The position numbers were made by a program, and so were the translations under genes. Positions 1 to 64,000 of a stretch of 64,000 bases of DNA are shown here, one piece after another. This DNA is from Euglena gracilis. Its lineage: Eukaryota. The stretch covers positions 33,333,455 to 33,397,454 of the forward strand of contig CP154954.1 in assembly GCA_039621445.1 (NCBI GenBank), read 5' to 3'. The notes below the pieces were generated by a model. The model had not been told where the DNA came from. It ran no database searches and saw nothing but the letters and a program-made list of their open reading frames with translations. The number at the start of each line of letters is the position of its first letter. Position 1 is the stretch's first letter.

Positions 1-1020
1 TTCTTCTGTAATGTTTATGAACTGCCACGCATTTTTGTTGGCGACATGCATGCATCTTCATATTTTTGCATGCATATTTTTAGCATCATTTCATTTGTCT
101 GTGGCATGTCTTCAAAATGGTTGTGTATTACAGTGTTTACAAACTGCTGAAAAACTTTTTTTTTGTTGTCTAAATGTCTGAATGCATCTGCAACAGCTTT
201 TGCAGCAACATTTGTTTGTGGCATGTCATAATATTCCAGCATGTCCTATGTACGTTTTCTTCTGGACATTTTCTGTGACATCATTCATTCAACATCTTGC
301 ACATTTAATGCATCACAATTCAACTCAGCATGTATACACTGTACACCCCCCACCTTCCAACGACAGCCCAAAGTCAATATTTGTGTGACATAAAATTCCT
401 TCTTCAGGAGAATTCACGAGGTGAAATCTGCGAGGTGAAATTTTCATGGGAAAAATTTTGCTCCTTTCCTCTCAAAATGGTCATTTTGAGGTTGATGCTT
501 CATGGAATTTTATCGAAATTTCCGAAAACTTGCCCAAAATGCCATTTTTGGCCATTTTTTTGCCAAAAAAAGTGCTCTTTTGGTGAACTTCACCGGTGAA
601 GTTCACCGATGGGTTAGGCAGAGAGGGGGGGAGAGGGTTCGGGACCCCCCGGTGAACTTTAAAACAGTGAACTTCACCATAGGGGGGGGAGGGGGGTTAA
701 AATGACCAAAGTCTACTGCCTGATCTCCCAGGTGTGCCGCGTAGATCCACCGCAGACCTCATACCCGAAATCTGGCGTCTTTGACGCAGACTCCGTCCTG
801 AGTCCCTGTGCCTTAGACGCGGATTTAAGGGTCAACTGTGCAAAACACCCAATCCAAGTGCAAAAATTTTCGGAACGGAGGCAAATATTTTTGAGATAAA
901 GTGCAAACATTCTTGATCTTTGAAATAAGGTGCAAACAAATTTTTAACAGCCTCCTAATTTCAAGAAGGTGCGTCTTAAGACGCAGACTACGCCCAAAGT
1001 ACTGCGTCTTGAATAATGAT

Positions 1021-1700
1021 TTTGTTGGAGCCCCCCAAAACCGACCAAAATGGTCCAGAATGCGTATTGAAGCGGAAATGTCATTGCTGCAAAAGCCGAT
1101 TGACCTCAGATTTTGTCCCACTTCATTCCAACCTTTGACAAATGAGTTACCACCCCCCCCCCCTTATTGTCCCACCGACCTCTCCCCGGGAGGCCCGACC
1201 GGACAATAAGGGGGGGGGGGACAATAAGGGGGTACCAAAGGAATTTCATTGGCCGGGCCAAAAAATCCCCTGTCGGCCGGGGCCCAGGGACAATAAGGGG
1301 GGGGGGACAATAAGGGGGGGGGGGTGGTACATTGGTTCGTGTCAATCCTGTTTTTCAAATACAATTCACTGCTTGGACATTTCCAAATACCAATTTTTGG
1401 CAAAGAAAAACACTGCATATGTGGGCACCTTGCATCAAAACCCCCTTTTCCGCCATTTCAAGCAGTTTTTTTTTGCAATAATTCTGGGCATTTTTGGAAT
1501 TTTTGGGGCCAATTCATGGTGATCATGGATTTTTTTGATGTCATGTTCGACCCCATTTTGGGCAGTTTTTGGCAGATTGTCAAGCATTTTTTTGGGATAG
1601 CTGCAAATATTGTTGATGAATTTTGGAAATGCTGGGCCTTTTGCGTCATTTTAGGTTATTTCTGACCAGATTTTGAACCGTGTCCATCCATTTTGGGCAT
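1021..1700. repeat. Dispersed repeat; inverted copy at about 5590-6135
   Basis: 1021-1149 plus 1330-1700 is close to the reverse complement of about 5590-6135. The second copy lacks the 1150-1327 insertion. Confidence 0.9.
1150..1327. mobile_element. Tc1/mariner-like MITE with TA TSD
   Basis: Termini CCACCC..CTTATTGTCCC / GGGACAATAAG..GGGTGG, flanked by TA at 1148-49 and 1328-29. The empty site GAGTTACATTGG is present in the inverted paralog near 6002-6013. Confidence 0.9.
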
Positions 1701-2443
1701 TTTGGCTACTCGCACAAGGCCACCTGTTGGCTTTGGGCAGATAGGGTGTTCACCAATTACCCGTCAATCAAAGTACGAAAATTCGTCCCAAATTCCTAAT
1801 TGGACCTATTTTGGACCCAAATGGCACGCAAATTCCTAATTGGGATCTAAAATTAGAGGAATGAATGACATCACTCAAGTCACGCATGACCTGCCGTAAA
1901 ACCCGTTTACCCCCCGCGACCCCCCCCCGACCCCCCCCCACCGACCCCAACACCCCCGTTGGCCCTCGCCACAAGGAGAACCTCCTATGACTGACTACAT
2001 GTGCGTCCACATGTGGACGGTACTTTTACTAGGGTTATGGAGGTTAGGCAGGGGTGGGGGGGGGGGTTGGGGGCTTCGCCCCTAAAGGAATTTCAATGGA
2101 GAAACTTCACCGGTGAAGTTCACCGGTGAAGTTCACCGCCATGTATTTCCAATGAAGAGGGGGGGGGTGGGGGGGGTCCCGCCCGAAAAACCCAAAGTTC
2201 ACCGCCTGATCTCCTATGTACAAGGAAGAATTCACCAGTGCCTGGGGGTTGGGGGTAGGTGGGGACCAAAATAGCACCAAAAAAAAAACGGCAGCCAGCG
2301 GTTTGAATTTTTTTGAATGGGTTGCAGTTTCTGTGCTTTTTCCCATCGACCAACACATTTTTGAGGATATATTTTGAGCCATTTTTGTCTCAAAATTTGT
2401 ATAGAGCACCTATGATAAAGCCAGTGAACCCTCCCCCCAAATA

Positions 2444-2621
2444 CCACCCCCCCCCCCTTTATTGTCCCACCGACCTGCCCCCGGGAGGCCCGACCGGACA
2501 ATAAAGGGGGGGGGACAATAAAGGGGTACCAAAGGAATTTCATTGGCCGGGCCAAAAAAACCCCCGTCGGCCGGGGCCCAGGGACAATAAAGGGGGGGGG
2601 ACAATAAAGGGGGGGGGGTGG
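2444..2621. mobile_element. Second copy of the 1150-1327 MITE
   Basis: Near-identical sequence, flanked by TA at 2442-43 and 2622-23. Confidence 0.9.
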
Positions 2622-3694
2622 TAACACCCCCCCCCTCGGACCCTTGACTTTCGGGCCGACGACCTGGATTTTGACCTTAAACCGTGTGTTGGGGATCTGG
2701 CTTCACGCCCGAACAGTTCAGTGTTCAGGGTGCCGGTTCGGGCGGGAAGCCGGCGAGAAGGGAACCAAAATGTTAAGTGATGTGACAATCATATCAGAGG
2801 AGTTTTGGTACCATCCCCCCCCCCCGGTCTTGTCCCATACCCCGGGTGACGCTAGCCCGGGTATGGGACAAGATCGGGGGAGGGGACAAAAGATCGTTTC
2901 AAGAAAATCAAGAAGCTTTCCTAAAGCGGACCCTGGCCCAGACCCTTTGGCCGGGTGTGGGATAAGATCGGGGGGGGGACAAGAATGGTGTTTGACCTGA
3001 AATTGGAGAATTTTTGTGCAATGATTCCCTTTGGCAACTTCTGGGGATTTTCGGAAATAAGAAGACCATGTAGTGTGACGGAAACCTGAGGCCAAGGTGA
3101 ACAGTGGAATTTGGAAATTGCGACCCTGTGTAGTGTGGCTGAGTTCTATGAGTTCGGTGGGCCTTGGACAGAGCTTTCAATTGATGTGCACTACTGCACC
3201 ATGGGATTTGAAAAACCAATATGTCAAATTTTGGAATATACGATCACTGAAAATAAGTGTTTTCTTTGGAAATTATTTTGCTTTATTACTGTTATTGTGG
3301 CTCTTTTGTGGTAATGTGTTGGAACTTTGCATTTTCTATTGGAAACATCATCAATCAAAAACCCGCCAGCTATGTGGAATGCCCCAATCTTGTTCATGGA
3401 AAGTGATCACCGGTGACCATATTGCCCCCCGTGGTTGGATCACGGGTGACCATATGGGGAATTGCGAGACAGTCACAGGTGCCCATAAGGTCACCCGTGT
3501 TTGTTTCACATTCTTTCTCATGCGGGGAAACCCTTGACTATTACACCTGACGCCTGAATTTTTCGCACTTCACACCGTATATTTTTGCATTTCCGGTCAT
3601 TTTTTTGCACTTTATCTCAAAAAAGTTTGCACATTGCCACCAATTTGTTTGCACTTCATCTCAAAAATGTTTGCACCTTTTCCCAAAATGTTTA

Positions 3695-4837
3695 AGCCCG
3701 TGTACCCCCCCTCCGGATTTGGACAAAGCCCGTGGACCCCCTACGCAGGCTTTGGCGGGGGTACACGGGCTTTGTCCTGAGCCCTGTGTAGGGGTACACG
3801 GGCTTTGTCTTGAGCCCTGTGTACCCCCTCAAAGTGAAAACTGCAATGCACAGCGATTTGGCAGAATGAATGTTGTCAGTTGCCGTAAAAAAAACCCAAG
3901 GCCAGGCATAGTGTACAGCCACGGAATGTTTCTTAGGGGGAAAGTGGCAACTAAGGGAGCCAGTGGTGTCACCGCTATGGTCGCTTGCCCTTCAGACAGG
4001 CTGGTAGAAGGGGCATTTCGCCGCCCTCACAGCGCGGACAACACCGGCTATTTCGGCTGGCCCAGGATTTGTTTCCTCCGCCTATGAAAAATGGACCCTG
4101 GGGATTTGTCGGGGCAGACGTGATTTTCAGTTGGCAGGGTGAAAATTTCCCACGCGCAGCAGTTTGTGCAACTCTTGGCGTTGGCCAAGGCTGTAAAATA
4201 ACACCATGATGTTGTACCTTTGAACCTCGAACCAGGAATCCCAACGCGTTTTGGCATGCATTTCCAGCAGAACAAAATTGGGAAATTGCCTATTTGCCTT
4301 TGGAACAATTTGTCGCTCTGGCCTGCCATTCTTTTGGAGCACCGCCAGCACATTCACGTTAGTGGTCAGAGTCGTGGGTGCCCATTCATACATGGCCTTA
4401 ACCGCCACAATTTTGGGTTCCGTGTTGACCAGGCATTCCGCACAGAGGGTCCACTTTGCAAAGGCAAAACGAGAACGAGAAAATTCTCGTTCTCGTTTTC
4501 CAGCCCCCATTCTCGCAAACGTTCTGGAAATGTTTCAGGGCTGTAAATGCCTTTTTCATATTTTTTACGCTCCCTCAGGACGAGGAACAGCTGCCTCAAA
4601 CGTGTCCCTAAAAAGTGCCGTGTCGGTTGACTATGCCGTCAAGGATTCCAACCTCCAGGTCCCTCAGGAAATCATCAAGTGTGGGCAGGAGCGGGACAGC
4701 CGACTCAGCCGCGATAACGAGCTGTGTGAGCAACATAGCTGTGGAAAGGGGGGGGGAAAAGGCCAATGGGTGTCTACATGGCCGCTGTAGGGGGGTCCAC
4801 GGGCTTTGTCCAAATCCGGAGGGGGGGTACACGGGCT
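3695..4837. mobile_element. About 1.1 kb TIR element flanked by TA, probably non-autonomous
   Basis: About 50-bp inverted termini AGCCCGTGTACCCCCCCTCCGGATTTGGACAAAGCCCGTGGACCCCC with TA on both sides. No recognisable transposase inside. Confidence 0.7.
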
Positions 4838-4840
4838 TAT

Positions 4841-4949
4841 AAAATTGGTGGGGGGGTACACGGGCTTTGTCCTGAGCCCTGTGTAGGGGTACATGGGCTT
4901 TGTCCTCCGCTCCGCTCCGGACAAAGCCCGTGTACCCCCCACCAATTTT
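4841..4949. repeat. Short hairpin built from the same GTACACGGGCTTTGTCC motif
   Basis: AAAATTGGTGGGGGG(G)TACACGGGCTTTGTCC ... GGACAAAGCCCGTGTACCCCCCACCAATTTT. Confidence 0.8.
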
Positions 4950-6499
4950 GAAAAAGTCTCTGTTTCAAAGTTTTTTGCACTTGGATGGGGTGTTTTGCAC
5001 ATTTGCCCTTTGAAACTTCAATCGGCGTGGATCTTTTTCCATTGTCCAGCATTAGCCATTTTTCCATTGAGCAAATAAAATGACGGAGTGCAAATTTTTT
5101 CGGAAGTGCAAACATTTTTGGGGGGAAGTTCAAATAATTTTGAGACTTTTGGACAATTTTTTTGAGGGCGCTGGGCATGGGCAAACATTTCAGACGCTTG
5201 GTGAAAATGGTTTTACACCTAGTGTCTGAAATGTTTGCCCACGGCCGACAAAAACATTTGCCCCAACCAGTCAAAATTTTTGCCTGGCTCCCTCTAAAAA
5301 ATTTGACCAGAGGCCTCAAAAACTTTTGCTCCGCGCCGCCAAATATTTGCATTTCCTCAAAAAAATATTTGCCCTCCGTCATTTTATTTTTGCACAATGA
5401 AAAAACCCTTACACTGGACAATGGAAAAAGATCCAGGCCAATTGAACGTCTTAACAGGTATTTTTTTCAAGTCTGCTTATTAGAGGCGTGGGGGCTCAGG
5501 ACGGAGTCTGCATCTTTGACAGCCAATGAAAAATGCAGTTGTTTATTGTGTTCAATCACCAACTTGCACGCGTACAATTGGTGAATTCCCAAAATGGATG
5601 GACACAGTTCAAAATCTGGTCAGAAATAACCTAAAATGACACAAAAGGCCCAGCATTTCCAAAATTCATCAACAATATTTGCAGCTATCCCAAAAAATGC
5701 TTGACAATCTGCCAAAAACTGCCCAAAATGGGGTCGAACATGACATCAAAAAAATCCATGATCACCATGAATTGGCCCCAAAAATTCCAAAAATGCCCAG
5801 AATTATTGCAAAAAAAACTGCTTGGAATGGCGGAAAACCAGCCAAAAATGGCTCAAATGGCAGAAATTTTGCAAATCATTTTCAATTTTTTGGGGGTTTT
5901 GATGCAAGGTGCCCACATATGCAGTGTTTTTCTTTGCCAAAAATTGGTATTTGGAAATGTCCAAGCAGTGAATTGTATTTGAAAAACAGGATTGACACGA
6001 ACCAATGTAACTCATTTGTCAAAGGTTGGAATGAAGTGGGACAAATTCTGAGGTCAATCGGCTTTTGTAGCAATGACATTTCCGCTTCAATACGCATTCT
6101 GAACCATTTTGGTCGGTTTTGGGGGGCTCCAACAACTCTCGGCCTCTGTTGTTCCATTCAAGGTTCCCGTTTTTTTTGTTTTAAAACAAAGCAAAAAAAC
6201 TTAACTGGATAAAAAACGGTTTAAAAACGGTTTTTTACCCCAAAAAAACACTACAAAATAGGAAAAAATCTGGTTTAAACAACTTGTTTAAAAACAGCCC
6301 GGAAACCTTGGTTCCATTCAGCATGAGGGTTATTTGGTGGCTTTTTTTGGTGGTCACAGTGGCATTGGTGTCAGACCAAGGAGAGGATGACAGTGGTTGG
6401 GTGAGGTGCAGGTTGACCAAAGCCAAGAGGTGGTCATCCAAGATGTTTACTGGGAGCAAGGGAGGTGGCAACCAACAGACATGTCAGGGTCCTTGAGTA

Positions 6500-6790
6500 G
6501 GGGTGCAATCCTTTGCGGAACATGGCCAAGGAGATGCGTGGGCCATCCTCCAAGTGGACCTACAGAATGCGTTCAATACAATTGACTGGCAAGCCCTCCT
6601 GAAAGTTGTCCGCAATCGTTGCGGGTCCTCGGCTTCCCAGTTGAACACTTTCAACATCATTCCGGAAAGGGGTGGTGATCAAGGTCGAAGAGGCATGGCG
6701 CGTCCTCGGCATTTTGGGAGATCCTCAGGTTGAGCATGTGCTCTTGCGTTATTGTCTTGACGCCTGCAAGGTGATGCACTTCCCACCCCC
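6500..6790 (+). pseudogene. Non-LTR retrotransposon reverse transcriptase fragment (CRE/SLACS-like)
   Basis: Peptides ILQVDLQNAFNTIDWQALL (RT DxxNAFN motif) and LGDPQVEHVLLRYCLDACKVMHF (typical CRE-clade region after RT). They are in different frames with a large internal deletion. Confidence 0.65.
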
Positions 6791-8329
6791 CCCCATGGTG
6801 GTCGGACCCCCTCGGCACGGCAAAATGGGGACCCCCCCCCCTGGTGGCCGAGGGTCCTCGTCAAACGTGCCGACCTCCAACAAACAGTCACGGCTGTTGA
6901 GGTTTCTGCCTGAGGCCTATGCTTGTGTGCAAACATTATTGAGATAAAGTGCAAAAACATTGACCGGAAGTGCAAAAACATACGGTGTGAAGTGCAAAAT
7001 ATCCATGCGTTAGGTGTAATTTGGTTGTTTTGGCCCAAAAAAACGAGGCCCCGCAAAGAAAAGACATTTTTTGGAGGTTTTCCCACGCACTGACCTGGCT
7101 CCCTGTTTGGTGTCAGCACCCGCAGGGCTTTCCTTTTGTTCGCATTTTTTTAAAATATTTTTAACTTTAATGGAGCCCAATTACACGGGGGGCTGGAACC
7201 CCCTGTTCACTGACTTCCGAACTGAACTAGACATGTTGACTTCCGGAGTGGGGGGAAGGTCCGGCACCGAAGGTGCCGAAAATTTTTTGAAAAAGAACCT
7301 TGATTGGTGTGTGCCCGTTGTTCCGGTTTTTGGTTTTTTTCCCGGAAGTGAACAAGTGTGGCTAGGTACACAGGGGGGCAGTCTCGGGACCCCCCTGTTC
7401 ACTTCCAAAGTGAGCTGAACAAGGGGGAGGGGGGGGAGGACTACCTAGCCTCTAATAACAAAACAAGCTGCTTTAACCCCCTCCAAAGAATCCCTGGGTC
7501 TTGTTTTCCAAGACTGAAAACTTTCGGCGCTTCGCATCATGTGTTAATTGTATAGGGTGATATTTGCCATACTTTTTTGCATTTCAAAATCCTGAAGTTT
7601 TTCAAATTTCATCATTCTTGTGTTAGGAAAACTTTCACCCTCTGGCGCTTCGCTCCGATGGCTTATTTTGGAAGGATAATTATTTTCGGGGGCGGGTCTT
7701 TCGAACCAAAGACCGTCGTAGAGGCAAGCACTTTGGGGGCATTTGGGGCGGAGCTTAAATTCGGCGAGCTTGACCTTGAGCTTACCCCCCCCATATAAGA
7801 CCAGGTTTTGAATAGTGCTGAGCTCTTGATAAGCGCACACCCACCCCTTCATAGACCCCCCTGGTCTCTGTCGATGTCCGTGACGGACCGGCAACCGGCA
7901 CAGGTCCCAATGGGTTCTGCCAAAGGAAGCCCCAACCACCATTTGAGCGGTGCAGCCCCCAAAAGAGCCCCTGCCATAAAAGAAGCTCAATTAATCACTG
8001 CTAACACTGGTGCCATAATGGGCGTTTCGAGAAAAAAAACAAATACACGTGTTTTTCGTTCGGCACGGCTGACAAGTATTTTCCAAGACGGGGGTGGGGG
8101 ATCCTTTGCCGTGCCATGGGATTCAACTTGGGGGGGGTCCCGTGCCTCTTCCAGAAGGAGGATGAGGACTGCAATGGGACGCACACAGCTGCAAGCAAGT
8201 CACGCCAGGCCTCTCTTTGGGGAAAGGGGTCGGCAAGGATTGGGGCTGGAGGCGAAAATGGACAAAAAATGCCTCAGATTTTTGGCGCATCCCATTTGTC
8301 ATCACCGTCCAAGTGGTGGTGAAGGTTTC

Positions 8330-8356
8330 GCTTTTTTTCCCTTCCCTTTTCCATAG
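8330..8356 (+). promoter_or_regulatory. Polypyrimidine tract + AG; candidate spliced-leader trans-splice acceptor
   Basis: CTTTTTTTCCCTTCCCTTTTCCATAG ends 12 nt before the ATG at 8369. Confidence 0.4.
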
Positions 8357-8368
8357 GGTTATTTGTTC

Positions 8369-8443
8369 ATGATGAGTGAAGCTTCTTGTCTTCCGAATGA
8401 TGTTTGGTATCATGTCTCTGATTTTTTGCAATCTGCAGCGTTG
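8369..8443 (+). CDS. Candidate first exon with F-box-like motif; possible 5' end of the LRR gene
   Basis: MMSEASCLPNDVWYHVSDFLQSAAL fits the F-box start LPxxxWxxIxxFL. The 3' boundary and the link to the LRR exons are not established. Confidence 0.45.
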
Positions 8444-8779
8444 GGCAAGAGAGAATTTTTCCAACGACTGAGGACAGATTTTCTGGACGAAGCGATTTCT
8501 CGCCTGTGGAGCTACCGCCAGGGGGCATTAGCCCTAGGGTTCGTAGCACTCGAAGTCCTCCATCCCTTGCCTCAGCTCCTGATGCTTGGCGATGGCGTGT
8601 TTGATAGGGGTTGCTTGTCCTTAGTGTCACTGCTCGGCCGAAGCCGCAATGGTTTAATTGTGACAGGTCAGGTAGACCGCCGGCCCTTACCCATCAGGCA
8701 CGCCAGGTTCAAGCCTCTGGTTGCTAATTTCCACCACACCGGCCCACTCCATGGATCTCTTTTGACTGAAATGCAAGGG

Positions 8780-8916
8780 TTTTGTGCCCGAAACCGGAGG
8801 CCAGGGGGTCAAAAAACAGTCGTTTTTGACTCAAATAACACTTTCTCTGCCACAGCGTCCGGGGACAAAGCCAAAACCATCGTTTCGAGCAAAATTTTTT
8901 TTAGATTTTTTTCGAC

Positions 8917-8956
<40 letters not shown>

Positions 8957-8963
8957 TTTTGTT

Positions 8964-9004
<41 letters not shown>

Positions 9005-9006
9005 TT

Positions 9007-9038
<32 letters not shown>

Positions 9039-9625
9039 CGACTTTTTGACCGAAAATCACCCAAAGGCAATGGGTTGGCAGCCCAAAACGGGGGGCTGGC
9101 GGGTCGAAAAAACGCTCATTTTCGGCTCAAAAACAAATTTTCCGGGTCCGGGAGGCCAAAAAACATCGTTTCGGGCAAAATTTTTTTTCGATTTTTTTCG
9201 ACTTTTTTGACCCGGTGTTGACCCAAAGTCAATGGGTCGGCGGCCCAAAACGGGGCGCTGGCGGGTCGAAAAACGCTCATTTTCGGCCCAAAAACAGTTT
9301 TTCCGGGTCCGGGAGGCCAAAAAACATCGTTTCGGGGAAAAATTTTTCGACTTTTTTTTTACCCAGTTTTGACCCGAAGGCAATGGGTTGGCGGCCCAAA
9401 ACAGGGCGCCGGCGGGTCGGAAAACGCTCATTTTCGGCTCAAAAACGGTTTTTCCGGGTCCGGGAGGCTAAAAAAGCATCGTTTAGGGCAAAAAAAATTT
9501 CGATTGTTTTCGACTTTTTTGACCTGGTTTTGACTCAAAGGCAATGGGTTGGCGGCCCAAAATGGGGCGCTGGTGGGTCGAAAAACGCTCATTTTCGGCT
9601 CAAAAACAGTTTTTCCGGGAGGCCA
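8780..9625. repeat. Tandem array of about 150-160 bp units containing a long poly-T tract
   Basis: Motif CATTTTCGGCYCAAAAAC recurs at about 9117, 9278, 9429 and 9590. Poly-T spans about 8921-9038. Confidence 0.85.
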
Positions 9626-10046
9626 AAGGATCTTGGTCAGGGATAAGAGCTCAGCGACCCCATATAAGACCCCCCCATATAAGACCCCCCCTTGGATTTT
9701 GGCTCCTGAGGGGGGTGTTATATGGGTGGGGCATGGTAGTCAGCCGATTACCCCCCCCCCCACCGCATCTTGCCACTCGACTAGCTGCCAACAGGGGCTA
9801 GTCAGCCGACCAATTGCGTAGTTGGCCGACTACCCAGTCTACTTCACATCCTTTTCGAAGATTTGTACCCCTGTTGGTCAATGGGGGCATGCGCAGGTTA
9901 TAATCAATCAACATCCAATAGAGATGCGTCAAAAATCGCGATTCACTGACATTGATGGGATTTGTGCTCATTTAATTGACCGTTGGGGGGACCAAACAAT
10001 TTCCATGCCCCCCCTCCCAAGCTGTTCCCATAGGGGGGACGGGAAT

Positions 10047-10356
10047 CAGGCTTCTGCTTAAGGGATTGCAGTCCCCCCCCCCCCGGGGAAAGGGCTGGAC
10101 TGAAGCTAGTCCAAATTTGGCCGCTAGCCCGTTTTTGGCCATTTTTGGGAATTTTTGGAACAAAATCAGCCAAAAATCTATTAAAAACCTGATTTCCACC
10201 TCGGCGCGCAGCGCCGGAGGAAAAAATTTTTTTCCAGTTGGGGGGACCCCCGGACCCCCCCCCCCCGAGGGGGGGTCTAGCTAGTCCATTTTTTCCAGTG
10301 TCTAGCCGATTGGCTAGCCAGTACCCCCCCCCCCGGGGTCCTTAAGCAAAAGCCTG
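10047..10356. mobile_element. hAT-like MITE (CAG...CTG termini, 8-bp TSD)
   Basis: TIR CAGGCTTCTGCTTAAGG / CCTTAAGCAAAAGCCTG (16/17). Flanks ACGGGAAT / ACTGGAAT (7/8). Confidence 0.85.
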
Positions 10357-10899
10357 ACTGGAATAGCTCACTGTCATAGCGTGCTTTGTGAAGAAACCCC
10401 GAAAGAATGGTCACATCGACATTATTTGGACGTTTTCAAAAATCGCTTTTTGGCAAATGTGCTTGAAATTGACCATTTTTTGTGAACATCCTAAAAAATT
10501 CCAAAGATGCCCCCTTTTGGGCTGTGCCAGGTTCGGGTATGGGAATAGCTTGAGTGGGACCTAGGTCCAGCTGCCCCCATACTGTTCCCATTGGGCCGTA
10601 AAGGGTCCGGGGCATGGACCTTGTTACTAATTCATTGTTGTTGGTGGTCCAGGTCACAGGGGGGGGGGACGTTTTTGGGGTGACTGAAACCCCCCCCTGT
10701 TTGATTAGGTTTTGTGTAGTACCGAGCCCTTGACATGTGTGATGGTGCCGTGGCAGATGTTTGAGGTGATCGGCAGCCGGCGGCCTAGCCCGGCCCAACG
10801 GCCCGGCGGCACGGCCCGGGCCGGTGGATTAGCGGCCCGGTGGCGGCCCATCCCGGGCCGGCCCGGCCAGGCTGGGGTAGATTCGATCAATCGATTAAT

Positions 10900-11710
10900 C
10901 GACTAATTGTTCGTCATCGCCGATTCCGAATCGTTCGGCCCAGGGCAATCGTTCATTATGGATGTCAACCACGATGGGCGCGATATTTGCTACAAACACA
11001 CAATTTCGTACAGTAACCAGTCAGATAATACTCTACTTGCTGGTACACCTTGACACAGTTGTTAAAGTTGCCATGAGTCAGCAAAGGTGCCAGTGAAATG
11101 CTGTGCGATTTATTAAGCTGACATGGTTCCTAATTTGCTAGTGCCTGGCCCAGAACAAGGAAAAAATTCGTTAGAGGGCGCGCAAAGAAAATGGTTTGAG
11201 TTCCGCATTTCAATTTCTTATGCAGATTTCAACAGCAAAACTCAGAAGGGACCAATTGATCGTTAATCGTCTGAGACACCCCGATTTATTCGCCTGCTCG
11301 AAACGATTAATTGGCACAACCCTAGGGAGGGGGGTCTTTTGGACCGAACTGGACCACCTGGTTTCCCCTGGGTACGTTCTGAAAACCGCCGGCTGCATAA
11401 AACCCGGTGGTAATTGAAGTTGTGATGCTCTTTGGGCTCTTTGTTGAGTGTTGTCCCGTAGGCTGCAGGTTTTGCCCATGAACAGACACACTACTGCCCC
11501 CAAAATTTTCGAATTAACGATAATTGTCGAAGAATTAGAGGGGATTAAAGGGAGGGAATATGAACGTACATCAAGAAAGAGATGCACATTCATTCTTCTC
11601 TTGATGCCGAGCCAGATTTGCCACCGCCTTCGATCACTATTAGCCAGTCGTCATATTTGGTGCCAAGTGACAGCAACCAATGTTGTGGATTTCTTCCAAG
11701 GCTGCACCAA
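10900..11710 (-). pseudogene. Possible decayed hAT transposase
   Basis: Minus-strand PGETRWSS (11343-11380) resembles the hAT TRWxS motif. Weaker VAVT/APNM lies upstream and FWARH and VPASRVLS downstream, in the expected order. A GGCCCG-rich tract lies at about 10770-10870. Many stops and frameshifts. Confidence 0.35.
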
Positions 11711-14700
11711 TTGATTGGCAAATGCCAATCACCATGGAGGTGGGCCTTTTTCAAAGCAGAATTTTTTCAAAAATTTAAGGTTGTTTAAGCTTTTTTAAGG
11801 CTTTGTAACAGCACTTTGAGGCTTTTTGGTGCGCCACTTTTCAGGGTGGTACAAGGGCCATCCAGGCATGCATCGAACCAACGTTTTGATTTTCACAAGG
11901 TCCAAATCCAAAAAAAAAGAGGGCAAAAGGCTCATTTTTTTTTTTCAGTTTTGACTAGACAATGTTCCAACGATGCCAGAAATCGCTTTTCCTCCCCTGG
12001 ATTTGGCCTGTTATTTTGCTGAGATTTTTGCACTTTCATTTTTGCTGGGTTGGAGGAAAATTTTCCCCTCAGAAATTTTAAGGCATTGGCATTTTAAGGG
12101 ATTTTTACCCATTTTGGCCAAGAATTTAAAGTGAATTTTAAGGCATTTCTGTCAGAGAAAGTTTTTTTTGTTCGTGCTTCACATTTGTGGTCAATTCCAC
12201 TGGATCCCAAAGTGACCAACCCACCTCCCAGGCAGGTGCTGAATTGCTATTTTTCCAGGAAAATGGTCTTTAGCAGAGTAGAAAATGACTCCCCCTGGGG
12301 GAGTTGGTGAAAAATGGTCAATACCATCCCCCCCTTTATTTGACCCCCCCCCCTTAATTGAACATTTGGGTCTGGGGGAAAAAATTTTAGGCGCCAAAGG
12401 CGCCGAATTTTTTTTGTCCTCTCTCAAAGCCGAATTTCCGACCCCCCCCCCTCCTTTGAGCATTTGGGGGGTCTTTTGACCCGTGGCTGTGCTCAAATCA
12501 AGGGGGGGGGAATTGGCGCTCCTCCCTGCTGCCAGGGGAATATTGCCTGTGTGCCGAAGGGTGGCAATTTCACACCTTCTTTATGACTTATAATGACCAG
12601 GTTCCCTCAGACCCCCCATCAGCCAATTAGCTGGGGGGGACAAGCAAGGAGACTCAAGGATCCCACCCCCTGCTATCACCCCCAGCACAAAATTTGTTTT
12701 TTTTTGTGCACGGTTGGGTGCTTTGTGAATTTTTTTCTCCACTTTTTGATGGACATTTGTTTCAATGGTCAATTTTTGGGGAAGTCGTTGGAGCCTGGCC
12801 AAATTTTTGCCAGTGTTGTCCTGGTGGCCAATTAGGGGGGGTGAGGGTAGGGGGTACTAAATCCCCAAGGACCAGCCGAAGAACTTTTTTTTTGGAGTGC
12901 GAAAGGAGTGTCAGAAAAGTGCCAATTAGGTGGAATACTGGCAACGCACCCTAATTGTCCAATTAGGGTGCGTTGACATCACCAAAGGGGGTCTGGCAGT
13001 GCCCCCAGGGGTGACAAATACGGTAGGTGCCACTCTATAAATCAAAAATGACACCCACCGCTCCGCAATAAGAAATTTTGCTCGCTGCCGATGACAGTTC
13101 TTTTTGATTTTCCCTTCAAAATCCCCATAAATGACACCCTGGGGGGGTTTGGAGGGTTTCGGGGTGAATTATGAGGGATGTCGACAACGAAAATCGAACG
13201 CTCCCCATTGCTGACTGATTTTGTCCTCCAAGCTCCAGAAATCGCAAAAAACGACATCCAGCAAATGATTCACCAAGGTTGCCTTTCTACTCACCTCTCA
13301 CAAGACTGAAATGAAGGCAACCAAGGAACGTTGAATTTACACAACCCAACAACGCCCTCGATAAGTCCATAGGAAAGTCAGCTGTGTGGTGATTCATCCT
13401 CGGGATGTGGCGGGAGGTGCTCGTGGTGCCTCCGTGGCTGCATGGAGAGCTTTGGCAGCTCCCTTGTACAGACAATGCAGCTGCGGGATCAGGATTCTTT
13501 TTAAGATGCTGGACCCTTTTTCAGGCATTGACTGTAAGTTTTAGGGCGTCTCCCCAAAGAGTCTCGGGCGTCCTCTTTCTTTGGGCCCTTCCTGTCTCAA
13601 AAGAAGCACAAAAAGATCCAATCAAATTTTACTGACGGAACGTTGTGTAATTTTCTGGCAACAAACCCTGTGTGGAGGATTCGCTTTGACACTGACATTC
13701 TGATCTGTTCAATGCATATTCAAAGCGTTGGCATTCTGTTGCTTTTGAAGGAAAAAGAGCAAAAACAGTGCTTTTTAAAAAAGAAAACGGTATGAAAACA
13801 TAAAAAATAAAAGGAAAATTTTAGCGAAGGAAAAAGGTCAAAATGAAAAGTCGGAGTATTTTGAGAATTTGCAGAATTTTATCTCAAACAAGCTTTGAAG
13901 AATATTTGGCCCAGTTTTTGTTCAAAAAGTAATTGAAAGTTGAAAAAGCAAATGGTTTCTCCCAGTTTTTTAAAAACCAAAAGTAAGTTTCATCCCCACC
14001 TTTAGCCGAAGTGTTTCAAAATGCCCCTGTAATAGAAGTGTGTCCCTCCAACCAAAGTGAACCAAAATGTCCCCATAACCGAAATGTCATTGTAGCCAGG
14101 CCCCTGGGGATGCGTTATTTGAGCAGCAAGAGGAAGGAATTTCTGGGCCATGATGTCCTGACACATTGAAGGGCGTCGCATATTGCCCTTGAGTGTCCCC
14201 ACTCTCCTCAGCCCAAAAAAGAAACTCTGTACAGGGTTCATTGCTTGGCGATGGTGGCGTGGCAGCTCTGAGCAACCTCAGCAACTTTTCGTCCGGAGAA
14301 GCACCTTGCATTTTGTGGATACGATTATGCAATACAAACAACAATTGATTTTGCCGTTGCATTGAAATTTTGGTAAATTCAAATTGTGAGGTGGGATGAT
14401 TGGAGGAGTTATTTCACGTGCTAATGTGCTCGGCGATTTCCGCAGCCCATTGAAGCTGGCTTTGAAATGACATTTGCCCACGCACATCCAAGTTTTCTCC
14501 AAATTACAGTCCGGACAAAAATGGCGGAAGCGGACGGGAAACAAAATGACGGGAAATAAAATGATGGGAAAATTTTTATTCTGGAAAAAGTAATGGAAAT
14601 TTCAATTTTCCATGAAGGTAATAAGTGGGAGTTTTTCGGCAGCACCTCAAAATTCCAAGAAAGTGTCAAAATGGTGTTCTGGGTGTTCTTTTTTTTGTGG

Positions 14701-15095
14701 TTGTATTGAAAACACACCCCAAACTTGATCATATGTCATACCCCCATCCTTTGTGCGTGAAATTTGACCAGCTGTGAATGTGGTTCCTCCAAAAGGGCAT
14801 AGAAAGGGTACAGGGGGAAAAAATGATGGAAAAATGACGGGAAATTTTTGGTGGTTTCCCATCATCTTTGTTTCCCATCATTTTTGTCCGGACTGTGCAC
14901 ACGAAAGCAAAGCATCAAGTCGTTGCACACTTTTTGCCATAAATTGTGGTTTATTGAATTTTGTATGTGAAGCTTTTTTGGCTTTAAATGGGCGTTGGGT
15001 GATTCTGGTTCCAGCATTTGTTTCCTTCAATATTGGGATGAATGCGTTCACTCACAGATGGAGAATGGAAGTCCAGTGGCAGCCTCACTGTGTGC

Positions 15096-18000
15096 TCACC
15101 TGCGCGTCCCTCACGTCCCTCACCCTGCACCTCCACAAGAACAAGATCGAGAGTGCCGGGGCGGAGGCGCTCGCGCTGCTGCAGCGGGCCGCCTCCCTGC
15201 ACACCCTGTGCCCAGGGCCGGGGCTCCACGGACGGGGCTGATAGGTCCAGGGCTGCCCTTGGAGGAGTGGGAGCACACCATTTGTAGGGGTGGGTGGTAT
15301 GCTCCAGGGGTGGGGTCAAGGCAGTTTATCCGCCTCGGGGGTGAAATTGATATCCGCGATTTTTCCGCGATTTCCGCAATTTTCCATAACTTCCCGCAAT
15401 TTTTCAGCATTTTTTTCCCTTTGAGCTTTTTTTCTCGCATGAACCTGAAATGGAAGGCGAAACGAGTTCCGGCCATTCCTGAACGTTTCACAAGGGAATC
15501 AGGTGCTTTTTTGTCATTTTGTTGCAAATTTGCCAAAAGTTGCCAAAAATATTTTAAAACTTGACAAAATTCTGGGTCTTTTTTAGGTTTTCCCCCAATT
15601 TCTGCTGGGAAATAATTCTGCTCACCTGACCAGATTTTACCCGAGACCAAAGTTTTCGGCAACTTTTTGCCAGTTTTGGCTTTTTCACCAAGAAATTCCA
15701 TGTTTCCCGAACGAGCATGTTCCAAATTACAAAAATCAAGTTTTTAGACCTTTTTGTTGGAAAAAATGTGAATAACGGCTCAAAAGATACACCTGTGTTG
15801 CAAAATGAGCAAATTTGTGAGTTTTTTTTTTCCAACCCCCACTTCCAGGAGAAGTGCACTAATTTTCAAAAACACATTTAAAAAATTTCCTGCAATTTTT
15901 ACGCAGTTTTTCCGAAAGACTCTGATATCTATCCCCCACCCCTGCACCCTTGTGTGTCCCAAGCACGCGAAAGTATGCCAAGCACATCAGATAACACTGA
16001 CCCCCCAGGTCATCCTGTGTATATTTTCTGTAATTCTTGTCCAGTGCACAAGGAATTGAATGTCACAAGGAATGAATAAAAAAAATACGGAGGTAGCCCA
16101 ACTGCAAACCTCGTCCCTGCCTCTGCTTGAACTTGTGGGACAACCAAGTGACGTCGGATGGTGCCGTTGCATTGGCACGCCTCAAAGATTCTGTTTGGGT
16201 CTCTGCCAATTTATCTTCTGAGCCTGCTTTGATGCATCACATTTCAACAGCAAATCCCAATCACAAGTAGCATGGGAGCCTGGCCTTGCTTGGACACTCC
16301 CCACAGGGGTGTCCAGCCAGTCAGCTGCTTTTCCAGCGAAGTTAGCTTTGGCAGCCGATCTCGCATTTCAGCCGTATCTCGTCCCGTTTGCGCAACAAAG
16401 GTTTTACCTAAGGTTTTACATTTCTTGTTTTTTTTCAGGTTTTACAATTTTTTTACATTTTTTTTCGGAACGCAGGGGAAACAAAACTTGGAAGAATTTA
16501 GATCAGGCAAAAAAACACAAAAATTGAGCCTTTGCCCCGGGGTTCAAATGGTGGCGATCCTCATGTGAGGGGACAGTTTGGAGAAATTCTAGAAAGGGTT
16601 TTTTAATTTTGAAGCTTTTGCAGTAGGTATGTCTGACATGAAAGCACCATGGAAACAGCCCTTGAATTAGTTGTGGTGTGGAGGAGGACTCGAGGAAAGA
16701 GTGTCCGGGAATTGCATTGTAAACCTCCCAAATTTCAGCACGGATGTGCGGAAAGCGGGGGCACACGTCTTTGGGCCTTCTGTCAATTTTCTTCAGAATT
16801 CCATCAGAATTAGGGTTCAACCCCCTATTTTTTTGAAAACCAAAATTGTTTCAAGACCACAAAAATGTTCTTTTTTCTGGGAAAGAAAGGGTACTCAAAC
16901 AAGTTCTGGGGTTTTTGTTTTCCATGTAACCCCTCATTTAGACAGATTTTTTTTATGTTTGGACCTGGGGGGTGTGGGGTGAGCTGGTCTGCTGGAACCT
17001 CCAGGGTGGGTTACCCCTCCAAATTTAAACAACCCCTCCAAAATTAAGCAGCACCCACATTTAAGCAACCTTTGGGGCTGAACCGATCGACATGGTGGGT
17101 GAAATGCCGGTGTAATCACTTAAATACATCGCAGTGAGTGTTTCGCCGACCAGGTCAGCTTCCCAAATTGGCCTCCAAGCAGGCGCTCGACTTGAAGGTC
17201 CAGGCGAAAAGTTGAAGCGTGGGCCGATTTCTTCCCCCCCCCCCCCAGTCCCTGCCCAGGACCTGCTGCAGCCCATCCCCTCTTCGGGGGGGGGGGGTAC
17301 TGTGAACCCGAAAAACAGCAGCCTGGCCTGGGCAGTGCACAACGGCAGGTGTCTCCATAGCACACGGCACATACACTTTGCATGTGTGTTTGGGAGCCTT
17401 CTGGCAGGGGTGGGTGGGGGGACCCCTCCCTCCCTCCATCCTGGTCTTTAAGAAATCCCTGCATTGAAGGCTTGGCAGGGGTCTGGACCCCAGAACTGTG
17501 CGGGAATCCTTGAACCCCCATGGGTATGGGTGGGGGGATGGGGGGGGCTAGCATGCATTCCAACCGGCAGAGGTCCCACCCCGCATCCCTTCGTGTTCTG
17601 GCGCTTGACCTTTCTGACAACGCCGTGGGGGACAGGGGTGCTACTGCCTTGGCTGGTTTGATTGGGCTCTCCACCGTGTGGAGTGGTTTATGCAATGGGA
17701 AGCACCGTAACGCAACGTCCCCATAACGCTTTACCGGGACAGTTTTATTTGGAACGAACCTTGTTTGGCACCTCTTGGCACCTCTTCTTTTGGCAGAGGT
17801 GCCAATAGGTAAGGTGCAGATGGTGCCAAAGTACAACAAGTGACAATCCTGCCAGGGTGAACTTTATTAGCCAAAACCTGCAGTCCAACAACTAAATGAT
17901 ATTGATGAATTGCATTGGGGGGAACCACAGTTTTCATCTACAATGAAGAAGGCCCATACTGGCCATCACACTGGAATGACTTCTTGTCACCCGTTTCTTA

Positions 18001-21000
18001 AAAAAAAGTAGGTGCTGATAACATGGCTATAAGAGTTTTTTTTCCACCTTTTTATTATTATCATCCTTTTTTGATTGGCTTTGGAGGGCCTTCCTCCGTT
18101 CCAGCCACTGCATTCGTTCTATTGTGTTCACTGTGTCAAATTGTCAACCACGTCTATATCTTTGGCATGCAACTAGATTTCCAAGACAGTAGTGATGTTG
18201 CGCGAACTCAGAACGGTCCAATCGTTTAAAAAAGGCAGTTGAAAGTCAAAAAAAAATCGTCATCTGTCGCTGGATTCAGCTGTTTCAGGCTATTCATGTG
18301 CTCTTGGTCATTCCCATTATGGAGTGCTCACTCGCTGCCAACTCTCAGCCTGTCGTGGGTTGTCCACCCTGCCCACTGTCCTTCACACCTCTCGTGTGCC
18401 AGGCGTTTGGAATCAACTTGGCCACGGCCTGTCACCCTGGCCCATATGGCACGGCCATTGGGGGGGGGGTAGTATAAAGCCCCCCAAATATAAACCTCCG
18501 CAGGAGGTTTGGTTTTGCCCGAATATAAAGCCCTCCCCAATGTGACACCCGCCGATCAGGGAAAACAGATGGGTGGATGTAACAATTTCCCACCAGAAAT
18601 TCTCCATTTTGGACAAAAATTGCAAATTCTGAGGTAAATTTGAGGTACACAATGAAAATTTGGTATAATTTTGGCACTTGACTGTGGTTGAAGGCTGCCA
18701 AAGTCAGGATGGGCCACCCAGAAACAGTCGATCCCCCCCAATTTTAAACTCCCCACCCCAAATATAAAGTCCCCCTTGAGGGTCTTGAAATCCCGCCCAA
18801 ATGTGAAGGGGGGGCTTTATATTTGGGGGGGGGGTTAGGTAAGGGCAGCCTCTCTTGCACAAGTGTCGTTGAAACTGTGCCAAAGCGCACTTTCGGAATG
18901 CCACCTGGCATTTCCATTGAAATGCTGTGTCGTTCACACGGCAAGTTGTTGCCCTCCCCTGTGTCAACAACACGTTCTTGGAACAATGATGTGTAACAAC
19001 AACATCCTTGGACAAAGAGGGGGTACCCGGGCCTGTCATCTCCTGATAACTGAACCAGCTTCTTTTTAGCTCAGAAGACCCCCACAGGGGGGGGGCTGGG
19101 GCCGAACCTCCTTCCGGGGTGGAGGTTCGGCCCCAGACGGGCCGAACCCCTGGAGGTCCGGGTTTCAGCGCGAAGCGCTGGAAGGTTTTTTTTTTTGGGA
19201 AATGCCTTCAGAGAGTCCGTTTTTGGGGATAGTCCCCGCTGTCCCGGGGGGGGGGGGTCCTGTGCCCGGCTGGGTGGGGGGGGGGGCCCGCCCTCCCCCC
19301 GGGCGCTTAAAAATAGAATCCTCATCCAGTTGGGAGAACTTTGCCTCACTGCGACCGCCGTCCGCTCCAATGCCGGACCTCGCAAAGGGCGCTGCCGCCG
19401 ATGCTCGACCTCCACAACAATCGGGTGGGGCCGCTCGGGGCGGCGGAGCTGGCTGGACTCCAGCGCCACGCGGGCCTCGCTCGGCTGTGCCTCGACCAGG
19501 CCGTTTTTTAAGCTGGTGCCGACCCCACCCCGGGGGGTGGGTAGTGCCTGCCTGGGCAGGCACCCCAAGGCACTCCAAGCCCAAACCCCGGGGTTGGTAA
19601 AAAAAAAAAGCCTGGCCTCGACCTCTCCCACAACGAGATTGGGGACATCGGGGCCTCCGCCCTGGCGGCCGCCGCCCTCCCTGTGGTCCCCCTTGAAGTG
19701 TTTTGCCATAAAGCTGCCTTTGGGTGCCTGGTGGCGTTGTATTTTCCAGTCCTTGGTGAGGGGGTATCAAAAGCATTGGGAAATGCTGAAGGTGCAGAGA
19801 AAAGCGTCACAAAGGACTGATATTTAAATTTGTAAAACTTTTCCTGAAAATTCCTCCTCCCTAGGGGAATAATGGACAGCCAATTGATCCACTTTTTTTT
19901 ATTTTTGCAATTTTCCGCAATTTTCTGCAATCTTCCCACAATTTTCAGCAGTTTCCCCTCGGTTTCCTGCATTTTGCCTCAATTCCCGCAATTTCCTGCA
20001 AATTCTCCAATTTTTTTGCTTTGCAAAATTTATCGCATCAATGAGTTCCGGCCATTCCACGGATGATATAAAAACGAAGGGGTAACACAAGTACCTTTTT
20101 CGTATGTGTTTACATTTTCTCGAAATCTTGGCAAATTTTTGTCAAAACCCGGCAAGGCCGGCCAATTCGGCAATTCTTTTTTTTCCTTTAAGTTCTGTTG
20201 GTAAATGATTTTGCCTTCAATTTGGACCAGATTTATCCCAAGACGAAATTTTTTGGCAAATTTTGTCATTTTTTTTTATTTTTTGGGCCAACGAAATTGC
20301 ATATGTTGTGGAAGCAGCATGTTTCCAAAATAAGAAGAAGTATAATTTTGTAATATTTTGTTGGAAAAAATGCCAAACAATGTTGCAAAATTTCTGGAGC
20401 AGTTGAAAAATTTTGCAGGAGTACGTGATTATTAGTTACTTCTATTCGGGGTGTAGCTCAGAATCGTGTCCTTCCAGCAGAAATGTGTACATTCCTGATA
20501 TCAGTTTTTTCCTGCAATTTCTCTGATGGCCTCCAATATCAGTTATTCCCCCCCCCCCCGTTTCCCTCTCGGTTCATTGATAATTTGCATTCTTCTGCTG
20601 AGGTTTGAGTTGAGCTTGGCATTGGCAGATTTCTGTTGAAAGGCAGGTTTCCAGCCACCCTTTTCATTCTACTTCAACGGGCTTGGGTCCTTGGACAAAT
20701 AAAATGCTCCAGAGTTTGTGAGAGTGAACAAGAGCCAGCGGAAGGGAGTGGTGGCATCCCCGTTTATGTCCCAATCCCGAGGTGGTGGGGGGGGCACCGA
20801 ATCCAGGCAGGTCGGCGGGCCGGAGCCTCGCCCACATGCCAGGCCTCCAGTGGCTGTCGCTGGACGTGTACAAAACCGACATCGGCCCGGCCAGCGGGGT
20901 GCCCGGCGCTGCCAGAGACCCCACCCTCCCCCTCCACCGGCAATCCCAGCCCACTGGACGGGAACCCCCTTGTGCGTGGCGGGGGCCCAAGCGCTGGCTG

Positions 21001-24000
21001 GACTGGGGGCGGCCCCGGCACTGCACACGCTGCGGCCAGGGCCGGCGGCGGCCCCCGGGCCCGCCCCGGCGCCCCCAGTCCGCAGGGCATGGGAAATAAA
21101 AAGAAAGGGGGAGCAACCACGCTTCTTAGGAAGGTCACAACCCTTCGGGGGTATGGCACCTCCAGCACAAGGCACCCATAGGGGTTGTTGAAAAGGAACC
21201 CGGGAGCCAGGCATTTTTTAAGGCAATTTTTTTTTCAAAAATTTACAGCATTTTTTAAGGCTTTTATGGCATTTTAAGGCTTTAAAGGCTTTTAAGGCGT
21301 TTTAAGGAGCCATTTTTCAGCCCTGTCCATTAAGGCGTTTAAAGGAGCCATTTTTCAGGGCTGTTCAAGGGCTGTGTGGGCATCGAACCAACATTTTTGA
21401 TTTTGCACGAGGTCCAAAATCAAAAATCAAAAACATACTTTTATTTATTTTTTTAATGCCAGAAATCATCATTTTTTCCCCGGAGCTGGCCTGTTTTTGC
21501 CGAGATTTTGCGCTTTCATTTTTGCTCAGTCGGAGAAAAATTCTGCCCATATTTTTAAGCTGCATTTAAAAACATTTAAGGTTTTGGCGCGTTTGAAAAA
21601 TGATGATCCCTGCCTGGAGGCCCCTCCGCCCCGGTCCACTCGCCAGACCTTGTCGATTGCGGCCGAGTGTTGTGCCGGGTGTTGCCGGCGACCCACCGGC
21701 CGCGGCCCTGGCGGCACCTGAACCTGGGCCGCAACCCCATCGGGGACGGCGGGCTGGCTGCGCTGGCGGGGCTGCGCACCGCCGCCCGCCTCGGCACCCT
21801 GTCCCTCGACGCCGCCCGGGCCCACATCGGCCCCGGCGGGGCGGCGGCGCTGGCGAGGGGGGCGGCCTCTGCCATACCCGAACGAGGGATCCGTGACCCG
21901 TGTGTGACCGCTGTGACTTTCCAACTTCCAGCTCTGTTTGTACAGTGGCGGTGTTTCAATGGCCGCGACAGACGGGCCATTGATCAGTTTGGACCCTCGG
22001 GTTGGTGTGCCCCCCCCCCTCGCCGGCCAGGTCCCCGATGGGCCCCACTGCCGCAGGCGGGAGGCCGCCCCCGCCGGGCTGCTGGCGCAAGCGCCGCTCC
22101 TCCACACCCTCCGCCTGGACCTGTCCGGCAACCACCTCGGGCCGGACGGCGCCGAGGCCCTCGCTGGCCTCCGGGCCTCCACGTCCCTGCGCTCTCTGGC
22201 CCTCAACCTGAACCAGAACCAGCTCCGCCGCGGGCAGAGGGCAGTGGCCATGGCTATCATTGTTTCCGCCAATCAATGACGACGATTGTTTGACGTTGAA
22301 GTGATGGTTTTGATCATGACTTGTTTTTGCAGTGGACACGCAAGAGAATTTGGTGAAAACCCGTTGTGAAAATCTGAAACTTTGGGAAACCCCTGTTGTG
22401 CAACTCGCTCATTCAGAGCCTGATCCATAGAGCTGCCCTTTTCCCACCGTAGATGACAAAATTTGGTCTACTTTTGGGCCAAATCGTAACCCTAACCGTA
22501 TCCCACACTAGTGGGCCTGGCCTCCTGGGTAAAAAGCTGCCAATATCAACCCTTGGATATCAAACCAAATTATTCATTTAGATTCGTCGGCACTCCCCCT
22601 GTCCAATCATACGGGCACTCCCCGTGGCGAGGACCCCACTGGTATTCCGTCACCAATGCTCCAACCTGTCCCCTGGGCCCGATGGGGTTTGTTGGCTGGC
22701 GCAGCTGCGGGAGATGCGTCAGTTGCAGACGGTGGTGCTCCAGCTGGGCCTCGGCCAGTGCTCCGAACCCATATGGCCGTGCGGAGGAAAACAATCACAA
22801 GGCCTGAGCTAAGGATGTTCCAGATACAGGGTGGAACCCCCTTTCATAGCCTTCGCGCGTGAATAACTTGGGCCTGGCGGGGAGTTGGGGGTCAAACGGA
22901 GGTGATTCGGAAGGCAGCCCGAAACTACTGGGCCCCCCCGGGGGGGGGGGCCCAGTAGTTAATCCGGGGGGTCAAAATTTTTTTTTGCGTTAGTGATGGA
23001 ATAGGGTTAGGTGCGCGACTTAGGCTTAGGGTTAGGCCTAACTTGTACACCGAACACCCGTCTATAAATTAGGCCTAACCCTAAGCCTAAGTCGCGCACC
23101 TGACCCTATTCCATCATTAACACAAAAAAACTATTCTGACCCCCCGGATTAACTACTGGGCCCCCCCCCCGGGGGGGGGGGGCCCAGTAGTTTCGGGCTG
23201 CCATTCGGAAACTAGAAATCCAGTCGCTCGCGACTGAAAAAAAAAATTCCGGGAACCGGGCCAGGATCATGGTGATAATCAGTCGGTTCCCAAGGTGGCC
23301 CGAGGGGAGGGGGGGGGGTTGGACCCAGGGGTAAGCTTCGCTCTTACCCATAAAGAGATAAGAGCTCAAGCGACCCCCCACCTACAACCCCCCAGGGGTT
23401 AGAGGTGGGGGGGTTTAGGAGGTCCCTCCCTCCCCCTCATTCATGGGCGAGGGGGGCCGGACTGAGGACGATGCCGATAAAAGGCCGCAGACTCTCATTC
23501 CCCTCTGGCAGGACTTTAATGTGCACCAGATAATGATTGGGGTCTGTAATTCAGCCACTGTTCAGAAGGTGGAGGCGGCCCGCCCCCCCCCCCCTCTCTT
23601 CCGACTTTGCCATTTTGCTGGGGTCCAAAAATCGGTCAAAAAATCTATTTTTTGAAAATATCTCGAGAAAACGTACATTATTTCCGGAAATGTGGGTCTG
23701 ACGAAATGCACCCCCGGAGGCCCTCTATCGCCCCCGTTCGCCGTTTTGGCCGCTGACACGCCTGGCCCGTGTTCCGGCGCGCTTTTGCGGCCCAAAACGG
23801 CCATTTGGGGGGGGGGGGTTTTGGGTCGTTTTAGGGTCAAAAAATCGGTTTTTCCAAAATATCTCGACAATGAATCAAAATCAAAGAAAATGTCCGGACT
23901 GCAAAATTGAAGCCCTTGGAATGGTTTATTTTTCCCCCAATTCTTCGTGTAGCCCGAGTTACCATTTTCCGTTACCGAGTTACCGAGTTACCGAGTTACC

Positions 24001-27000
24001 GAGTTACCGAGTTAGCCATTTTTCGGCCAATTTTGGCCCATTTCAGGGGCCATTTGGGCTGTTTTCGGGGTCAAAAAATCGATGTTTTAAGATATCTCAA
24101 AAATGAAGCAAAATCAAAGGAAATGTCTGGAGACCTAAATTGAAGCCCTTAAAATGCCCTATCTAACAGTATTTTGATTTCCCCGCATCTCCCCGCCTAG
24201 CTCGAGTTACGGTCATTTTTTTTGGCCGATTTTGGCCGTTTTGTACAGTTTTGGCCTGATGTGACTTGGCCGTTTTCGGCCCTTTTTGGTCAAAAAAGTC
24301 GAAAAAAATCGAAATTTTTTTGCCTGAAACAATGTTCTTTGGCCTCCCGGACCCGGAAAAACTGTTTCTGAGCCGAAAATGAGCGTTTTTCGACCCTACA
24401 ACTACCTGTTTTTTTTTCTTTGCACGAAACCCATGCAGTTTGGCCAGGAACGGGTCAAAGAAGTCGAAAAAAATCGAATTTTTTTTTGTTCGAAACGATT
24501 CTTTTTGGCCTCCCAGACCCGGAAAACCTGTTTCTCAGCCAAAAATGAGCGTTTTTCGACCCTGCGCCCCGTTTTGGGCCCGAAACCCATGGAGTTTGGC
24601 TCTAAAATGGGTAAAAAAAAGTCAAAAAATCCTATAAAACGGGTATGGGGTGTATGGGGGGGATTATCATTGTCATTTCAGAAAGTTCCGTAAAATCATT
24701 GAAAGTCACCGTAAATTGAAAGAGTGTAATTTGTAAATTAAAAATTACGCGAACTTTGCAATGCTAGTCTTTTCGGCATTCCATCACATGCATGTCCCAT
24801 TAAGAGCTCAGCACTACTCAAAACCTGGTTTAATGTCAAACCCAGGGTGGGGGTCAGATCTGAGGGCTTCGTCTGCCCTGGGGCGCCTTCTTCGCTTTGT
24901 AATACCATTGATAGGTAATCATCAAACTTGCTAATGATAAACCCTACTGCGGCCAGGATGGAGGGTGGGCACATGAACCCCCCAAACAAAAATCCCCCCA
25001 GTTATTTTTTGGACACTCGAAGTCAGGGTCCCGGGGAGGGGTGATATTTGGAGGTTATTATCAGGGCAACAGTTTTGAAGTCAAGAATCGACCCAAAAGC
25101 GTTTCAATAGGTTCTAATCATCAATATTTTGTCATTTTTTTGCACTCTTTTCGACATATGTTCTGCACCAAACCATCCCTTTTTGTTATTTTTGCAACAT
25201 TCCCGCTCATTCTATTCTCTTTTTTTCTTTGCTTTCATCTGTCGGAGGGGGTGTTATTACTTGAGCAGCTGAAGTCAGTCCTCGGGAGGGGGGGTTCGAA
25301 GGCCGGAAAATGTCATTTTGGGGGAAATTTTTCCTCACGACCAGGCACAACTCGGGTGGGGGGTTAGTACCGCCCGAAGTAACCCCGAGACGAGCTTAAT
25401 GAAATTCAGCCTGGCGGGTGTAGGACCGGGGTGGGCCACTGGCACGAACCAGCTGGGGGAAGGTGCGCCGAAGGAGCTGGCTGCGTTGGGCGCCTCCCCG
25501 TCACTGGAGTGGCTGCCCAGGTGGCCCTGGAGGGGCGGGGAGACACCGCCGCTTTTTCTGCTGAACAATCTGCACCGCCTTGAAGTCACTGCGCCCGCAC
25601 CAAAGACTGTGAAACAACGTCTTTCTGGGTGTGGAGATGGCATTGCAATTGTTTTTGTACAAGGCAACATGGCATGCGGGTAGCAGGGCCCCCCCCCCCC
25701 CCCGGGGGGGCCCCCCTGCTACCCACGACCCTGCACCTGCCATTAGCGCACCTAACCCTACTCCTTCAATTAACCCCGTAATAGCGCAACATGGCCATAT
25801 TGCGCAACATGGCCATGTTGCGCAACATGGCCATGTTGCGCTATTATGGGGTTAATTGAAGGAGTAGGGTTAGGTGCGCTAATGGCCATGTTGCGCTAAT
25901 GGCCATGTTGGCAGGTGCAGGGTCGTGGGTAGCAGGCCCCCCCCCCCCGGGGGGGGGCCCCCCTGCTACCCGCCTGCCGGCAACATATATATTTTTTGAA
26001 CCCTGTTCAATGAGCAACGCAACGGACCAATTTTCAGATCCCAACTCCTTGTGAATCTGGTGCAACCCCCCCCCCCAACAGAAGCTCTGGGCGGCTGCAT
26101 GGTCCAACCCATTTGCACAGGCGCTCCCAGAGGTGCATTCTTTGCTAAAAATGGGCCTTCTTCATGTTCCAAAAGAATATTGAATTAACTTTATTGGAAA
26201 GCCATGGAGGTCGGTAGTAGGCTTTTCTTTTTTTAAGCCAGCAGCCCCCCCCCCCGGGGTGGGTGGGTGGGTCTGGGACCGGACCCCCCCCCTAGGGGGT
26301 CCCAGGCTGGAGGGGGGGGTCCCCAACCCACCCAGCCCAGCGCTGGACCCCGGGGGGGGGGGGACAAAATCGGGCCGTCTGAGGGCATTTCCCAAAAAAT
26401 TTCGGCGCTTTGCGCCGAAACCCAACCCGGTGGGGGTCTCAAGAAGAAGTCTGTTCGGTAGGCCCGGACCATAATGGTCGGTGGAGCACCTGGTCAGGCA
26501 GTCTCCACTTTGCTGGGCTTTCTGAAGAATATCAACAAAAATCTTCCAGGCGGGATCAAAATAGAAGCGCCACCTGAGGTGGCGGATTGCATTGAGCGCT
26601 CCCATACTTCTATTTGGGGGGTTGATGGGGGCTCGTTTTACCGACCTGGTTAAGGTTTTTACAGGCATTTTCAAAAATTTAAGGCATCGATTTTCTAAGG
26701 GAAGTCCCAAGGGCCATCCCAGGATAGAATGGGGGTCAGAATCGAAACAGTTGGAAACCCCATTTTTTCGAGTGTCCGACAGAGAATTTTTCCAGCAATG
26801 CCAGAAATCAGTTTCCCCTGGAATTAGCTTGCTTTTGCCAAGAGTTTGTGACTTCATTTTCAGCTCGAATTTTGCAAATCTTGCTGTGGTGGGTGGGGAG
26901 GGGGACGACCACTCCCTTCACCCCATCCTGGGTGGGGGAGTGGGGGGGGGTCCACCCCACGTCAGGCATTTCGCTGTTTCTGGGCATCCCTCACCTCTCC

Positions 27001-30000
27001 CCTCTTGTCTGTTCGCCGTAAAATTCTGACAAGCTCTGCCATAATATGTCAAGGACCTAATCACCTGTTTTTGCTGCGAATAAATTTCGCCCATTTCCCT
27101 GCAGGTTTTAGGTTTTTGATTGAATGTGCGGGAACAGCTTTTTTTTTAAGCTTTCGTTAAGGAATGCTGGTTCCCTTTCCAGAGGCTTTGAATTTAATAA
27201 GGCTTAAAGGGTGTTTATGAAAAGTGGGCCATCTTTAAGACCTTCTTCCCTGAGTGGGTCTCCGGCAAATGACTTTCGAGTAGCAACTGGTGGGATCCAA
27301 ACGGTGTCCACCGAGCTTTATGGAAGGGGAGGAGCTATTGGACACAACGGTCAGGCATTTGTTGGCAAGACAGCGGGTTTGCTGGCAGGCTGGGACGCCT
27401 TTTTTGTGACAATGGGCGTAGAGTGACACCTGCGAAGGGACGCTTGACCTCTGGACCAACCGCCTCGGCAATGGCGGCACAGTGTGTGGGCCCCGACTGG
27501 GCACTGTTCCGCTGGTCAGTGGGCGGGCAGAGGGGGTGTTGGGGAAAATGCAAACACAGTTTTTGCGGGTGTTATGTGATTCGGTTTCGGTGAAATTTGT
27601 GGGTTTTGCTTTTGAGTGTGTTTTTGCGTATTTTTTTTGTATTTTTTTTGTGCGGTTTCTTTTGGTGGTTTTTCAAATTCGGCTGGGAAGTGATTTCGAC
27701 TTAGTTTTGCGTTTTTGGGCCAGATTTCCCCTTTTTTGTCCACCATGCAAAAATTGCAAACAGTGAAATTGCCAATATAATGCCTTTGGAATTCGTTCTT
27801 CCACCAAGTCCTCTGAAATTGCATTAAATCCATTTTTTTCCTGTTAATTTCTATTTTTTTGTGTTTCGCGTCGCTTTTCTGCGAGTCCATGTTGTGTTCC
27901 CTCCCCTCCCCCTGCTGTGAGGAGGGGTCAGGGTCGGGGTTGGGGGGCAGGCAGTCGGGGGCTGCCGCCGGGGCTGGCGCTGCTGCGTGCTGCCTCGCTG
28001 CTGCGGCAGCTGGCCCTGGACCTCGGCGACAACGACGTCAGCGACTTCGGCGCCACCGCCGTGGCCCAGCTGCGGCACCTGCCAGCGCGGCCGGCGCTCA
28101 CACCCCCTTCCGCGAAGCAGGTCTCTGTCGACCCGTCTTCCCTCTGATAAAAACCTGGCAGTTTTTCTTTGAAAAATAGCCTTTTGAAAACGTTTCACCT
28201 TTGCGCGAGTGGCCCTCTACAGGGGGGGGGAGCTTGCATAATTTTCATTTTTTTTGCATAATCAGGTTTTCCCGAAATTTGCATTTTTTTGCATTTTTTT
28301 GCATTTTTTTGCATAAAATATTTCGCCCTGAAAATTTTTTGTAATTGGTCGCCATATGTTTGCATTTTTTTTTGCATTTTTTGCATTTTTTTGCATGAAA
28401 TATTTTGCCCTGAATTTTTTTTTGTAGTTGGTCGCGATATGTCATGGTTTTCTCTGGTCCCTCTCCAGTTGCCTGGGGTCTGTGGGGTCTCAGTGCTTGC
28501 CATTGTCTTCCAGGAGGTCTTCTTTGTGAAACATTGAAAGGTACACTGGCATTGTCATATGTTTACGGATTTTAGGCAGCAAAACTCTGATACATTCCAG
28601 CCTTTTTCTCAGGGATTTTATGCAAGTTGCATTTTTTTGCTTTTTTTTGCATTTTTTTGCATTTTTTTGCATTTTTTTGACTTGCATATTTTGAAGGGCC
28701 AAGTTGCATCCCCCCCCCCCCTGCTCTCTACCACCAAAAAGCAGAGCAACCCAACCAAAGCACCAAAGGTTCTCCTTTCTTCTTCTTCTTCTTCTTCTTC
28801 TTCTTCTTCTTCTTCTTCCTTTTTCTTTTCCCTTCTGCTTCTTCTTCTTCTTCTTCCTTTTTCTTTTTCTGTTGTCTTCATCCAGAAAGATTTTATCTCA
28901 AAACGCAGCAAAAAGGTTCGAAAATAAAAACAACGTGCATCACAAGACAGAATCAAGAGGGACAAAATAAACCCTTGCATTTTTGTCAAATTATCCGAAA
29001 TAAAAATGGTTCTCCCTTTTTCTTATCCCTCGATATTGCCCTTTCTTACCTCACCTTCTTCCTTCCTTGTCCTCACAAAAATGCAGGCAAGGCAAGGCAA
29101 GGCAAGGCAACCGAACCGTGGGCTTCGCATGCTGGCAACCGACAATTAAACCCCCCCGCAAATGTAAAACCCCCCCGGTTTTATATTCGGGCGGAAATTT
29201 CAAGACCCGCAGGGGGGTTTTATATTTGGGGGGGGTTTATATTCGGTCGGAAAAATCAACTTCCTGGCGGGATCCAGTACCGGTAGTCACTTTTTCGGTC
29301 CAAAATCACAAATACACCCACCCTTGGGGGTCCAAACATTTCACTTTTCGGGCGAAGGAGCAAGCAATTTTCACATGTTTTTGGTAAAAATTGTTCCCAA
29401 ATCTGCCAAAAATCACAATTTCAGGAGAGATTTTGTCGATTTTTTTCCCTTCCGGCGCTTCGCGCCGGAGGGGGGGGGTTATATTTGGGCGGGATTTCAA
29501 GGTCCAAGGGGGGGTTTATATTTGGGGGGGTTTACTGCAGGTGGGTAATTGCTGGGTGATTGCCGCGGTGACATTTACTGCGGGGGTTAACAACGCACTC
29601 CCTGCCCAAAAAGCGCAGAATAACAGTGTGCCCATTTTAAGACGACTGACCGAAAATAGACAAAAGCCGGATCTTGTCGGAATCAGAATGGCGTCTGGCA
29701 TGTGAGTGAAACTATCAGAATGCTTTTCTGATCATCAGATGCACAAATGATACAGATTTCAACCCCCCGTTTTCCAGCATAACTGAGGTCCCAAAGGTTT
29801 TCAATATTGTAACTGGCTGCTGGAGTTAATTACCGCCGAGCAACACAACATGCGCGGTAATTATCCATCCGCGGTATTTGTCGGTCGCCAGTGGGCCTTG
29901 CAAAGCCCCATGTCATTGATTTTTCAACTCAGGCTTCCCCACACACTGGCCGCTGCCATTCCTGGAGACGTTCTCCCTGCGCCTCAGCAACAACCGGCTG

Positions 30001-31786
30001 TCAGACGACGGCGCGCGGGCAGGGCTGAGCAGGACTCCCAGACACCCTGTGGGTGTATGGGTGGTGGGTTAGGCGTGGGGGACCCCTTTCCCCATTTCAT
30101 AGCAAGCATCCTGTGTTGGCTTCTTTGGTGCCAAAGGAACTTTGATTTGCCCGGTGCCATCTGGGCAGGGCGGGGTCGACGACATTCCGGCGGGGTCGAC
30201 AACATTCACGGGGGGACCGACATTCCGGCGGGGGTCTGCGACGTTCTGGTGGGGGTCGGCGACATTCCGGCGGGGGTCGGCCGACATTCTGGCGGGGGGT
30301 GGGCCAACATTCCGGCGGGGGGTCAACAACATTCGGGGGGGGACCGACATTCTGGCGGGGGTCTGCGACGTTCTGGCGGGGGTCGGCGACATTCCGGCGG
30401 GGGTCGGCCGACATTCCTGACCAGCCCTGCGCGTGGGCGCTGGCCACCCTCCGCGATGCCCCCGCCCTGCGGTCGCTGGTCCTTGACCTGTCCTGGAACT
30501 GCGTCCAGGCGGCCGGGGCAGGGGCACTGGCCCTGTTCCACTCGTGCCCCCGCCTGGAGGTGCTGCACCTCCGCCAGGGGGCTGCCATGCAGAGCGCAGC
30601 ACTCCCCTGTGCTCTCGCCCGCCCCTTGGCAAGCGTCCAGAGTGGCGGGCTGGGGATGATGGGGGGTCTCTGTTGCTGCCTTTGGTCTGATCGACGACTG
30701 CGTGTCATTTTGAGTGTCTTTTTAAAAGTGTACTTGAAAAAGGTTGATTTTCAACACCGGAATTGCCCTGCCTGACTGGACTGGCAGCCCCCCCCCCTCC
30801 ACCGGGTTTGGAGAAGCCTACCCTGTTCAGGCAAAGCCCCGTCTGTGAAGCTGCCCAGAAACCCGACAAAAACCCTACTCAAAAGCGGCAATTGGTCGCT
30901 CTGCCGCACCAACGCCCCCCCCCCAAGTGGCAGCGCCATGCGAGTGACCTGGCAGGCAACCCGGTGGGCACCGCCGGGGCGGTGGCCCTCAGCGACCTGT
31001 GGCGGGCGCCGGGGCTGCGGGTGCTGCACCTGGACCTGCTGGGCTGTGGGGTGGGGGATGAGGGGGCGGCCGGCACGGCGGCCGCTGAGACTCATCATAT
31101 ATTTTGGACATTGGGGTCTGTCCAACCACATAACCCCCCCAATAGAAGTGCGGGGCCGCTACAAGTGCAGGGTCAAAATAAAGCGCACCCCCCGCCGCCG
31201 AAGGCGGCGGTCCGCAACAAGCGCACCCCCCCCCCATTTTGATGGGATTTCTAAAGGAAATCAACAAAAATCGTGCACGTAGCACACACCCCCCACCGCC
31301 GGAGGCTGTGGTCCGCTATAAGCGCACCCGTGCTTCTATAAGGGGGGTTACACTATGGAAATAGCGCTGGAAGAGGGTTCCTCCAAGGCCTGTGAGAAGG
31401 GGTGCTTTCGGCGCACACAATGCGACCTCCCCACCGGACACTTGTCACCCCTGGGCAGTTGTCACCCCTCCGGTTGTGCTGCCCACCATTCCCAATGCCA
31501 GAAGCGGGGAATGGAAACTTCAGATGGCCCGGTTTTGGGGGAGGGTCCCACCCCGGGCTGGGGGGGTCGGGGACCCCCCTCCCTCCCCCCTCCCCTCGGC
31601 GTCGTAAAAGAGCCGGACCAGGACGGGCCGGAACGGGGTTGGGAATGGGGTTGGGAGGGGCCCCGGCGGCCGCGGTCCCCCAGCCTGGTGGCCCTGCGGC
31701 GTGCCCCGCAGCTGGCCAGCCTGTCCCTGAACCTCGCCAGCAACCCGGTGGGGGGGTCTGGCCGAGCCGCACTCACCGCCCTCCGC
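15096..31786 (+). CDS. Multi-exon leucine-rich repeat protein (RNI-like, about 28-aa repeats)
   Basis: Inferred exons: 15096-15209, ~17583-17675, 19400-19493, 19620-~19667, ~20821-20888, 20978-21033, 21716-~21855, ~22079-22231, 22681-22752, 25447-25514, ~27439-27476, ~27970-28079, 29954-30016, 30435-30571, 30946-31071, 31682-31786. Joined, they give repeated LxxLxLxLxxNxIGxxGAxALA, e.g. LARLCLDLSHNEIGDIGASALA and LRSLVLDLSWNCVQAAGAGALA. Some small exons are probably missed. Confidence 0.85.
18470..18841. mobile_element. MITE family with CCCCCCAAATATAAA termini
   Basis: Inverted CCCCCAAATATAAA / TTTATATTTGGGGG ends. Related sequences at about 29147-29535 and 35556-35760. Confidence 0.55.
19497..19614. 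mobile_element. 118-bp hAT-like MITE inside LRR coding sequence; corresponds to nonconventional intron 19494-19619
   Basis: Perfect 8-bp TSD GCCTCGAC (19489-96 and 19615-22) and termini CAGGC...GCCTG. Removal restores ARLCLDLSHNEIG. Confidence 0.92.
22913..23202. mobile_element. Foldback element with nested terminal palindromes
   Basis: About 135-bp inverted arms around a very short loop. Each arm has ACTACTGGGC-Cn-Gn-CCCAGTAGT and TAGGGTTAGGTGCGC (one mismatch in the right arm). Confidence 0.85.
23956..24014. repeat. 8-bp tandem repeat (GAGTTACC)n
   Basis: GAGTTACC units seen directly. Confidence 0.85.
24280..24640. repeat. Inverted copy of the 8780-9625 repeat unit
   Basis: GGCCTCCCGGACCCGGAAAA and GCCGAAAATGAGCGTTTTTCGACCC are reverse complements of motifs in that array; about 2 units. 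Confidence 0.8.
25671..25978. mobile_element. Foldback element with nested palindromes
   Basis: Arms GGGTAGCAGG(G)C-Cn-Gn-CCCCCCTGCTACCC and TAGGGTTAGGTGCGC. The centre holds repeated GCGCAACATGGCCATGTTGCGC palindromes. Confidence 0.85.
26218..26453. mobile_element. hAT-like MITE (TAG...CTG termini, 8-bp TSD)
   Basis: Flanks GTCGGTAG / TTCGGTAG (7/8). Termini TAGGCTTTTCTT / AAGAAGAAGTCTG. Confidence 0.75.
28778..28856. repeat. (TTC)n microsatellite
   Basis: Seen directly; interrupted once. Confidence 0.9.
30020..30429. mobile_element. hAT-like element corresponding to nonconventional intron 30017-30434; contains a ~21-bp minisatellite
   Basis: TIR CAGGGCTGAGCAGGA / TCCTGACCAGCCCTG (13/15). 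Flanks CGCGCGGG / CGCGTGGG (7/8). CGACATTCCGGCGGGGGTCGG-like units at about 30170-30415. Confidence 0.85.
31131..31350. mobile_element. Tc1/mariner-like MITE remnant inside an intron
   Basis: Inverted TAACCCCCCCAATAGAAG / CTTCTATAAGGGGGGTTA. Confidence 0.55.
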
Positions 31787-34126
31787 GGCCAGTGTTGGCA
31801 CTATGCCGGTGGAGAGAGAGGGATGTTTTCTGAGCTGTTTGGTGCTGTCATCTGTTTTATTGGACAGGGCCGAATTTTCCTATGGGACCACAGAGTATGC
31901 TGCACCACATCAATCCTCGGAATGCTGCAGGAAAAAAAGGTCAGTTTCCCTTCCGTACTTTCACATGAGGCGGGTGGCTTTATGCGGGAACTGTGAAATA
32001 AGCCCCCCAAAGACCAAGGTCTTTTTTGGGGCCCATTAGTGGAAATCTCTCGGGGGGGGGTCTTTTTGGAAAGAGGCTTCTTCCTGGGCCCCCCAAAAAC
32101 ATCTTTTTCTGTTTCCCAAATACACCAAAATTTTTCCTTTCGTGCTTTGCGCCATCTAAATTGGGATATATTGACTGCAGCTTAACCTTTGACTGCCCCC
32201 CTTCGAGGGCTGTTGAGAGTGATCAGGGGAGAGGTTGATCTCGTGGGACCATGAGGCCACATTGGAATTTTTCAAGTCATGACGTTGTGCCTGCACCATG
32301 CATCCCCCACACAGAAAAGTGGGAAGAGGGCAGGAGGCAAGAGCAGCACTGTGGCGCAAGGGTATAGACCCACCCACGGGAACCACACCAACCACCCAAG
32401 GTGAGTGCATGCCCCTACAGCGCTGGAATTACACCAGAGTTGCTCACGTGGCCAGGGGAGCAACACAGGAGCATTGGTGTAAGGGGTCCCTGCCCACTCA
32501 CCACACAAACTGGGCCAGAAGCAAATTTAGCCCCAGGCCATAAACAGACAAGGAGCAACTTAGGGCAAGTGCAAGTGCAGGGGGGGTTGTATGGAGGGAC
32601 CCGGGTCTGACCTTTCGCGCTTTCGGTCCCGTGGTGCCGCGGAAACACGCAGTTTCCGGGCAACCTTTGGGCAATTCGGGGAGGGTGGGCCCTCAATTTT
32701 GGGAATAGGGTTGGGGTTGGGATTTGGCTAATTTTATGGACCAAGTTAGGCCAGAAGTTAGGTCCCGATTTAGAAAGATTTTCAAACCACTTTTTACCAC
32801 CTCCCCCTTGTCCAACAACTGGGCTTGTCCAACGACCGCCTCCTCCGGTCAGATACGATCTTTTTGGATACAATGTTGGTCCGATAATTGTTGAAGGATT
32901 TGTGTGATTCAAATTCGCTTTTTTGCATTTGCTATTTCAGAGAAGCTTTTCTGGTAATTTCTTGGGATGGCTACCATGAAATGGCTGAAAATGCCCAAAA
33001 GTGGCTTTAAAAAATTAATAGCTCCAAAAAAGGCAACAAACTACCCCAAATGAACCCTCCCCCCGAATAATACCCCCCCCCCCAAATAATACTCCCCCCC
33101 CAAATAATACCCCCCCCCCCTAATTTTGGGCCGACGACCCGGATTTTGACCTGAAAATGAAGGTAAAAACCACAATCTCTGACAACAAATTCTGAAAAAA
33201 AAATCGATTTTTCTGGATCATCTGGCCTCGAAAATTGCTAAATTTCATGAGAACGTTCAAAAAAAATGTCCCCAAAGGGGGGTTTTGGGTGCTGTTTTGG
33301 GTCCTTTGGGTCTTCGAAAATTTTGGGGTGCTATTACCCCCAAATTATACCCCCCCCTCGGGCTGGGAGGCAAAAAAAAACCCAAAAATGGTCAAAAAAG
33401 CCACATACCCCTGCCTGTGGTCAATCTTTCGTCGACCTGGTCCACCCCCCTTGTCTAACGACCCCCCCCCCCGGGTCGGAGACGAATATTGGCTGTTTTA
33501 GCAACCCCCCCTGGTCGTTGGATAAATGGGGAGGGGGAGGAAAAAATGCCTGAATTCGCCCTAAATTCGGCCTAAATTCATCTGGAATGGAGCCTGACTT
33601 CTGCCTAATTTCCTAAAAACGTGTGACCTCCGGGATGAGGATTAGCTCAGAACCTAACCCTGTTCCAACCAAATGACCCAACTTTCCTAGAAAGTTGGAC
33701 CTGGGTCATTCCATACGACCCCCCCTCCCTCATCATTCTTAACGCCCCGCCGGGGGGGGGGGTGAAGAGTGATGCTGCCAAATTGAAATTCCCTGTGTTT
33801 TTTCTCATAACAGAAATGTCAAAAAATCAGAAGTTTCATCATTTTTGAGCCTTGAATCGGGATTTTTTTTTTGGAAGATTCCAGGGAAGTTTTTCACCGT
33901 CCCCGGAGGTTCGGGCTGTCACGGGGGTTGGGGCGGTATTTTATTTTCGGATTTTGCTCAGCCCAGAGAGGTGTTATTTTTGGGGGGTTAGCAGCAAAAG
34001 ACCCGTGAAAAATCCACAATTTGGAGGGTAGCAGGTCCGTGACCAGCTGGTGGTGTGATTCCCAGCGACAGAAACCCATTGTCCCCCCCCCCCCAGGACC
34101 CCTCATGAGACGCCGCCACTGTCTTC

Positions 34127-34212
34127 CTGATGCAAACCCCCCGTTCCGGCTTGGCATCGTGCTGGACGGAGATGTGATCACTGTGCCGAAGGCCTACGCC
34201 TGCGGCACTTGA
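34127..34212 (+). CDS. Possible last exon of the LRR gene
   Basis: CACTG at 34117-21 can pair with CAGTG at 31790-94. A GC-rich coding-like stretch DANPPFRLGIVLDGDVITVPKAYACGT* follows, but its frame is not fixed by the 3+5 rule. Confidence 0.3.
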
Positions 34213-35377
34213 CCCCGGCGCCCACACTGCCCACACTGGCGGCCACACTGGCGGCTTTTGACCGTCCAGTTGCCTGCCAACCCACACTGTCGCGGATGCC
34301 CCGGATGCTTTCCACCGTTCCCTGTCTTGCTACCTCCCCAGTCTCTCCTGTCAATGCTGCCACGGTCTCCCTGCTCCGCTCAACGCCGCTTTGCTGGTGT
34401 TGTTGGTAGAAGAGGAGCTCGCTGCCTACCTCCCGAGGATTTGGGCTTTCCACACCTCCGAAGGGGGTGAGGTCCTGTTATACTGTTTTTTTTCATTGAA
34501 TCTGAAGAGGTCCCACCAACCAATGCTGGTGGCAGTGTTGATTTTGGGCAATGAAGGCTGTCTCCTAGAAATGATTTGTTATTTGACTTGTTTCGTAATA
34601 AGAAAATGAGAATGCCATTGGGGGGGGTTGGATTGTTGCAAGATGCTGAAATTGTTTGTGCTTGGATCCCCTTTCCTGCTGCACCATCAACTGCTGAACT
34701 GCTGCCTCGGCATGTATCTCACCCACATTTTTCCGCTTTGAAACGGGTTTCTTTTGAATCCCACTGATTTGTCCCATTCAGACTTCCATCGCTCTTCGCC
34801 ATCGCTCAAGCATTTGTGCCGACCATTGTGGGAAAAGGTGCATTTTTGTGAAACTCATGGGCAACGTCGAGCAATTGGAAACACGGCAACGATGGACCGG
34901 GAGATGAGGTTGCTTCCAGGGTGAGGGTGAAGTGAAAGAAGTGCTTTTTTCCCTTGTAAATGAGTTGGAACGCAATGCTCTTTCCATGAACAGTTCAGGA
35001 TTGAAGGACGATGGTTTGGAAAAGGGTGGACCGTGAGCTAAGCTGTAAATGGAAGCGGTGGACCGTGAGCTGAGCTGTTAGCCCCCGGTCCTTCAGAGAG
35101 AATGGCACATCTCAGCGTCGTCTTAAGTCGTTTTAGTGCCGTTAAGCATGTCCAAGAAGACAACAGTGTGGAGGATGACAACTGTTGATGAGCGAGATTT
35201 ACCTCCCCCTCCCCTTGTCTGAGCATGGAAAGACGGGGAGGACGGGGGCAGGGGGTGGTGGTGCTTATTTCGCCAAAACATGGATACGGGAAAACAGAAG
35301 CCCTCGTTTTCTTCGTGTGATATCCGGCCATCGGACAGCCGCCCTTCTCCAATGTCAGGCCGGAACTGCAACCTGGA

Positions 35378-35398
35378 CCTTCGTCCCTCCCGCCCCAG
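35378..35398 (+). promoter_or_regulatory. Pyrimidine tract + CAG; candidate trans-splice acceptor of the kinesin gene
   Basis: CCTTCGTCCCTCCCGCCCCAG ends 12 nt before the ATG at 35411. Confidence 0.45.
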
Positions 35399-35410
35399 GC
35401 CACACCCCGC

Positions 35411-38400
35411 ATGGAGGCTGCTGTCCGGCAAGGGGCCCCCCCTGCCTGCGGGGCCCGAGGCTTCCGAGACCACATCCGGGTGGTCGTCCGCATCCGACCC
35501 ACCGCCACCCCGGACGCAGACACCGCTTCAGCCACGCTGCTGCAATGGTTTGTTGGGGGGTTATACTTTGGGGGGTGTTATGGGATGGGGGTTATAAGTG
35601 GGGGGCAGGTTTAAAAAAAAACGTTGCGTGATTTGCCTTGAATCGCACCCTCAGCCCCCAAAATATAAAGCCCCCCCCCCCCTGAGGGCCTGGAAATCCT
35701 GCCCAAACACAAAGACGGTGTGTGTGTGTGTGTGTGTGTGTGTTTGGGGGTTTTACCCCTTCCTCCCCCCCCCCATGGGACAAATGGCCAAAGTGCCACG
35801 GAGCAGGTGCCAAGTTGCCTGAACCTGAGAAAAGACCAGGTTTCGTCCTCCTTTCTTTTTACAGACTTGCAGTGCAGCATTCACAGGCAGCACAACAGGC
35901 CAAGGCAAACTCTCGGCCAAACCCCACCAATTGCACACCCCCCCCCCAGGGCAGGTTGCGCCTTCATAGGGTCGCCCTGCCGCTGGAGCGTCCTGCCCTG
36001 AATCAGCAAGGCGTTGAACACGTCGCTCCGGTCGGGTTCAAACCGTCGCGATGGATCGCCGGCGGAATTGCGGCGCGCGACTTCATACTGCGCCGGCCCG
36101 CCGGGCTAACCGTCCCCCCCCCCCGCCGCCCGACAGCGGCGTGCCCCCCGTCCTCCCCGTCCCCCGTGGCCTTCCTCTCCGACGTCGTGCTCTGCGCCGG
36201 CCTCCCGGCCCGCCCGGCCCCGCCCCGGCGGTTCCCGGTTGACGGCGTGCTGGGCCCGGGCGGCGACCAGGCGGACGTGTATCGCGAGGTGGGGGCCCGG
36301 GCGTTGGCCCTGGCCCTGGACGGCTTCAGCGCCAGCGTGCTGGCCTACGGTGTGCAATACCCACCGGTGAAGTCCCTGCCGTTTGCCCCTCCACGGTCTG
36401 GAGCTTCCAACCAGTCAAAAGTTTGTTCCGGATTCCGGAACTTTCCTTGCTTGGTGATTCCCCCCCCCCACATCCAACGACCCCCTATGTCCCATGACCA
36501 CCCCCCCCCGGTCGGAGGACGCGTTTTTGGAGGTTTGGCCAAAAATTTTAGCCCGCCACAAATCGCTGGGCCGAAAAAAAATTGCTGCCCAAAATCGGCC
36601 AAAAATGTCACTTTGGGCGCTTTTTTTGGACCAAAAATTGAGTTAAGGTTACCAAGGCGCAAAGTGCCGGAAGCGAAATTTTAACTATTTTGAAGGGGGA
36701 GTTCCCGGGTACCCTCCGGTTTTGTTGTGCTTTTTTTTTGAGGACAGAGGTTACCGGTTGTTGGACATGGGGGGGGCTACCAGCAAGTCCTATGATCAGC
36801 CTCCCCCCCCCCAGGGGTGATCAGGCTTACCCTTCGTTTGTGGCTCCGCGAAAGCAGCCTCCTCAGCGACTCGGAATCGAATCAAACAACCCATGGCGTC
36901 TGCGTCGCTTCCCTGCCCTGTTCCACCCCCTCCCCCTGCCAGGCCCCAGCGGCACTGGGAAGACGTACACGATGATGGGCACGCCCGACGCCCCCGGCCT
37001 CGTCCCCCGCCTGCTGAAGGACCTCTTCGCCTCGATCTCGGCCACCCAACGGCTCGTCCCCCCCCCCCACCGCCCCCTGTGTCGTGCCGGGGCCGTCCCA
37101 AAGCCGTCGGGTGGCTCTGCCTGACGGGGCCTCCTGCCCCACCACCCCCTCCGCTGCCTCTGCGGTGGAGGGAAGGCGGGGGACCTTCTCCGTGTCGATG
37201 GCCTACTTGGAGATCTGCAACGAGAGGTATACATGAAGGGAAGGGCGAGCTCCTAGCCATCAAGGGTTGGAGGTATGCAAGAGTAGGCTTCCGTTTAGGT
37301 AATTTTATTACGTTTTATCCCACTTTTTCACCTGATTTTTGTCAGTTTTTCTACATTTCCGCATTTTGAAATAAATTGACGATTTTTGGAATCAAGAACT
37401 GGAAATAGGAAACTCCAAAAAGTGCAGAACTCATCATATCAAAGTTTATGCTTTACGGGTTGTTGTTGTTGTTGCTGCTCTTGTTGTTGTTGTTGTTTTT
37501 ATGTGTTTTTTTTTGAGGTTCTTGTTGCATTTATTTCGCTTTCGCACAGACAAAGAAACCAAAAAGCATTTTTCATCGCGGTATGTGTGGACCCTTTCTT
37601 CCAAGCCACGAGCCTTCCCTTCCCAGGGCCCGGGACCTGCTGGACTGCCCGGCTGACCAGGCTGGCAAAGGCCTGGGCCGAACTTCAACCAGCGAGGTCA
37701 AGACGTTTCGCCTCGTGAACGACCCGAAGCACGGGCCGGTGTTGAAGGGTCTGACCCCGAGGGTGGTCAGGTCCACACCCCCGCCGACCCCTCTCGTGGC
37801 CTTGGGTGTTGGGGGGTGTTCCTTGTTCCTTGTTGAGCCCTCCAAAACAGAGGCCCATTCTTCTAGTTGGACCCCGCCTGGTTGATTTTTGTTGATTTCC
37901 TTCAGAACCGCCATAAAAACGGGGCTGTCCTTGTAGTGCAGTGCAGTGTAGTGCACCGCCGCCTTCGGTGGCCGGGAGTGCGCTTTTATTTGGACATTGC
38001 TCAGAGCGGCTCCGCGTTTCATGGGGTCGCCTGCTTAGGACGTGGCGGCAGGCGCTGCATTTCCTGGAGCGGGGACAGGCGCAGCGCACCGCAACCGAGA
38101 TGGCCGCTCGGTCCACCTTCATCGTGCAACTGAATGTGCAGAGAGTGTGCTGTGGGATGTGGTGCTCTGTGGTGGGAGGGATGTCTGTGCACATTTGAGC
38201 TGGGGGAAACGTTGAACCTGCAAGTGTGCATCACAACCTTGGATGCAGGAGACCAATGTGATCTGCCCTCTGAACAGTTTAAACAGGAGGACCGAAACAG
38301 TTGATGAGAACAGAAGGAATGTCGGAGATGCTTGAAACAATGCCACAGTTTGCTCTCTGTATTTCAGTCTGCAAACCTGTGACTAACAAATCTCAGGAAT

Positions 38401-40214
38401 GCCTTCTGCCAACCTCAGGAGGAGCTCTTGGGCTCTGTCTGTGGGAAAGACATCCGGCGAACCCACACCAGCCGCGTGAACCTTGTGGAACTGGCGGGCA
38501 GCGAGCGGGTCTCATTCCTCCCCCTGCTGTTTTGCAGTTGGCTTTCAGACATGGCAGGGGTTTGAGAATCACCACCCTTCCAACGCAACGCTTAATGGGG
38601 AATGTCAAACGGTCGATGCTTTGGCACCTCGGGTTTGGATCTGGATATGTGCGTCCAACCTAAATAGGGGTAGAAATTCGAGGATTTCTGCGAGGGTGCA
38701 CATGCAGAGCACCCTGACCTGCCCCGTTACCCTGTTGCCCTCCCTGGTTGCCCCTGTGCTGTGCTGGATTGCTGGAATGCGCCGCAGGTCAGAGGTCGAA
38801 CGGAGGGGTCTGGGTCCACGGAGGCCCCATTCCTGAACAAGTCGATGGCGGTGTTTGGACGGGTCATTGCCGGGCTCGTTGGTGGTCAGGGTGTGGTGCC
38901 TCCACATGGAATGCTTTGGGTGCAAATTTCGAAACTTTGAAGACTCATTCGTATCGAAATGTCAAATTAATGCTGAATGGATTGCCTTTTTTGGTGGGGG
39001 GGTATTCACTTTGATTCTGGCGTTTTGAAATTTTGCTGCTCTGCCAAAACTTTTTTTGCCACCGTTTCATCACTCTGGGCTCCCCCCAGGTTTCAAGGGC
39101 CTGTCATTTTTGTAGGGTGGTCCTCAAGGGACAGGGTTTCATTTTTCCTTGTTAAGGACCGTCCTTTGAGGACCGCCCAAGGGTAGGCTAACGGCCGATC
39201 CGGGGTCCAAAATGATGAACGGGGGTCCAAATTATGTGTAAAAAGTGAAAACTGCATTTTTGACGTTTTGGGCAGATGGGGGATGGCCCAAGGATGCCAG
39301 ACATAAATTTCCCCCCAAACTCGACCTGTTTTTGCCGAAATACCGCCTTTTTTGGACCAATTATTCCTGTGGATTATTCCATTGAATGTGCTGGGACGGG
39401 AAGTTTTCTTTCCTTGCTTCAGGACTGCCCTGCTTTGTTGGGGTGTTCGCCTCCGGCTGTCCTCTTCCCCATCACGCCTCCCGGCCTGGGCCTTCCGCCA
39501 CCCTCCTCGCCGCCCAAGCGTCGCCGGGCCCCCTTGTCTCCCCGCAGGGCATGGCCCGTTCCGGGACTCCCTCGTGACGCAGCTGCTGCTCCCCTCCCTG
39601 GGCGGCGGCACCGCCACGACCGTCCTCGCCGCCGTGTCCCCCGCCGCGGACATCGAGGAGACCCTCGCGACGCTGCGCACCGCCGGCCTGGCGCGGCAGG
39701 TGGTGAACCCCGTGCGGGTGTGCGCTTTGCGCTGCTTCGTAACGTCAGAGTGGCACACGGGATGGCAGAGTGGTAGGCTGGGGGTTATGTGTCATGTCTA
39801 AAACCTCCGCAAACCCAACGGCCCCGGTTGGAGGCTGCCAATTCGCCGGCAGAAATTGTCCGCAACATACCCCGGCCTCGACCGTGACCGTGGCGCCCGT
39901 CCTGGACGCTCCCTCCTTCCAGGGTGGGCCGGGCCTGGCGGCGGCCATCGCCGCCGTCCAGCTGGAGCTGCAGCTGCAGCGGCGCAGCCTGGCGGGGGTG
40001 ACGGCGGGGCCGCAGGCGGCGGCGGTGGCGGAGGGGGAGGCGCTCCTGGCCGCCCTGCAGGCCCAGGAGCGGCAGGAGCTGGAGGAGTGCCAGGCCCGGT
40101 GTGTGGGGGTGTGGGTGTGTGTTGTGTGTCTGCGTGCTGTGTGTGCTGTGTGTGCTGTGTGTGCTGTGTGTGCTGTGTGTGCTGTGTGCTGTGTGTGTGT
40201 GTGTGTGTGTTTTG

Positions 40215-40279
<65 letters not shown>

Positions 40280-40430
40280 ACCGGCCCATTTGTCACCTCA
40301 CTGTGTGCTGGTGTTGATTTTGGCGCTGGGTGCTTTGCGACGGGGACCGCCGGGTTACAGGAGGCGGCAGCTGGAGGCGGAGCGGGCCGCCCTGGAGCAA
40401 CGCCAGGTGCAGGACACCTTGAGGCCGGAG
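35411..40430 (+). CDS. Kinesin-like protein: N-terminal motor domain and coiled coil (multi-exon)
   Basis: Exons: 35411-~35513 (IRVVVRIRP), ~36183-36349 (FPVDGV..DQADVY..GFSASVLAYG), 36943-~37043 (GPSGTGKTYTM P-loop), ~37114-37226 (SMAYLEICNE), 37627-37770 (ARDLL), 38039-38135, 38443-38508 (LVELAGSER), 38788-38881 (FLNKSM), 39548-39717 (HGPFRDS..SLGGG..VSP..EETLATLR), 39923-40098, 40361-40430. Most junctions are GT-AG and keep frame. Confidence 0.9.
40099..40276. repeat. (TG)n microsatellite at the 5' end of a kinesin intron
   Basis: Seen directly; similar tracts at 35718-35742 and about 49195-49330. Confidence 0.9.
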
Positions 40431-41419
40431 GTGTGGCAGTGGCAGTGGCAGCGGCCGGATGTGCTGAGCAGTTGATCAAATTCGGACCAGGGATTTTTAA
40501 AGGTCGGACCCCCTCGGGGGGGGGGAGGGTGGGTGGGTCTGCTGGACCCCCTTCCGGGGGTGGAGGGTTGGGCCAAGTGGGTACCCCCCCAGTTTTAAAT
40601 CCTTCTTTAGAAAGGGCCCAAAATCCTGCCACCCTTGTGTGAAGCAGAAGCACCCCTGAAAATGTCGGCATAAAGTCGGCACATTCTGAACCGAAGCAAA
40701 CATAAATTGAATGAGAATTTTGTCGAACCCGAAATCAATTTTTTGCCTGAAAGTGAGATCTTGATGTGTGTCGTCGTCATCTTTTCAAGGGGGTTTCCTC
40801 TTTTTCTTTGGCGCGAAGCACTGAAAAGCATTTGGATCCCAAAAATTGACCCCAGGGGTAGCCAGATGTTGTGTCCCAGACACTGCCCAGCCTGTCAGAA
40901 AAGGAAGTTGCCGGGGTCCACTGCCTGAAACGGTGTCTGGTTGAATACCAAATGAATTCAGCTTTGGCCACGAAGTGCCCATCCACAATTTACTCCTAAA
41001 ATCTACAAAAACAACGGCATTTTGAGTTTTTTGGGGGGTAAAACAAACATGTCTGGACCCTGGACATTCCTAATTTGTCCTTTTTTGGACGAAGTACTAA
41101 CCTCAACTGCTGCTGATGAAAGCAGTCTCAGAGTTGCTGCGTTTCCCCCAACCTGCATAGGTCGCAGTCGGATGTGGTGAGCCCCCTGAGCATGCAATCG
41201 CTTTCGGTCCCGTCCCAAATCCAGTCGGCTGGGGCGGTTTTACAATACACATTGGACCTTCGAAGAATCCCTGCCAAAATGGCCTTCATTTTCGAGTCGC
41301 TTTGTTGGAGGGGTGGGGGGAAGCGTTCCAACAAAACCATACGTCATCTGCTGGAAGACATACACAGGCCAAGAAGCCAGGCAGGCACTCTCAAAATGCA
41401 GCACCCAAAAGCGATTGGA

Positions 41420-44400
41420 TGCTCCTGGGGGAGATGAGGGGCTGGGAGCCACAGATGAGGCGCTGCTGGACCCCCGCGGCGATGACACGGTGGAAGAGTC
41501 GGAGGCATGCTGCCTCCGTTGCTGTGGTTGTTCTGGTTGGTGTTGTCGCCGCCATTGTTTCTGCGGCTAATGTTGGCCACCGCTGGCCCAAATTGCACGA
41601 GCCAATGCTTTGTTGTCTTCTATTTGGGAGAGTTAAGACGCGGTGGCATTAGTGGGTTTTCACAGTCGGGGTTCCCAGCAATCCTGGTCCCAGCGGTTGG
41701 TTTCCCCTCCCTGGGTTGGTAAGTTTTGGCCAAAAATGGCCAAAAATCAAAAGATTGGTTCAAAAATATAAAAATTTTCCTTGCCTTCGAGTGGCCACTT
41801 TCGGCCAATCCTGGCCAACCCCAACCCCAGGGGGGGGGGGGCGTCTGGAGCGAGTGGATATCTAGAGCCCCCCTCTCCCCAAATCGGCCGTGGAACGAGG
41901 GAGTCAACCAAGCCCTGCGCAGGCATGAGGCCATTTGACCATCAGTCCTCTGTCTCCGTGTGGGGGACCTTTGCTTCCTCACCAGGCGCTGGCAGAAGCA
42001 GGAACGGTTCCCCCATCCCCATCGGCGGCCGTGGAGCCCCAAAGCCTCGTCGACCAGGGGGCGCCTCTCAAGAGCAAAACGTGAAGGGACGTGATGCCAT
42101 CCTCTCTGACACTTTGTTGCGCCTAGTTTGTCAGTAGGACCAATGTGCAGCCATATTCTTTTCGATATTGATGGTTATAACACAGCATTTGGAGCAGTGT
42201 TTTTTTTTCGGCAGCGCCTTGTCCAGGGGGCATCGCACCCTGTAGTGGATGCTGATGGCAGCGGCCAGCCTTTGCAACTGCAGCCATCCCATGGCCCACA
42301 CAGGGAAGCGTACCTGGCAATGTGTGATATTGGTTGGAAGTTCAACGGTATGCGGTGGAAGCCGTCTACAGGTTGGGGTGAAAGGGTCCAATGCCAAGCC
42401 ATTTTCCCTACCCCATGTCTAAGCTCTATACACACAGCAACAATAGTTTTCATACCCACCAGTTTCAAAAGCCTTCATACCCCCAAAAATGACGGGGATT
42501 TTTCATTTCACATAAGATTTTGTTCCAACTGTGCAGTTACACATCCCACAAGCCAGTGGATGGGGATGGGGTGCAATGAGGCTCTACAGTGCAAGATTCA
42601 CGAGCCGCTGTTTGGGGTGTACCGCCGATTGTTTGGGGTCTGAAGGGGATGACCACAATAAGATCGCAACCCAGGGAGAGCGGCAGCCGCAGAAATGCTG
42701 GACTAATTTTCTGAAAGCAGAATACATTTCTCACGTCCAATGAAGCGACACAAAATAATTCTCCTGCAAATTTCGTCCAAGAGCGGCTTGTATTGACCCA
42801 ATATGAGGTGGGAACCTGCCCAAATTAGAACCTTAAAAAAAAAGCAATATGCCACATTGTGTGGGAAGTTTGGGGGCGCGACACAAAGTAATGCTCCTGC
42901 AAATTTCGTCCAAGAGCGGCTTGTATTGACCCAATATGAGGTGGGAACCTGCCCAAAGGTCCCATATCTGTCAATCCGTCACGGAAAACAAAAGGCAACA
43001 GTAAGGAAGTAGGGAAAATAACAGTGGATGCAACTGAAGCAATCATTTTTTTTTGCATCTGCCTTCGATTTAGCTCGGACGTGAGCAATGTATTCTGCGT
43101 TCAGAAAATTACTCCTGCAATTCTGCGGCTGCCGCTCTCCCTGGGTTGCAAATCTTTTTGTGGTCGTCCCCTTCAGACCCCAAACAATCGGCGGTACACC
43201 CCAAACAGCGGCTCGTGAATCTTGCACTGCAGAGCCTCATTGCACCCCATCCCCATCCATTGACATTGACTTGTGGGATGCATCACTGCAGAGTTGGCAC
43301 AAAATTCTACTTGAAGTAAACATCCCCGTCATTTTGGGGGTATGAACACTTTTGAAACTGGTGGGTGAAAACTTTTTTGTTGCTGTGCGTATGAGCATTT
43401 CCCAGGTTTTACCCATCTTTTTAACGATTAGCTTCCTTTGAAGGTCGTCTGCTTTTATTTGGGTTATTCCCGAAAATTTTGAGATACCAGAAACCCTTCA
43501 CATGGCATACTATTTGGTGACATAATGTTTGATTTTTCCATGTCCCTTTTCAAGCACTAAGGGCCAGATTTTTTCCAGTCGTGTTGCCTTTCCCATGGCA
43601 CCTTCCCAGTTGCTAAGTGGTGGTTATTAAAGAGTCTGTTTTTTGCAAATTTTAAAGTGTTTTTCTTTCGCACTTAATTTTCTAGTTTTTTTTCCACATA
43701 TGTCTTTCTGCTCCATCGAAGAGGGAGCAGGGTTCAAAATAAATTGGAAGTTTTCCCAACTGCACACAATCAAACGATGGCATTAAAATGCCAGAGTCAG
43801 ACAGCCGTACAATGTTGATAGCCTCATGCCAAAGCCACGTCAACGCAGACACTGACCGCTTCCCTGTCTCCGTCGAGCCACTGGTCCGGCACGTTCATCA
43901 GCCCCCCAACCCCTTGCCCTGGGTCCCCCTGCCCCTCGACAGCCGATGCCACACTGATCGACACATAACCTGATGCATCGTCAGGATGTCACCCGATTGG
44001 AAGGCACAGAATTTGGCATGCAACCGTGTGAACGGGGGGGGTCAAATGATTTTTTTTCTAAAACTATCCAGATCCATCACGAAACGGTTTGGTTTATTAT
44101 CAGGCTACGTCCCTGAGTGAGCCAATCCGACTTGGGGGGTGGGCAGGTGTTTGGGATGCGTATACCCAAACACGGCCTGGGGTTTTTGGGGTGCAAAAAC
44201 CAAGCTATCGTTTGAGGTGGAGAAGTGAAGTAGCTGTCTGAAGTGAAGTGCGTGAAGGGAGTGAATGCAGGAGCCGTCTGAAATTTTAAGCCCTCCCCCC
44301 TGAACACCTGGCCAAGTCATGTGCGGGCTTCCCCATTTCCCCAAACCATCAACCCAACAAGAACCCTCTCCAAATTCACGCAAATTCATTTTTGGTGCTT

Positions 44401-44845
44401 TTTCAGCATTCTAACATTCCCTGTTGATGTAGGAACAAAAGGAAAGAGAGAAAGATAAAAAGAAAAGAAAAGAGAAAAGAAAAGGAATGCAGTGATTCCG
44501 GCACCACGACAGGGCCCCTCCAGTAGGGCGTTGTTGCTTACGAGAATTTGATCCACCATACAGGGGGGTCCATTCCAGCCTCGCCCCCCCTCCGCCTCTG
44601 AGCTGGACCCCCCCGGGGGGTCCTTAAGCAACGCCCTGCCCTCCCGGTCCGCAGTGGGGCGTCGCCACGGGCGGCCCCCGACGGCGGCGACGCGGCCGCC
44701 GTCAGTTCCCCGCCGGCGCCGCGGGGGCCGGCGGGCGGGGCCCCGCCCCCCCGGCCGCAGGCGACGCACGGCGGCACCGTGACCGCCGCCGAGATCGGCC
44801 ACCCCCACCCCAGGCTGCAGGGCGCCACCGTTGTCGGCACCGCAC

Positions 44846-44879
<34 letters not shown>

Positions 44880-47800
44880 CAGCCCCGGCCCGCCCCCGCC
44901 GGGTGTGGCGGGGGTGGCGGCGCCCGCTGTCCCGTCCGGTGGCGCTGGGGTGGGGGGGACGGGACGGATGGGTTTGGCGAAATGGAACGGAACGGCGTTG
45001 CCGGGGAACTGGGGTGGTGGGTTTTTTTATTCACGCAGCAGGACGGGATTTTCTTTTTTTCCCTTTTAAGAACCGCCCCTCAAGGATCGCCCTGAGGCCC
45101 AAGGGCCGGCCAAGGGCGGTTCTGGGGCTGGAACAGGGTGGAATTTTTTAAAAGTCGAAAAACACACGTTTTGACCTTTTGGGTGGGTGGGGTGTTGGTC
45201 CAAGGATGCCAGAAATCACTTTTTACCTCGAAGTTGACCCGTTTTCGCCAAAGTACGGCCATTTTCCTCCATCTTTCCAGTGGATTTTGCAATTTTTTTT
45301 TGCACGAATTTTGCATGATTTTTCATTTGAATATGTTTTGGCAGCAGAGTTTTTTTTTGTCTGCTTAAGGACTGCCCTGCCTGCTGGGCCCCCCATCCTG
45401 TTGTGTTCGGTGCCTTTCTGTCCCATGTCTTCAGCAACGGAGCCTACGCCCTCTTCCTGGGCGCTGGACCCGAGGGACTCCGGCCGGGCGCGGTTCCCGC
45501 ACCGCTCGGCGTCCCAGCCGCGCGTGGAGCGGGGGGCCAGTGTGGCGCAGCGGGCGACCACCGGTGCGTTGTTCTGCCGTGCTCCCCTTTCTCTTCTTTG
45601 TTGCACTCCTTCTGCTCTTTGGCCATTCTTCAAAGTCTCCATCCGCAATTGCTCTGAGTGGCTTTCCCACTGCAAATATGGAGCAGCTGGGTGTTCCAAG
45701 TTCTCAACAAGCATTTGTGAGCAGATGGAACTGCGCTTTACGTGACATAAGCATAGCACTTCATTTTGGGTTCCGCTCTAATGTGAAATTGTGCTTTTGT
45801 TTTGCTGTTTGGATGGTTTGATTCTGAAGCAGAACGGGTCGGTTCCTGCCTGGTGGGCAGGAGGTCCTTTATTTTCTTTTTCACTGTGGAGGTTTTAGGG
45901 ACATGGTTCCATCCATGGGGAGGGGCAGGGGTGAGGTTCCCGGCCCTCTTGCAACGCCCTCAAGCCAGGACAGTTCCCCGTTCAGAATCCGAATGTGGAT
46001 TGCTCACGTTGGACGTAGCCCGAGTGTCCCTGGCACATGGCCACCGCACTTCCCCCGCGGTGCTGTCTCAGAGACTCAGAAACTCTTTGGCACTGCAACC
46101 TCCCCCCCCAGTAAGTGCCCCGGTGCGCACATTTTAGGGACGTAGTTTCGGACCCCAAGCGGTGCGCACTTATTAGGGCAAAGCCGGAAATACTGACTGA
46201 TGTCAAGCAATGAATCAAGCGATTATGATGACAGAAGTATTTGGTCTCAGAAGGATTGTCTGTGAAGGTTGTGTGTGCTTTTCGGACCTGAGATGTGACA
46301 GTGATTTCTCCTTGGGGGGGTTCACATTTTTTTAGGGAGGTCAAGGCCCCCCAGGGGGGTGCGCACTTATTAGGGCACTGCGCACTTATTAGGGGGGGTT
46401 TTACTGGCCGGCCGGTCCCCTTCATTCCTCGTGATGCAGTTAAATTTTCGAAACGGGCTTTTTTGAAGGTTTTCTGAGCTTTTTCGCGGTCTTGCTGAAT
46501 TTGGCCCATCTCGCCAATTTGCCAATCAGGGGGGCAAATAGGGGGGCAAATAGGGGAGGGGGGCAAGGATGGTCGCGAACTTCCGAAAGACCCCCGTCAT
46601 AAGGGGCATGGATCAGTTAATTTCGATTGACCGTCACCAAATCAATTTTTTCAAAAAATCAAATGCCACGTCCTTTGCCGTGTGTCTGGCGCACTCCCTT
46701 CAACCTGGTGCCACGATGAGGTGATGTGACAGGACAGGGATCCCCTGCCACATTTTGGTACCCATTTGGCCATTTCCGGGTCAAAAAAAATCGAAAATTT
46801 CAAAATATATCCAAAAGGAAATTATTGGGCTAAAATGATAAAATAATAAAATAAGCCCCAGGGACCCTGTCAGACGCATGCAGGGCCGCTGCTCCCCCCC
46901 CACTCTCCCCCCACAGCCCCAACCCAGACGCCCCGGACCGCCACCCCGCGGACGCTGCCCGGGGACGGCGCCGCGCTGCGCACGCCGCGGCCGGACGCCG
47001 CGGCCGCCAGCCCCCGTGTGTTGCGGACCATCCAGCCCGCCGCCTCCCCCGCTGCCGCGACGGACGCGTCCAAGTACTTCCACTCCAAGCCAACCCCCGC
47101 AGGTGTTTGGCGCGTGCTCTGTTGGCTGCAGGGGCTTTTGTCGGGGGGTTGTTCAAGGACATGCTCCCCGCATGGTTTCTCATCACAGAAAAGGAAAGTT
47201 TGAAAAGCGATCTCCAAAAAAATTTCTATATCGTTTTCATGAAACCAAACTTTTCGGCAGCCACCTGGATGCTAGTTTCGGACGTTGCATTCAAGCTCAA
47301 ATTTCACTGGGAAAGATGCTTGCTTGACTTTTCTCAGGTTTTCTGGCAAAAAATTGCAATCCAAAATTCAAGGATTTTCGAAGCATCGGTTCCATTTTTT
47401 TCTTGTGCATACAATTTTGGGTGGTTTGGTTGGTCAAATGTGTTACAGACTTGTGACTGTGCTCTTGTTCCTGTCCACTCCTTCGCAAACAACTACTTTT
47501 TGTTGTTCCCACCTTTTTTCCTTGCTGTCCTCTGTTGCCTTCAAAGCACCCCCCCTTTCCCTCCCAGTTGGGATCGGTATTGAACTAAATGTGTGTCAAA
47601 TGTGTTAGGGGGAATTCCTTGATCCCTCACTCCACAGGTTTAATTGCAATTTTGCTTTGCACTTGTTGTTGTGGGTTTTTTTGCTGGCAATTTTTTGAAT
47701 TCTGTGATTTTGCTTCAGAAAAATTCCACATTTTGGACCAAATTTTTATTTTGCCCTGACCTTTTAAATCAGGTGTTGTTGTATTGTTTTTGACGGCACT

Positions 47801-50800
47801 CTCTTTTAGAGGCGGCATGCTCCCAAATTACAAAAAAATCAAGGCTTTCAACATTTTTGTTACGCCTGACTTACCCTCACAACGCATTGAGTCCAACTTG
47901 AGTTTTGCATTTTTGCCAAGCTCGTTCTTCCAAGGTCCACATTCTGCCCCCCCCCCCCTGCACAAAGAAAATGACCCAGAAAAGAGCCCTCCGAGCTGTC
48001 CCTTTGTCCTGCGGGGTGATCCGAGGGTTTTTGTGCAGGGTCCCACGGCGTGGCCTGTTTTGCATCGGGTGCTGAGGAGCCATATGGCGGGGGTTGGGTT
48101 CCAACCATGCCGCCCCGCTTCGCAGTTGGTGTGCCCGCAATTTGGCGGCCGTCAGCCTGCTGCAAGGGCTGGAGTTTTTTTTTCCCTTTCACCGAAGGAC
48201 GCCACAGGGCTGGGGCTGGCCAAAGGCCAGTCCAGGGCTCAAATGGGTCGAGATCAAAATGGCAGACCACCGCATTTTTTTTTGCCGGTTTTGGGCAATG
48301 GGCCAACATCTCTGCACACTTTCCTCGGCCATCCTTCCTGAGGAGTATCCGTTGACTGTCCCGGGACAGCAGCAGAGCTTTTCGGCAAGGGCCCTGTAGG
48401 GCTGCCCCCCCCCCCCCCAGGAGCAGCGTGCCGCCCGGCCTCAGGAGGGCCGCCGGCGGCGGGGGACATGCCGCGTGCCCAGTCGATGCCCGCCCTCGCC
48501 TCCCCCCGGCCGGCGGTGCTGTACCGCCCGGAGGAGGGCCCGGCCGCTGCCGCGCAGTGGGCCCCCCGCCCCTTGTCGAGCCGGGGGCAGCAGCCCGCTT
48601 CAGGCGTGGCCGTGCCGTGTGAAGTGTTCATGGCTTTGCTTTTGAAAGTGGGCCACTGTGGCGGTTGAAAATGAGATGGTTGAGAATGGCAAATGAATGC
48701 AGATGGGGAAAAAATGGAAATGAACAAAACTGGCCTGGGAAAAACTGGCGAAACAAAATCCTTACAAACTTTCTCTGCCATTTTGGCCGAGACTTCAATT
48801 TCTGCAACTGCAACTGCAACTGCAATTCTGCTCCAAATCCCCCCCTCCGGTAAAGCGAGTTGACGACCACATTCGCTCTAACCCTTTGCGTTTTTTTGTG
48901 TGTTTTTTTGTGTCGCCTTCTTTGAGGGTCCATGTTGCCCCCCCCCCTGCCGACCCATCAAAGCCCGGCGGCATTCGTCATGCATTGTGCCCCCCGTCCG
49001 CAGGCGGCGGCCCTGAAGCGGTGGTGGCGGCGCGGCCGTCGGCCCGGGTCCTGGAGACCCCCCGTGTCGCCCTCATCTCCCCGCGGCCTGCAGAGGACTG
49101 CCGGACGCCCCGGGTGCTGGGCAGTGCGAGAGGTGCCCGCCCAAGTCCCTGCACTGAACAACTGCAAGCTCACAGTGCACTTAAATGCAAGAGCGTGTGT
49201 TGTGTGTGTGTTTTTGTGTGCGTGTGTGTGTGTGTTGTGTGTGTGTGTGTGTGCGTGTGCTGTGTGTGTTTGTCTGTGTTCGTGCGTGCTTGAGTGTGCA
49301 TGCGCGCACGTGTGTTGCGTGTTTTCCCTTGTGTGCACACACAACCTCTGCAGGGGTAGGGATGGCCCACGGCTCAGCCAGCTTCGACCTCCCCGGCCGC
49401 TCCCCCGACCTCCGGAGGGCCCCTGGGGACGGCCCTGGCCAGTCCGTGCGCTACGTGGAGGACAGCTGGGCGGTGAGGAGCACAGCCGTCCCTCGCAGCA
49501 CGGGTCGAACCCCTCGCTCTGTTTTCAGCACTCTGCAGGAGGGCTCAGTGTTTGAACATAATGTCATGATGGATGCATTGGTGTGTGTTACTTTGGATGG
49601 GAGAGATCTTCAAGCCTTATGTGTTCACGTCCCAGATGTAGTGCATGTGCAGTGTGTGAAGTGTGCAAGGTAATGCAGTGTAGCACCATGTGAACCACGT
49701 TTTGCAGTGCCCTCTTGGGTTGTCTGCCTGAGTCACATTACAGGGTGGAAGGCCGAACAGATTTGTCCAAATAACTTCGCCCCCATCTGGGCTGACACAG
49801 CAAAGATAGACATCTCACTCATGGGACAGCCAAAACAATCACTTTCCAATGAATGCACCATTCATCCGTCTGTTCGGTGCGGAACAGAATCCAAAAACTC
49901 AAAGGTCAGGCACAGGGGTTTTTTTAGTCTTGGACCCCCCTCCCCCAGGGGGGGGAGGGGGAGGGAGGGTGGGTCCCTTGGACCCCCCTCCCCCCGGGGG
50001 GGGTGTGGGGGTAGGGGCTGGTGGGTATATCTTTCTCGACGCCGAAGGTGCCGAAAGTTTTGAAAAAGGTGCTTTTTTTTAGCATTTTTGCCATTTTCGG
50101 GCAAAAGTGGGTGGGTCCCCCGGGACCACCCCCCTCCCCCGGGGGGGGGGCCCACCCCAGGGGGTGGGTGGGTGGGTGCCGACCCCCTCCCCCCCCCTCC
50201 CCCCGGTCTTAAAAAAACACCTGGTCAGGCGTGAGGGAAGTTGCCTCCCTTCATAAATCTATTGACAACTCGCCCTGCACGCCATTGGGGCATTTTCTGC
50301 ACCACCTGTCGACATTTTGGCAGCCTCCTTGAGTGACGCTGCTTCCGATGTGGAGTGCAAAGTCGTTTGGGTCGGCCTGTTTAAGACTCAACATTCAGCC
50401 GGGAGAGACCACAATTCTAAGAATACTCACAGGCACGCACAAACCCTGTCAAGCAGGGCACAAGCAACAGAGTGTCCTGCTCCATGAAAAAACCAGTTGG
50501 CGAAAGGCAGGCTTCTTGGGACTTGAAAAAACAGCAGCTTCTCAGTCTTGTTTCCAGCGTCCATGACCGAACTTCCTGCATACCTCCTAAGGCAACCCCC
50601 TGCCCCTCGGACCACTGGGGCCTGGACAGTCGTGCTGCGCTTGGACACAACCTCTCGGCACACCGGGTTGTGGCGATGCTTCGGGTGGGGCACGATCAAA
50701 AAGATCCACGCACCGCCGGCCGTCATTCACGAACCAGAGCAACCGTTGCTTTTCCCTCCTTCCTCCCCGCCCTCCGCAGGTCCGGGGGCCAGGGACCTGG

Positions 50801-51156
50801 CAGCGAAGTCGCCCATCCAGCGGAAGCTGTCGCTGCCCCTGGCGGAGCTGGTGGCGGAGCGGCGCCCCTCCAACGGCTCCACAACCCCGCGGTTCCACGG
50901 CATGTGCCCCCCCCCCGGGTTCCCTCCCCCCCCCCCCGCCACTGGGCTGGTGATCCCCCTGGAATCATATCTCGCGCAGCCCCGGCTGGCTGACCTTTTT
51001 TATTTTTGGGGCTCCGCTGCAGGGGGGGGGGGGCGTTTCCTTCGTCCCTCTGCAGCGTCGCGGGCGGGGCCTCCTCCCCCATCGGCGTCATGGCGCTCGC
51101 GGACCAGCCGGCAGCTCTCGGACCTGCCTGTGCCAGCGTGGCTGCCCTTCCGCTGA
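41420..51156 (+). CDS. Probable low-complexity Ser/Pro/Arg-rich tail exons of the kinesin gene
   Basis: GC-rich islands, most bounded by YAG and GT/GC: ~41420-41504, 41946-~42090, ~44654-44920, 45435-45563, ~46928-47102, 48421-~48616, 49004-49132, 49354-49471, 50780-50899, 51056-51156 (..VPAWLPFR*). Full phase continuity was not verified, so this could be a separate gene. Confidence 0.5.
42423..43396. mobile_element. Foldback element with ~315-bp inverted arms
   Basis: 42423-42738 is close to the reverse complement of 43077-43396. The spacer holds a ~78-bp direct duplication (~42745-42822 and ~42878-42957). No TSD seen. Confidence 0.85.
44524..44638. mobile_element. hAT-like MITE (TAG...CTG termini, 8-bp TSD)
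   Basis: Flanks CCCTCCAG / CCCTCCCG (7/8). Termini TAGGGCGTTG / CAACGCCCTG. Confidence 0.8.
45538..48660 (+). repeat. Segmental duplication, copy 1
   Basis: Colinear and highly similar to 60699-64000. Confidence 0.95.
49913..50223. mobile_element. hAT-like MITE (CAG...CTG termini, 8-bp TSD)
   Basis: Flanks GTCAGGCA / GTCAGGCG (7/8). Termini CAGGGGTTTTTTTA / TAAAAAAACACCTG. Confidence 0.8.
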
Positions 51157-54100
51157 CCCCTCCGCCGCTGGTGTGAGGATGGGCCACCGCTGTTGGGCAT
51201 GATCTGTGGCACAACACTGGAGGCCCACAGGGTAAGAGAAGCTCCACCCGTGAAATCTTCATGTGAACAGAAAAAAAGTTTGGAGAGTTTCATTTTCTAC
51301 AGTGTCATGCGTGACACCGGTAATATTGATTGACGGAGGAAGATGATGCAGCCTCTCACCACTTGTCATATTCCACTGCAGAGTTGCACAAAATGACAAA
51401 ATATTTGACAAACAAAAGTCTGTAATTGTTAAAAGTCTATATCTGTTAGTACCCCCCCCCCCCAAATAACTGTGCCCCCTGCAAAGTTAGTGGACGGATC
51501 TTTTTGGCCCAGACCCGCAAAGTTATTTGGGCAGCACCCAAAACCATTGATGCACCGATTCACCACATTTCTTTGAAGAAATTTGTTGTCATTTGCTGTT
51601 CGTTAATTTTTGCAACGCAGTTTAATGCTTCTATTCATCAAATAATAAAGCATCAACTCCTTTCAGATACTGTTTTGTGCTTGCCACCTCCTGATTTCCC
51701 AAAAAGATGCATTGTTTTGCACTTTTTTCCTTCTAAAGGGGGCAGGGCAAAGTTGTTTGGACCGATCTTTTTCGGCTTTCTCCTGCAAGGTCATTCGGGC
51801 GCGTAAAGCTTTAGGGCACTGCAACGTTATTTGGGGGGATTTAACCTTGTGCATCGCAAATCACATGGGCTGGGGTGGGCTGTGGCATCCACCTTGCCTC
51901 CCCAGGCCACTTCCCGGCCGAGGCATGGCGCAACGCCTCGGTCGCCCCCTCGCGACCCCGGCGGCCGCACCGCGACGAAAGGCCCCGCCGGACCCCGGGC
52001 AGGGCTGGCGGTGGCCTTGGCTTGCCGCCCCTGCCCCTCCCCTCTCAGCCCTGCTGGGCACGTTGCAGCGTCGCCCCCAGCGAGCAAAGAGGCCGTCGCC
52101 AAACGGTGCCATCTTGCAGCGTTAGCCCCGAAGCTCCCCCCGAATAACAACCCCCAAATCAGAACCCCGTAAATGAGAACCCCTCATAATAGGAACCCCT
52201 GAAATGAGAATACTTCAAAACAAACTGGAGAGGGGGTGCGGAACTGGAAAAATGAAAAAGGTCAGACTTCAGCACAGCGTTCAGCGACATGGGACAGCGT
52301 TAAAAGCTAACTGCTGGTTGTGCCCCATGATGATTTTCAGGTCTCAAAAAACGCACAGCAACGTAAACATCACACCATGTAATTTATGTTTTTTTTGAAA
52401 GTTGCTTCAACTTGTGATTTTGCATATTTTGTCGTCTCGACCAACTCGAATTTTTGTAATTCTTGTGCCCAACAGTGATAAAGTTGCCGAAAGTCCCGTT
52501 GTCCCCGATTTGTGCCGCCGGGGCAGGGGTTTTGGTTCTGGATATTGGCACCACTGGGGCGAATGAGATCATGCCATTGCTTAAGATGCCCCCCCCGTTA
52601 AAAAGTGATAGCATATTCATTCACATTGTTTGCTGGCTGTGCAAATCTCATTTTTGAGGTGTGAGCATTACGCATTTGCGGTATGCATTTCTCCCAAAGT
52701 CCAGCAGGAGATGTGCAATGGTCTCTTGCCAGTTGAGAGAGGGAATCCCACAAGTTCAGCTGGTGCAACACACAACACGCAATGGTTACCAGAGGGGGGG
52801 GGATTGGAGTTGTGCAAAAATTGGGCTGGACAAAATTGGCAAAGCGAAATCCTTCAAAAAATTTTCCATTGCCAAAATCCTCCAAAGCTATCCGACACGT
52901 TTTGAAAAATCATTTTCCCCCCATGTCATTAACTAAACAAAGTTTGAAAATTAATATTCATTGCTTTTTGTCCATAAATCTTCAAGGTTTTTATGTCCTT
53001 TTGGGAAGCCCTCCGAAATTCTCTATCAGATTTTGCCGAGACCTCCAGATATATTTTCTGCCATTTTGACAGAACTGCCAATTTTTTTCAGCCCCAATTT
53101 TTCACTTAGCCAATTGTTTTTAAAACCCCATTTCGCCCCTGTATTTTGCTGTTTGTATCCACAAGCAGCACTTAACACAAATTTGTTTATATTTTATTTG
53201 CTGATATTTTGACATTTTGACATTTATTTATACTTCAAAGGTGTAGTTTTGCAAACAGCACAATTGTGTAATCAAAGAAAATAAATATTTTGCAGGTCAT
53301 TTTTGCTGTATGTATGGAAGGGGGGGGCCAAGCAAGCGCTGCACTGGCTCTGTGCTTGCATGTCAGCAGGGGGGGGTTGCTGGATTGGGCTCCAGCCACG
53401 ATAACTTTGTGCGCTGATGGCAGCCAGACGGCTGAGTTGCTTTCCTCCCATTTGTATCATCCGTGTTGCCCAATCGCCTCTCTTTTTTGCGCAGCACTGT
53501 GCTTCTTGGCTTCAGATTTAAGGGAGAAAGTCTGGCAGGTTTTAAAAAAATAACGATTTCAAAGACACATTTTCAGGATCATTATTGGATTTCAGGTGAA
53601 AAACTGACATAGCTGTCTGCAGACCCTCTCCACTTATATGCCGTCTCACCGCCTTGGGGGCACCGACAGGTGGAGCAAAAGCAGTATCGAACGGGAGGGG
53701 GCTGGAATCGGGCGAAGAATTATCGTGACACTTTGCAATAAGCTTGATATTCCTAAACCCAATTGGACGCCCACTGGATTTCATTTCGAAATTTGGACAA
53801 CGCGAGGGCAAACCTGCTTGAAATCGCAGGTTGAGGGGTCAAACTCTGGCTCATCCATCTCTTTTTGCGAACGTCGCTGCCTGGGGTTATATTTATGTGG
53901 GGCTGCAAGGTTTTTTTGGGGGGAATCAAACCCCCAGCAAGGAAATGTGTTTCAAAACGTTTTCAAACTTCTGCCACAGCAGCTTTTGCGGGGGGGGGCT
54001 GTTTGAAGAGCGACAAAACTCGCGATCATCCCCCCCCCAAAATGTTTTTGTTTCCAATCGAAGCATTTGAGCTGCTCACACATTGTTCGGCCTCGCAATG

Positions 54101-54555
54101 TCCATTTTTGTGCACTCTCTCAACCCTAGCCCTTGACCATTTTGGAACTTGGGCTTCGGCACCCCTGGCTGCGGAGCTTGTGGCCTGGGCGCGTGGTGCG
54201 CCACAGGCCTTAAGCGGCAAGGTGGCCTGGCGTCTTTGGACGCCGATGAACGGCTACTCGATGAACCCTTGTGAAGTTGCACCCTTTCCATCGTGACTCG
54301 CTTTCTCATACACTGTTGCGTCGCATGTTTCTCACTGTACTGAGCGTTGTTGAATGAAAAGCCGTGAGGAGGGCTTAATTTAAGAAAACCTGACCCGACC
54401 CCCTGGGGGGTCCAGCCAGCCAGTAGCCTTTTCCAGCCAGACTTTTTCTGTCCCTTACTGAAGGGAGTTGTTGCGGAATTGGCCCCCATGGCCACCACCT
54501 TGGCTTTGATTGCATCTTCCCCACTTCTGGTCAAAATATGCCCAGGCCGGTGGCA

Positions 54556-55770
54556 GGTGGACTCGGACTCCCGCGACACAGGAAGGGGGAGGGAGGAAGA
54601 GACCAGGAGGGAACAAGAAGATGGTGAGGTCACCGTCTCGAAGTGCGGGTTTTTCTGACTCTGGGGACCTCCTGTCCCACTTTTTATTTTTTTCCAGCCC
54701 CAGCGCCCAGATTTTTCTGCCCTAAAATGAGCTTGGGTGTACTTCCCCACCCGTCTTCTTGTCCTTGTCGTTTGATCCAAGGCCGTGGCCGGCGCTTGGG
54801 GGTTTATGCTGCAAAACTTCTGCTGGTGGGATCTGGGAGGGCCGGCGCCACCTCGGGCCCGCAAAGTGCAGCCCACCTAAAAGCACTCCCACACCCCCCC
54901 GACGAGGACCGAGAGGGGAGGAAGCGGCACCGAGGGCGAAGCACAAGCACAAAGTGAGGCCAATCCTTTTTTATCGGCTTTTTAGAAGGAGAATGTTCTT
55001 GGGAAGGTTAGACCCGTCCCCGCTACTGCTGCGATTTTGCTGGGGTTGGCTGGCTCGTCGCTCCGGCGTGGACGATTCATGGGGGAGACCCCCTCATAAA
55101 ACCTCCCCGAGGATCGTCCTCATTTCTGGGAGGGCTGGGTGGGCTCATTTGGTGTTTGTGCTGCGCCCCCGGTGTCCCCTCCTCCCCTCTCGGTCCTCCT
55201 CGGGGGAGTGCGAAACACCTTGGGCTCCGCACTTCCCCAAAAGTGAGGTGGACTGTGCACACCCGGTGGGGGGGGGCGGCTCCGCCCAAGAATTTTGATC
55301 ATAAAGCGTGCTCCAAGTTTTCTTGGGCACCCAATCGGACTCCCACGACACAGGAAGGGGGACGAAGGGACCAAGAGGGCGAAGCACAAGAAGATGGTGA
55401 GGTCCTGCTTTCCTTGCTGGCTGTTCTGTTCTGGTGTGGTTGGTGCTCGCGGGGCTGCTTCTTACTGCGCCTTTGTTGCGGAGTTGGCGATGATGAGGCC
55501 TCATCCGAAACCTTGGCGACGCTGAACCGCCGTGCCCCCCCCCCCTCTTACGTGGTCGCTGCTGCGCGGCTCCCGCGGAGGCGGGGATGTCTGTCGCTCT
55601 TGGGGGTCGGGGCTGCTTGGCTGGGGTTCCCCTTTCTGGTTGGGATGTCTGTCTTTTTCTGGTGCTCTTCTTCTGGGTGGGGGGGGGTTGGGCTCACCAC
55701 CTTCTTGTTCTTCGCCCTCTTGGTCCCTTCCTCCCTCCCCCTTCCTGTGTCGTGGGAGTCCGAGACCATT
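54556..55770. repeat. Block of direct and inverted repeats next to the 3' end of the DIRS-like element
   Basis: Unit TCGGACTCCCRCGACACAGGAAGGGG...CAAGAAGATGGTGAG at about 54563 and 55335, and inverted at about 55692-55763. A second inverted pair lies at 54893-54958 / 55144-55207. Confidence 0.8.
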
Positions 55771-55849
55771 CGGGCTCCGCACTGCGAGAGGGTGAGGTAC
55801 TGTGCACCCACCTTTGGGCCATATTTTTTTTGATTTTTTGACACAACTC

Positions 55850-56720
55850 GCAGCCTCAAATAATGAGCTTGGAAGGCCCCAAAGTTTTTCCACTGACCCA
55901 ATTGCTGGCCTTCCTCCACCTGCAACCAGCATTTTTCCACCATAAAATCCCAGCCCGTCTGGTGCTGTGGGGTTTCCTATGGGTGGTGTCCACACCCCCC
56001 TCTTGCAGAATTGATTTGGTGAAGGCATGCACTCTGTCTGAGGTCAAAGGCCTTTTCCCGTCCAAAGACCACAGCACGTTGTTTTTGTGTATAACCATGT
56101 GGGCTGTCCTCCCCACATATTCTTGCAATAAATGCCAGGGGCTTATGAGTGGGCTTTGAGGGAGATTCAAAACCTGCACCCACGTGGGGCACTGCCACCT
56201 TTTCTTTTGCAACAAAATAAATTTTTTATCTCTAACAAAACTCATTTTTCGTTGTGTTCTGTCTAGATCAAAGATCTGTGGAGGGCTAACAGACTCCAAC
56301 AAATGATTAGTCTTTTTCTGAGGTCTTTCAAAGACAAGTTTTACAGGGGTTCAGAGCATTTGCTAAATTGCGCCAGAAATTCTCTGGGATCCCAAAAACT
56401 GCATATCTGGCCACATTTAAATTCCACTTTCTTTTTAGTGGAGCCAGAAGGTGGGAAAACCTCAATGAACCAAACCCTGGGAGTAAAAAAGCTGCTGTAT
56501 ATGCATTTCGAGCAGTGTTGAAGCTGTGAACAGCAAGGTCAATGATGGCCTCGGCCATCTTGTGGACTGTGCAGTCCTGCAGGGGCGCCCCTTTGTGCAA
56601 CAATTGGCCCACCAATGTCCTGAAGGCTGAGTCATATCTTTTGACATTGTCCAATTTTTTATGTAAGTGTCGGTACTGAACATCGAAACTTCCTGGGATT
56701 GTATTATTTCCCTGATACAA
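55850..56720 (-). pseudogene. Tyrosine recombinase of the DIRS-like element
   Basis: KPHSTR (HxxR box) and, after a frameshift, LGQWKNFGAFQAHYLRL (GxW...Y catalytic box). Confidence 0.8.
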
Positions 56721-56759
56721 TCAAATTGCCCAAATTTCACCTCGGGGGGCATCTCCCCC

Positions 56760-58530
56760 CAGCAGTTGGTAAACAGACCCTACTGGGGGGGCACCAGCAA
56801 ATCTTTGCTGCCTGGCTGTCTGATTGACATTAATTGGCGCCACCATGACTTCGAAGCCATTGGGGTACAATTATCAGACAAAGTAGCCCCGCATTTAGCA
56901 TTCATCTCTGAAACCACTGTGAGATGACGCTCCAGGGATGGTTTGCATAAACTTGGGCAGACCCCTTAAATACGCCTTTAGTGCATCCACCAGCAAAGCA
57001 CCTTGGTGGGGGTAGCGGCAAATGAACTTGGGGAGTTTTTTGTTGCTGGATGTGCAAAACATGTTCACCTCTGGGGGCATGTTTTTTTTAAAAAAAGAAG
57101 AATTTGGTGAAAGATGTTCAGGTTTAGGGAAGATTCGTTTGTGTCCTTTTCCTCCCTGCTTATGGAGTCTGCCAATTGTTCCTTTGTGGGAAACCAAACC
57201 CTGCAAATTGATGTGCTTTTCCTGACAATGATACAGCAGGGGTTTTAAGATGGAATTTAGGTAGGGCTTTTTGCCTCCCCTTTTTGTTAAATAACTTACA
57301 TCCATCTAGCTGTCCACATGAAGCACAATGGTTTGTTTTGGTTTGACTGAAGCATTTACAGTTTCCATTGCAGCCATCATCTCTTTTTAATTGATATGAA
57401 GGACATGCAGGTTTAGTTCAGGGGCAGGCATATGGGCATAGGGGCATAGGGGCATAGGGGCAGGCAGGCACAGTTTAGGGGAATAAACTCCCCGAATGCA
57501 CACACACACATATGGCAAGGCTAATTCTCTGCCCCCCCCCCCCCGGGGTCCCAGCAGTTGTACCTACCGGGGACTTCGGCCGCCCAGGTCCCTCCAAAAA
57601 TCCTGCACCTTTTGGCCTGAATATTTGTCCACCCCCCCCCCCCCATTGTCAGGTGCTGCTGTCTGAGAAGGGTTCCTGGAGGCCTGGGATTGAAATGCCC
57701 TGCCCACACCTGGCTGTAAAAGGCTTTTAACCCCACAACTTTGTCTTTGAGCCCCTCGAGAGTGGTCAGGGTGTGGTCCCAACCCCATTTGGTGTATAAT
57801 TCCACCATTTTGCAAAGTTGATCTGTCAGAATTCTGAGAAATGGCATTGAGACTAAATAGCTTCTGAAGTTGCCTCACAGTAGAACTTAGTTTTCTGCAG
57901 ATCATTTTTGTGCCGTAAGCAGCTTTCCTAACTCCTTTCTAAAGAATTTTAGTTTATCTTGTGCGGTTTCCAGTCGCCCTTTTTTCAAGTTTATACACTG
58001 GCCCAAATGCTTTATTTACTGTGTTGGTTCCAGACAGGATTTGGGAGGTTTTATTTGAAACCTGCCAGTAAGAGATCTTCTTTCGTTTCTGCAAAATGCT
58101 GGGTTGCTGTCTTTTTGCTGGGCTAACAGCAAAATTTCGTCAACGTGGATACAAACCGCCTTTCCTTCCTTCCTCCATTTTATTTCCAAGACTCTCATGA
58201 GAGTCGTAAATTTTCATGACAGGTTGCACATGCCGAGGCATGCAGCTTGAAACTGCCAAGTTCCCCCCCCCCCCACTTGCATGCAAACATATTTTTGTAG
58301 GCTTTCGCGCAGCTTTAAGTGGAAATGGGAATCTTTCAGACCGATTTTCACACAGAGCCAACCTCTTCCTAAATATGGGAAGATGTTTCCTATGTGTTCC
58401 AGGCTGAACTTCTGGACGGTGAAATGGAGGTTTAACTGTCGACAACCTGAAATTAGTATTTCCTTTGTCCTTTCCCCCGCTTTTTTTTGGAATGGGGGAT
58501 TTGCCTGGTTGACCCTGCACATTCGTTTTC
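56760..58530 (-). pseudogene. RT / RNase H / MT-like polyprotein of the DIRS-like element
   Basis: RT: CRQLN..QKFSLE, VKIGLKDSHFHL, WQFQAACLG, IHVDEILLL. RNase H: FSDSST*QWGG, HIN*KEMMAA, VSYLTKRGG. MT-like: MFCTSSNKKLPKF..LLVDAL, VYANHPWSVI, LIIVPQW. Confidence 0.8.
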
Positions 58531-60698
58531 CCTGTAGGATTCGCCAAAGTCTGCAATTCCTAATTCAAGATTGCAAAGCCATTGAAGAATGACAATTGTT
58601 CTGTAGGGAGCAAATGCTTACACTGCTTGCGTGGGTCACTGATTGAACCTCAAAGAAGTCCTGCCTTTGTTTGTGCTGTGCTGGAAGTTTTGAAAAGTTC
58701 AATGCCTGAAAGTTCAAAAGTGAGACTGGGTCCAGGCCAAGAATGGGCACTCAAACAATCACTGTACACCCTGTACAATCAGTCAGCTCCCGGGCTTGGT
58801 CAGCCCAGAAGTCATTGAGGAAGTGTCCAGAAAGATGCTGAAGGATGGACTGGGAAGATGGACCACATCCATGACAGAATGGGTACAGAAGATGCAATCC
58901 AGCAGCTGCAGATGTGGACAGATTGGGGTCCACTGCTGTCCAAGGGCTGTGATTGAAGGTGAAGCTGATCACCATGTACATCCTGTGTCCCAAGAGTATT
59001 TTTTCAGGGCTTTGGAAGATCTGCAGCAGCAGAAGAGCCCTGTCATTGCAATTACATCTGTACAATCTGTTGGTGTTCAGGCGGCTGAAGTGGAGGAGAT
59101 TGCAATCATTCCAAGAGTTGAAGTTGCTGTGCAAGCTGCTGCAGAAGGAGAGGACCAATCTGAAGACAAAATGAAACAGAAGGAAACATCCAAGGAAAGA
59201 CGAATCAGAAGATAACAATCTAAGAAGAGGAAGAAGGAGGAGCCGCGGAAGCCATTCCCTGTGCGCTGAACCATGTGTGTTTGCTGCGATTTCATTGCAA
59301 TTCAAGTGTAAGCATTCTACTGGTTTGGTTTGTGACTGCCCAGCCACCATTTGTAGAGATTTGCCCTGCAGGGCACTTTGCTTTTGGGTTTTCCCCTTTT
59401 GATTTGCCCAGATTTCCCCTTAAACAGGGCAGGCACCAAAGAGATGGCTGTCATTGCCCAATTGGGGAAGGGTCAGGGCACAAGGGGGGGGGGGTACTCT
59501 GTTTTGCCCGCATGGGCACAGATGTACGGCAGGGCACATAACTGACCAGTGGATAAAGACAGTTGGAGTTGAAGATTTTCCGCCTTGCCCAGATTTTTTG
59601 CCCACAACTCCTTTTTTTTGGCTGCCCGATTCTGGGCACAAAAATCAGGATCCCCTTTTCATGATTGCCTGAATTCTCTCCAGGGTACATTTTTGTTGGC
59701 CCCCCCCAGGGCCCAGGGACGACTGCCCAGGAGGGGGTGACAATTCGGGCACAGGGGGGGGGGGCGGGCAGATCAGGGCGAGGTTGGAATTTCGACTTGG
59801 CAAACTTGACCTGCGAATGCCAATTGACATTCCAAGGAATGTTCTGAAGGAAGGGGGTGTAGGATTCGCCAAGTCTGCAATTCCTAATTCAAGATTGCAA
59901 AGCCATTGAAGAATGCCAATTGTTCTGTAGGGAGCAAAATGCTTACACTGACTGCGTGGGTCACTGATTGAACCTCAAAGAAGTCCTGCCTTTGTTTGTG
60001 CTGTGCTGGAAGTTTTGAAAAGTTCAATGCCTGAAAGGTCAAAAGTGAGACTGGGTCCAGGGCAAGAATGGGCACTCAAATCCCTCAGAATTTTCTGGGC
60101 AGTCATTAGTCCTTGGGGAGTTTTGAGAGGAATTTTTAAGGACATCTAAGGAGGGAGGGAAAGATCTGCCATAACATCCTCCCTTATCAGGCTTAATACC
60201 TCTCTGCTGGCTCCTTCTTTTGGCTGCTGGCCTGCAGGGCCATGTAAGGTGCAACCTCTGGATGTAAAGTGTCTGGGGATTCCACAGGCCCCGTCAATGG
60301 GGTCCATCCCCCTGTCTGCCACAACACTGGGGTCACAGCTGGCCCTGTCACAGGGCTTCCCAAAGACAGGCTATCCCCCTGCTTTTGAATGATGGGAGAA
60401 GGTCTGTGTCTGGAGTGGGGAAGTACATAGAAAGCTGGGGGGTCTGGGCTGATTACTTTCTGGGGGGGCCCTGTCTGAGCCAACCTTGGGCCTCCCCCCC
60501 AGGGCTGATGTGGTGTGGATGGTCATGAATGTAGTGGCCTCCACTGGCATTAATAGTCACATGGCCTTCGGGCGTGCCTGGCCTCCATTGGCCTTCTCCC
60601 CAGGACTTCTATGGTGTCTTCTTTGTCCCTCTTGTTTCCCCAGATAAGCCACCTTGGCATAATTTCCTTGAGGGATTTGATGCCAGCAGCCTTGGATG

Positions 60699-63600
60699 CC
60701 AGTGCGGCGCAGCGGGCGACCACCGGTGCGTTGTTCTGCCGTTCTCCCCTTTCTCTTCTTTGTTGCACTCCTTCTGCTCTTTGGCCATTCTTCAAAGTCT
60801 CCATCCGCAATGGCTCTGAGTGACTTTCCCACTGCAAATATGGAGCAACTGGGTGTTCCAAGTTCTCAACAAGCATTTGTGAGCAGATGGAACTGCGCTT
60901 TACGTGACATAAGCGTAGCACTTCATTTTGTTGTCCGCCGTAATGTGAAATTGTGCTTTTGCTTTGCTGTTTGGATGGTTTGATTCTGAAGCAGAACGGT
61001 TTGGTTCCTGGCTGGTGGGCAGGAGGTTGGCGACATAATTCTGTGCTCTCAGCATCGGGAAGTCTTTGTGCTGTTTTTTTTTTTGGTCCTGAGTACCCTC
61101 AGGATTGTCTTCTGACCAAAAGTCCAAGGGGTGACCTGAAGTCGATCCGGGATCTGACGGGGCAACGTCCTTTTGAGCCTGAGATGGATTGTCGATGCGT
61201 CGACGAAGTGAGAGGCATTTCATTTCACCCGTTGTCGATATACCTCGCTGGGATAGCTCCTTTACTTTCTTTTTCACTGTGGAGGTTTTAGGGACATGGT
61301 TCCATCAATGGGGAGGGGCAGGGGCGAGGTTCCCGGCCCTCTTGCACCGCCATCAAGCCAGGACAGTTCCCCATTCAGAATCCGAATGTGGATTGCTCAC
61401 GTGGAACGTAGCCCGAGTGTCCCTGGCACATGGCCACCGCACTTCCCCCGCGGTGCTCTCAGAGATTCAGTAACTCTGGAACCCCTGGAAACCGCCCCCC
61501 TAATAAGTGCACGGGTGCGCACATTCAAGGCGTAGTTTCGGGCCCCAAGCGGTGCGCACTTATTAGGGCAAAGCCGAAAATACTGACTATTCCCCCACTC
61601 TTTTCAATTTTCCATCTATTTTGTGATGTCAAGCAATGAATCAAGCGATTATGATGACAGAAGTATTTGGTCTGAGAAGGACAGTTCTGAGGGTTTTGTG
61701 TACCTTTCGGACCTGAGATGTGACAGTGATTTCTCCTTGGGGGGGTGCACATTTTTTAGGGAGGTAGTTTCAGACCCTGGGGGGTGCGCACTTATTAGGG
61801 CACTGCGCACTTATTAGGGGGGTTTTACTGGCCGGCGGGTCCCCTTCATTCCTCTGTGATGCAGTTAAATTTTCGAAACGGGCTTTTTTGGAGGTTTTCT
61901 GAGCTTTTTCGCGGTCTTGCTGAAATTGGCCCAAATAGGGGGGGGGCAAGGATGGTCCAATGGATGGATCAATTAATTTCGATTGACCGTCACCAAATCA
62001 TTTTTTTCAAAAAATCAAATGCCACGTCCTTTGCCGTGTGTCTGGCGCACTCCCTTCAACCTGGTGCCACGATGAGGTGATGCGACAGGACAGGGATCCC
62101 ACGCCACATTTTGGTACCCATTTGGCCATTTCCGGGTCAAAAAAATCGAAAATTTCAAAATATCTCCAAAAGGAAATTATTGGGCAAAAATGATAAAATA
62201 ATAAAATAAGCCCCAGGGACCCTGTCAGACGCACTCAGGGCCGCTGCTCCCCCCCCCTCCCCCCCCCCCCCGCAGCCCCAACCCAGACGCCCCGGACCGC
62301 CACCCCGCGGACGCTGCCCGGGGACGGCGCCGCGCTGCGCACGCCGCGGCCGGACGCCGCGGCCGCCAGCCCCCGTGTGTTGCGGACCATCCAGCCCGCC
62401 GCCTCCCCCGCCGCCGCGACGGACGCGTCCAAGTACTTCCACTCCAAGCCAACCCCCGCAGGTGTTTGGCGCGTGCTCTGTTGGCTGCAGGTGCTTTTGT
62501 CGGGGGGTTGTTCAAGGACATGCTCCCCGCATGGTTTCTCATCACAGAAAAGGAAAGTTTGAAAAGCGATCTCCAAAAAATTTTTCTATCGTTTCCATGA
62601 GACCAAACTTTTCGGCAGCAACCTGGATGCTAGTTTCAGACGTTGCATTCAAGCTCAAATTTCACTGGGAAAAATGCTTGACTTTTCTCAGGTTTTCTGG
62701 CAAAAAATTGCAATCCAAACTTCAAGGACTTTCGAAGCATCGGTTCCATTTTTTTCTTGTGCATACAATTTTGGGTGGTTTAGTTGGTCAAATGTGTTAC
62801 AGACTTGTGACTGTGCTCTTGTTCCTGTCCACTCCTTCGCAAACAACTACTTTTTGTTGTTCCCACCTTTTTTTGCTTGCTGTCCTCTGTTGCCTTCAAA
62901 GCACCCCCCCCCCCTTTTCCCCCAGTGGGGATCGGTATTGAACTAAATGTGTGTCAACTGTGTTAGGGGAAATTCCTTGATCCCTCACTCCACAGGTTTA
63001 TTTGCAATTTTGCTTTGCACTTGTTGTTGCGTGTTTTTTTGCTGGCAATTTTTCTAATTCTATGATTAGCTTCAGAAAAATTCCACATTTTGGACCAAAT
63101 TTTTATTTTGCCCTGACCTTTTAAATCAGGTGTTGTTGTATTGTTTTTGACAGCACTCTCTTTTAGAGGCGACATGCTCCCAAGTGATAAAAAAATCAAG
63201 GCTTTCAACACTTTTGTTACGCCTGACTTACCCTCAAAATGCATTGAGTCCAACTTGAGTTTTGCATTTTTGCCAAGCTCGTTCTTCCAAGGTCCACATT
63301 CTGCCCCCCGGCCTGCACAAAGAAAATGACCCGGAAAAAGAGCCCTCCGAGCTGTCTGTTTGTCCTGGGGGGTGATCCGAGGGTTTTTTTGCAGGGCCCC
63401 ACGGAGTGGCCTGTTTTGCATCGGGTGCTGAGGAGCCATATGGCAGGGTTTGGGTTCCAACCATGCCGCCCCGCTTCGCAATTGGTGTGCCCGCAATTTG
63501 GCGGCCGTCAGCCTGCTGCAAGGGCTGGAGTTTTTTTTCCCTTTCGCTGCAGGACGCCACAGGGCTGGGGCTGGCCAAAGGCCAGTCCAGGGCTCAAATG

Positions 63601-64000
63601 GGTCGAGATCAAAATGGCAGACCACCGCGTTTTTTTTGCCGGTTTTGGGCAATGGGCCAACATCTCTGCTCACTTTCCTCGGCCATCCTGTTGACTGTCC
63701 CGGGGCAGCAGCAGAGCTTTTCGACAAGGGCCCTGTAGGGTTGCCCCCCCCCCCCCCGAGGAGCAGCGTGCCGCCCGGCCTCAGGAGGGCCGCCGCCGGC
63801 GGGGGACATGCCGCGTGCCCAGTCGATGCCCGCCCTCGCCTCCCCCCGGCCGGCGGTGCTGTACCGCCCGGAGGAGGGCCCGGCCGCTGCCGCGCAGTGC
63901 GCCCCCCGCCCCTTGTCGAGCCGGGGGCAGCAGCCCGCTTCAGGCGTTGCCGTGCCGTGTAAAGTGTTCATGGCTTTGCTTTTGAAAGTGGGTCACTGTG
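60699..64000 (+). repeat. Segmental duplication, copy 2 (runs off the window); carries copies of the putative tail exons
   Basis: Matches 45538-48660, with about 240 extra bp at about 61027-61260. Confidence 0.95.

Follow-up and report, generated by a model that had tools for sequence, protein, structure and literature searches.

In Euglena gracilis, a leucine-rich-repeat (LRR) gene on the forward strand of the window (the whole 64-kb stretch of DNA that was analyzed) is interrupted by a 118-bp element with CAGGC...GCCTG ends, which sits between two perfect copies of GCCTCGAC. The initial annotation had described this arrangement, and its coordinates and letters were confirmed. The features at the locus are as follows.

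19400 to 19488, plus strand: upstream exon part of the leucine-rich-repeat gene (LRR_6 type)
19489 to 19496, plus strand: left copy of the target site duplication (TSD), GCCTCGAC, in coding sequence (…C L D)
19494 to 19619, plus strand: 126-nt intron in the register that fits the published code (1 of 10); RNA joint 19488->19615, both=9
19497 to 19614, plus strand: non-autonomous element of 118 bp with CAGGC...GCCTG ends and without coding capacity
19497 to 19509, plus strand: 5' terminal inverted repeat (TIR), CAGGCCGTTTTTT, which pairs with 19602-19614
19544 to 19576, unstranded: core with high copy number; many DNA and RNA records of other loci have matches that end at 19576/19578 or begin at 19515/19544
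19602 to 19614, plus strand: 3' terminal inverted repeat, AAAAAAAAGCCTG
19615 to 19622, plus strand: right TSD copy, GCCTCGAC
19615 to 19666, plus strand: downstream exon part (…LSHNEIGDIGASALA…)

The inverted ends, small size, and noncoding content of the 118-bp element are those of a MITE. The inverted repeat formed by 19496-19509 and 19602-19615 comprises 14 nt with 86% identity, and 10 of 12 terminal positions match in the CAG/CTG register. GC hairpins are located inside the element at 19523-19541, 19544-19563, and 19584-19595. The predicted minimum-energy fold pairs CCAGGC with GCCUGG and also a U-run with an A-run, thereby joining the intron ends; the gain over shuffled sequences was modest (z = -1.98). 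An Rfam search yielded no score near the gathering thresholds. The flanking repeat had been given as 8 nt. The two GCCTCGAC copies are indeed perfect, but the full direct repeat is 9 nt long (GCCTCGACC, at 19489-19497 and 19615-19623), because the right copy also precedes a C like the first letter of CAGGC. Consequently, ten different 126-nt deletions lead to one identical product. A duplication length of 8 for this element presupposes that its ends are symmetric. From the local composition, an 8/8 match of the flanks would arise by chance with p ~2e-5 per site.

RNA mapping across the locus had been named as the test of the proposed intron, and it proved positive: transcripts lose 126 nt exactly. 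The joint 19488->19615 was present in both transcript-like contig sets (2/2) and in five raw RNA-seq reads. X15 contributed one contig (depth 220), X17 one contig (depth 17), and X21 the five raw reads, which had four start places; these RNA data sets, each from a different study, agreed. Deletion of the 126 nt gives ...ARLCLDLSHNEIGDIG... in frame. If the element is retained, the reading is ...LCLDQAVF followed by a stop, 5 codons in. The two flanking parts, 19400-19488 and 19615-19666, make up a 141-nt exon, equal in length to exon 21714-21854, and the place of the intron within the LRR unit is unique to this unit among the repeat units of the gene.

The equivalent registers of the 126-nt intron, ten in number, run from 19489-19614 to 19498-19623, and GT-AG, GC-AG, or AT-AC ends were found in none of them (0/10). 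The nonconventional code of Euglena, which has been defined experimentally, consists of CAG at +4..+6, CTG at -8..-6, spacers of 3 and 5 nt, and a purine opening the downstream exon (PMC12501133). Register 5 (19494-19619) has CAG at +4..+6, CTG at -8..-6, and C|G at both junctions, and its downstream exon begins with G, in agreement with the purine-acceptor rule. The 126-nt segment is a nonconventional intron, as the initial annotation had claimed. The same annotation had placed the cuts at 19494-19619 with scarless restoration of the target. Loss of 126 nt and restoration of the frame were verified, but the RNA is equally compatible with all ten registers. Nonconventional introns leave as full-length circular RNA (review PMC11282704). 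All ten registers yield one mRNA, and likewise one circle, so that the real cut positions are unobservable here; the exact positions would be those given by the code. The arithmetic that equates splice geometry with TSD length (3+5=8) is correct.

The other introns of the host gene provided a comparison. Seven introns of the LRR gene were defined by RNA, none of them GT-AG; their inverted repeats start at +4 and end at -6, with 7 to 12 of 12 positions matching. Six neighboring introns were spliced out in the same RNA contig. The proposal that the intron consensus is simply TIR plus split TSD fits 19494-19619, but its generalization to all such introns is partly contradicted, because four of the seven RNA-defined introns of the gene have neither CAG/CTG nor flank similarity. 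For the intron following 22232, the 3' end was sought via inverted repeats with no convincing solution, and the remaining introns of the gene stayed unmapped because a protein search with exon 22079-22231 peaked at 56% identity. A kinesin gene served as a second intron sample. Nine of its 11 junctions were resolved (two, whose best solutions had 6 mismatches, were dropped), and eight of these nine have a GT..AG register; the single nonconventional intron of this gene lacks flank similarity.

The interior of the element proved to be highly repeated. Summed DNA word depth, which is not equal to copy number, reached 268,677 in the bin 19446-19692 containing the element core, compared with 38-75 in unique bins. 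X1 DNA records broke at 19576 in 117 cases and at 19578 in 53 (170 in total). RNA reads of other copies carry CAGGC at the matching 18-nt offset before 19515. The 118-bp element belongs to strongly repeated DNA, and its inverted ends and 8-bp duplication constitute the anatomy of a transposon. A second full-length 118-bp copy was not present within the 64-kb window, where BLAST gave only 15-21-nt hairpin matches, which is why full-length copies flanked by 8-bp duplications of their own were not directly seen. When metagenomes were scanned for exact matches to 22 nt of the high-copy core, the result was 0. Just outside 19515-19576, the copy at 19497-19614 differs from most other copies. The initial annotation had called the insertion young and had suggested a search for an empty allele, which came out negative: one DNA run (X1) contained 0 contigs of the empty form. 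The other repeat units of the gene, which are intron-free at this place, provide indirect evidence only. The perfect duplication would suit a young insertion, but the arms of this copy differ from most other copies, and the insertion may not be recent.

Four further CAGG elements with similar flanks are located in the window.

10047 to 10356, unstranded: related CAGG element of 310 bp; inverted ends 13/14; flanks ACGGGAAT / ACTGGAAT, 7/8
15213 to 16119, plus strand: core, with CAGGG...CCCTG ends, of intron 15209-16123 (register +1), which RNA confirmed; flanks CCTGTGCC / CCTCTGCT, 6/8
30020 to 30429, plus strand: CAGGG...CCCTG element in the same LRR gene; flanks CGCGCGGG / CGCGTGGG, 7/8
49913 to 50223, unstranded: related CAGG element of 311 bp, CAGGGGTTTTTTT… / …AAAAAAACACCTG; flanks GTCAGGCA / GTCAGGCG, 7/8

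Deleting 30017-30434 joins …NRLSDDGAR|ALATLRDAPALRSL…, and this segment is therefore a predicted nonconventional intron. The 310- and 311-bp relatives share the end architecture of the 118-bp element, not its core. The six termini of three window elements can be aligned from CAGG inward, with the eight flanking columns being divergent. The adjacent flank repeats of the five CAGG elements match in 8, 7, 7, 7, and 6 of 8 positions, and they match only at length 8. In the window, 547 CAG..CTG pairs have inverted repeats of 9/12 or better; five of these pairs had flanks matching in at least 7/8 positions, and four offset controls averaged 0.5. As evident from a scan of flank lengths, k=8 was most enriched (5 observed versus 0.5 expected), followed by k=7 (3 versus 0.67) and k=9 (1 versus 0.33), and lengths 5, 6, and 10-12 were at background. 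Degenerate end patterns were not enriched in the window (4 versus 2.3 and 11 versus 7.2 expected). When perfect 8-mer repeats bracketing complementary trinucleotides were counted, CAG/CTG accounted for 6 of 183 pairs, which is unremarkable on its own.

Three more structures were inspected in the window. The perfect copies of CCGCCGAT at 18549 and 19395 bracket CAG...CTG, but their reading as a nested element was rejected, the inverted repeat being CAG only and the inner 3' motif being absent. In the segmental duplication 45536-48660 versus 60698-64000, a 231-bp indel (61027-61257) has neither a clear duplication nor CAG/CTG ends. A foldback element at 22913-23202, 3.3 kb off, has GG-starting ends matching in 14/14 positions and a perfect 8-bp duplication, ATTCGGAA; it has a C-run/G-run hairpin motif in common with the 118-bp element.

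hAT ends typically start with CAG; their end motif requires A as the second and G as the fifth base, and the target motif is nTnnnnAn. CAGGC departs from the end motif with C at position 5. With C in the second and A in the seventh place, GCCTCGAC does not follow the target motif, which is absent from all five duplications seen. The end motif does occur in the CAGGG elements at 15213 and 30020. None of 10 long ORFs of the window gave a Pfam match to a transposase. An 8-bp duplication and short inverted repeats (5-27 bp) are general hAT traits (PMC4316626), and both are found in the 118-bp element. The designation "hAT-like" thus stood with regard to duplication and ends, but not with regard to the fifth base or to a transposase in the 10 window ORFs; hAT is provisionally the best fit among the known 8-bp families. 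The element might instead be a MITE of another 8-bp superfamily, either Merlin or an undescribed family, which we regard as rather unlikely. E. gracilis has two Merlin families, both with 8-bp duplications (PMC8101967), and the papers found in a literature search do not mention hAT in Euglena. The GG-type foldback element at 22913-23202, with its perfect ATTCGGAA duplication and the shared hairpin motif, points in the same direction. Merlin ends, however, all begin with GG and are accompanied by duplications of 8 or 9 bp (PMC8101967). The duplication length of the 118-bp element would fit, but its ends begin with CA (CAGG), and none of its registers with a GG start has matching flanks. Moreover, the general hAT traits and the CAG start argue for hAT.

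Three other readings were weighed against insertion of a transposon. Repair of a staggered double-strand break could have captured filler DNA, leaving the 8-9-nt repeat as a footprint. Eight-nt direct repeats at a strain-specific E. agilis gapC intron have been read in this way (Milanowski et al. 2016, PMC4770533), and the lack of a transposase in the 10 long window ORFs would agree with it. We nevertheless consider break repair improbable, since the inserted DNA has inverted ends and is highly repeated, other copies have CAGGC at the same offset, other CAGG elements of the window have 7/8 flanks of equal length, and repeats that are always 8 long are expected from a transposase. Another reading takes the intron as an old and ordinary nonconventional one, with a flank repeat that arose by coincidence or through selection for splicing; this is very improbable. 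Short direct repeats do occur at the borders of 84.4% of E. agilis introns (PMC12501133), but the 8/8 match has p ~2e-5, the interior is high-copy repeat DNA, and the intron site recurs in no other repeat unit of the gene. It is hardly credible that no RNA is excised and that the transcripts stem from an allele or strain whose DNA is devoid of the element. This reading draws on the RNA and DNA runs being different samples and on a single DNA run having been examined. Against it, the joint 19488->19615 occurred in 0 contigs of DNA run X1, and an X1 contig covering 19601-19941 links the 3' end of the element to a T at 19658, the allele of all RNA records. In addition, the RNA data of the three studies are concordant, and six neighboring introns were removed from the same contig. 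Insertion of a transposon with an 8-bp duplication, excised scarlessly as a nonconventional intron, is the best explanation and probably the correct one.

The 126-nt intron shares CAG/CTG, the spacers, the purine, paired ends, absence of GT-AG, and removal from mRNA with euglenid nonconventional introns (PMC12501133; Milanowski et al., PMC3935182, PMC4770533). Unlike them, it can be recognized as a copy of an inverted-repeat element of high copy number whose 8-bp duplication is intact. It is also maximally "slidable," and the slidable class was set aside in the 2025 genome-wide motif analysis (PMC12501133). Intron 4 of gapC from E. agilis ACOI 323 is likewise nonconventional, has an eight-nt direct repeat at its junctions, and was deemed recently gained (PMC4770533). 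That intron is strain-specific, its repeat was read as a break-repair footprint, and no repeat family was reported for it. The 126-nt intron, in contrast, belongs to a repeat family, which speaks for transposition, but a presence/absence polymorphism was not seen for it. Introners of Micromonas, Aureococcus, and others similarly combine MITE insertion and target duplication into an exactly removable intron (PMC11282704). They are processed by the spliceosome, with GT/GC-AG sites derived partly from the duplication; the 126-nt intron has no conventional site, GT/GC-AG removal being available in 0/10 registers, and follows the euglenid code. A MITE origin of nonconventional introns has been proposed from their inverted repeats (PMC3935182, PMC11282704), and a 2025 paper states that intron origins "remain unclear" (PMC12501133). 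The literature already covers derivation from MITEs, repeats described as "TSD-like," and a young intron with an 8-nt repeat; the 3+5=8 link, with its connection to a real repeat family, did not turn up there.

We propose that an exon of the LRR gene was the target of a non-autonomous DNA transposon, 118 bp long and with inverted ends of the CAGG type, which probably integrated by means of a transposase and duplicated the 8-bp target GCCTCGAC. In the pre-mRNA, CCAGGC would pair with GCCUGG, followed by the U-run with the A-run. This pairing would set CAG and CUG where the nonconventional machinery of euglenids expects them. Cuts according to the published code, 3 nt before CAG and 5 nt after CUG, would then remove the element plus one duplicate copy (126 nt) and restore the frame without a scar, because 3+5 equals the duplication length. 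Removal would presumably be independent of orientation. Tentatively, and at somewhat less than even chances, the euglenid code may reflect, at the level of RNA, a single class of DNA transposons with CAGG inverted ends and a split 8-bp duplication. Any exonic insertion, in either orientation, would be erased from the RNA, such elements could flood genes, and they might be the source of the majority of nonconventional introns, which number several hundred thousand; the older ones would have lost the duplication while their ends drifted.

The equality 3+5=8 offers a simple numerical reason why such insertions are scarless. The locus also reveals a bias: dropping slidable introns discards exactly the youngest and most informative ones. 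Its intron, verified by transcripts, is at the same time a copy of a high-copy inverted-repeat element whose 8-bp duplication is intact. The locus is thereby a concrete case for the older idea that the nonconventional introns of euglenids began as transposons, and it makes the MITE-origin hypothesis directly testable.

A 118-bp segment (19497-19614) that starts with CAGGC and ends with GCCTG lies in leucine-rich-repeat coding sequence between two copies of GCCTCGAC (19489-19496 and 19615-19622), and both the coordinates and the repeats of the initial annotation were confirmed. The perfect direct repeat returned by a repeat finder was 9 nt long, GCCTCGACC, since the C that opens the element recurs directly after the right copy; the inverted arms were 14 nt long (19496-19509 and 19602-19615, 86%). 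Owing to the 9-nt repeat, ten distinct 126-nt deletions lead to a single identical product. The deletion gave back …ARLCLDLSHNEIGDIGASALA…, an LRR_6-type sequence; when the element was kept, the reading frame ran …LCLDQAVF and then met a stop. In the predicted fold (z = -1.98, a modest value) CCAGGC was paired with GCCUGG and a U-run with an A-run. The high-copy core at 19544-19563 is a perfect palindrome, GTGCCTGCC TG GGCAGGCAC, holding the terminal motif in reversed order (GCCTG…CAGGC), and alternative internal/terminal pairings could therefore form.

The host gene is of the ribonuclease-inhibitor type, with leucine-rich-repeat motifs from ~15.1 to 31.8 kb on the + strand. Two sets of transcript-type contigs (X15 and X17, RNA label presumed), a raw RNA-seq run (X21, ~5% of reads) and a DNA contig set (X1) were mapped to 15000-22400. 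One 2,054-nt X17 contig and its X15 counterpart connected nine exons:

15105-15208, +, exon 1
16124-16192, +, exon 2
17583-17655, +, exon 3
18340-18370, +, exon 4
19400-19488, +, exon 5
19615-19666, +, exon 6
20823-… (end not given), +, exon 7
21714-21854, +, exon 8
22078-22232, +, exon 9

The joint 19488->19615 skipped 126 nt, with 9 letters compatible with either side. It was carried by one X15 contig (depth 220), one X17 contig (depth 17) and five X21 reads with four start places, and by none of the X1 DNA contigs. Removal of the element at the RNA level, as originally proposed, is supported by this joint in all three RNA data sets. An X1 contig spanning 19601-19941 carried the element's final 14 nt together with T at 19658, as in every RNA record; thus, the transcribed allele has the element in its DNA, at least in X1. 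Position 19658 was T in all four runs, DNA and RNA, versus C in the window, a mismatch that reflects either strain variation or an error in the assembly. RNA records of another transcript matched only 21715-21748 and 22106-22156 and then diverged (16 raw reads on each side), and linked variants lay at 21736/21737. These records probably stem from a paralogous leucine-rich-repeat gene.

GT-AG, GC-AG or AT-AC ends were absent in all 10 registers of the deletion. Register 19494-19619 showed CAG at +4 to +6, CTG at -8 to -6 and a C|G boundary at each junction, and its downstream exon opens with G, bearing out the earlier view of a nonconventional intron with CAG/CTG geometry. The cut positions of this intron are unobservable in principle: every register yields an identical mRNA, and the same reasoning extends to a circular product. 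All seven RNA-defined introns of the gene were non-GT-AG, and each carried an inverted repeat from +4 to -6, with 9, 9, 8, 7, 10, 10, and 12 of 12 positions matching. The two with unambiguous junctions both showed this repeat; thus, the 3/5 geometry is true locally at readable junctions. In PMC12501133 the acceptor spacer was somewhat flexible experimentally, so the 3+5 ruler is not absolute.

The element core (~19544-19576) is very highly repeated. Summed word depth in X1 DNA, which does not equal copy number, was 268,677 in bin 19446-19692 versus 38-75 in unique bins, and X1 records ceased to match at 19576 (117 records) and 19578 (53 records). DNA word depth of 12,000-62,000 was also seen in intron segments 15247-15740, 18705-18951, 19199-19445 and 21422-21668; the introns of this gene are therefore largely made of high-copy repeats. 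RNA reads of other copies, matching from 19515 on, had CAGGC 18 nt upstream, the same distance as in the element, and their consensus was identical to it at 13 of the 18 element positions before 19515 (hand count). Similar ends were found elsewhere in the window:

10047-10356, CAGG element, inverted ends 13/14, flanks ACGGGAAT / ACTGGAAT (7/8)
49913-50223, CAGG element, inverted ends 11/12, flanks GTCAGGCA / GTCAGGCG (7/8)
15209-16123, +, RNA-confirmed intron with CAGGG…CCCTG ends, flanks 6/8
30017-30434, +, predicted intron with CAGGG…CCCTG ends, flanks 7/8; removal joins …NRLSDDGAR|ALATLRDAPALRSL…

Both CAGG elements are longer than the 118-bp element and share with it an end architecture of CAGG, T-run, AAG, and C-run/G-run hairpin. 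When the six termini of these three elements were aligned, similarity started precisely with CAGG; the eight columns outside it were unrelated between elements. Adjacent flank repeats in the 118-bp element, both CAGG elements and both CAGGG introns matched at length 8 only. A length scan covered 641 CAG..CTG pairs with inverted ends in the window.

Flank repeats by length k (at most 1 mismatch) against offset controls
k = 5: observed 4, control mean 4.17
k = 6: observed 4, control mean 3.0
k = 7: observed 3, control mean 0.67
k = 8: observed 5, control mean 0.5
k = 9: observed 1, control mean 0.33
k = 10-12: observed 0, control mean 0

One of the five k = 8 matches (15405-15892) is flanked by low-complexity sequence and could be spurious. 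The other repeat units of the gene had no interruption at the equivalent place, and exon parts 19400-19488 and 19615-19666 together are as long as exon 21714-21854 (141 nt). That the 118 bp are a transposon copy is well supported by the evidence from the 64-kb window and the mapped DNA and RNA runs.

hAT ends often begin with CAG. The label hAT-like, given initially, agrees with the 8-bp duplication and short inverted ends, both described for hAT elements in general in PMC4316626, whereas the fifth terminal base (C) and the lack of a clear target motif across the duplications count against a firm assignment; no transposase was detected among 10 long ORFs scanned in the window. Merlin elements, according to PMC8101967, also make 8-bp duplications in E. 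gracilis, but their ends begin with GG rather than CAGG. Membership in hAT is thus tentative and leans slightly to the doubtful side. The neighborhood contains one further element:

22913-23202, foldback element of 290 bp, 14/14 inverted ends from GGCAGCCC, perfect 8-bp duplication ATTCGGAA

Its GG start and 8-bp duplication match the Merlin description for E. gracilis, and the C-run/G-run hairpin motif is common to it and the 118-bp element. Its perfect ends and duplication indicate that 8-bp-duplicating transposition was clearly active in the neighborhood.

Other repeats were observed in the window. Perfect CCGCCGAT copies (18549-18556 and 19395-19402) enclose an 838-nt CAG...CTG segment whose right end is the 3' end of RNA-confirmed intron 18371-19399; its inverted repeat is limited to the CAG/CTG triplet, and the segment may therefore be chance or a nested insertion. 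A segmental duplication of ~3.1 kb (45536-48660 versus 60698-64000, 90-95% identity) contains a 231-bp indel (61027-61257) with no clear duplication or inverted ends. A tandem array with 3.7 copies of a 151-161-bp unit lies at 9032-9619, and 15 kb away, at 24288-24639, is a second array that is inverted and 76-86% similar.

A MITE origin of nonconventional introns was put forward in 2014 on the basis of inverted repeats (PMC3935182) and restated in diplonemid work. A 2024 review called CAG/CTG inverted repeats and the border repeats duplication-like (PMC11282704), and a 2025 study called intron origin "unclear" and excluded slidable introns (PMC12501133). In full-text searches of the literature, supplements with junction tables aside, we found neither a paper that identifies the two spacers (3+5) with the length of an 8-bp duplication nor one showing a nonconventional intron as a member of a defined repeat family.

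The initial annotation had equated the intron consensus with terminal inverted repeats plus a split target-site duplication. This agrees with the spacer arithmetic (3+5=8, the duplication length) and with the three CAGG-type introns of the gene, one of them predicted, whose flanks matched at 8, 7, and 6 of 8 positions. In the same direction point the short direct repeats at the borders of 84.4% of E. agilis introns (PMC12501133) and the eight-nucleotide direct repeats of a strain-specific, recently gained nonconventional intron (PMC4770533). Against it, four of the seven RNA-defined introns lacked CAG/CTG and also had dissimilar flanks (3, 0, 1, and 2 of 8 matching), and a fifth, with CAC/CTG ends, had flanks matching at 3/8. 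The window also holds a second intron sample:

35411-44721, +, kinesin motor gene, queried exon 98% identical to EukProt EG_transcript_7892
~35530-36149, +, first kinesin intron, without a GT..AG register

The kinesin match points to E. gracilis or a very near relative as the source of the window. Two of the 11 junctions of this gene were excluded for poor fit, and a GT..AG register was present in eight of the nine resolved introns and absent from one; thus, both intron types occur in the window, as described for Euglena. The nonconventional one had a flank match of at most 4/8 across its three registers. Introns without CAG/CTG and a flank match may be old, drifted insertions or of other origin. 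The 118-bp element may be young, and its removal may be independent of orientation. With local support that is only partial, the wider model is plausible and testable: nonconventional introns would be CAGG-ended transposons plus a split 8-bp duplication.

Follow-up and report, generated by a model that had tools for sequence, protein, structure and literature searches.

Euglenid nonconventional (NC) introns follow a splicing code that is given for Euglena as N3-CDG...CHG-N5-6|R, with spacers of 3 nt and 5 nt (PMC12501133; PMC3935182), and are described with CAG at +4..+6, CTG at -8..-6 and TSD-like repeats (PMC11282704). The full code is reported for only 61.2% of NC introns (Nomura et al. 2025, PMC12501133), and their excision is described as non-spliceosomal, with release as circular RNA (PMC11282704; PMC12501133). 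An origin from MITEs has been hypothesized (PMC3935182), and a newly gained gapC intron is reported to be flanked by an 8-nt direct repeat (PMC4770533). Merlin transposons, which have 8-bp TSDs and a terminal GG as their hallmark, are reported to occur in E. gracilis (PMC8101967). Introner elements of Micromonas, Aureococcus and dinoflagellates also insert into exons and are removed with one TSD copy, so that the frame is restored; as described in PMC11282704, this removal is spliceosomal, with GT/GC-AG borders, splice sites partly co-opted from the TSD and TSDs of 3-5 nt. Hemistasiid diplonemids have base-paired non-canonical introns too, and the accounts of them that we drew on describe no CAG/CTG motif.

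We compared these systems with a nuclear locus of Euglena gracilis in a stretch of 64,000 nucleotides, here called the window. The region from 15.1 to 34.4 kb is an LRR_6 repeat gene interrupted by at least 18 introns. Once the 18 introns are spliced out, a single open frame remains, with 18 LRR units at an exact spacing of 29 aa, and Pfam LRR_6 matches all four of the exons tested. We mapped two RNA-like contig sets (X1 and X2, whose RNA label is a guess) and two raw RNA-seq runs (X21 and X24) onto positions 15000-34999; the 5' end of the gene lies beyond this mapped stretch. X2 contains a 2179-nt spliced contig of the gene. At 11 of 865 exon positions listed (~1.3%) the RNA contig differs from the window, and so must derive from a different allele, paralogue or strain.

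An earlier note had proposed that nine of the introns are cut exactly 3 nt before and 5 nt after their terminal motifs, with frame and LRR register restored, and that none is GT-AG. Both statements hold. Six of the nine junctions are directly seen among the joints listed, five of them also in X21 raw reads, and the other three (20889, 21034 and 22232) are supported indirectly; frame and 29-aa register are restored. Allowing for the ~1.3% divergence of the RNA, the nine introns are thus absent from mature mRNA, at least six by joint and three by indirect evidence. At each allowed slide of the RNA-defined joints, all nine have borders other than GT/GC-AG. Only two of the nine have zero-slide joints (22753 and 30572), which fix the cut position directly; elsewhere the joints are compatible with the predicted cut. 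In record 7 of X2, positions 22230 and 30435 are separated by 359 contig letters, which is the sum of the predicted exons, and for intron 25515..27438 only an exon pair of 68+45 nt leaves the frame open and fits this sum.

Table 1 Features of the window, with RNA joints and permitted slide of each junction; flank, identity of the 8-mers at the two ends
Feature	Position	Strand	Details
Ribonuclease-inhibitor-type LRR protein gene, partial	15105..34438	+	19 exons seen; stop codon in last exon
Flagged NC intron GAC CAG...CTG GCCTC	19494..19619	+	118-bp MITE (19497-19614) + one TSD copy; encompassed by joint 19488->19615, slide 9 nt (X1 and X2 contigs, 4 X21 reads)
Flagged NC intron GGC CAG...TTG TGCGT	20889..20977	+	flank 5/8; X1 loose end at 20891 resumes with letters of 20981-20989; frame and LRR register kept
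Flagged NC intron GGC CAG...CTG GCGGC	21034..21715	+	flank 5/8; start of a contig piece (21714) matches predicted end, slide 2 nt; frame kept; complementary arms 8 nt
Flagged NC intron GGG CAG...CTG GGCCC	22232..22680	+	flank 4/8; end of a contig piece (22230) matches predicted start, slide 1 nt; 359-nt sum
Flagged NC intron GGC CAG...CTG GCACG	22753..25446	+	flank 3/8; joint 22752->25447, slide 0 (X1 and X2 contigs, 5 X21 reads, 1 X24 read)
Flagged NC intron TGC CAG...CTG GCCGC	28080..29953	+	flank 6/8; joint 28078->29953, slide 6 nt (contigs, 2 X21 reads)
Flagged NC intron GGG CAG...CTG CGCGT	30017..30434	+	flank 7/8; joint 30016->30435, slide 4 nt, predicted position = slide 0 (contigs, 1 X21 read); arms 15/20
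Flagged NC intron CGC CAG...ATG CGAGT	30572..30945	+	flank 1/8; joint 30571->30946, slide 0 (X1 and X2 contigs only); arms 8/10 at 3+5
Flagged NC intron, arms begin ACG.../...GGT, not CAG/CTG	31072..31681	+	flank 5/8; joint 31069->31680, slide 2 nt (contigs, 1 X21 read); arms 9/10
NC intron GCC CAG...CTG CCTCT	15210..16124	+	flank 6/8; joint 15208->16124, slide 3 nt
Intron, GT...CC ends, without clean 3+5 CAG/CTG arms	16193..17582	+	joint 16192->17583, 10 X21 reads
Intron, GT...CC ends	17656..18339	+	joint 17655->18340, slide 0, 9 X21 reads
NC intron GCC CAC...CTG CCGCC	18371..19399	+	joint 18370->19400
NC intron GGC CGC...GCG GGCCG	19667..20822	+	joint 19666->20823
NC intron GAG GGG...CCC GCCGG	21855..22077	+	12-nt perfect arm; joint 21854->22078
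NC intron GCC CAG...CTG CGAAGG, 3+6 spacing	25515..27438	+	predicted junction
Intron, GT...CC ends (GTG TGG...CTG CCGCC)	27484..27969	+	joint 27483->27970
NC intron, CAGTG...CACTG arms 3 and 7 nt from ends	31787..34128	+	joint 31786->34129
310-bp MITE-like element, terminal motif as in intron 19494	10047..10356	.	non-intronic; TSD 7/8
311-bp MITE-like element, terminal motif as in intron 19494	49913..50223	.	non-intronic; TSD 7/8
290-bp element nested in intron 22753-25446	22913..23202	.	27-nt perfect TIR beginning GG

The ends of the nine introns are organized around inverted-repeat arms, which are set back from the 5' end by 3 nt and from the 3' end by 5 nt. CAG occupies +4..+6 in eight of the nine (ACG in 31072), and CTG occupies -8..-6 in six (TTG in 20889, ATG in 30572, GGT in 31072); six introns thus carry the complete CAG-CTG pair, and the other three are arm-paired in the same register. 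In the register that gives the 3' spacer 2 nt more than the 5' spacer, arm identities add up to 102/140, compared with ~63 outside it; over the first 10 nt, arm identity ranges from 5 to 9 of 10 among the nine. At the zero-slide joints of the gene (17656, 22753 and 30572) arm identity is 21/30 in register against 5-12 elsewhere, and both such joints among the nine are exactly 3+5. Computed end duplexes average -23.1 kcal/mol for cognate and -17.2 kcal/mol for mismatched ends, and the observed sum is reached in 0 of 20000 permutations. The downstream exon starts with a purine in eight of the nine (28080 has T); of all 18 introns, 17 follow an exon that ends in a pyrimidine, and 17 precede an exon that starts with a purine. 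CAGNG is present in seven of the nine 5' arms, and the TIR motif of hAT transposons is YARNG-like.

This architecture is that of the euglenid NC introns (Milanowski 2014/2016; Nomura et al. 2025), which share the non-GT-AG borders, the CAG/CTG positions, the paired ends, the 3-nt 5' spacer, the 5-nt (sometimes 6-nt) 3' spacer and the purine starting the next exon, as well as frequent direct repeats that make junctions slidable and other intron types within one gene. Nothing essential differs from their code, although three of the nine lack 3' CHG, one lacks 5' CDG, and the neighbouring intron 31787..34128 departs from it in its 3' spacing. The "3+5 rule" is already published, and the nine add new examples to a known type; their splice geometry fits, as does the idea of a transposon, and both are in print for euglenid NC introns. 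MITE-like TIR transposons of hAT or Merlin type provide a second likeness, being short non-coding elements with TIRs and 8-bp duplications that occur, as the 19494 family does, in multiple copies with shared termini, some of them outside exons. Unlike Introner elements, the introns here have non-canonical borders and a cut set by the distance from the stem.

We consider it probable, at roughly 80%, that the nine are NC introns of the published euglenid type and that the 3+5 cut removes an inserted TIR element together with one TSD copy. The terminal inverted repeats pair in the pre-mRNA, and each cut lies outside the stem, at 3 nt from the 5' arm and at 5 nt from the 3' arm, in agreement with N3-CDG...CHG-N5-6|R. 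As 3+5 = 8, we infer that the cut would take exactly one TIR element and one 8-bp TSD copy, and would therefore restore the pre-insertion reading frame. Intron 19494-19619 would represent a recent insertion of a MITE, 118 bp long, that has sister copies and a perfect TSD, and 30017, 28080 and 15210 would retain 6-7 of 8 TSD positions. For the remaining introns the flanks speak neither for nor against a transposon origin, because their similarity is no greater than the common junction consensus (GC-rich, pyrimidine|purine) provides.

The earlier note had read the flanking 8-mers as a series of TSDs decaying after insertion. In intron order, the nine flank identities are 8, 5, 5, 4, 3, 6, 7, 1 and 5 of 8; the values it gave for 19494, 30017, 28080 and 20889 are right, but its "less in the others" overlooks 21034 and 31072, which also have 5/8. 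The sum of 44/72, against 19-29/72 in 14 offset controls, bears out its expectation of an identity above that due to composition. A stricter null, in which upstream and downstream flanks of different introns are paired and the junction consensus common to all introns is preserved, gives a mean of 3.72/8, with at least 5/8 in 20 of 72 pairs. By permutation against such pairs, flank identity is elevated in the nine (P=0.006) and in all 18 introns (P=0.024), and the four introns with at least 6/8 stand out (P=0.003). Among the nine, only the 8/8, 7/8 and 6/8 values exceed this null, and 5, 5, 5, 4, 3 and 1 fall within it; the other nine introns of the gene sum to 23/72, no better than their own null (P=0.82). 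Since mismatched flanks agree this often, most of the "series" is consensus and not pairwise TSD. Neither arm identity nor intron length is correlated with flank identity across the nine (Spearman rho -0.22 to 0.10, P>0.5), and a graded decay is therefore not demonstrated. What survives is a TSD origin: it is well supported for 19494, and with 7/8 and 6/8 it is plausible for 30017 and 28080, respectively. Flanks at 5/8 or lower are indistinguishable from the junction consensus. Only a few of the nine thus keep a convincing transposon footprint.

The same numbers lend some weight to another reading, which we regard as rather unlikely: most of the nine would not be decayed transposons, and their flanks would reflect a preference of the cut site or the GC-rich codon context. 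A transposon origin would then be confined to 19494 and possibly 30017, and the others could be, for example, converted older introns. The mismatched-pair mean lies well above the ~2.6/8 of offset controls, a GCCNC|GGC-like consensus runs through the upstream 8-mers, and the pyrimidine|purine step (17/18 on each side) belongs to a consensus that also appears in PMC11282704; the same consensus could, however, equally be a transposase target preference. The absence of a TSD-TIR correlation and the intermediate look of the three GT-starting introns of the gene also agree with a cut-site preference, whereas the four introns at 6/8 or more beat the consensus-aware null, and all nine have paired terminal arms, as the MITE at 19494 does.

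The transposon footprint is clearest at intron 19494-19619, which has an 8/8 TSD (GCCTCGAC) and a hairpin fold with z = -3.2. Its termini (CAGGnnTTTTTTTAAG) are shared with the elements at 10047..10356, which shows no sign of an exonic location, and 49913..50223, the three having TSDs of 8/8, 7/8 and 7/8. The window contains the terminal motif of this family 10 times, where 1.75 occurrences would be expected. Among 1058 CAG...CTG pairs passing the TIR test, three have flanks of at least 7/8, where 0.45 are expected. Position 19538 is covered by 12 X1 contigs at ≥95% identity. It is thus well supported that this intron is a young, recently inserted MITE, belonging to a multi-copy family with non-intronic copies, and that its flanking repeat is a TSD. 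For the other eight flagged introns the window holds no second whole copy. A perfect TSD makes the product of splicing identical to an empty site, and 11 of the 865 exon positions listed distinguish the RNA from the window, so the joint might stem from transcripts of an allele or paralogue never hit by the MITE rather than from splicing; we consider this improbable, given that every neighbouring NC joint is found on that same contig and that 19494 bears the CAG...CTG 3+5 signature, which reportedly suffices for splicing when tested by knock-in (PMC12501133).

Two of the longer introns carry repeats of their own. A tandem repeat of ~125 nt, 94% identical, lies within 30017..30434, and 22753..25446 houses high-copy repeats and a nested TIR element (22913..23202) with a perfect 8-bp TSD (ATTCGGAA). 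Of 247 inverted-repeat pairs, this element alone has a flanking direct repeat longer than 4. The terminal GG of Merlin fits it, but not the CAG-type arms. A joint 22904->23203 with a slide of 8 nt, present in two X2 contigs, five X21 reads and six X24 reads, may represent the empty site in other copies of the repeat. A Pfam scan of ten long ORFs gave only a weak kinesin match, and an Rfam search gave no match. That the direct repeats arose through double-strand-break repair at intron gain (microhomology or fill-in) and are not transposase-made TSDs, as Milanowski et al. 2016 proposed for the 8-nt repeat of the new gapC intron (PMC4770533), is very unlikely here, since 19494 belongs to a family with common termini, the other copies of which also have 7/8 repeats of the same 8-bp length, the unrelated element 22913-23202 has a perfect 8-bp duplication, and Merlin elements with 8-bp TSDs are reported from E. 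gracilis (PMC8101967).

We also placed the introns on the LRR unit, where the earlier note had seen unrelated phases and had suggested independent gains after repeat expansion. The nine lie, in order, at offsets of 18, 44, 13, 45, 30, 79, 55, 18 and 57 nt; most of the values differ, with 19494 and 30572 at one and the same position. Among all 18 introns four pairs share an exact offset (1.76 expected, P=0.10), for which a target preference could be the cause. Introns at the same offset have no colinear similarity to each other, which makes independent gain after repeat expansion plausible.

We examined the splicing of a ribonuclease-inhibitor-type leucine-rich repeat (LRR) gene by aligning two contig sets (X1 and X2) and two raw RNA-seq runs (X21 and X24) to positions 15000-34999; X1 and X2 resemble RNA assemblies, and calling them RNA is our guess. 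Most of the gene is traversed, in spliced form, by a single 2179-nt X2 contig, and the four exon translations tested all match Pfam LRR_6. Removal of 18 introns leaves a single open frame, closed by a stop codon in the final exon. Along this frame an LRR anchor occurs 18 times, exactly 29 aa apart; any coding letters gained or lost at a junction would break the spacing, so every junction is checked internally. The RNA differs from the window at 11 of 865 listed exon positions (~1.3%), and at five exon positions (21759, 30511, 30520, 30526 and 34173) every RNA contig and read disagrees with the window base, so the transcripts stem from another allele, a paralogue or another strain.

An earlier note had proposed that nine introns of this gene, starting at 19494, 20889, 21034, 22232, 22753, 28080, 30017, 30572 and 31072, are each removed by cutting 3 nt before the 5' arm motif and 5 nt after the 3' arm motif (3+5). 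Among the joints listed, at least six of the nine are directly joined in RNA, and the proposed coordinates fall each time within the slide, the number of nucleotides over which a joint can shift with the sequence unchanged. X21 raw reads lie on five of these six joints (4, 5, 2, 1 and 1 reads). For the remaining three the support is indirect. An X1 contig continues past 20891 with nine letters equal to 20981-20989, and the edges of contig pieces, a start at 21714 and an end at 22230, agree with the junctions proposed for introns 21034 and 22232 within a 1-2 nt slide. In addition, the contig stretch from 22230 to 30435 contains 359 letters, as many as the predicted exons have together (1+72+68+45+110+63). 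The cut position is fixed without slide for only two of the nine joints. These results confirm the nine introns and their 3+5 removal with frame and LRR register intact, and none of them is GT-AG at any permitted slide.

Coordinates of the LRR gene, its introns and related elements (joint a->b, letters joined in RNA)
Feature	Position	Strand	Joint	Slide	Description
LRR gene	15.1-34.4 kb	+			ribonuclease-inhibitor type; spliced contig, Pfam LRR_6
Intron	16193-17582	+			GT start, CC end
Intron	17656-18339	+			GT start, CC end
Intron	19494-19619	+	19488->19615	9 nt	118-bp element, CAGGC... arms, perfect GCCTCGAC duplication
Intron	22753-25446		22752->25447	none	
Intron	25515-27438	+			spacing 3+6; predicted; exception beyond the nine
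Intron	27484-27969	+			GT start, CC end
Intron	28080-29953		28078->29953	6 nt	
Intron	30017-30434		30016->30435	4 nt	
Intron	30572-30945		30571->30946	none	
Intron	31072-31681		31069->31680	2 nt	
Intron	31787-34128	+			CAGTG/CACTG arms 3 and 7 nt from ends; exception beyond the nine
Element	10047-10356				terminal motif common with intron 19494; 7/8 flanking duplication
Element	49913-50223				terminal motif common with intron 19494; 7/8 flanking duplication
Nested element	22913-23202				290 bp, within intron 22753-25446; 27-nt perfect TIR starting GG, perfect 8-bp TSD

The register of the arms was assessed using 14 RNA-defined joints only, with slides permitted, as complementarity over the first 10 nt. 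Complementarity peaks where the 3' spacer equals the 5' spacer plus 2 nt, reaching 102/140 at (3,5) versus ~63 off this diagonal, and the three joints without slide give 21/30 versus 5-12. Since arm identity is still high at (2,4), falling at (1,3) and (0,2), the stem is often one pair longer than CAG/CTG. Cognate intron ends also form stronger duplexes than mismatched ones (mean -23.1 versus -17.2 kcal/mol), and none of 20000 permutations is as strong. Intron 25515-27438 is assigned 3+6 spacing because only the 68+45-nt exon pair preserves the reading frame and agrees with the length of the contig. The three GT...CC introns have paired arms without a clean CAG/CTG 3+5 form, resembling the 'intermediate' introns of the euglenid literature.

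We then compared the 8-nt sequences at both ends of each intron (flank 8-mers) as possible target-site duplications (TSDs). The nine introns, in order, match at 8, 5, 5, 4, 3, 6, 7, 1 and 5 of 8 positions. The four values singled out in the earlier note (19494, 30017, 28080 and 20889) are correct, but its statement that the others match less fails for 21034 and 31072, both 5/8. Flank identity exceeds what composition predicts: the sum is 44/72, versus 19-29/72 in 14 controls with the downstream 8-mer shifted by 1-12 nt. Measured against a shared flank consensus, the excess persists in part. The flanks are GC-rich, roughly GCCNC|GGC upstream; the last exon base is a pyrimidine and the next exon base a purine in 17 of 18 introns each. 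We used a stricter null that keeps this consensus, in which upstream flanks are matched to downstream flanks taken from other introns. Such mismatched pairs reach a mean of 3.72/8, with 20 of 72 at 5/8 or more, so flank matches no better than 5/8 should not count as TSD relics. Against this null the nine introns retain an excess (permutation P=0.006), as do all 18 (P=0.024; P=0.003 for the four that reach at least 6/8). Introns 19494 (8/8), 30017 (7/8), 28080 (6/8) and 15210 (6/8; not among the nine) carry the signal, and the nine other introns of the gene show no excess as a group (23/72, P=0.82). Flank identity correlates with neither arm identity nor intron length, and the graded series of TSD decay that had been read into the nine introns is not demonstrated. 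A few introns do bear real vestiges of an 8-bp duplication; the transposon interpretation is to that extent partly supported, well for 19494 and plausibly for 30017 and 28080.

The youngest of these introns, 19494-19619, folds as a hairpin (z = -3.2) and has a terminal motif (CAGG, two variable positions, a run of T and AAG; family termini CAGGnnTTTTTTTAAG) in common with the elements at 10047-10356 and 49913-50223, for which we saw no sign of an exonic location. Across the window this motif has 10 occurrences versus 1.75 expected, a count reached in 0 of 100 shuffles. Position 19538, inside this intron, is covered by 12 contigs from X1 and 10 from X2 at >=95% identity, and nearly all differ in base from the window, indicating that close copies exist elsewhere; family copy number was judged within 64 kb and by contig counts. 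A window-wide scan of CAG...CTG pairs with arms matching at >=8/10 found 3 of 1058 with flank 8-mers at >=7/8 versus 0.45 expected, an excess that is weak alone (shifted-flank controls gave 0-4 matches, the -4 shift being contaminated by CTG itself). RNA skips intron 19494, but an allele that never carried the element would look identical, given the perfect TSD. This intron is a clear case of a nonconventional (NC) intron linked to a multi-copy MITE family with 8-bp TSDs. Long palindromes of a C run and a G run (C8-16 then G7-10, e.g. 25678-25971) flank or sit within many repeat units, among them the three CAGG...TTTTTTTAAG elements.

The earlier note had also placed the introns at unrelated phases of the LRR unit, as expected of independent gains. 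The offsets of the 18 introns in the 87-nt unit (13, 81, 67, 11, 18, 65, 44, 13, 65, 45, 30, 11, 56, 79, 55, 18, 57 and 75) are not all distinct: four pairs coincide exactly versus 1.76 expected (P=0.10), one of them within the nine (19494 and 30572, P=0.35). Comparison of same-offset introns revealed no colinear similarity, only short stretches at the termini and a single nested repeat in inverted orientation, so independent gain is the simpler reading, perhaps alongside a target preference.

The splice rule itself has already been published, and these introns are further cases of a known class. CAG at +4 to +6 and CTG at -8 to -6 have been described by Milanowski et al. (PMC3935182) and in a review (PMC11282704), and knock-in mutagenesis defined the code 5'-N3CDG-/-CH'GN5-6|R, with a length-intolerant 3-nt 5' spacer, a 5-nt 3' spacer for which 6 is tolerated, and a purine-first next exon (Nomura et al. 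2025, PMC12501133). In E. agilis, 71.8% of introns are NC, 61.2% of NC introns carry the code and 84.4% of introns are 'slidable' via direct repeats (PMC12501133). A MITE origin of NC introns was proposed in 2014 in PMC3935182, according to which no transposable elements had then been identified in euglenids; the 2024 review describes 'TSD-like' repeats (PMC11282704), and a newly gained gapC intron in one E. agilis strain has an eight-nucleotide direct repeat, longer than those of other introns (PMC4770533). The interpretation is thus largely anticipated in print, where transposon origin is treated as a hypothesis. Added here are the link between intron 19494 and a MITE family and the consensus-aware flank control. 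The accounts consulted do not state that 3+5 equals the TSD length, although supplements may hold direct-repeat lengths, and in the literature searched we found no paper linking Euglena NC introns with hAT transposons and no relevant one on euglenids, hAT and TIRs together. The intron type points to a euglenid host; non-canonical introns with base-paired ends are also known from hemistasiid diplonemids, for which the accounts consulted do not describe the CAG/CTG motif. A dinoflagellate introner reading was dropped, the CAG/CTG 3+5 geometry belonging to the euglenid literature.

It is observed that the arms pair, that their offset is fixed at 3+5, that the introns are precisely missing from the mRNA and that the youngest of them carries an 8-bp duplication. 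A TIR element with an 8-bp TSD could have inserted into an exon, its arms would pair in the transcript, and a nonconventional splicing activity would cut 3 nt ahead of the stem and 5 nt beyond it. As these distances sum to 8, the element and exactly one TSD copy would be lost and the frame restored; later, the intronic parts of both TSD copies could change freely while spacer length was kept. We give a probability of about 0.35 to the reading that 8-bp-TSD TIR elements are 'born spliceable' in exons and that most Euglena NC introns are relics of hAT- or Merlin-like MITEs. If so, removal from the RNA would exactly reverse integration, and such relics would make up the bulk of a class that in E. 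agilis exceeds 70% of introns. The CAGGnnTTTTTTTAAG family, with one copy an intron and two not, would still be young, and might point the way to the transposase and aid the search for the cutting machinery. The locus is a clean single-gene illustration, with a MITE-copy intron beside older introns of the same geometry whose duplications are eroded or absent. hAT elements have 8-bp TSDs and YARNG-like TIR starts; CAGNG is present in seven of the nine 5' arms, which makes hAT likeness of the CAG-type arms a lead. Merlin transposons reported from E. gracilis, whose TSDs span 8 bp and whose TIRs end in GG (PMC8101967), fit the nested element at 22913-23202, but not the CAG-type arms.

This nested element has GGCAGCCCG termini, is unrelated to the intron 19494 family, and carries the one 8-bp flanking direct repeat among 247 inverted-repeat pairs scanned (none of 5-7 bp was found). 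A joint 22904->23203 (slide 8 nt) skips it exactly and is much deeper than the exons of the host gene, so the skipping RNA probably comes from other repeat copies without the element. This suggests either empty sites in other repeat copies or RNA-level removal.

BLAST of the 18 introns against the window returned nested repeat fragments and no second whole copy of any intron, and Rfam gave no match in the window at the gathering threshold. A Pfam scan of ten long ORFs detected no transposase and a single sub-threshold match, to a kinesin motor at ~36226-36355 (+; E = 0.0037, 16.7 bits versus a cut-off of 29.3); this ORF, 3' of the LRR gene, may represent an exon from an adjacent kinesin gene. 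Introns 22753-25446 and 28080-29953 contain very high-copy repeats, with contig word depth running to thousands and as many as 43 contigs at one position, as well as microsatellites and short tandem repeats (a CTT run near 28780; TTTTTGCA near 28280 and 28640). In the size-fractionated RNA run X24, up to ~60 reads cover 32245-32420 on one strand, with a sharp left edge at 32245, where 47 reads run into a common unrelated sequence, and with several fixed base differences from the window. This peak is probably an abundant transcript of another copy of a repeat within intron 31787-34128.
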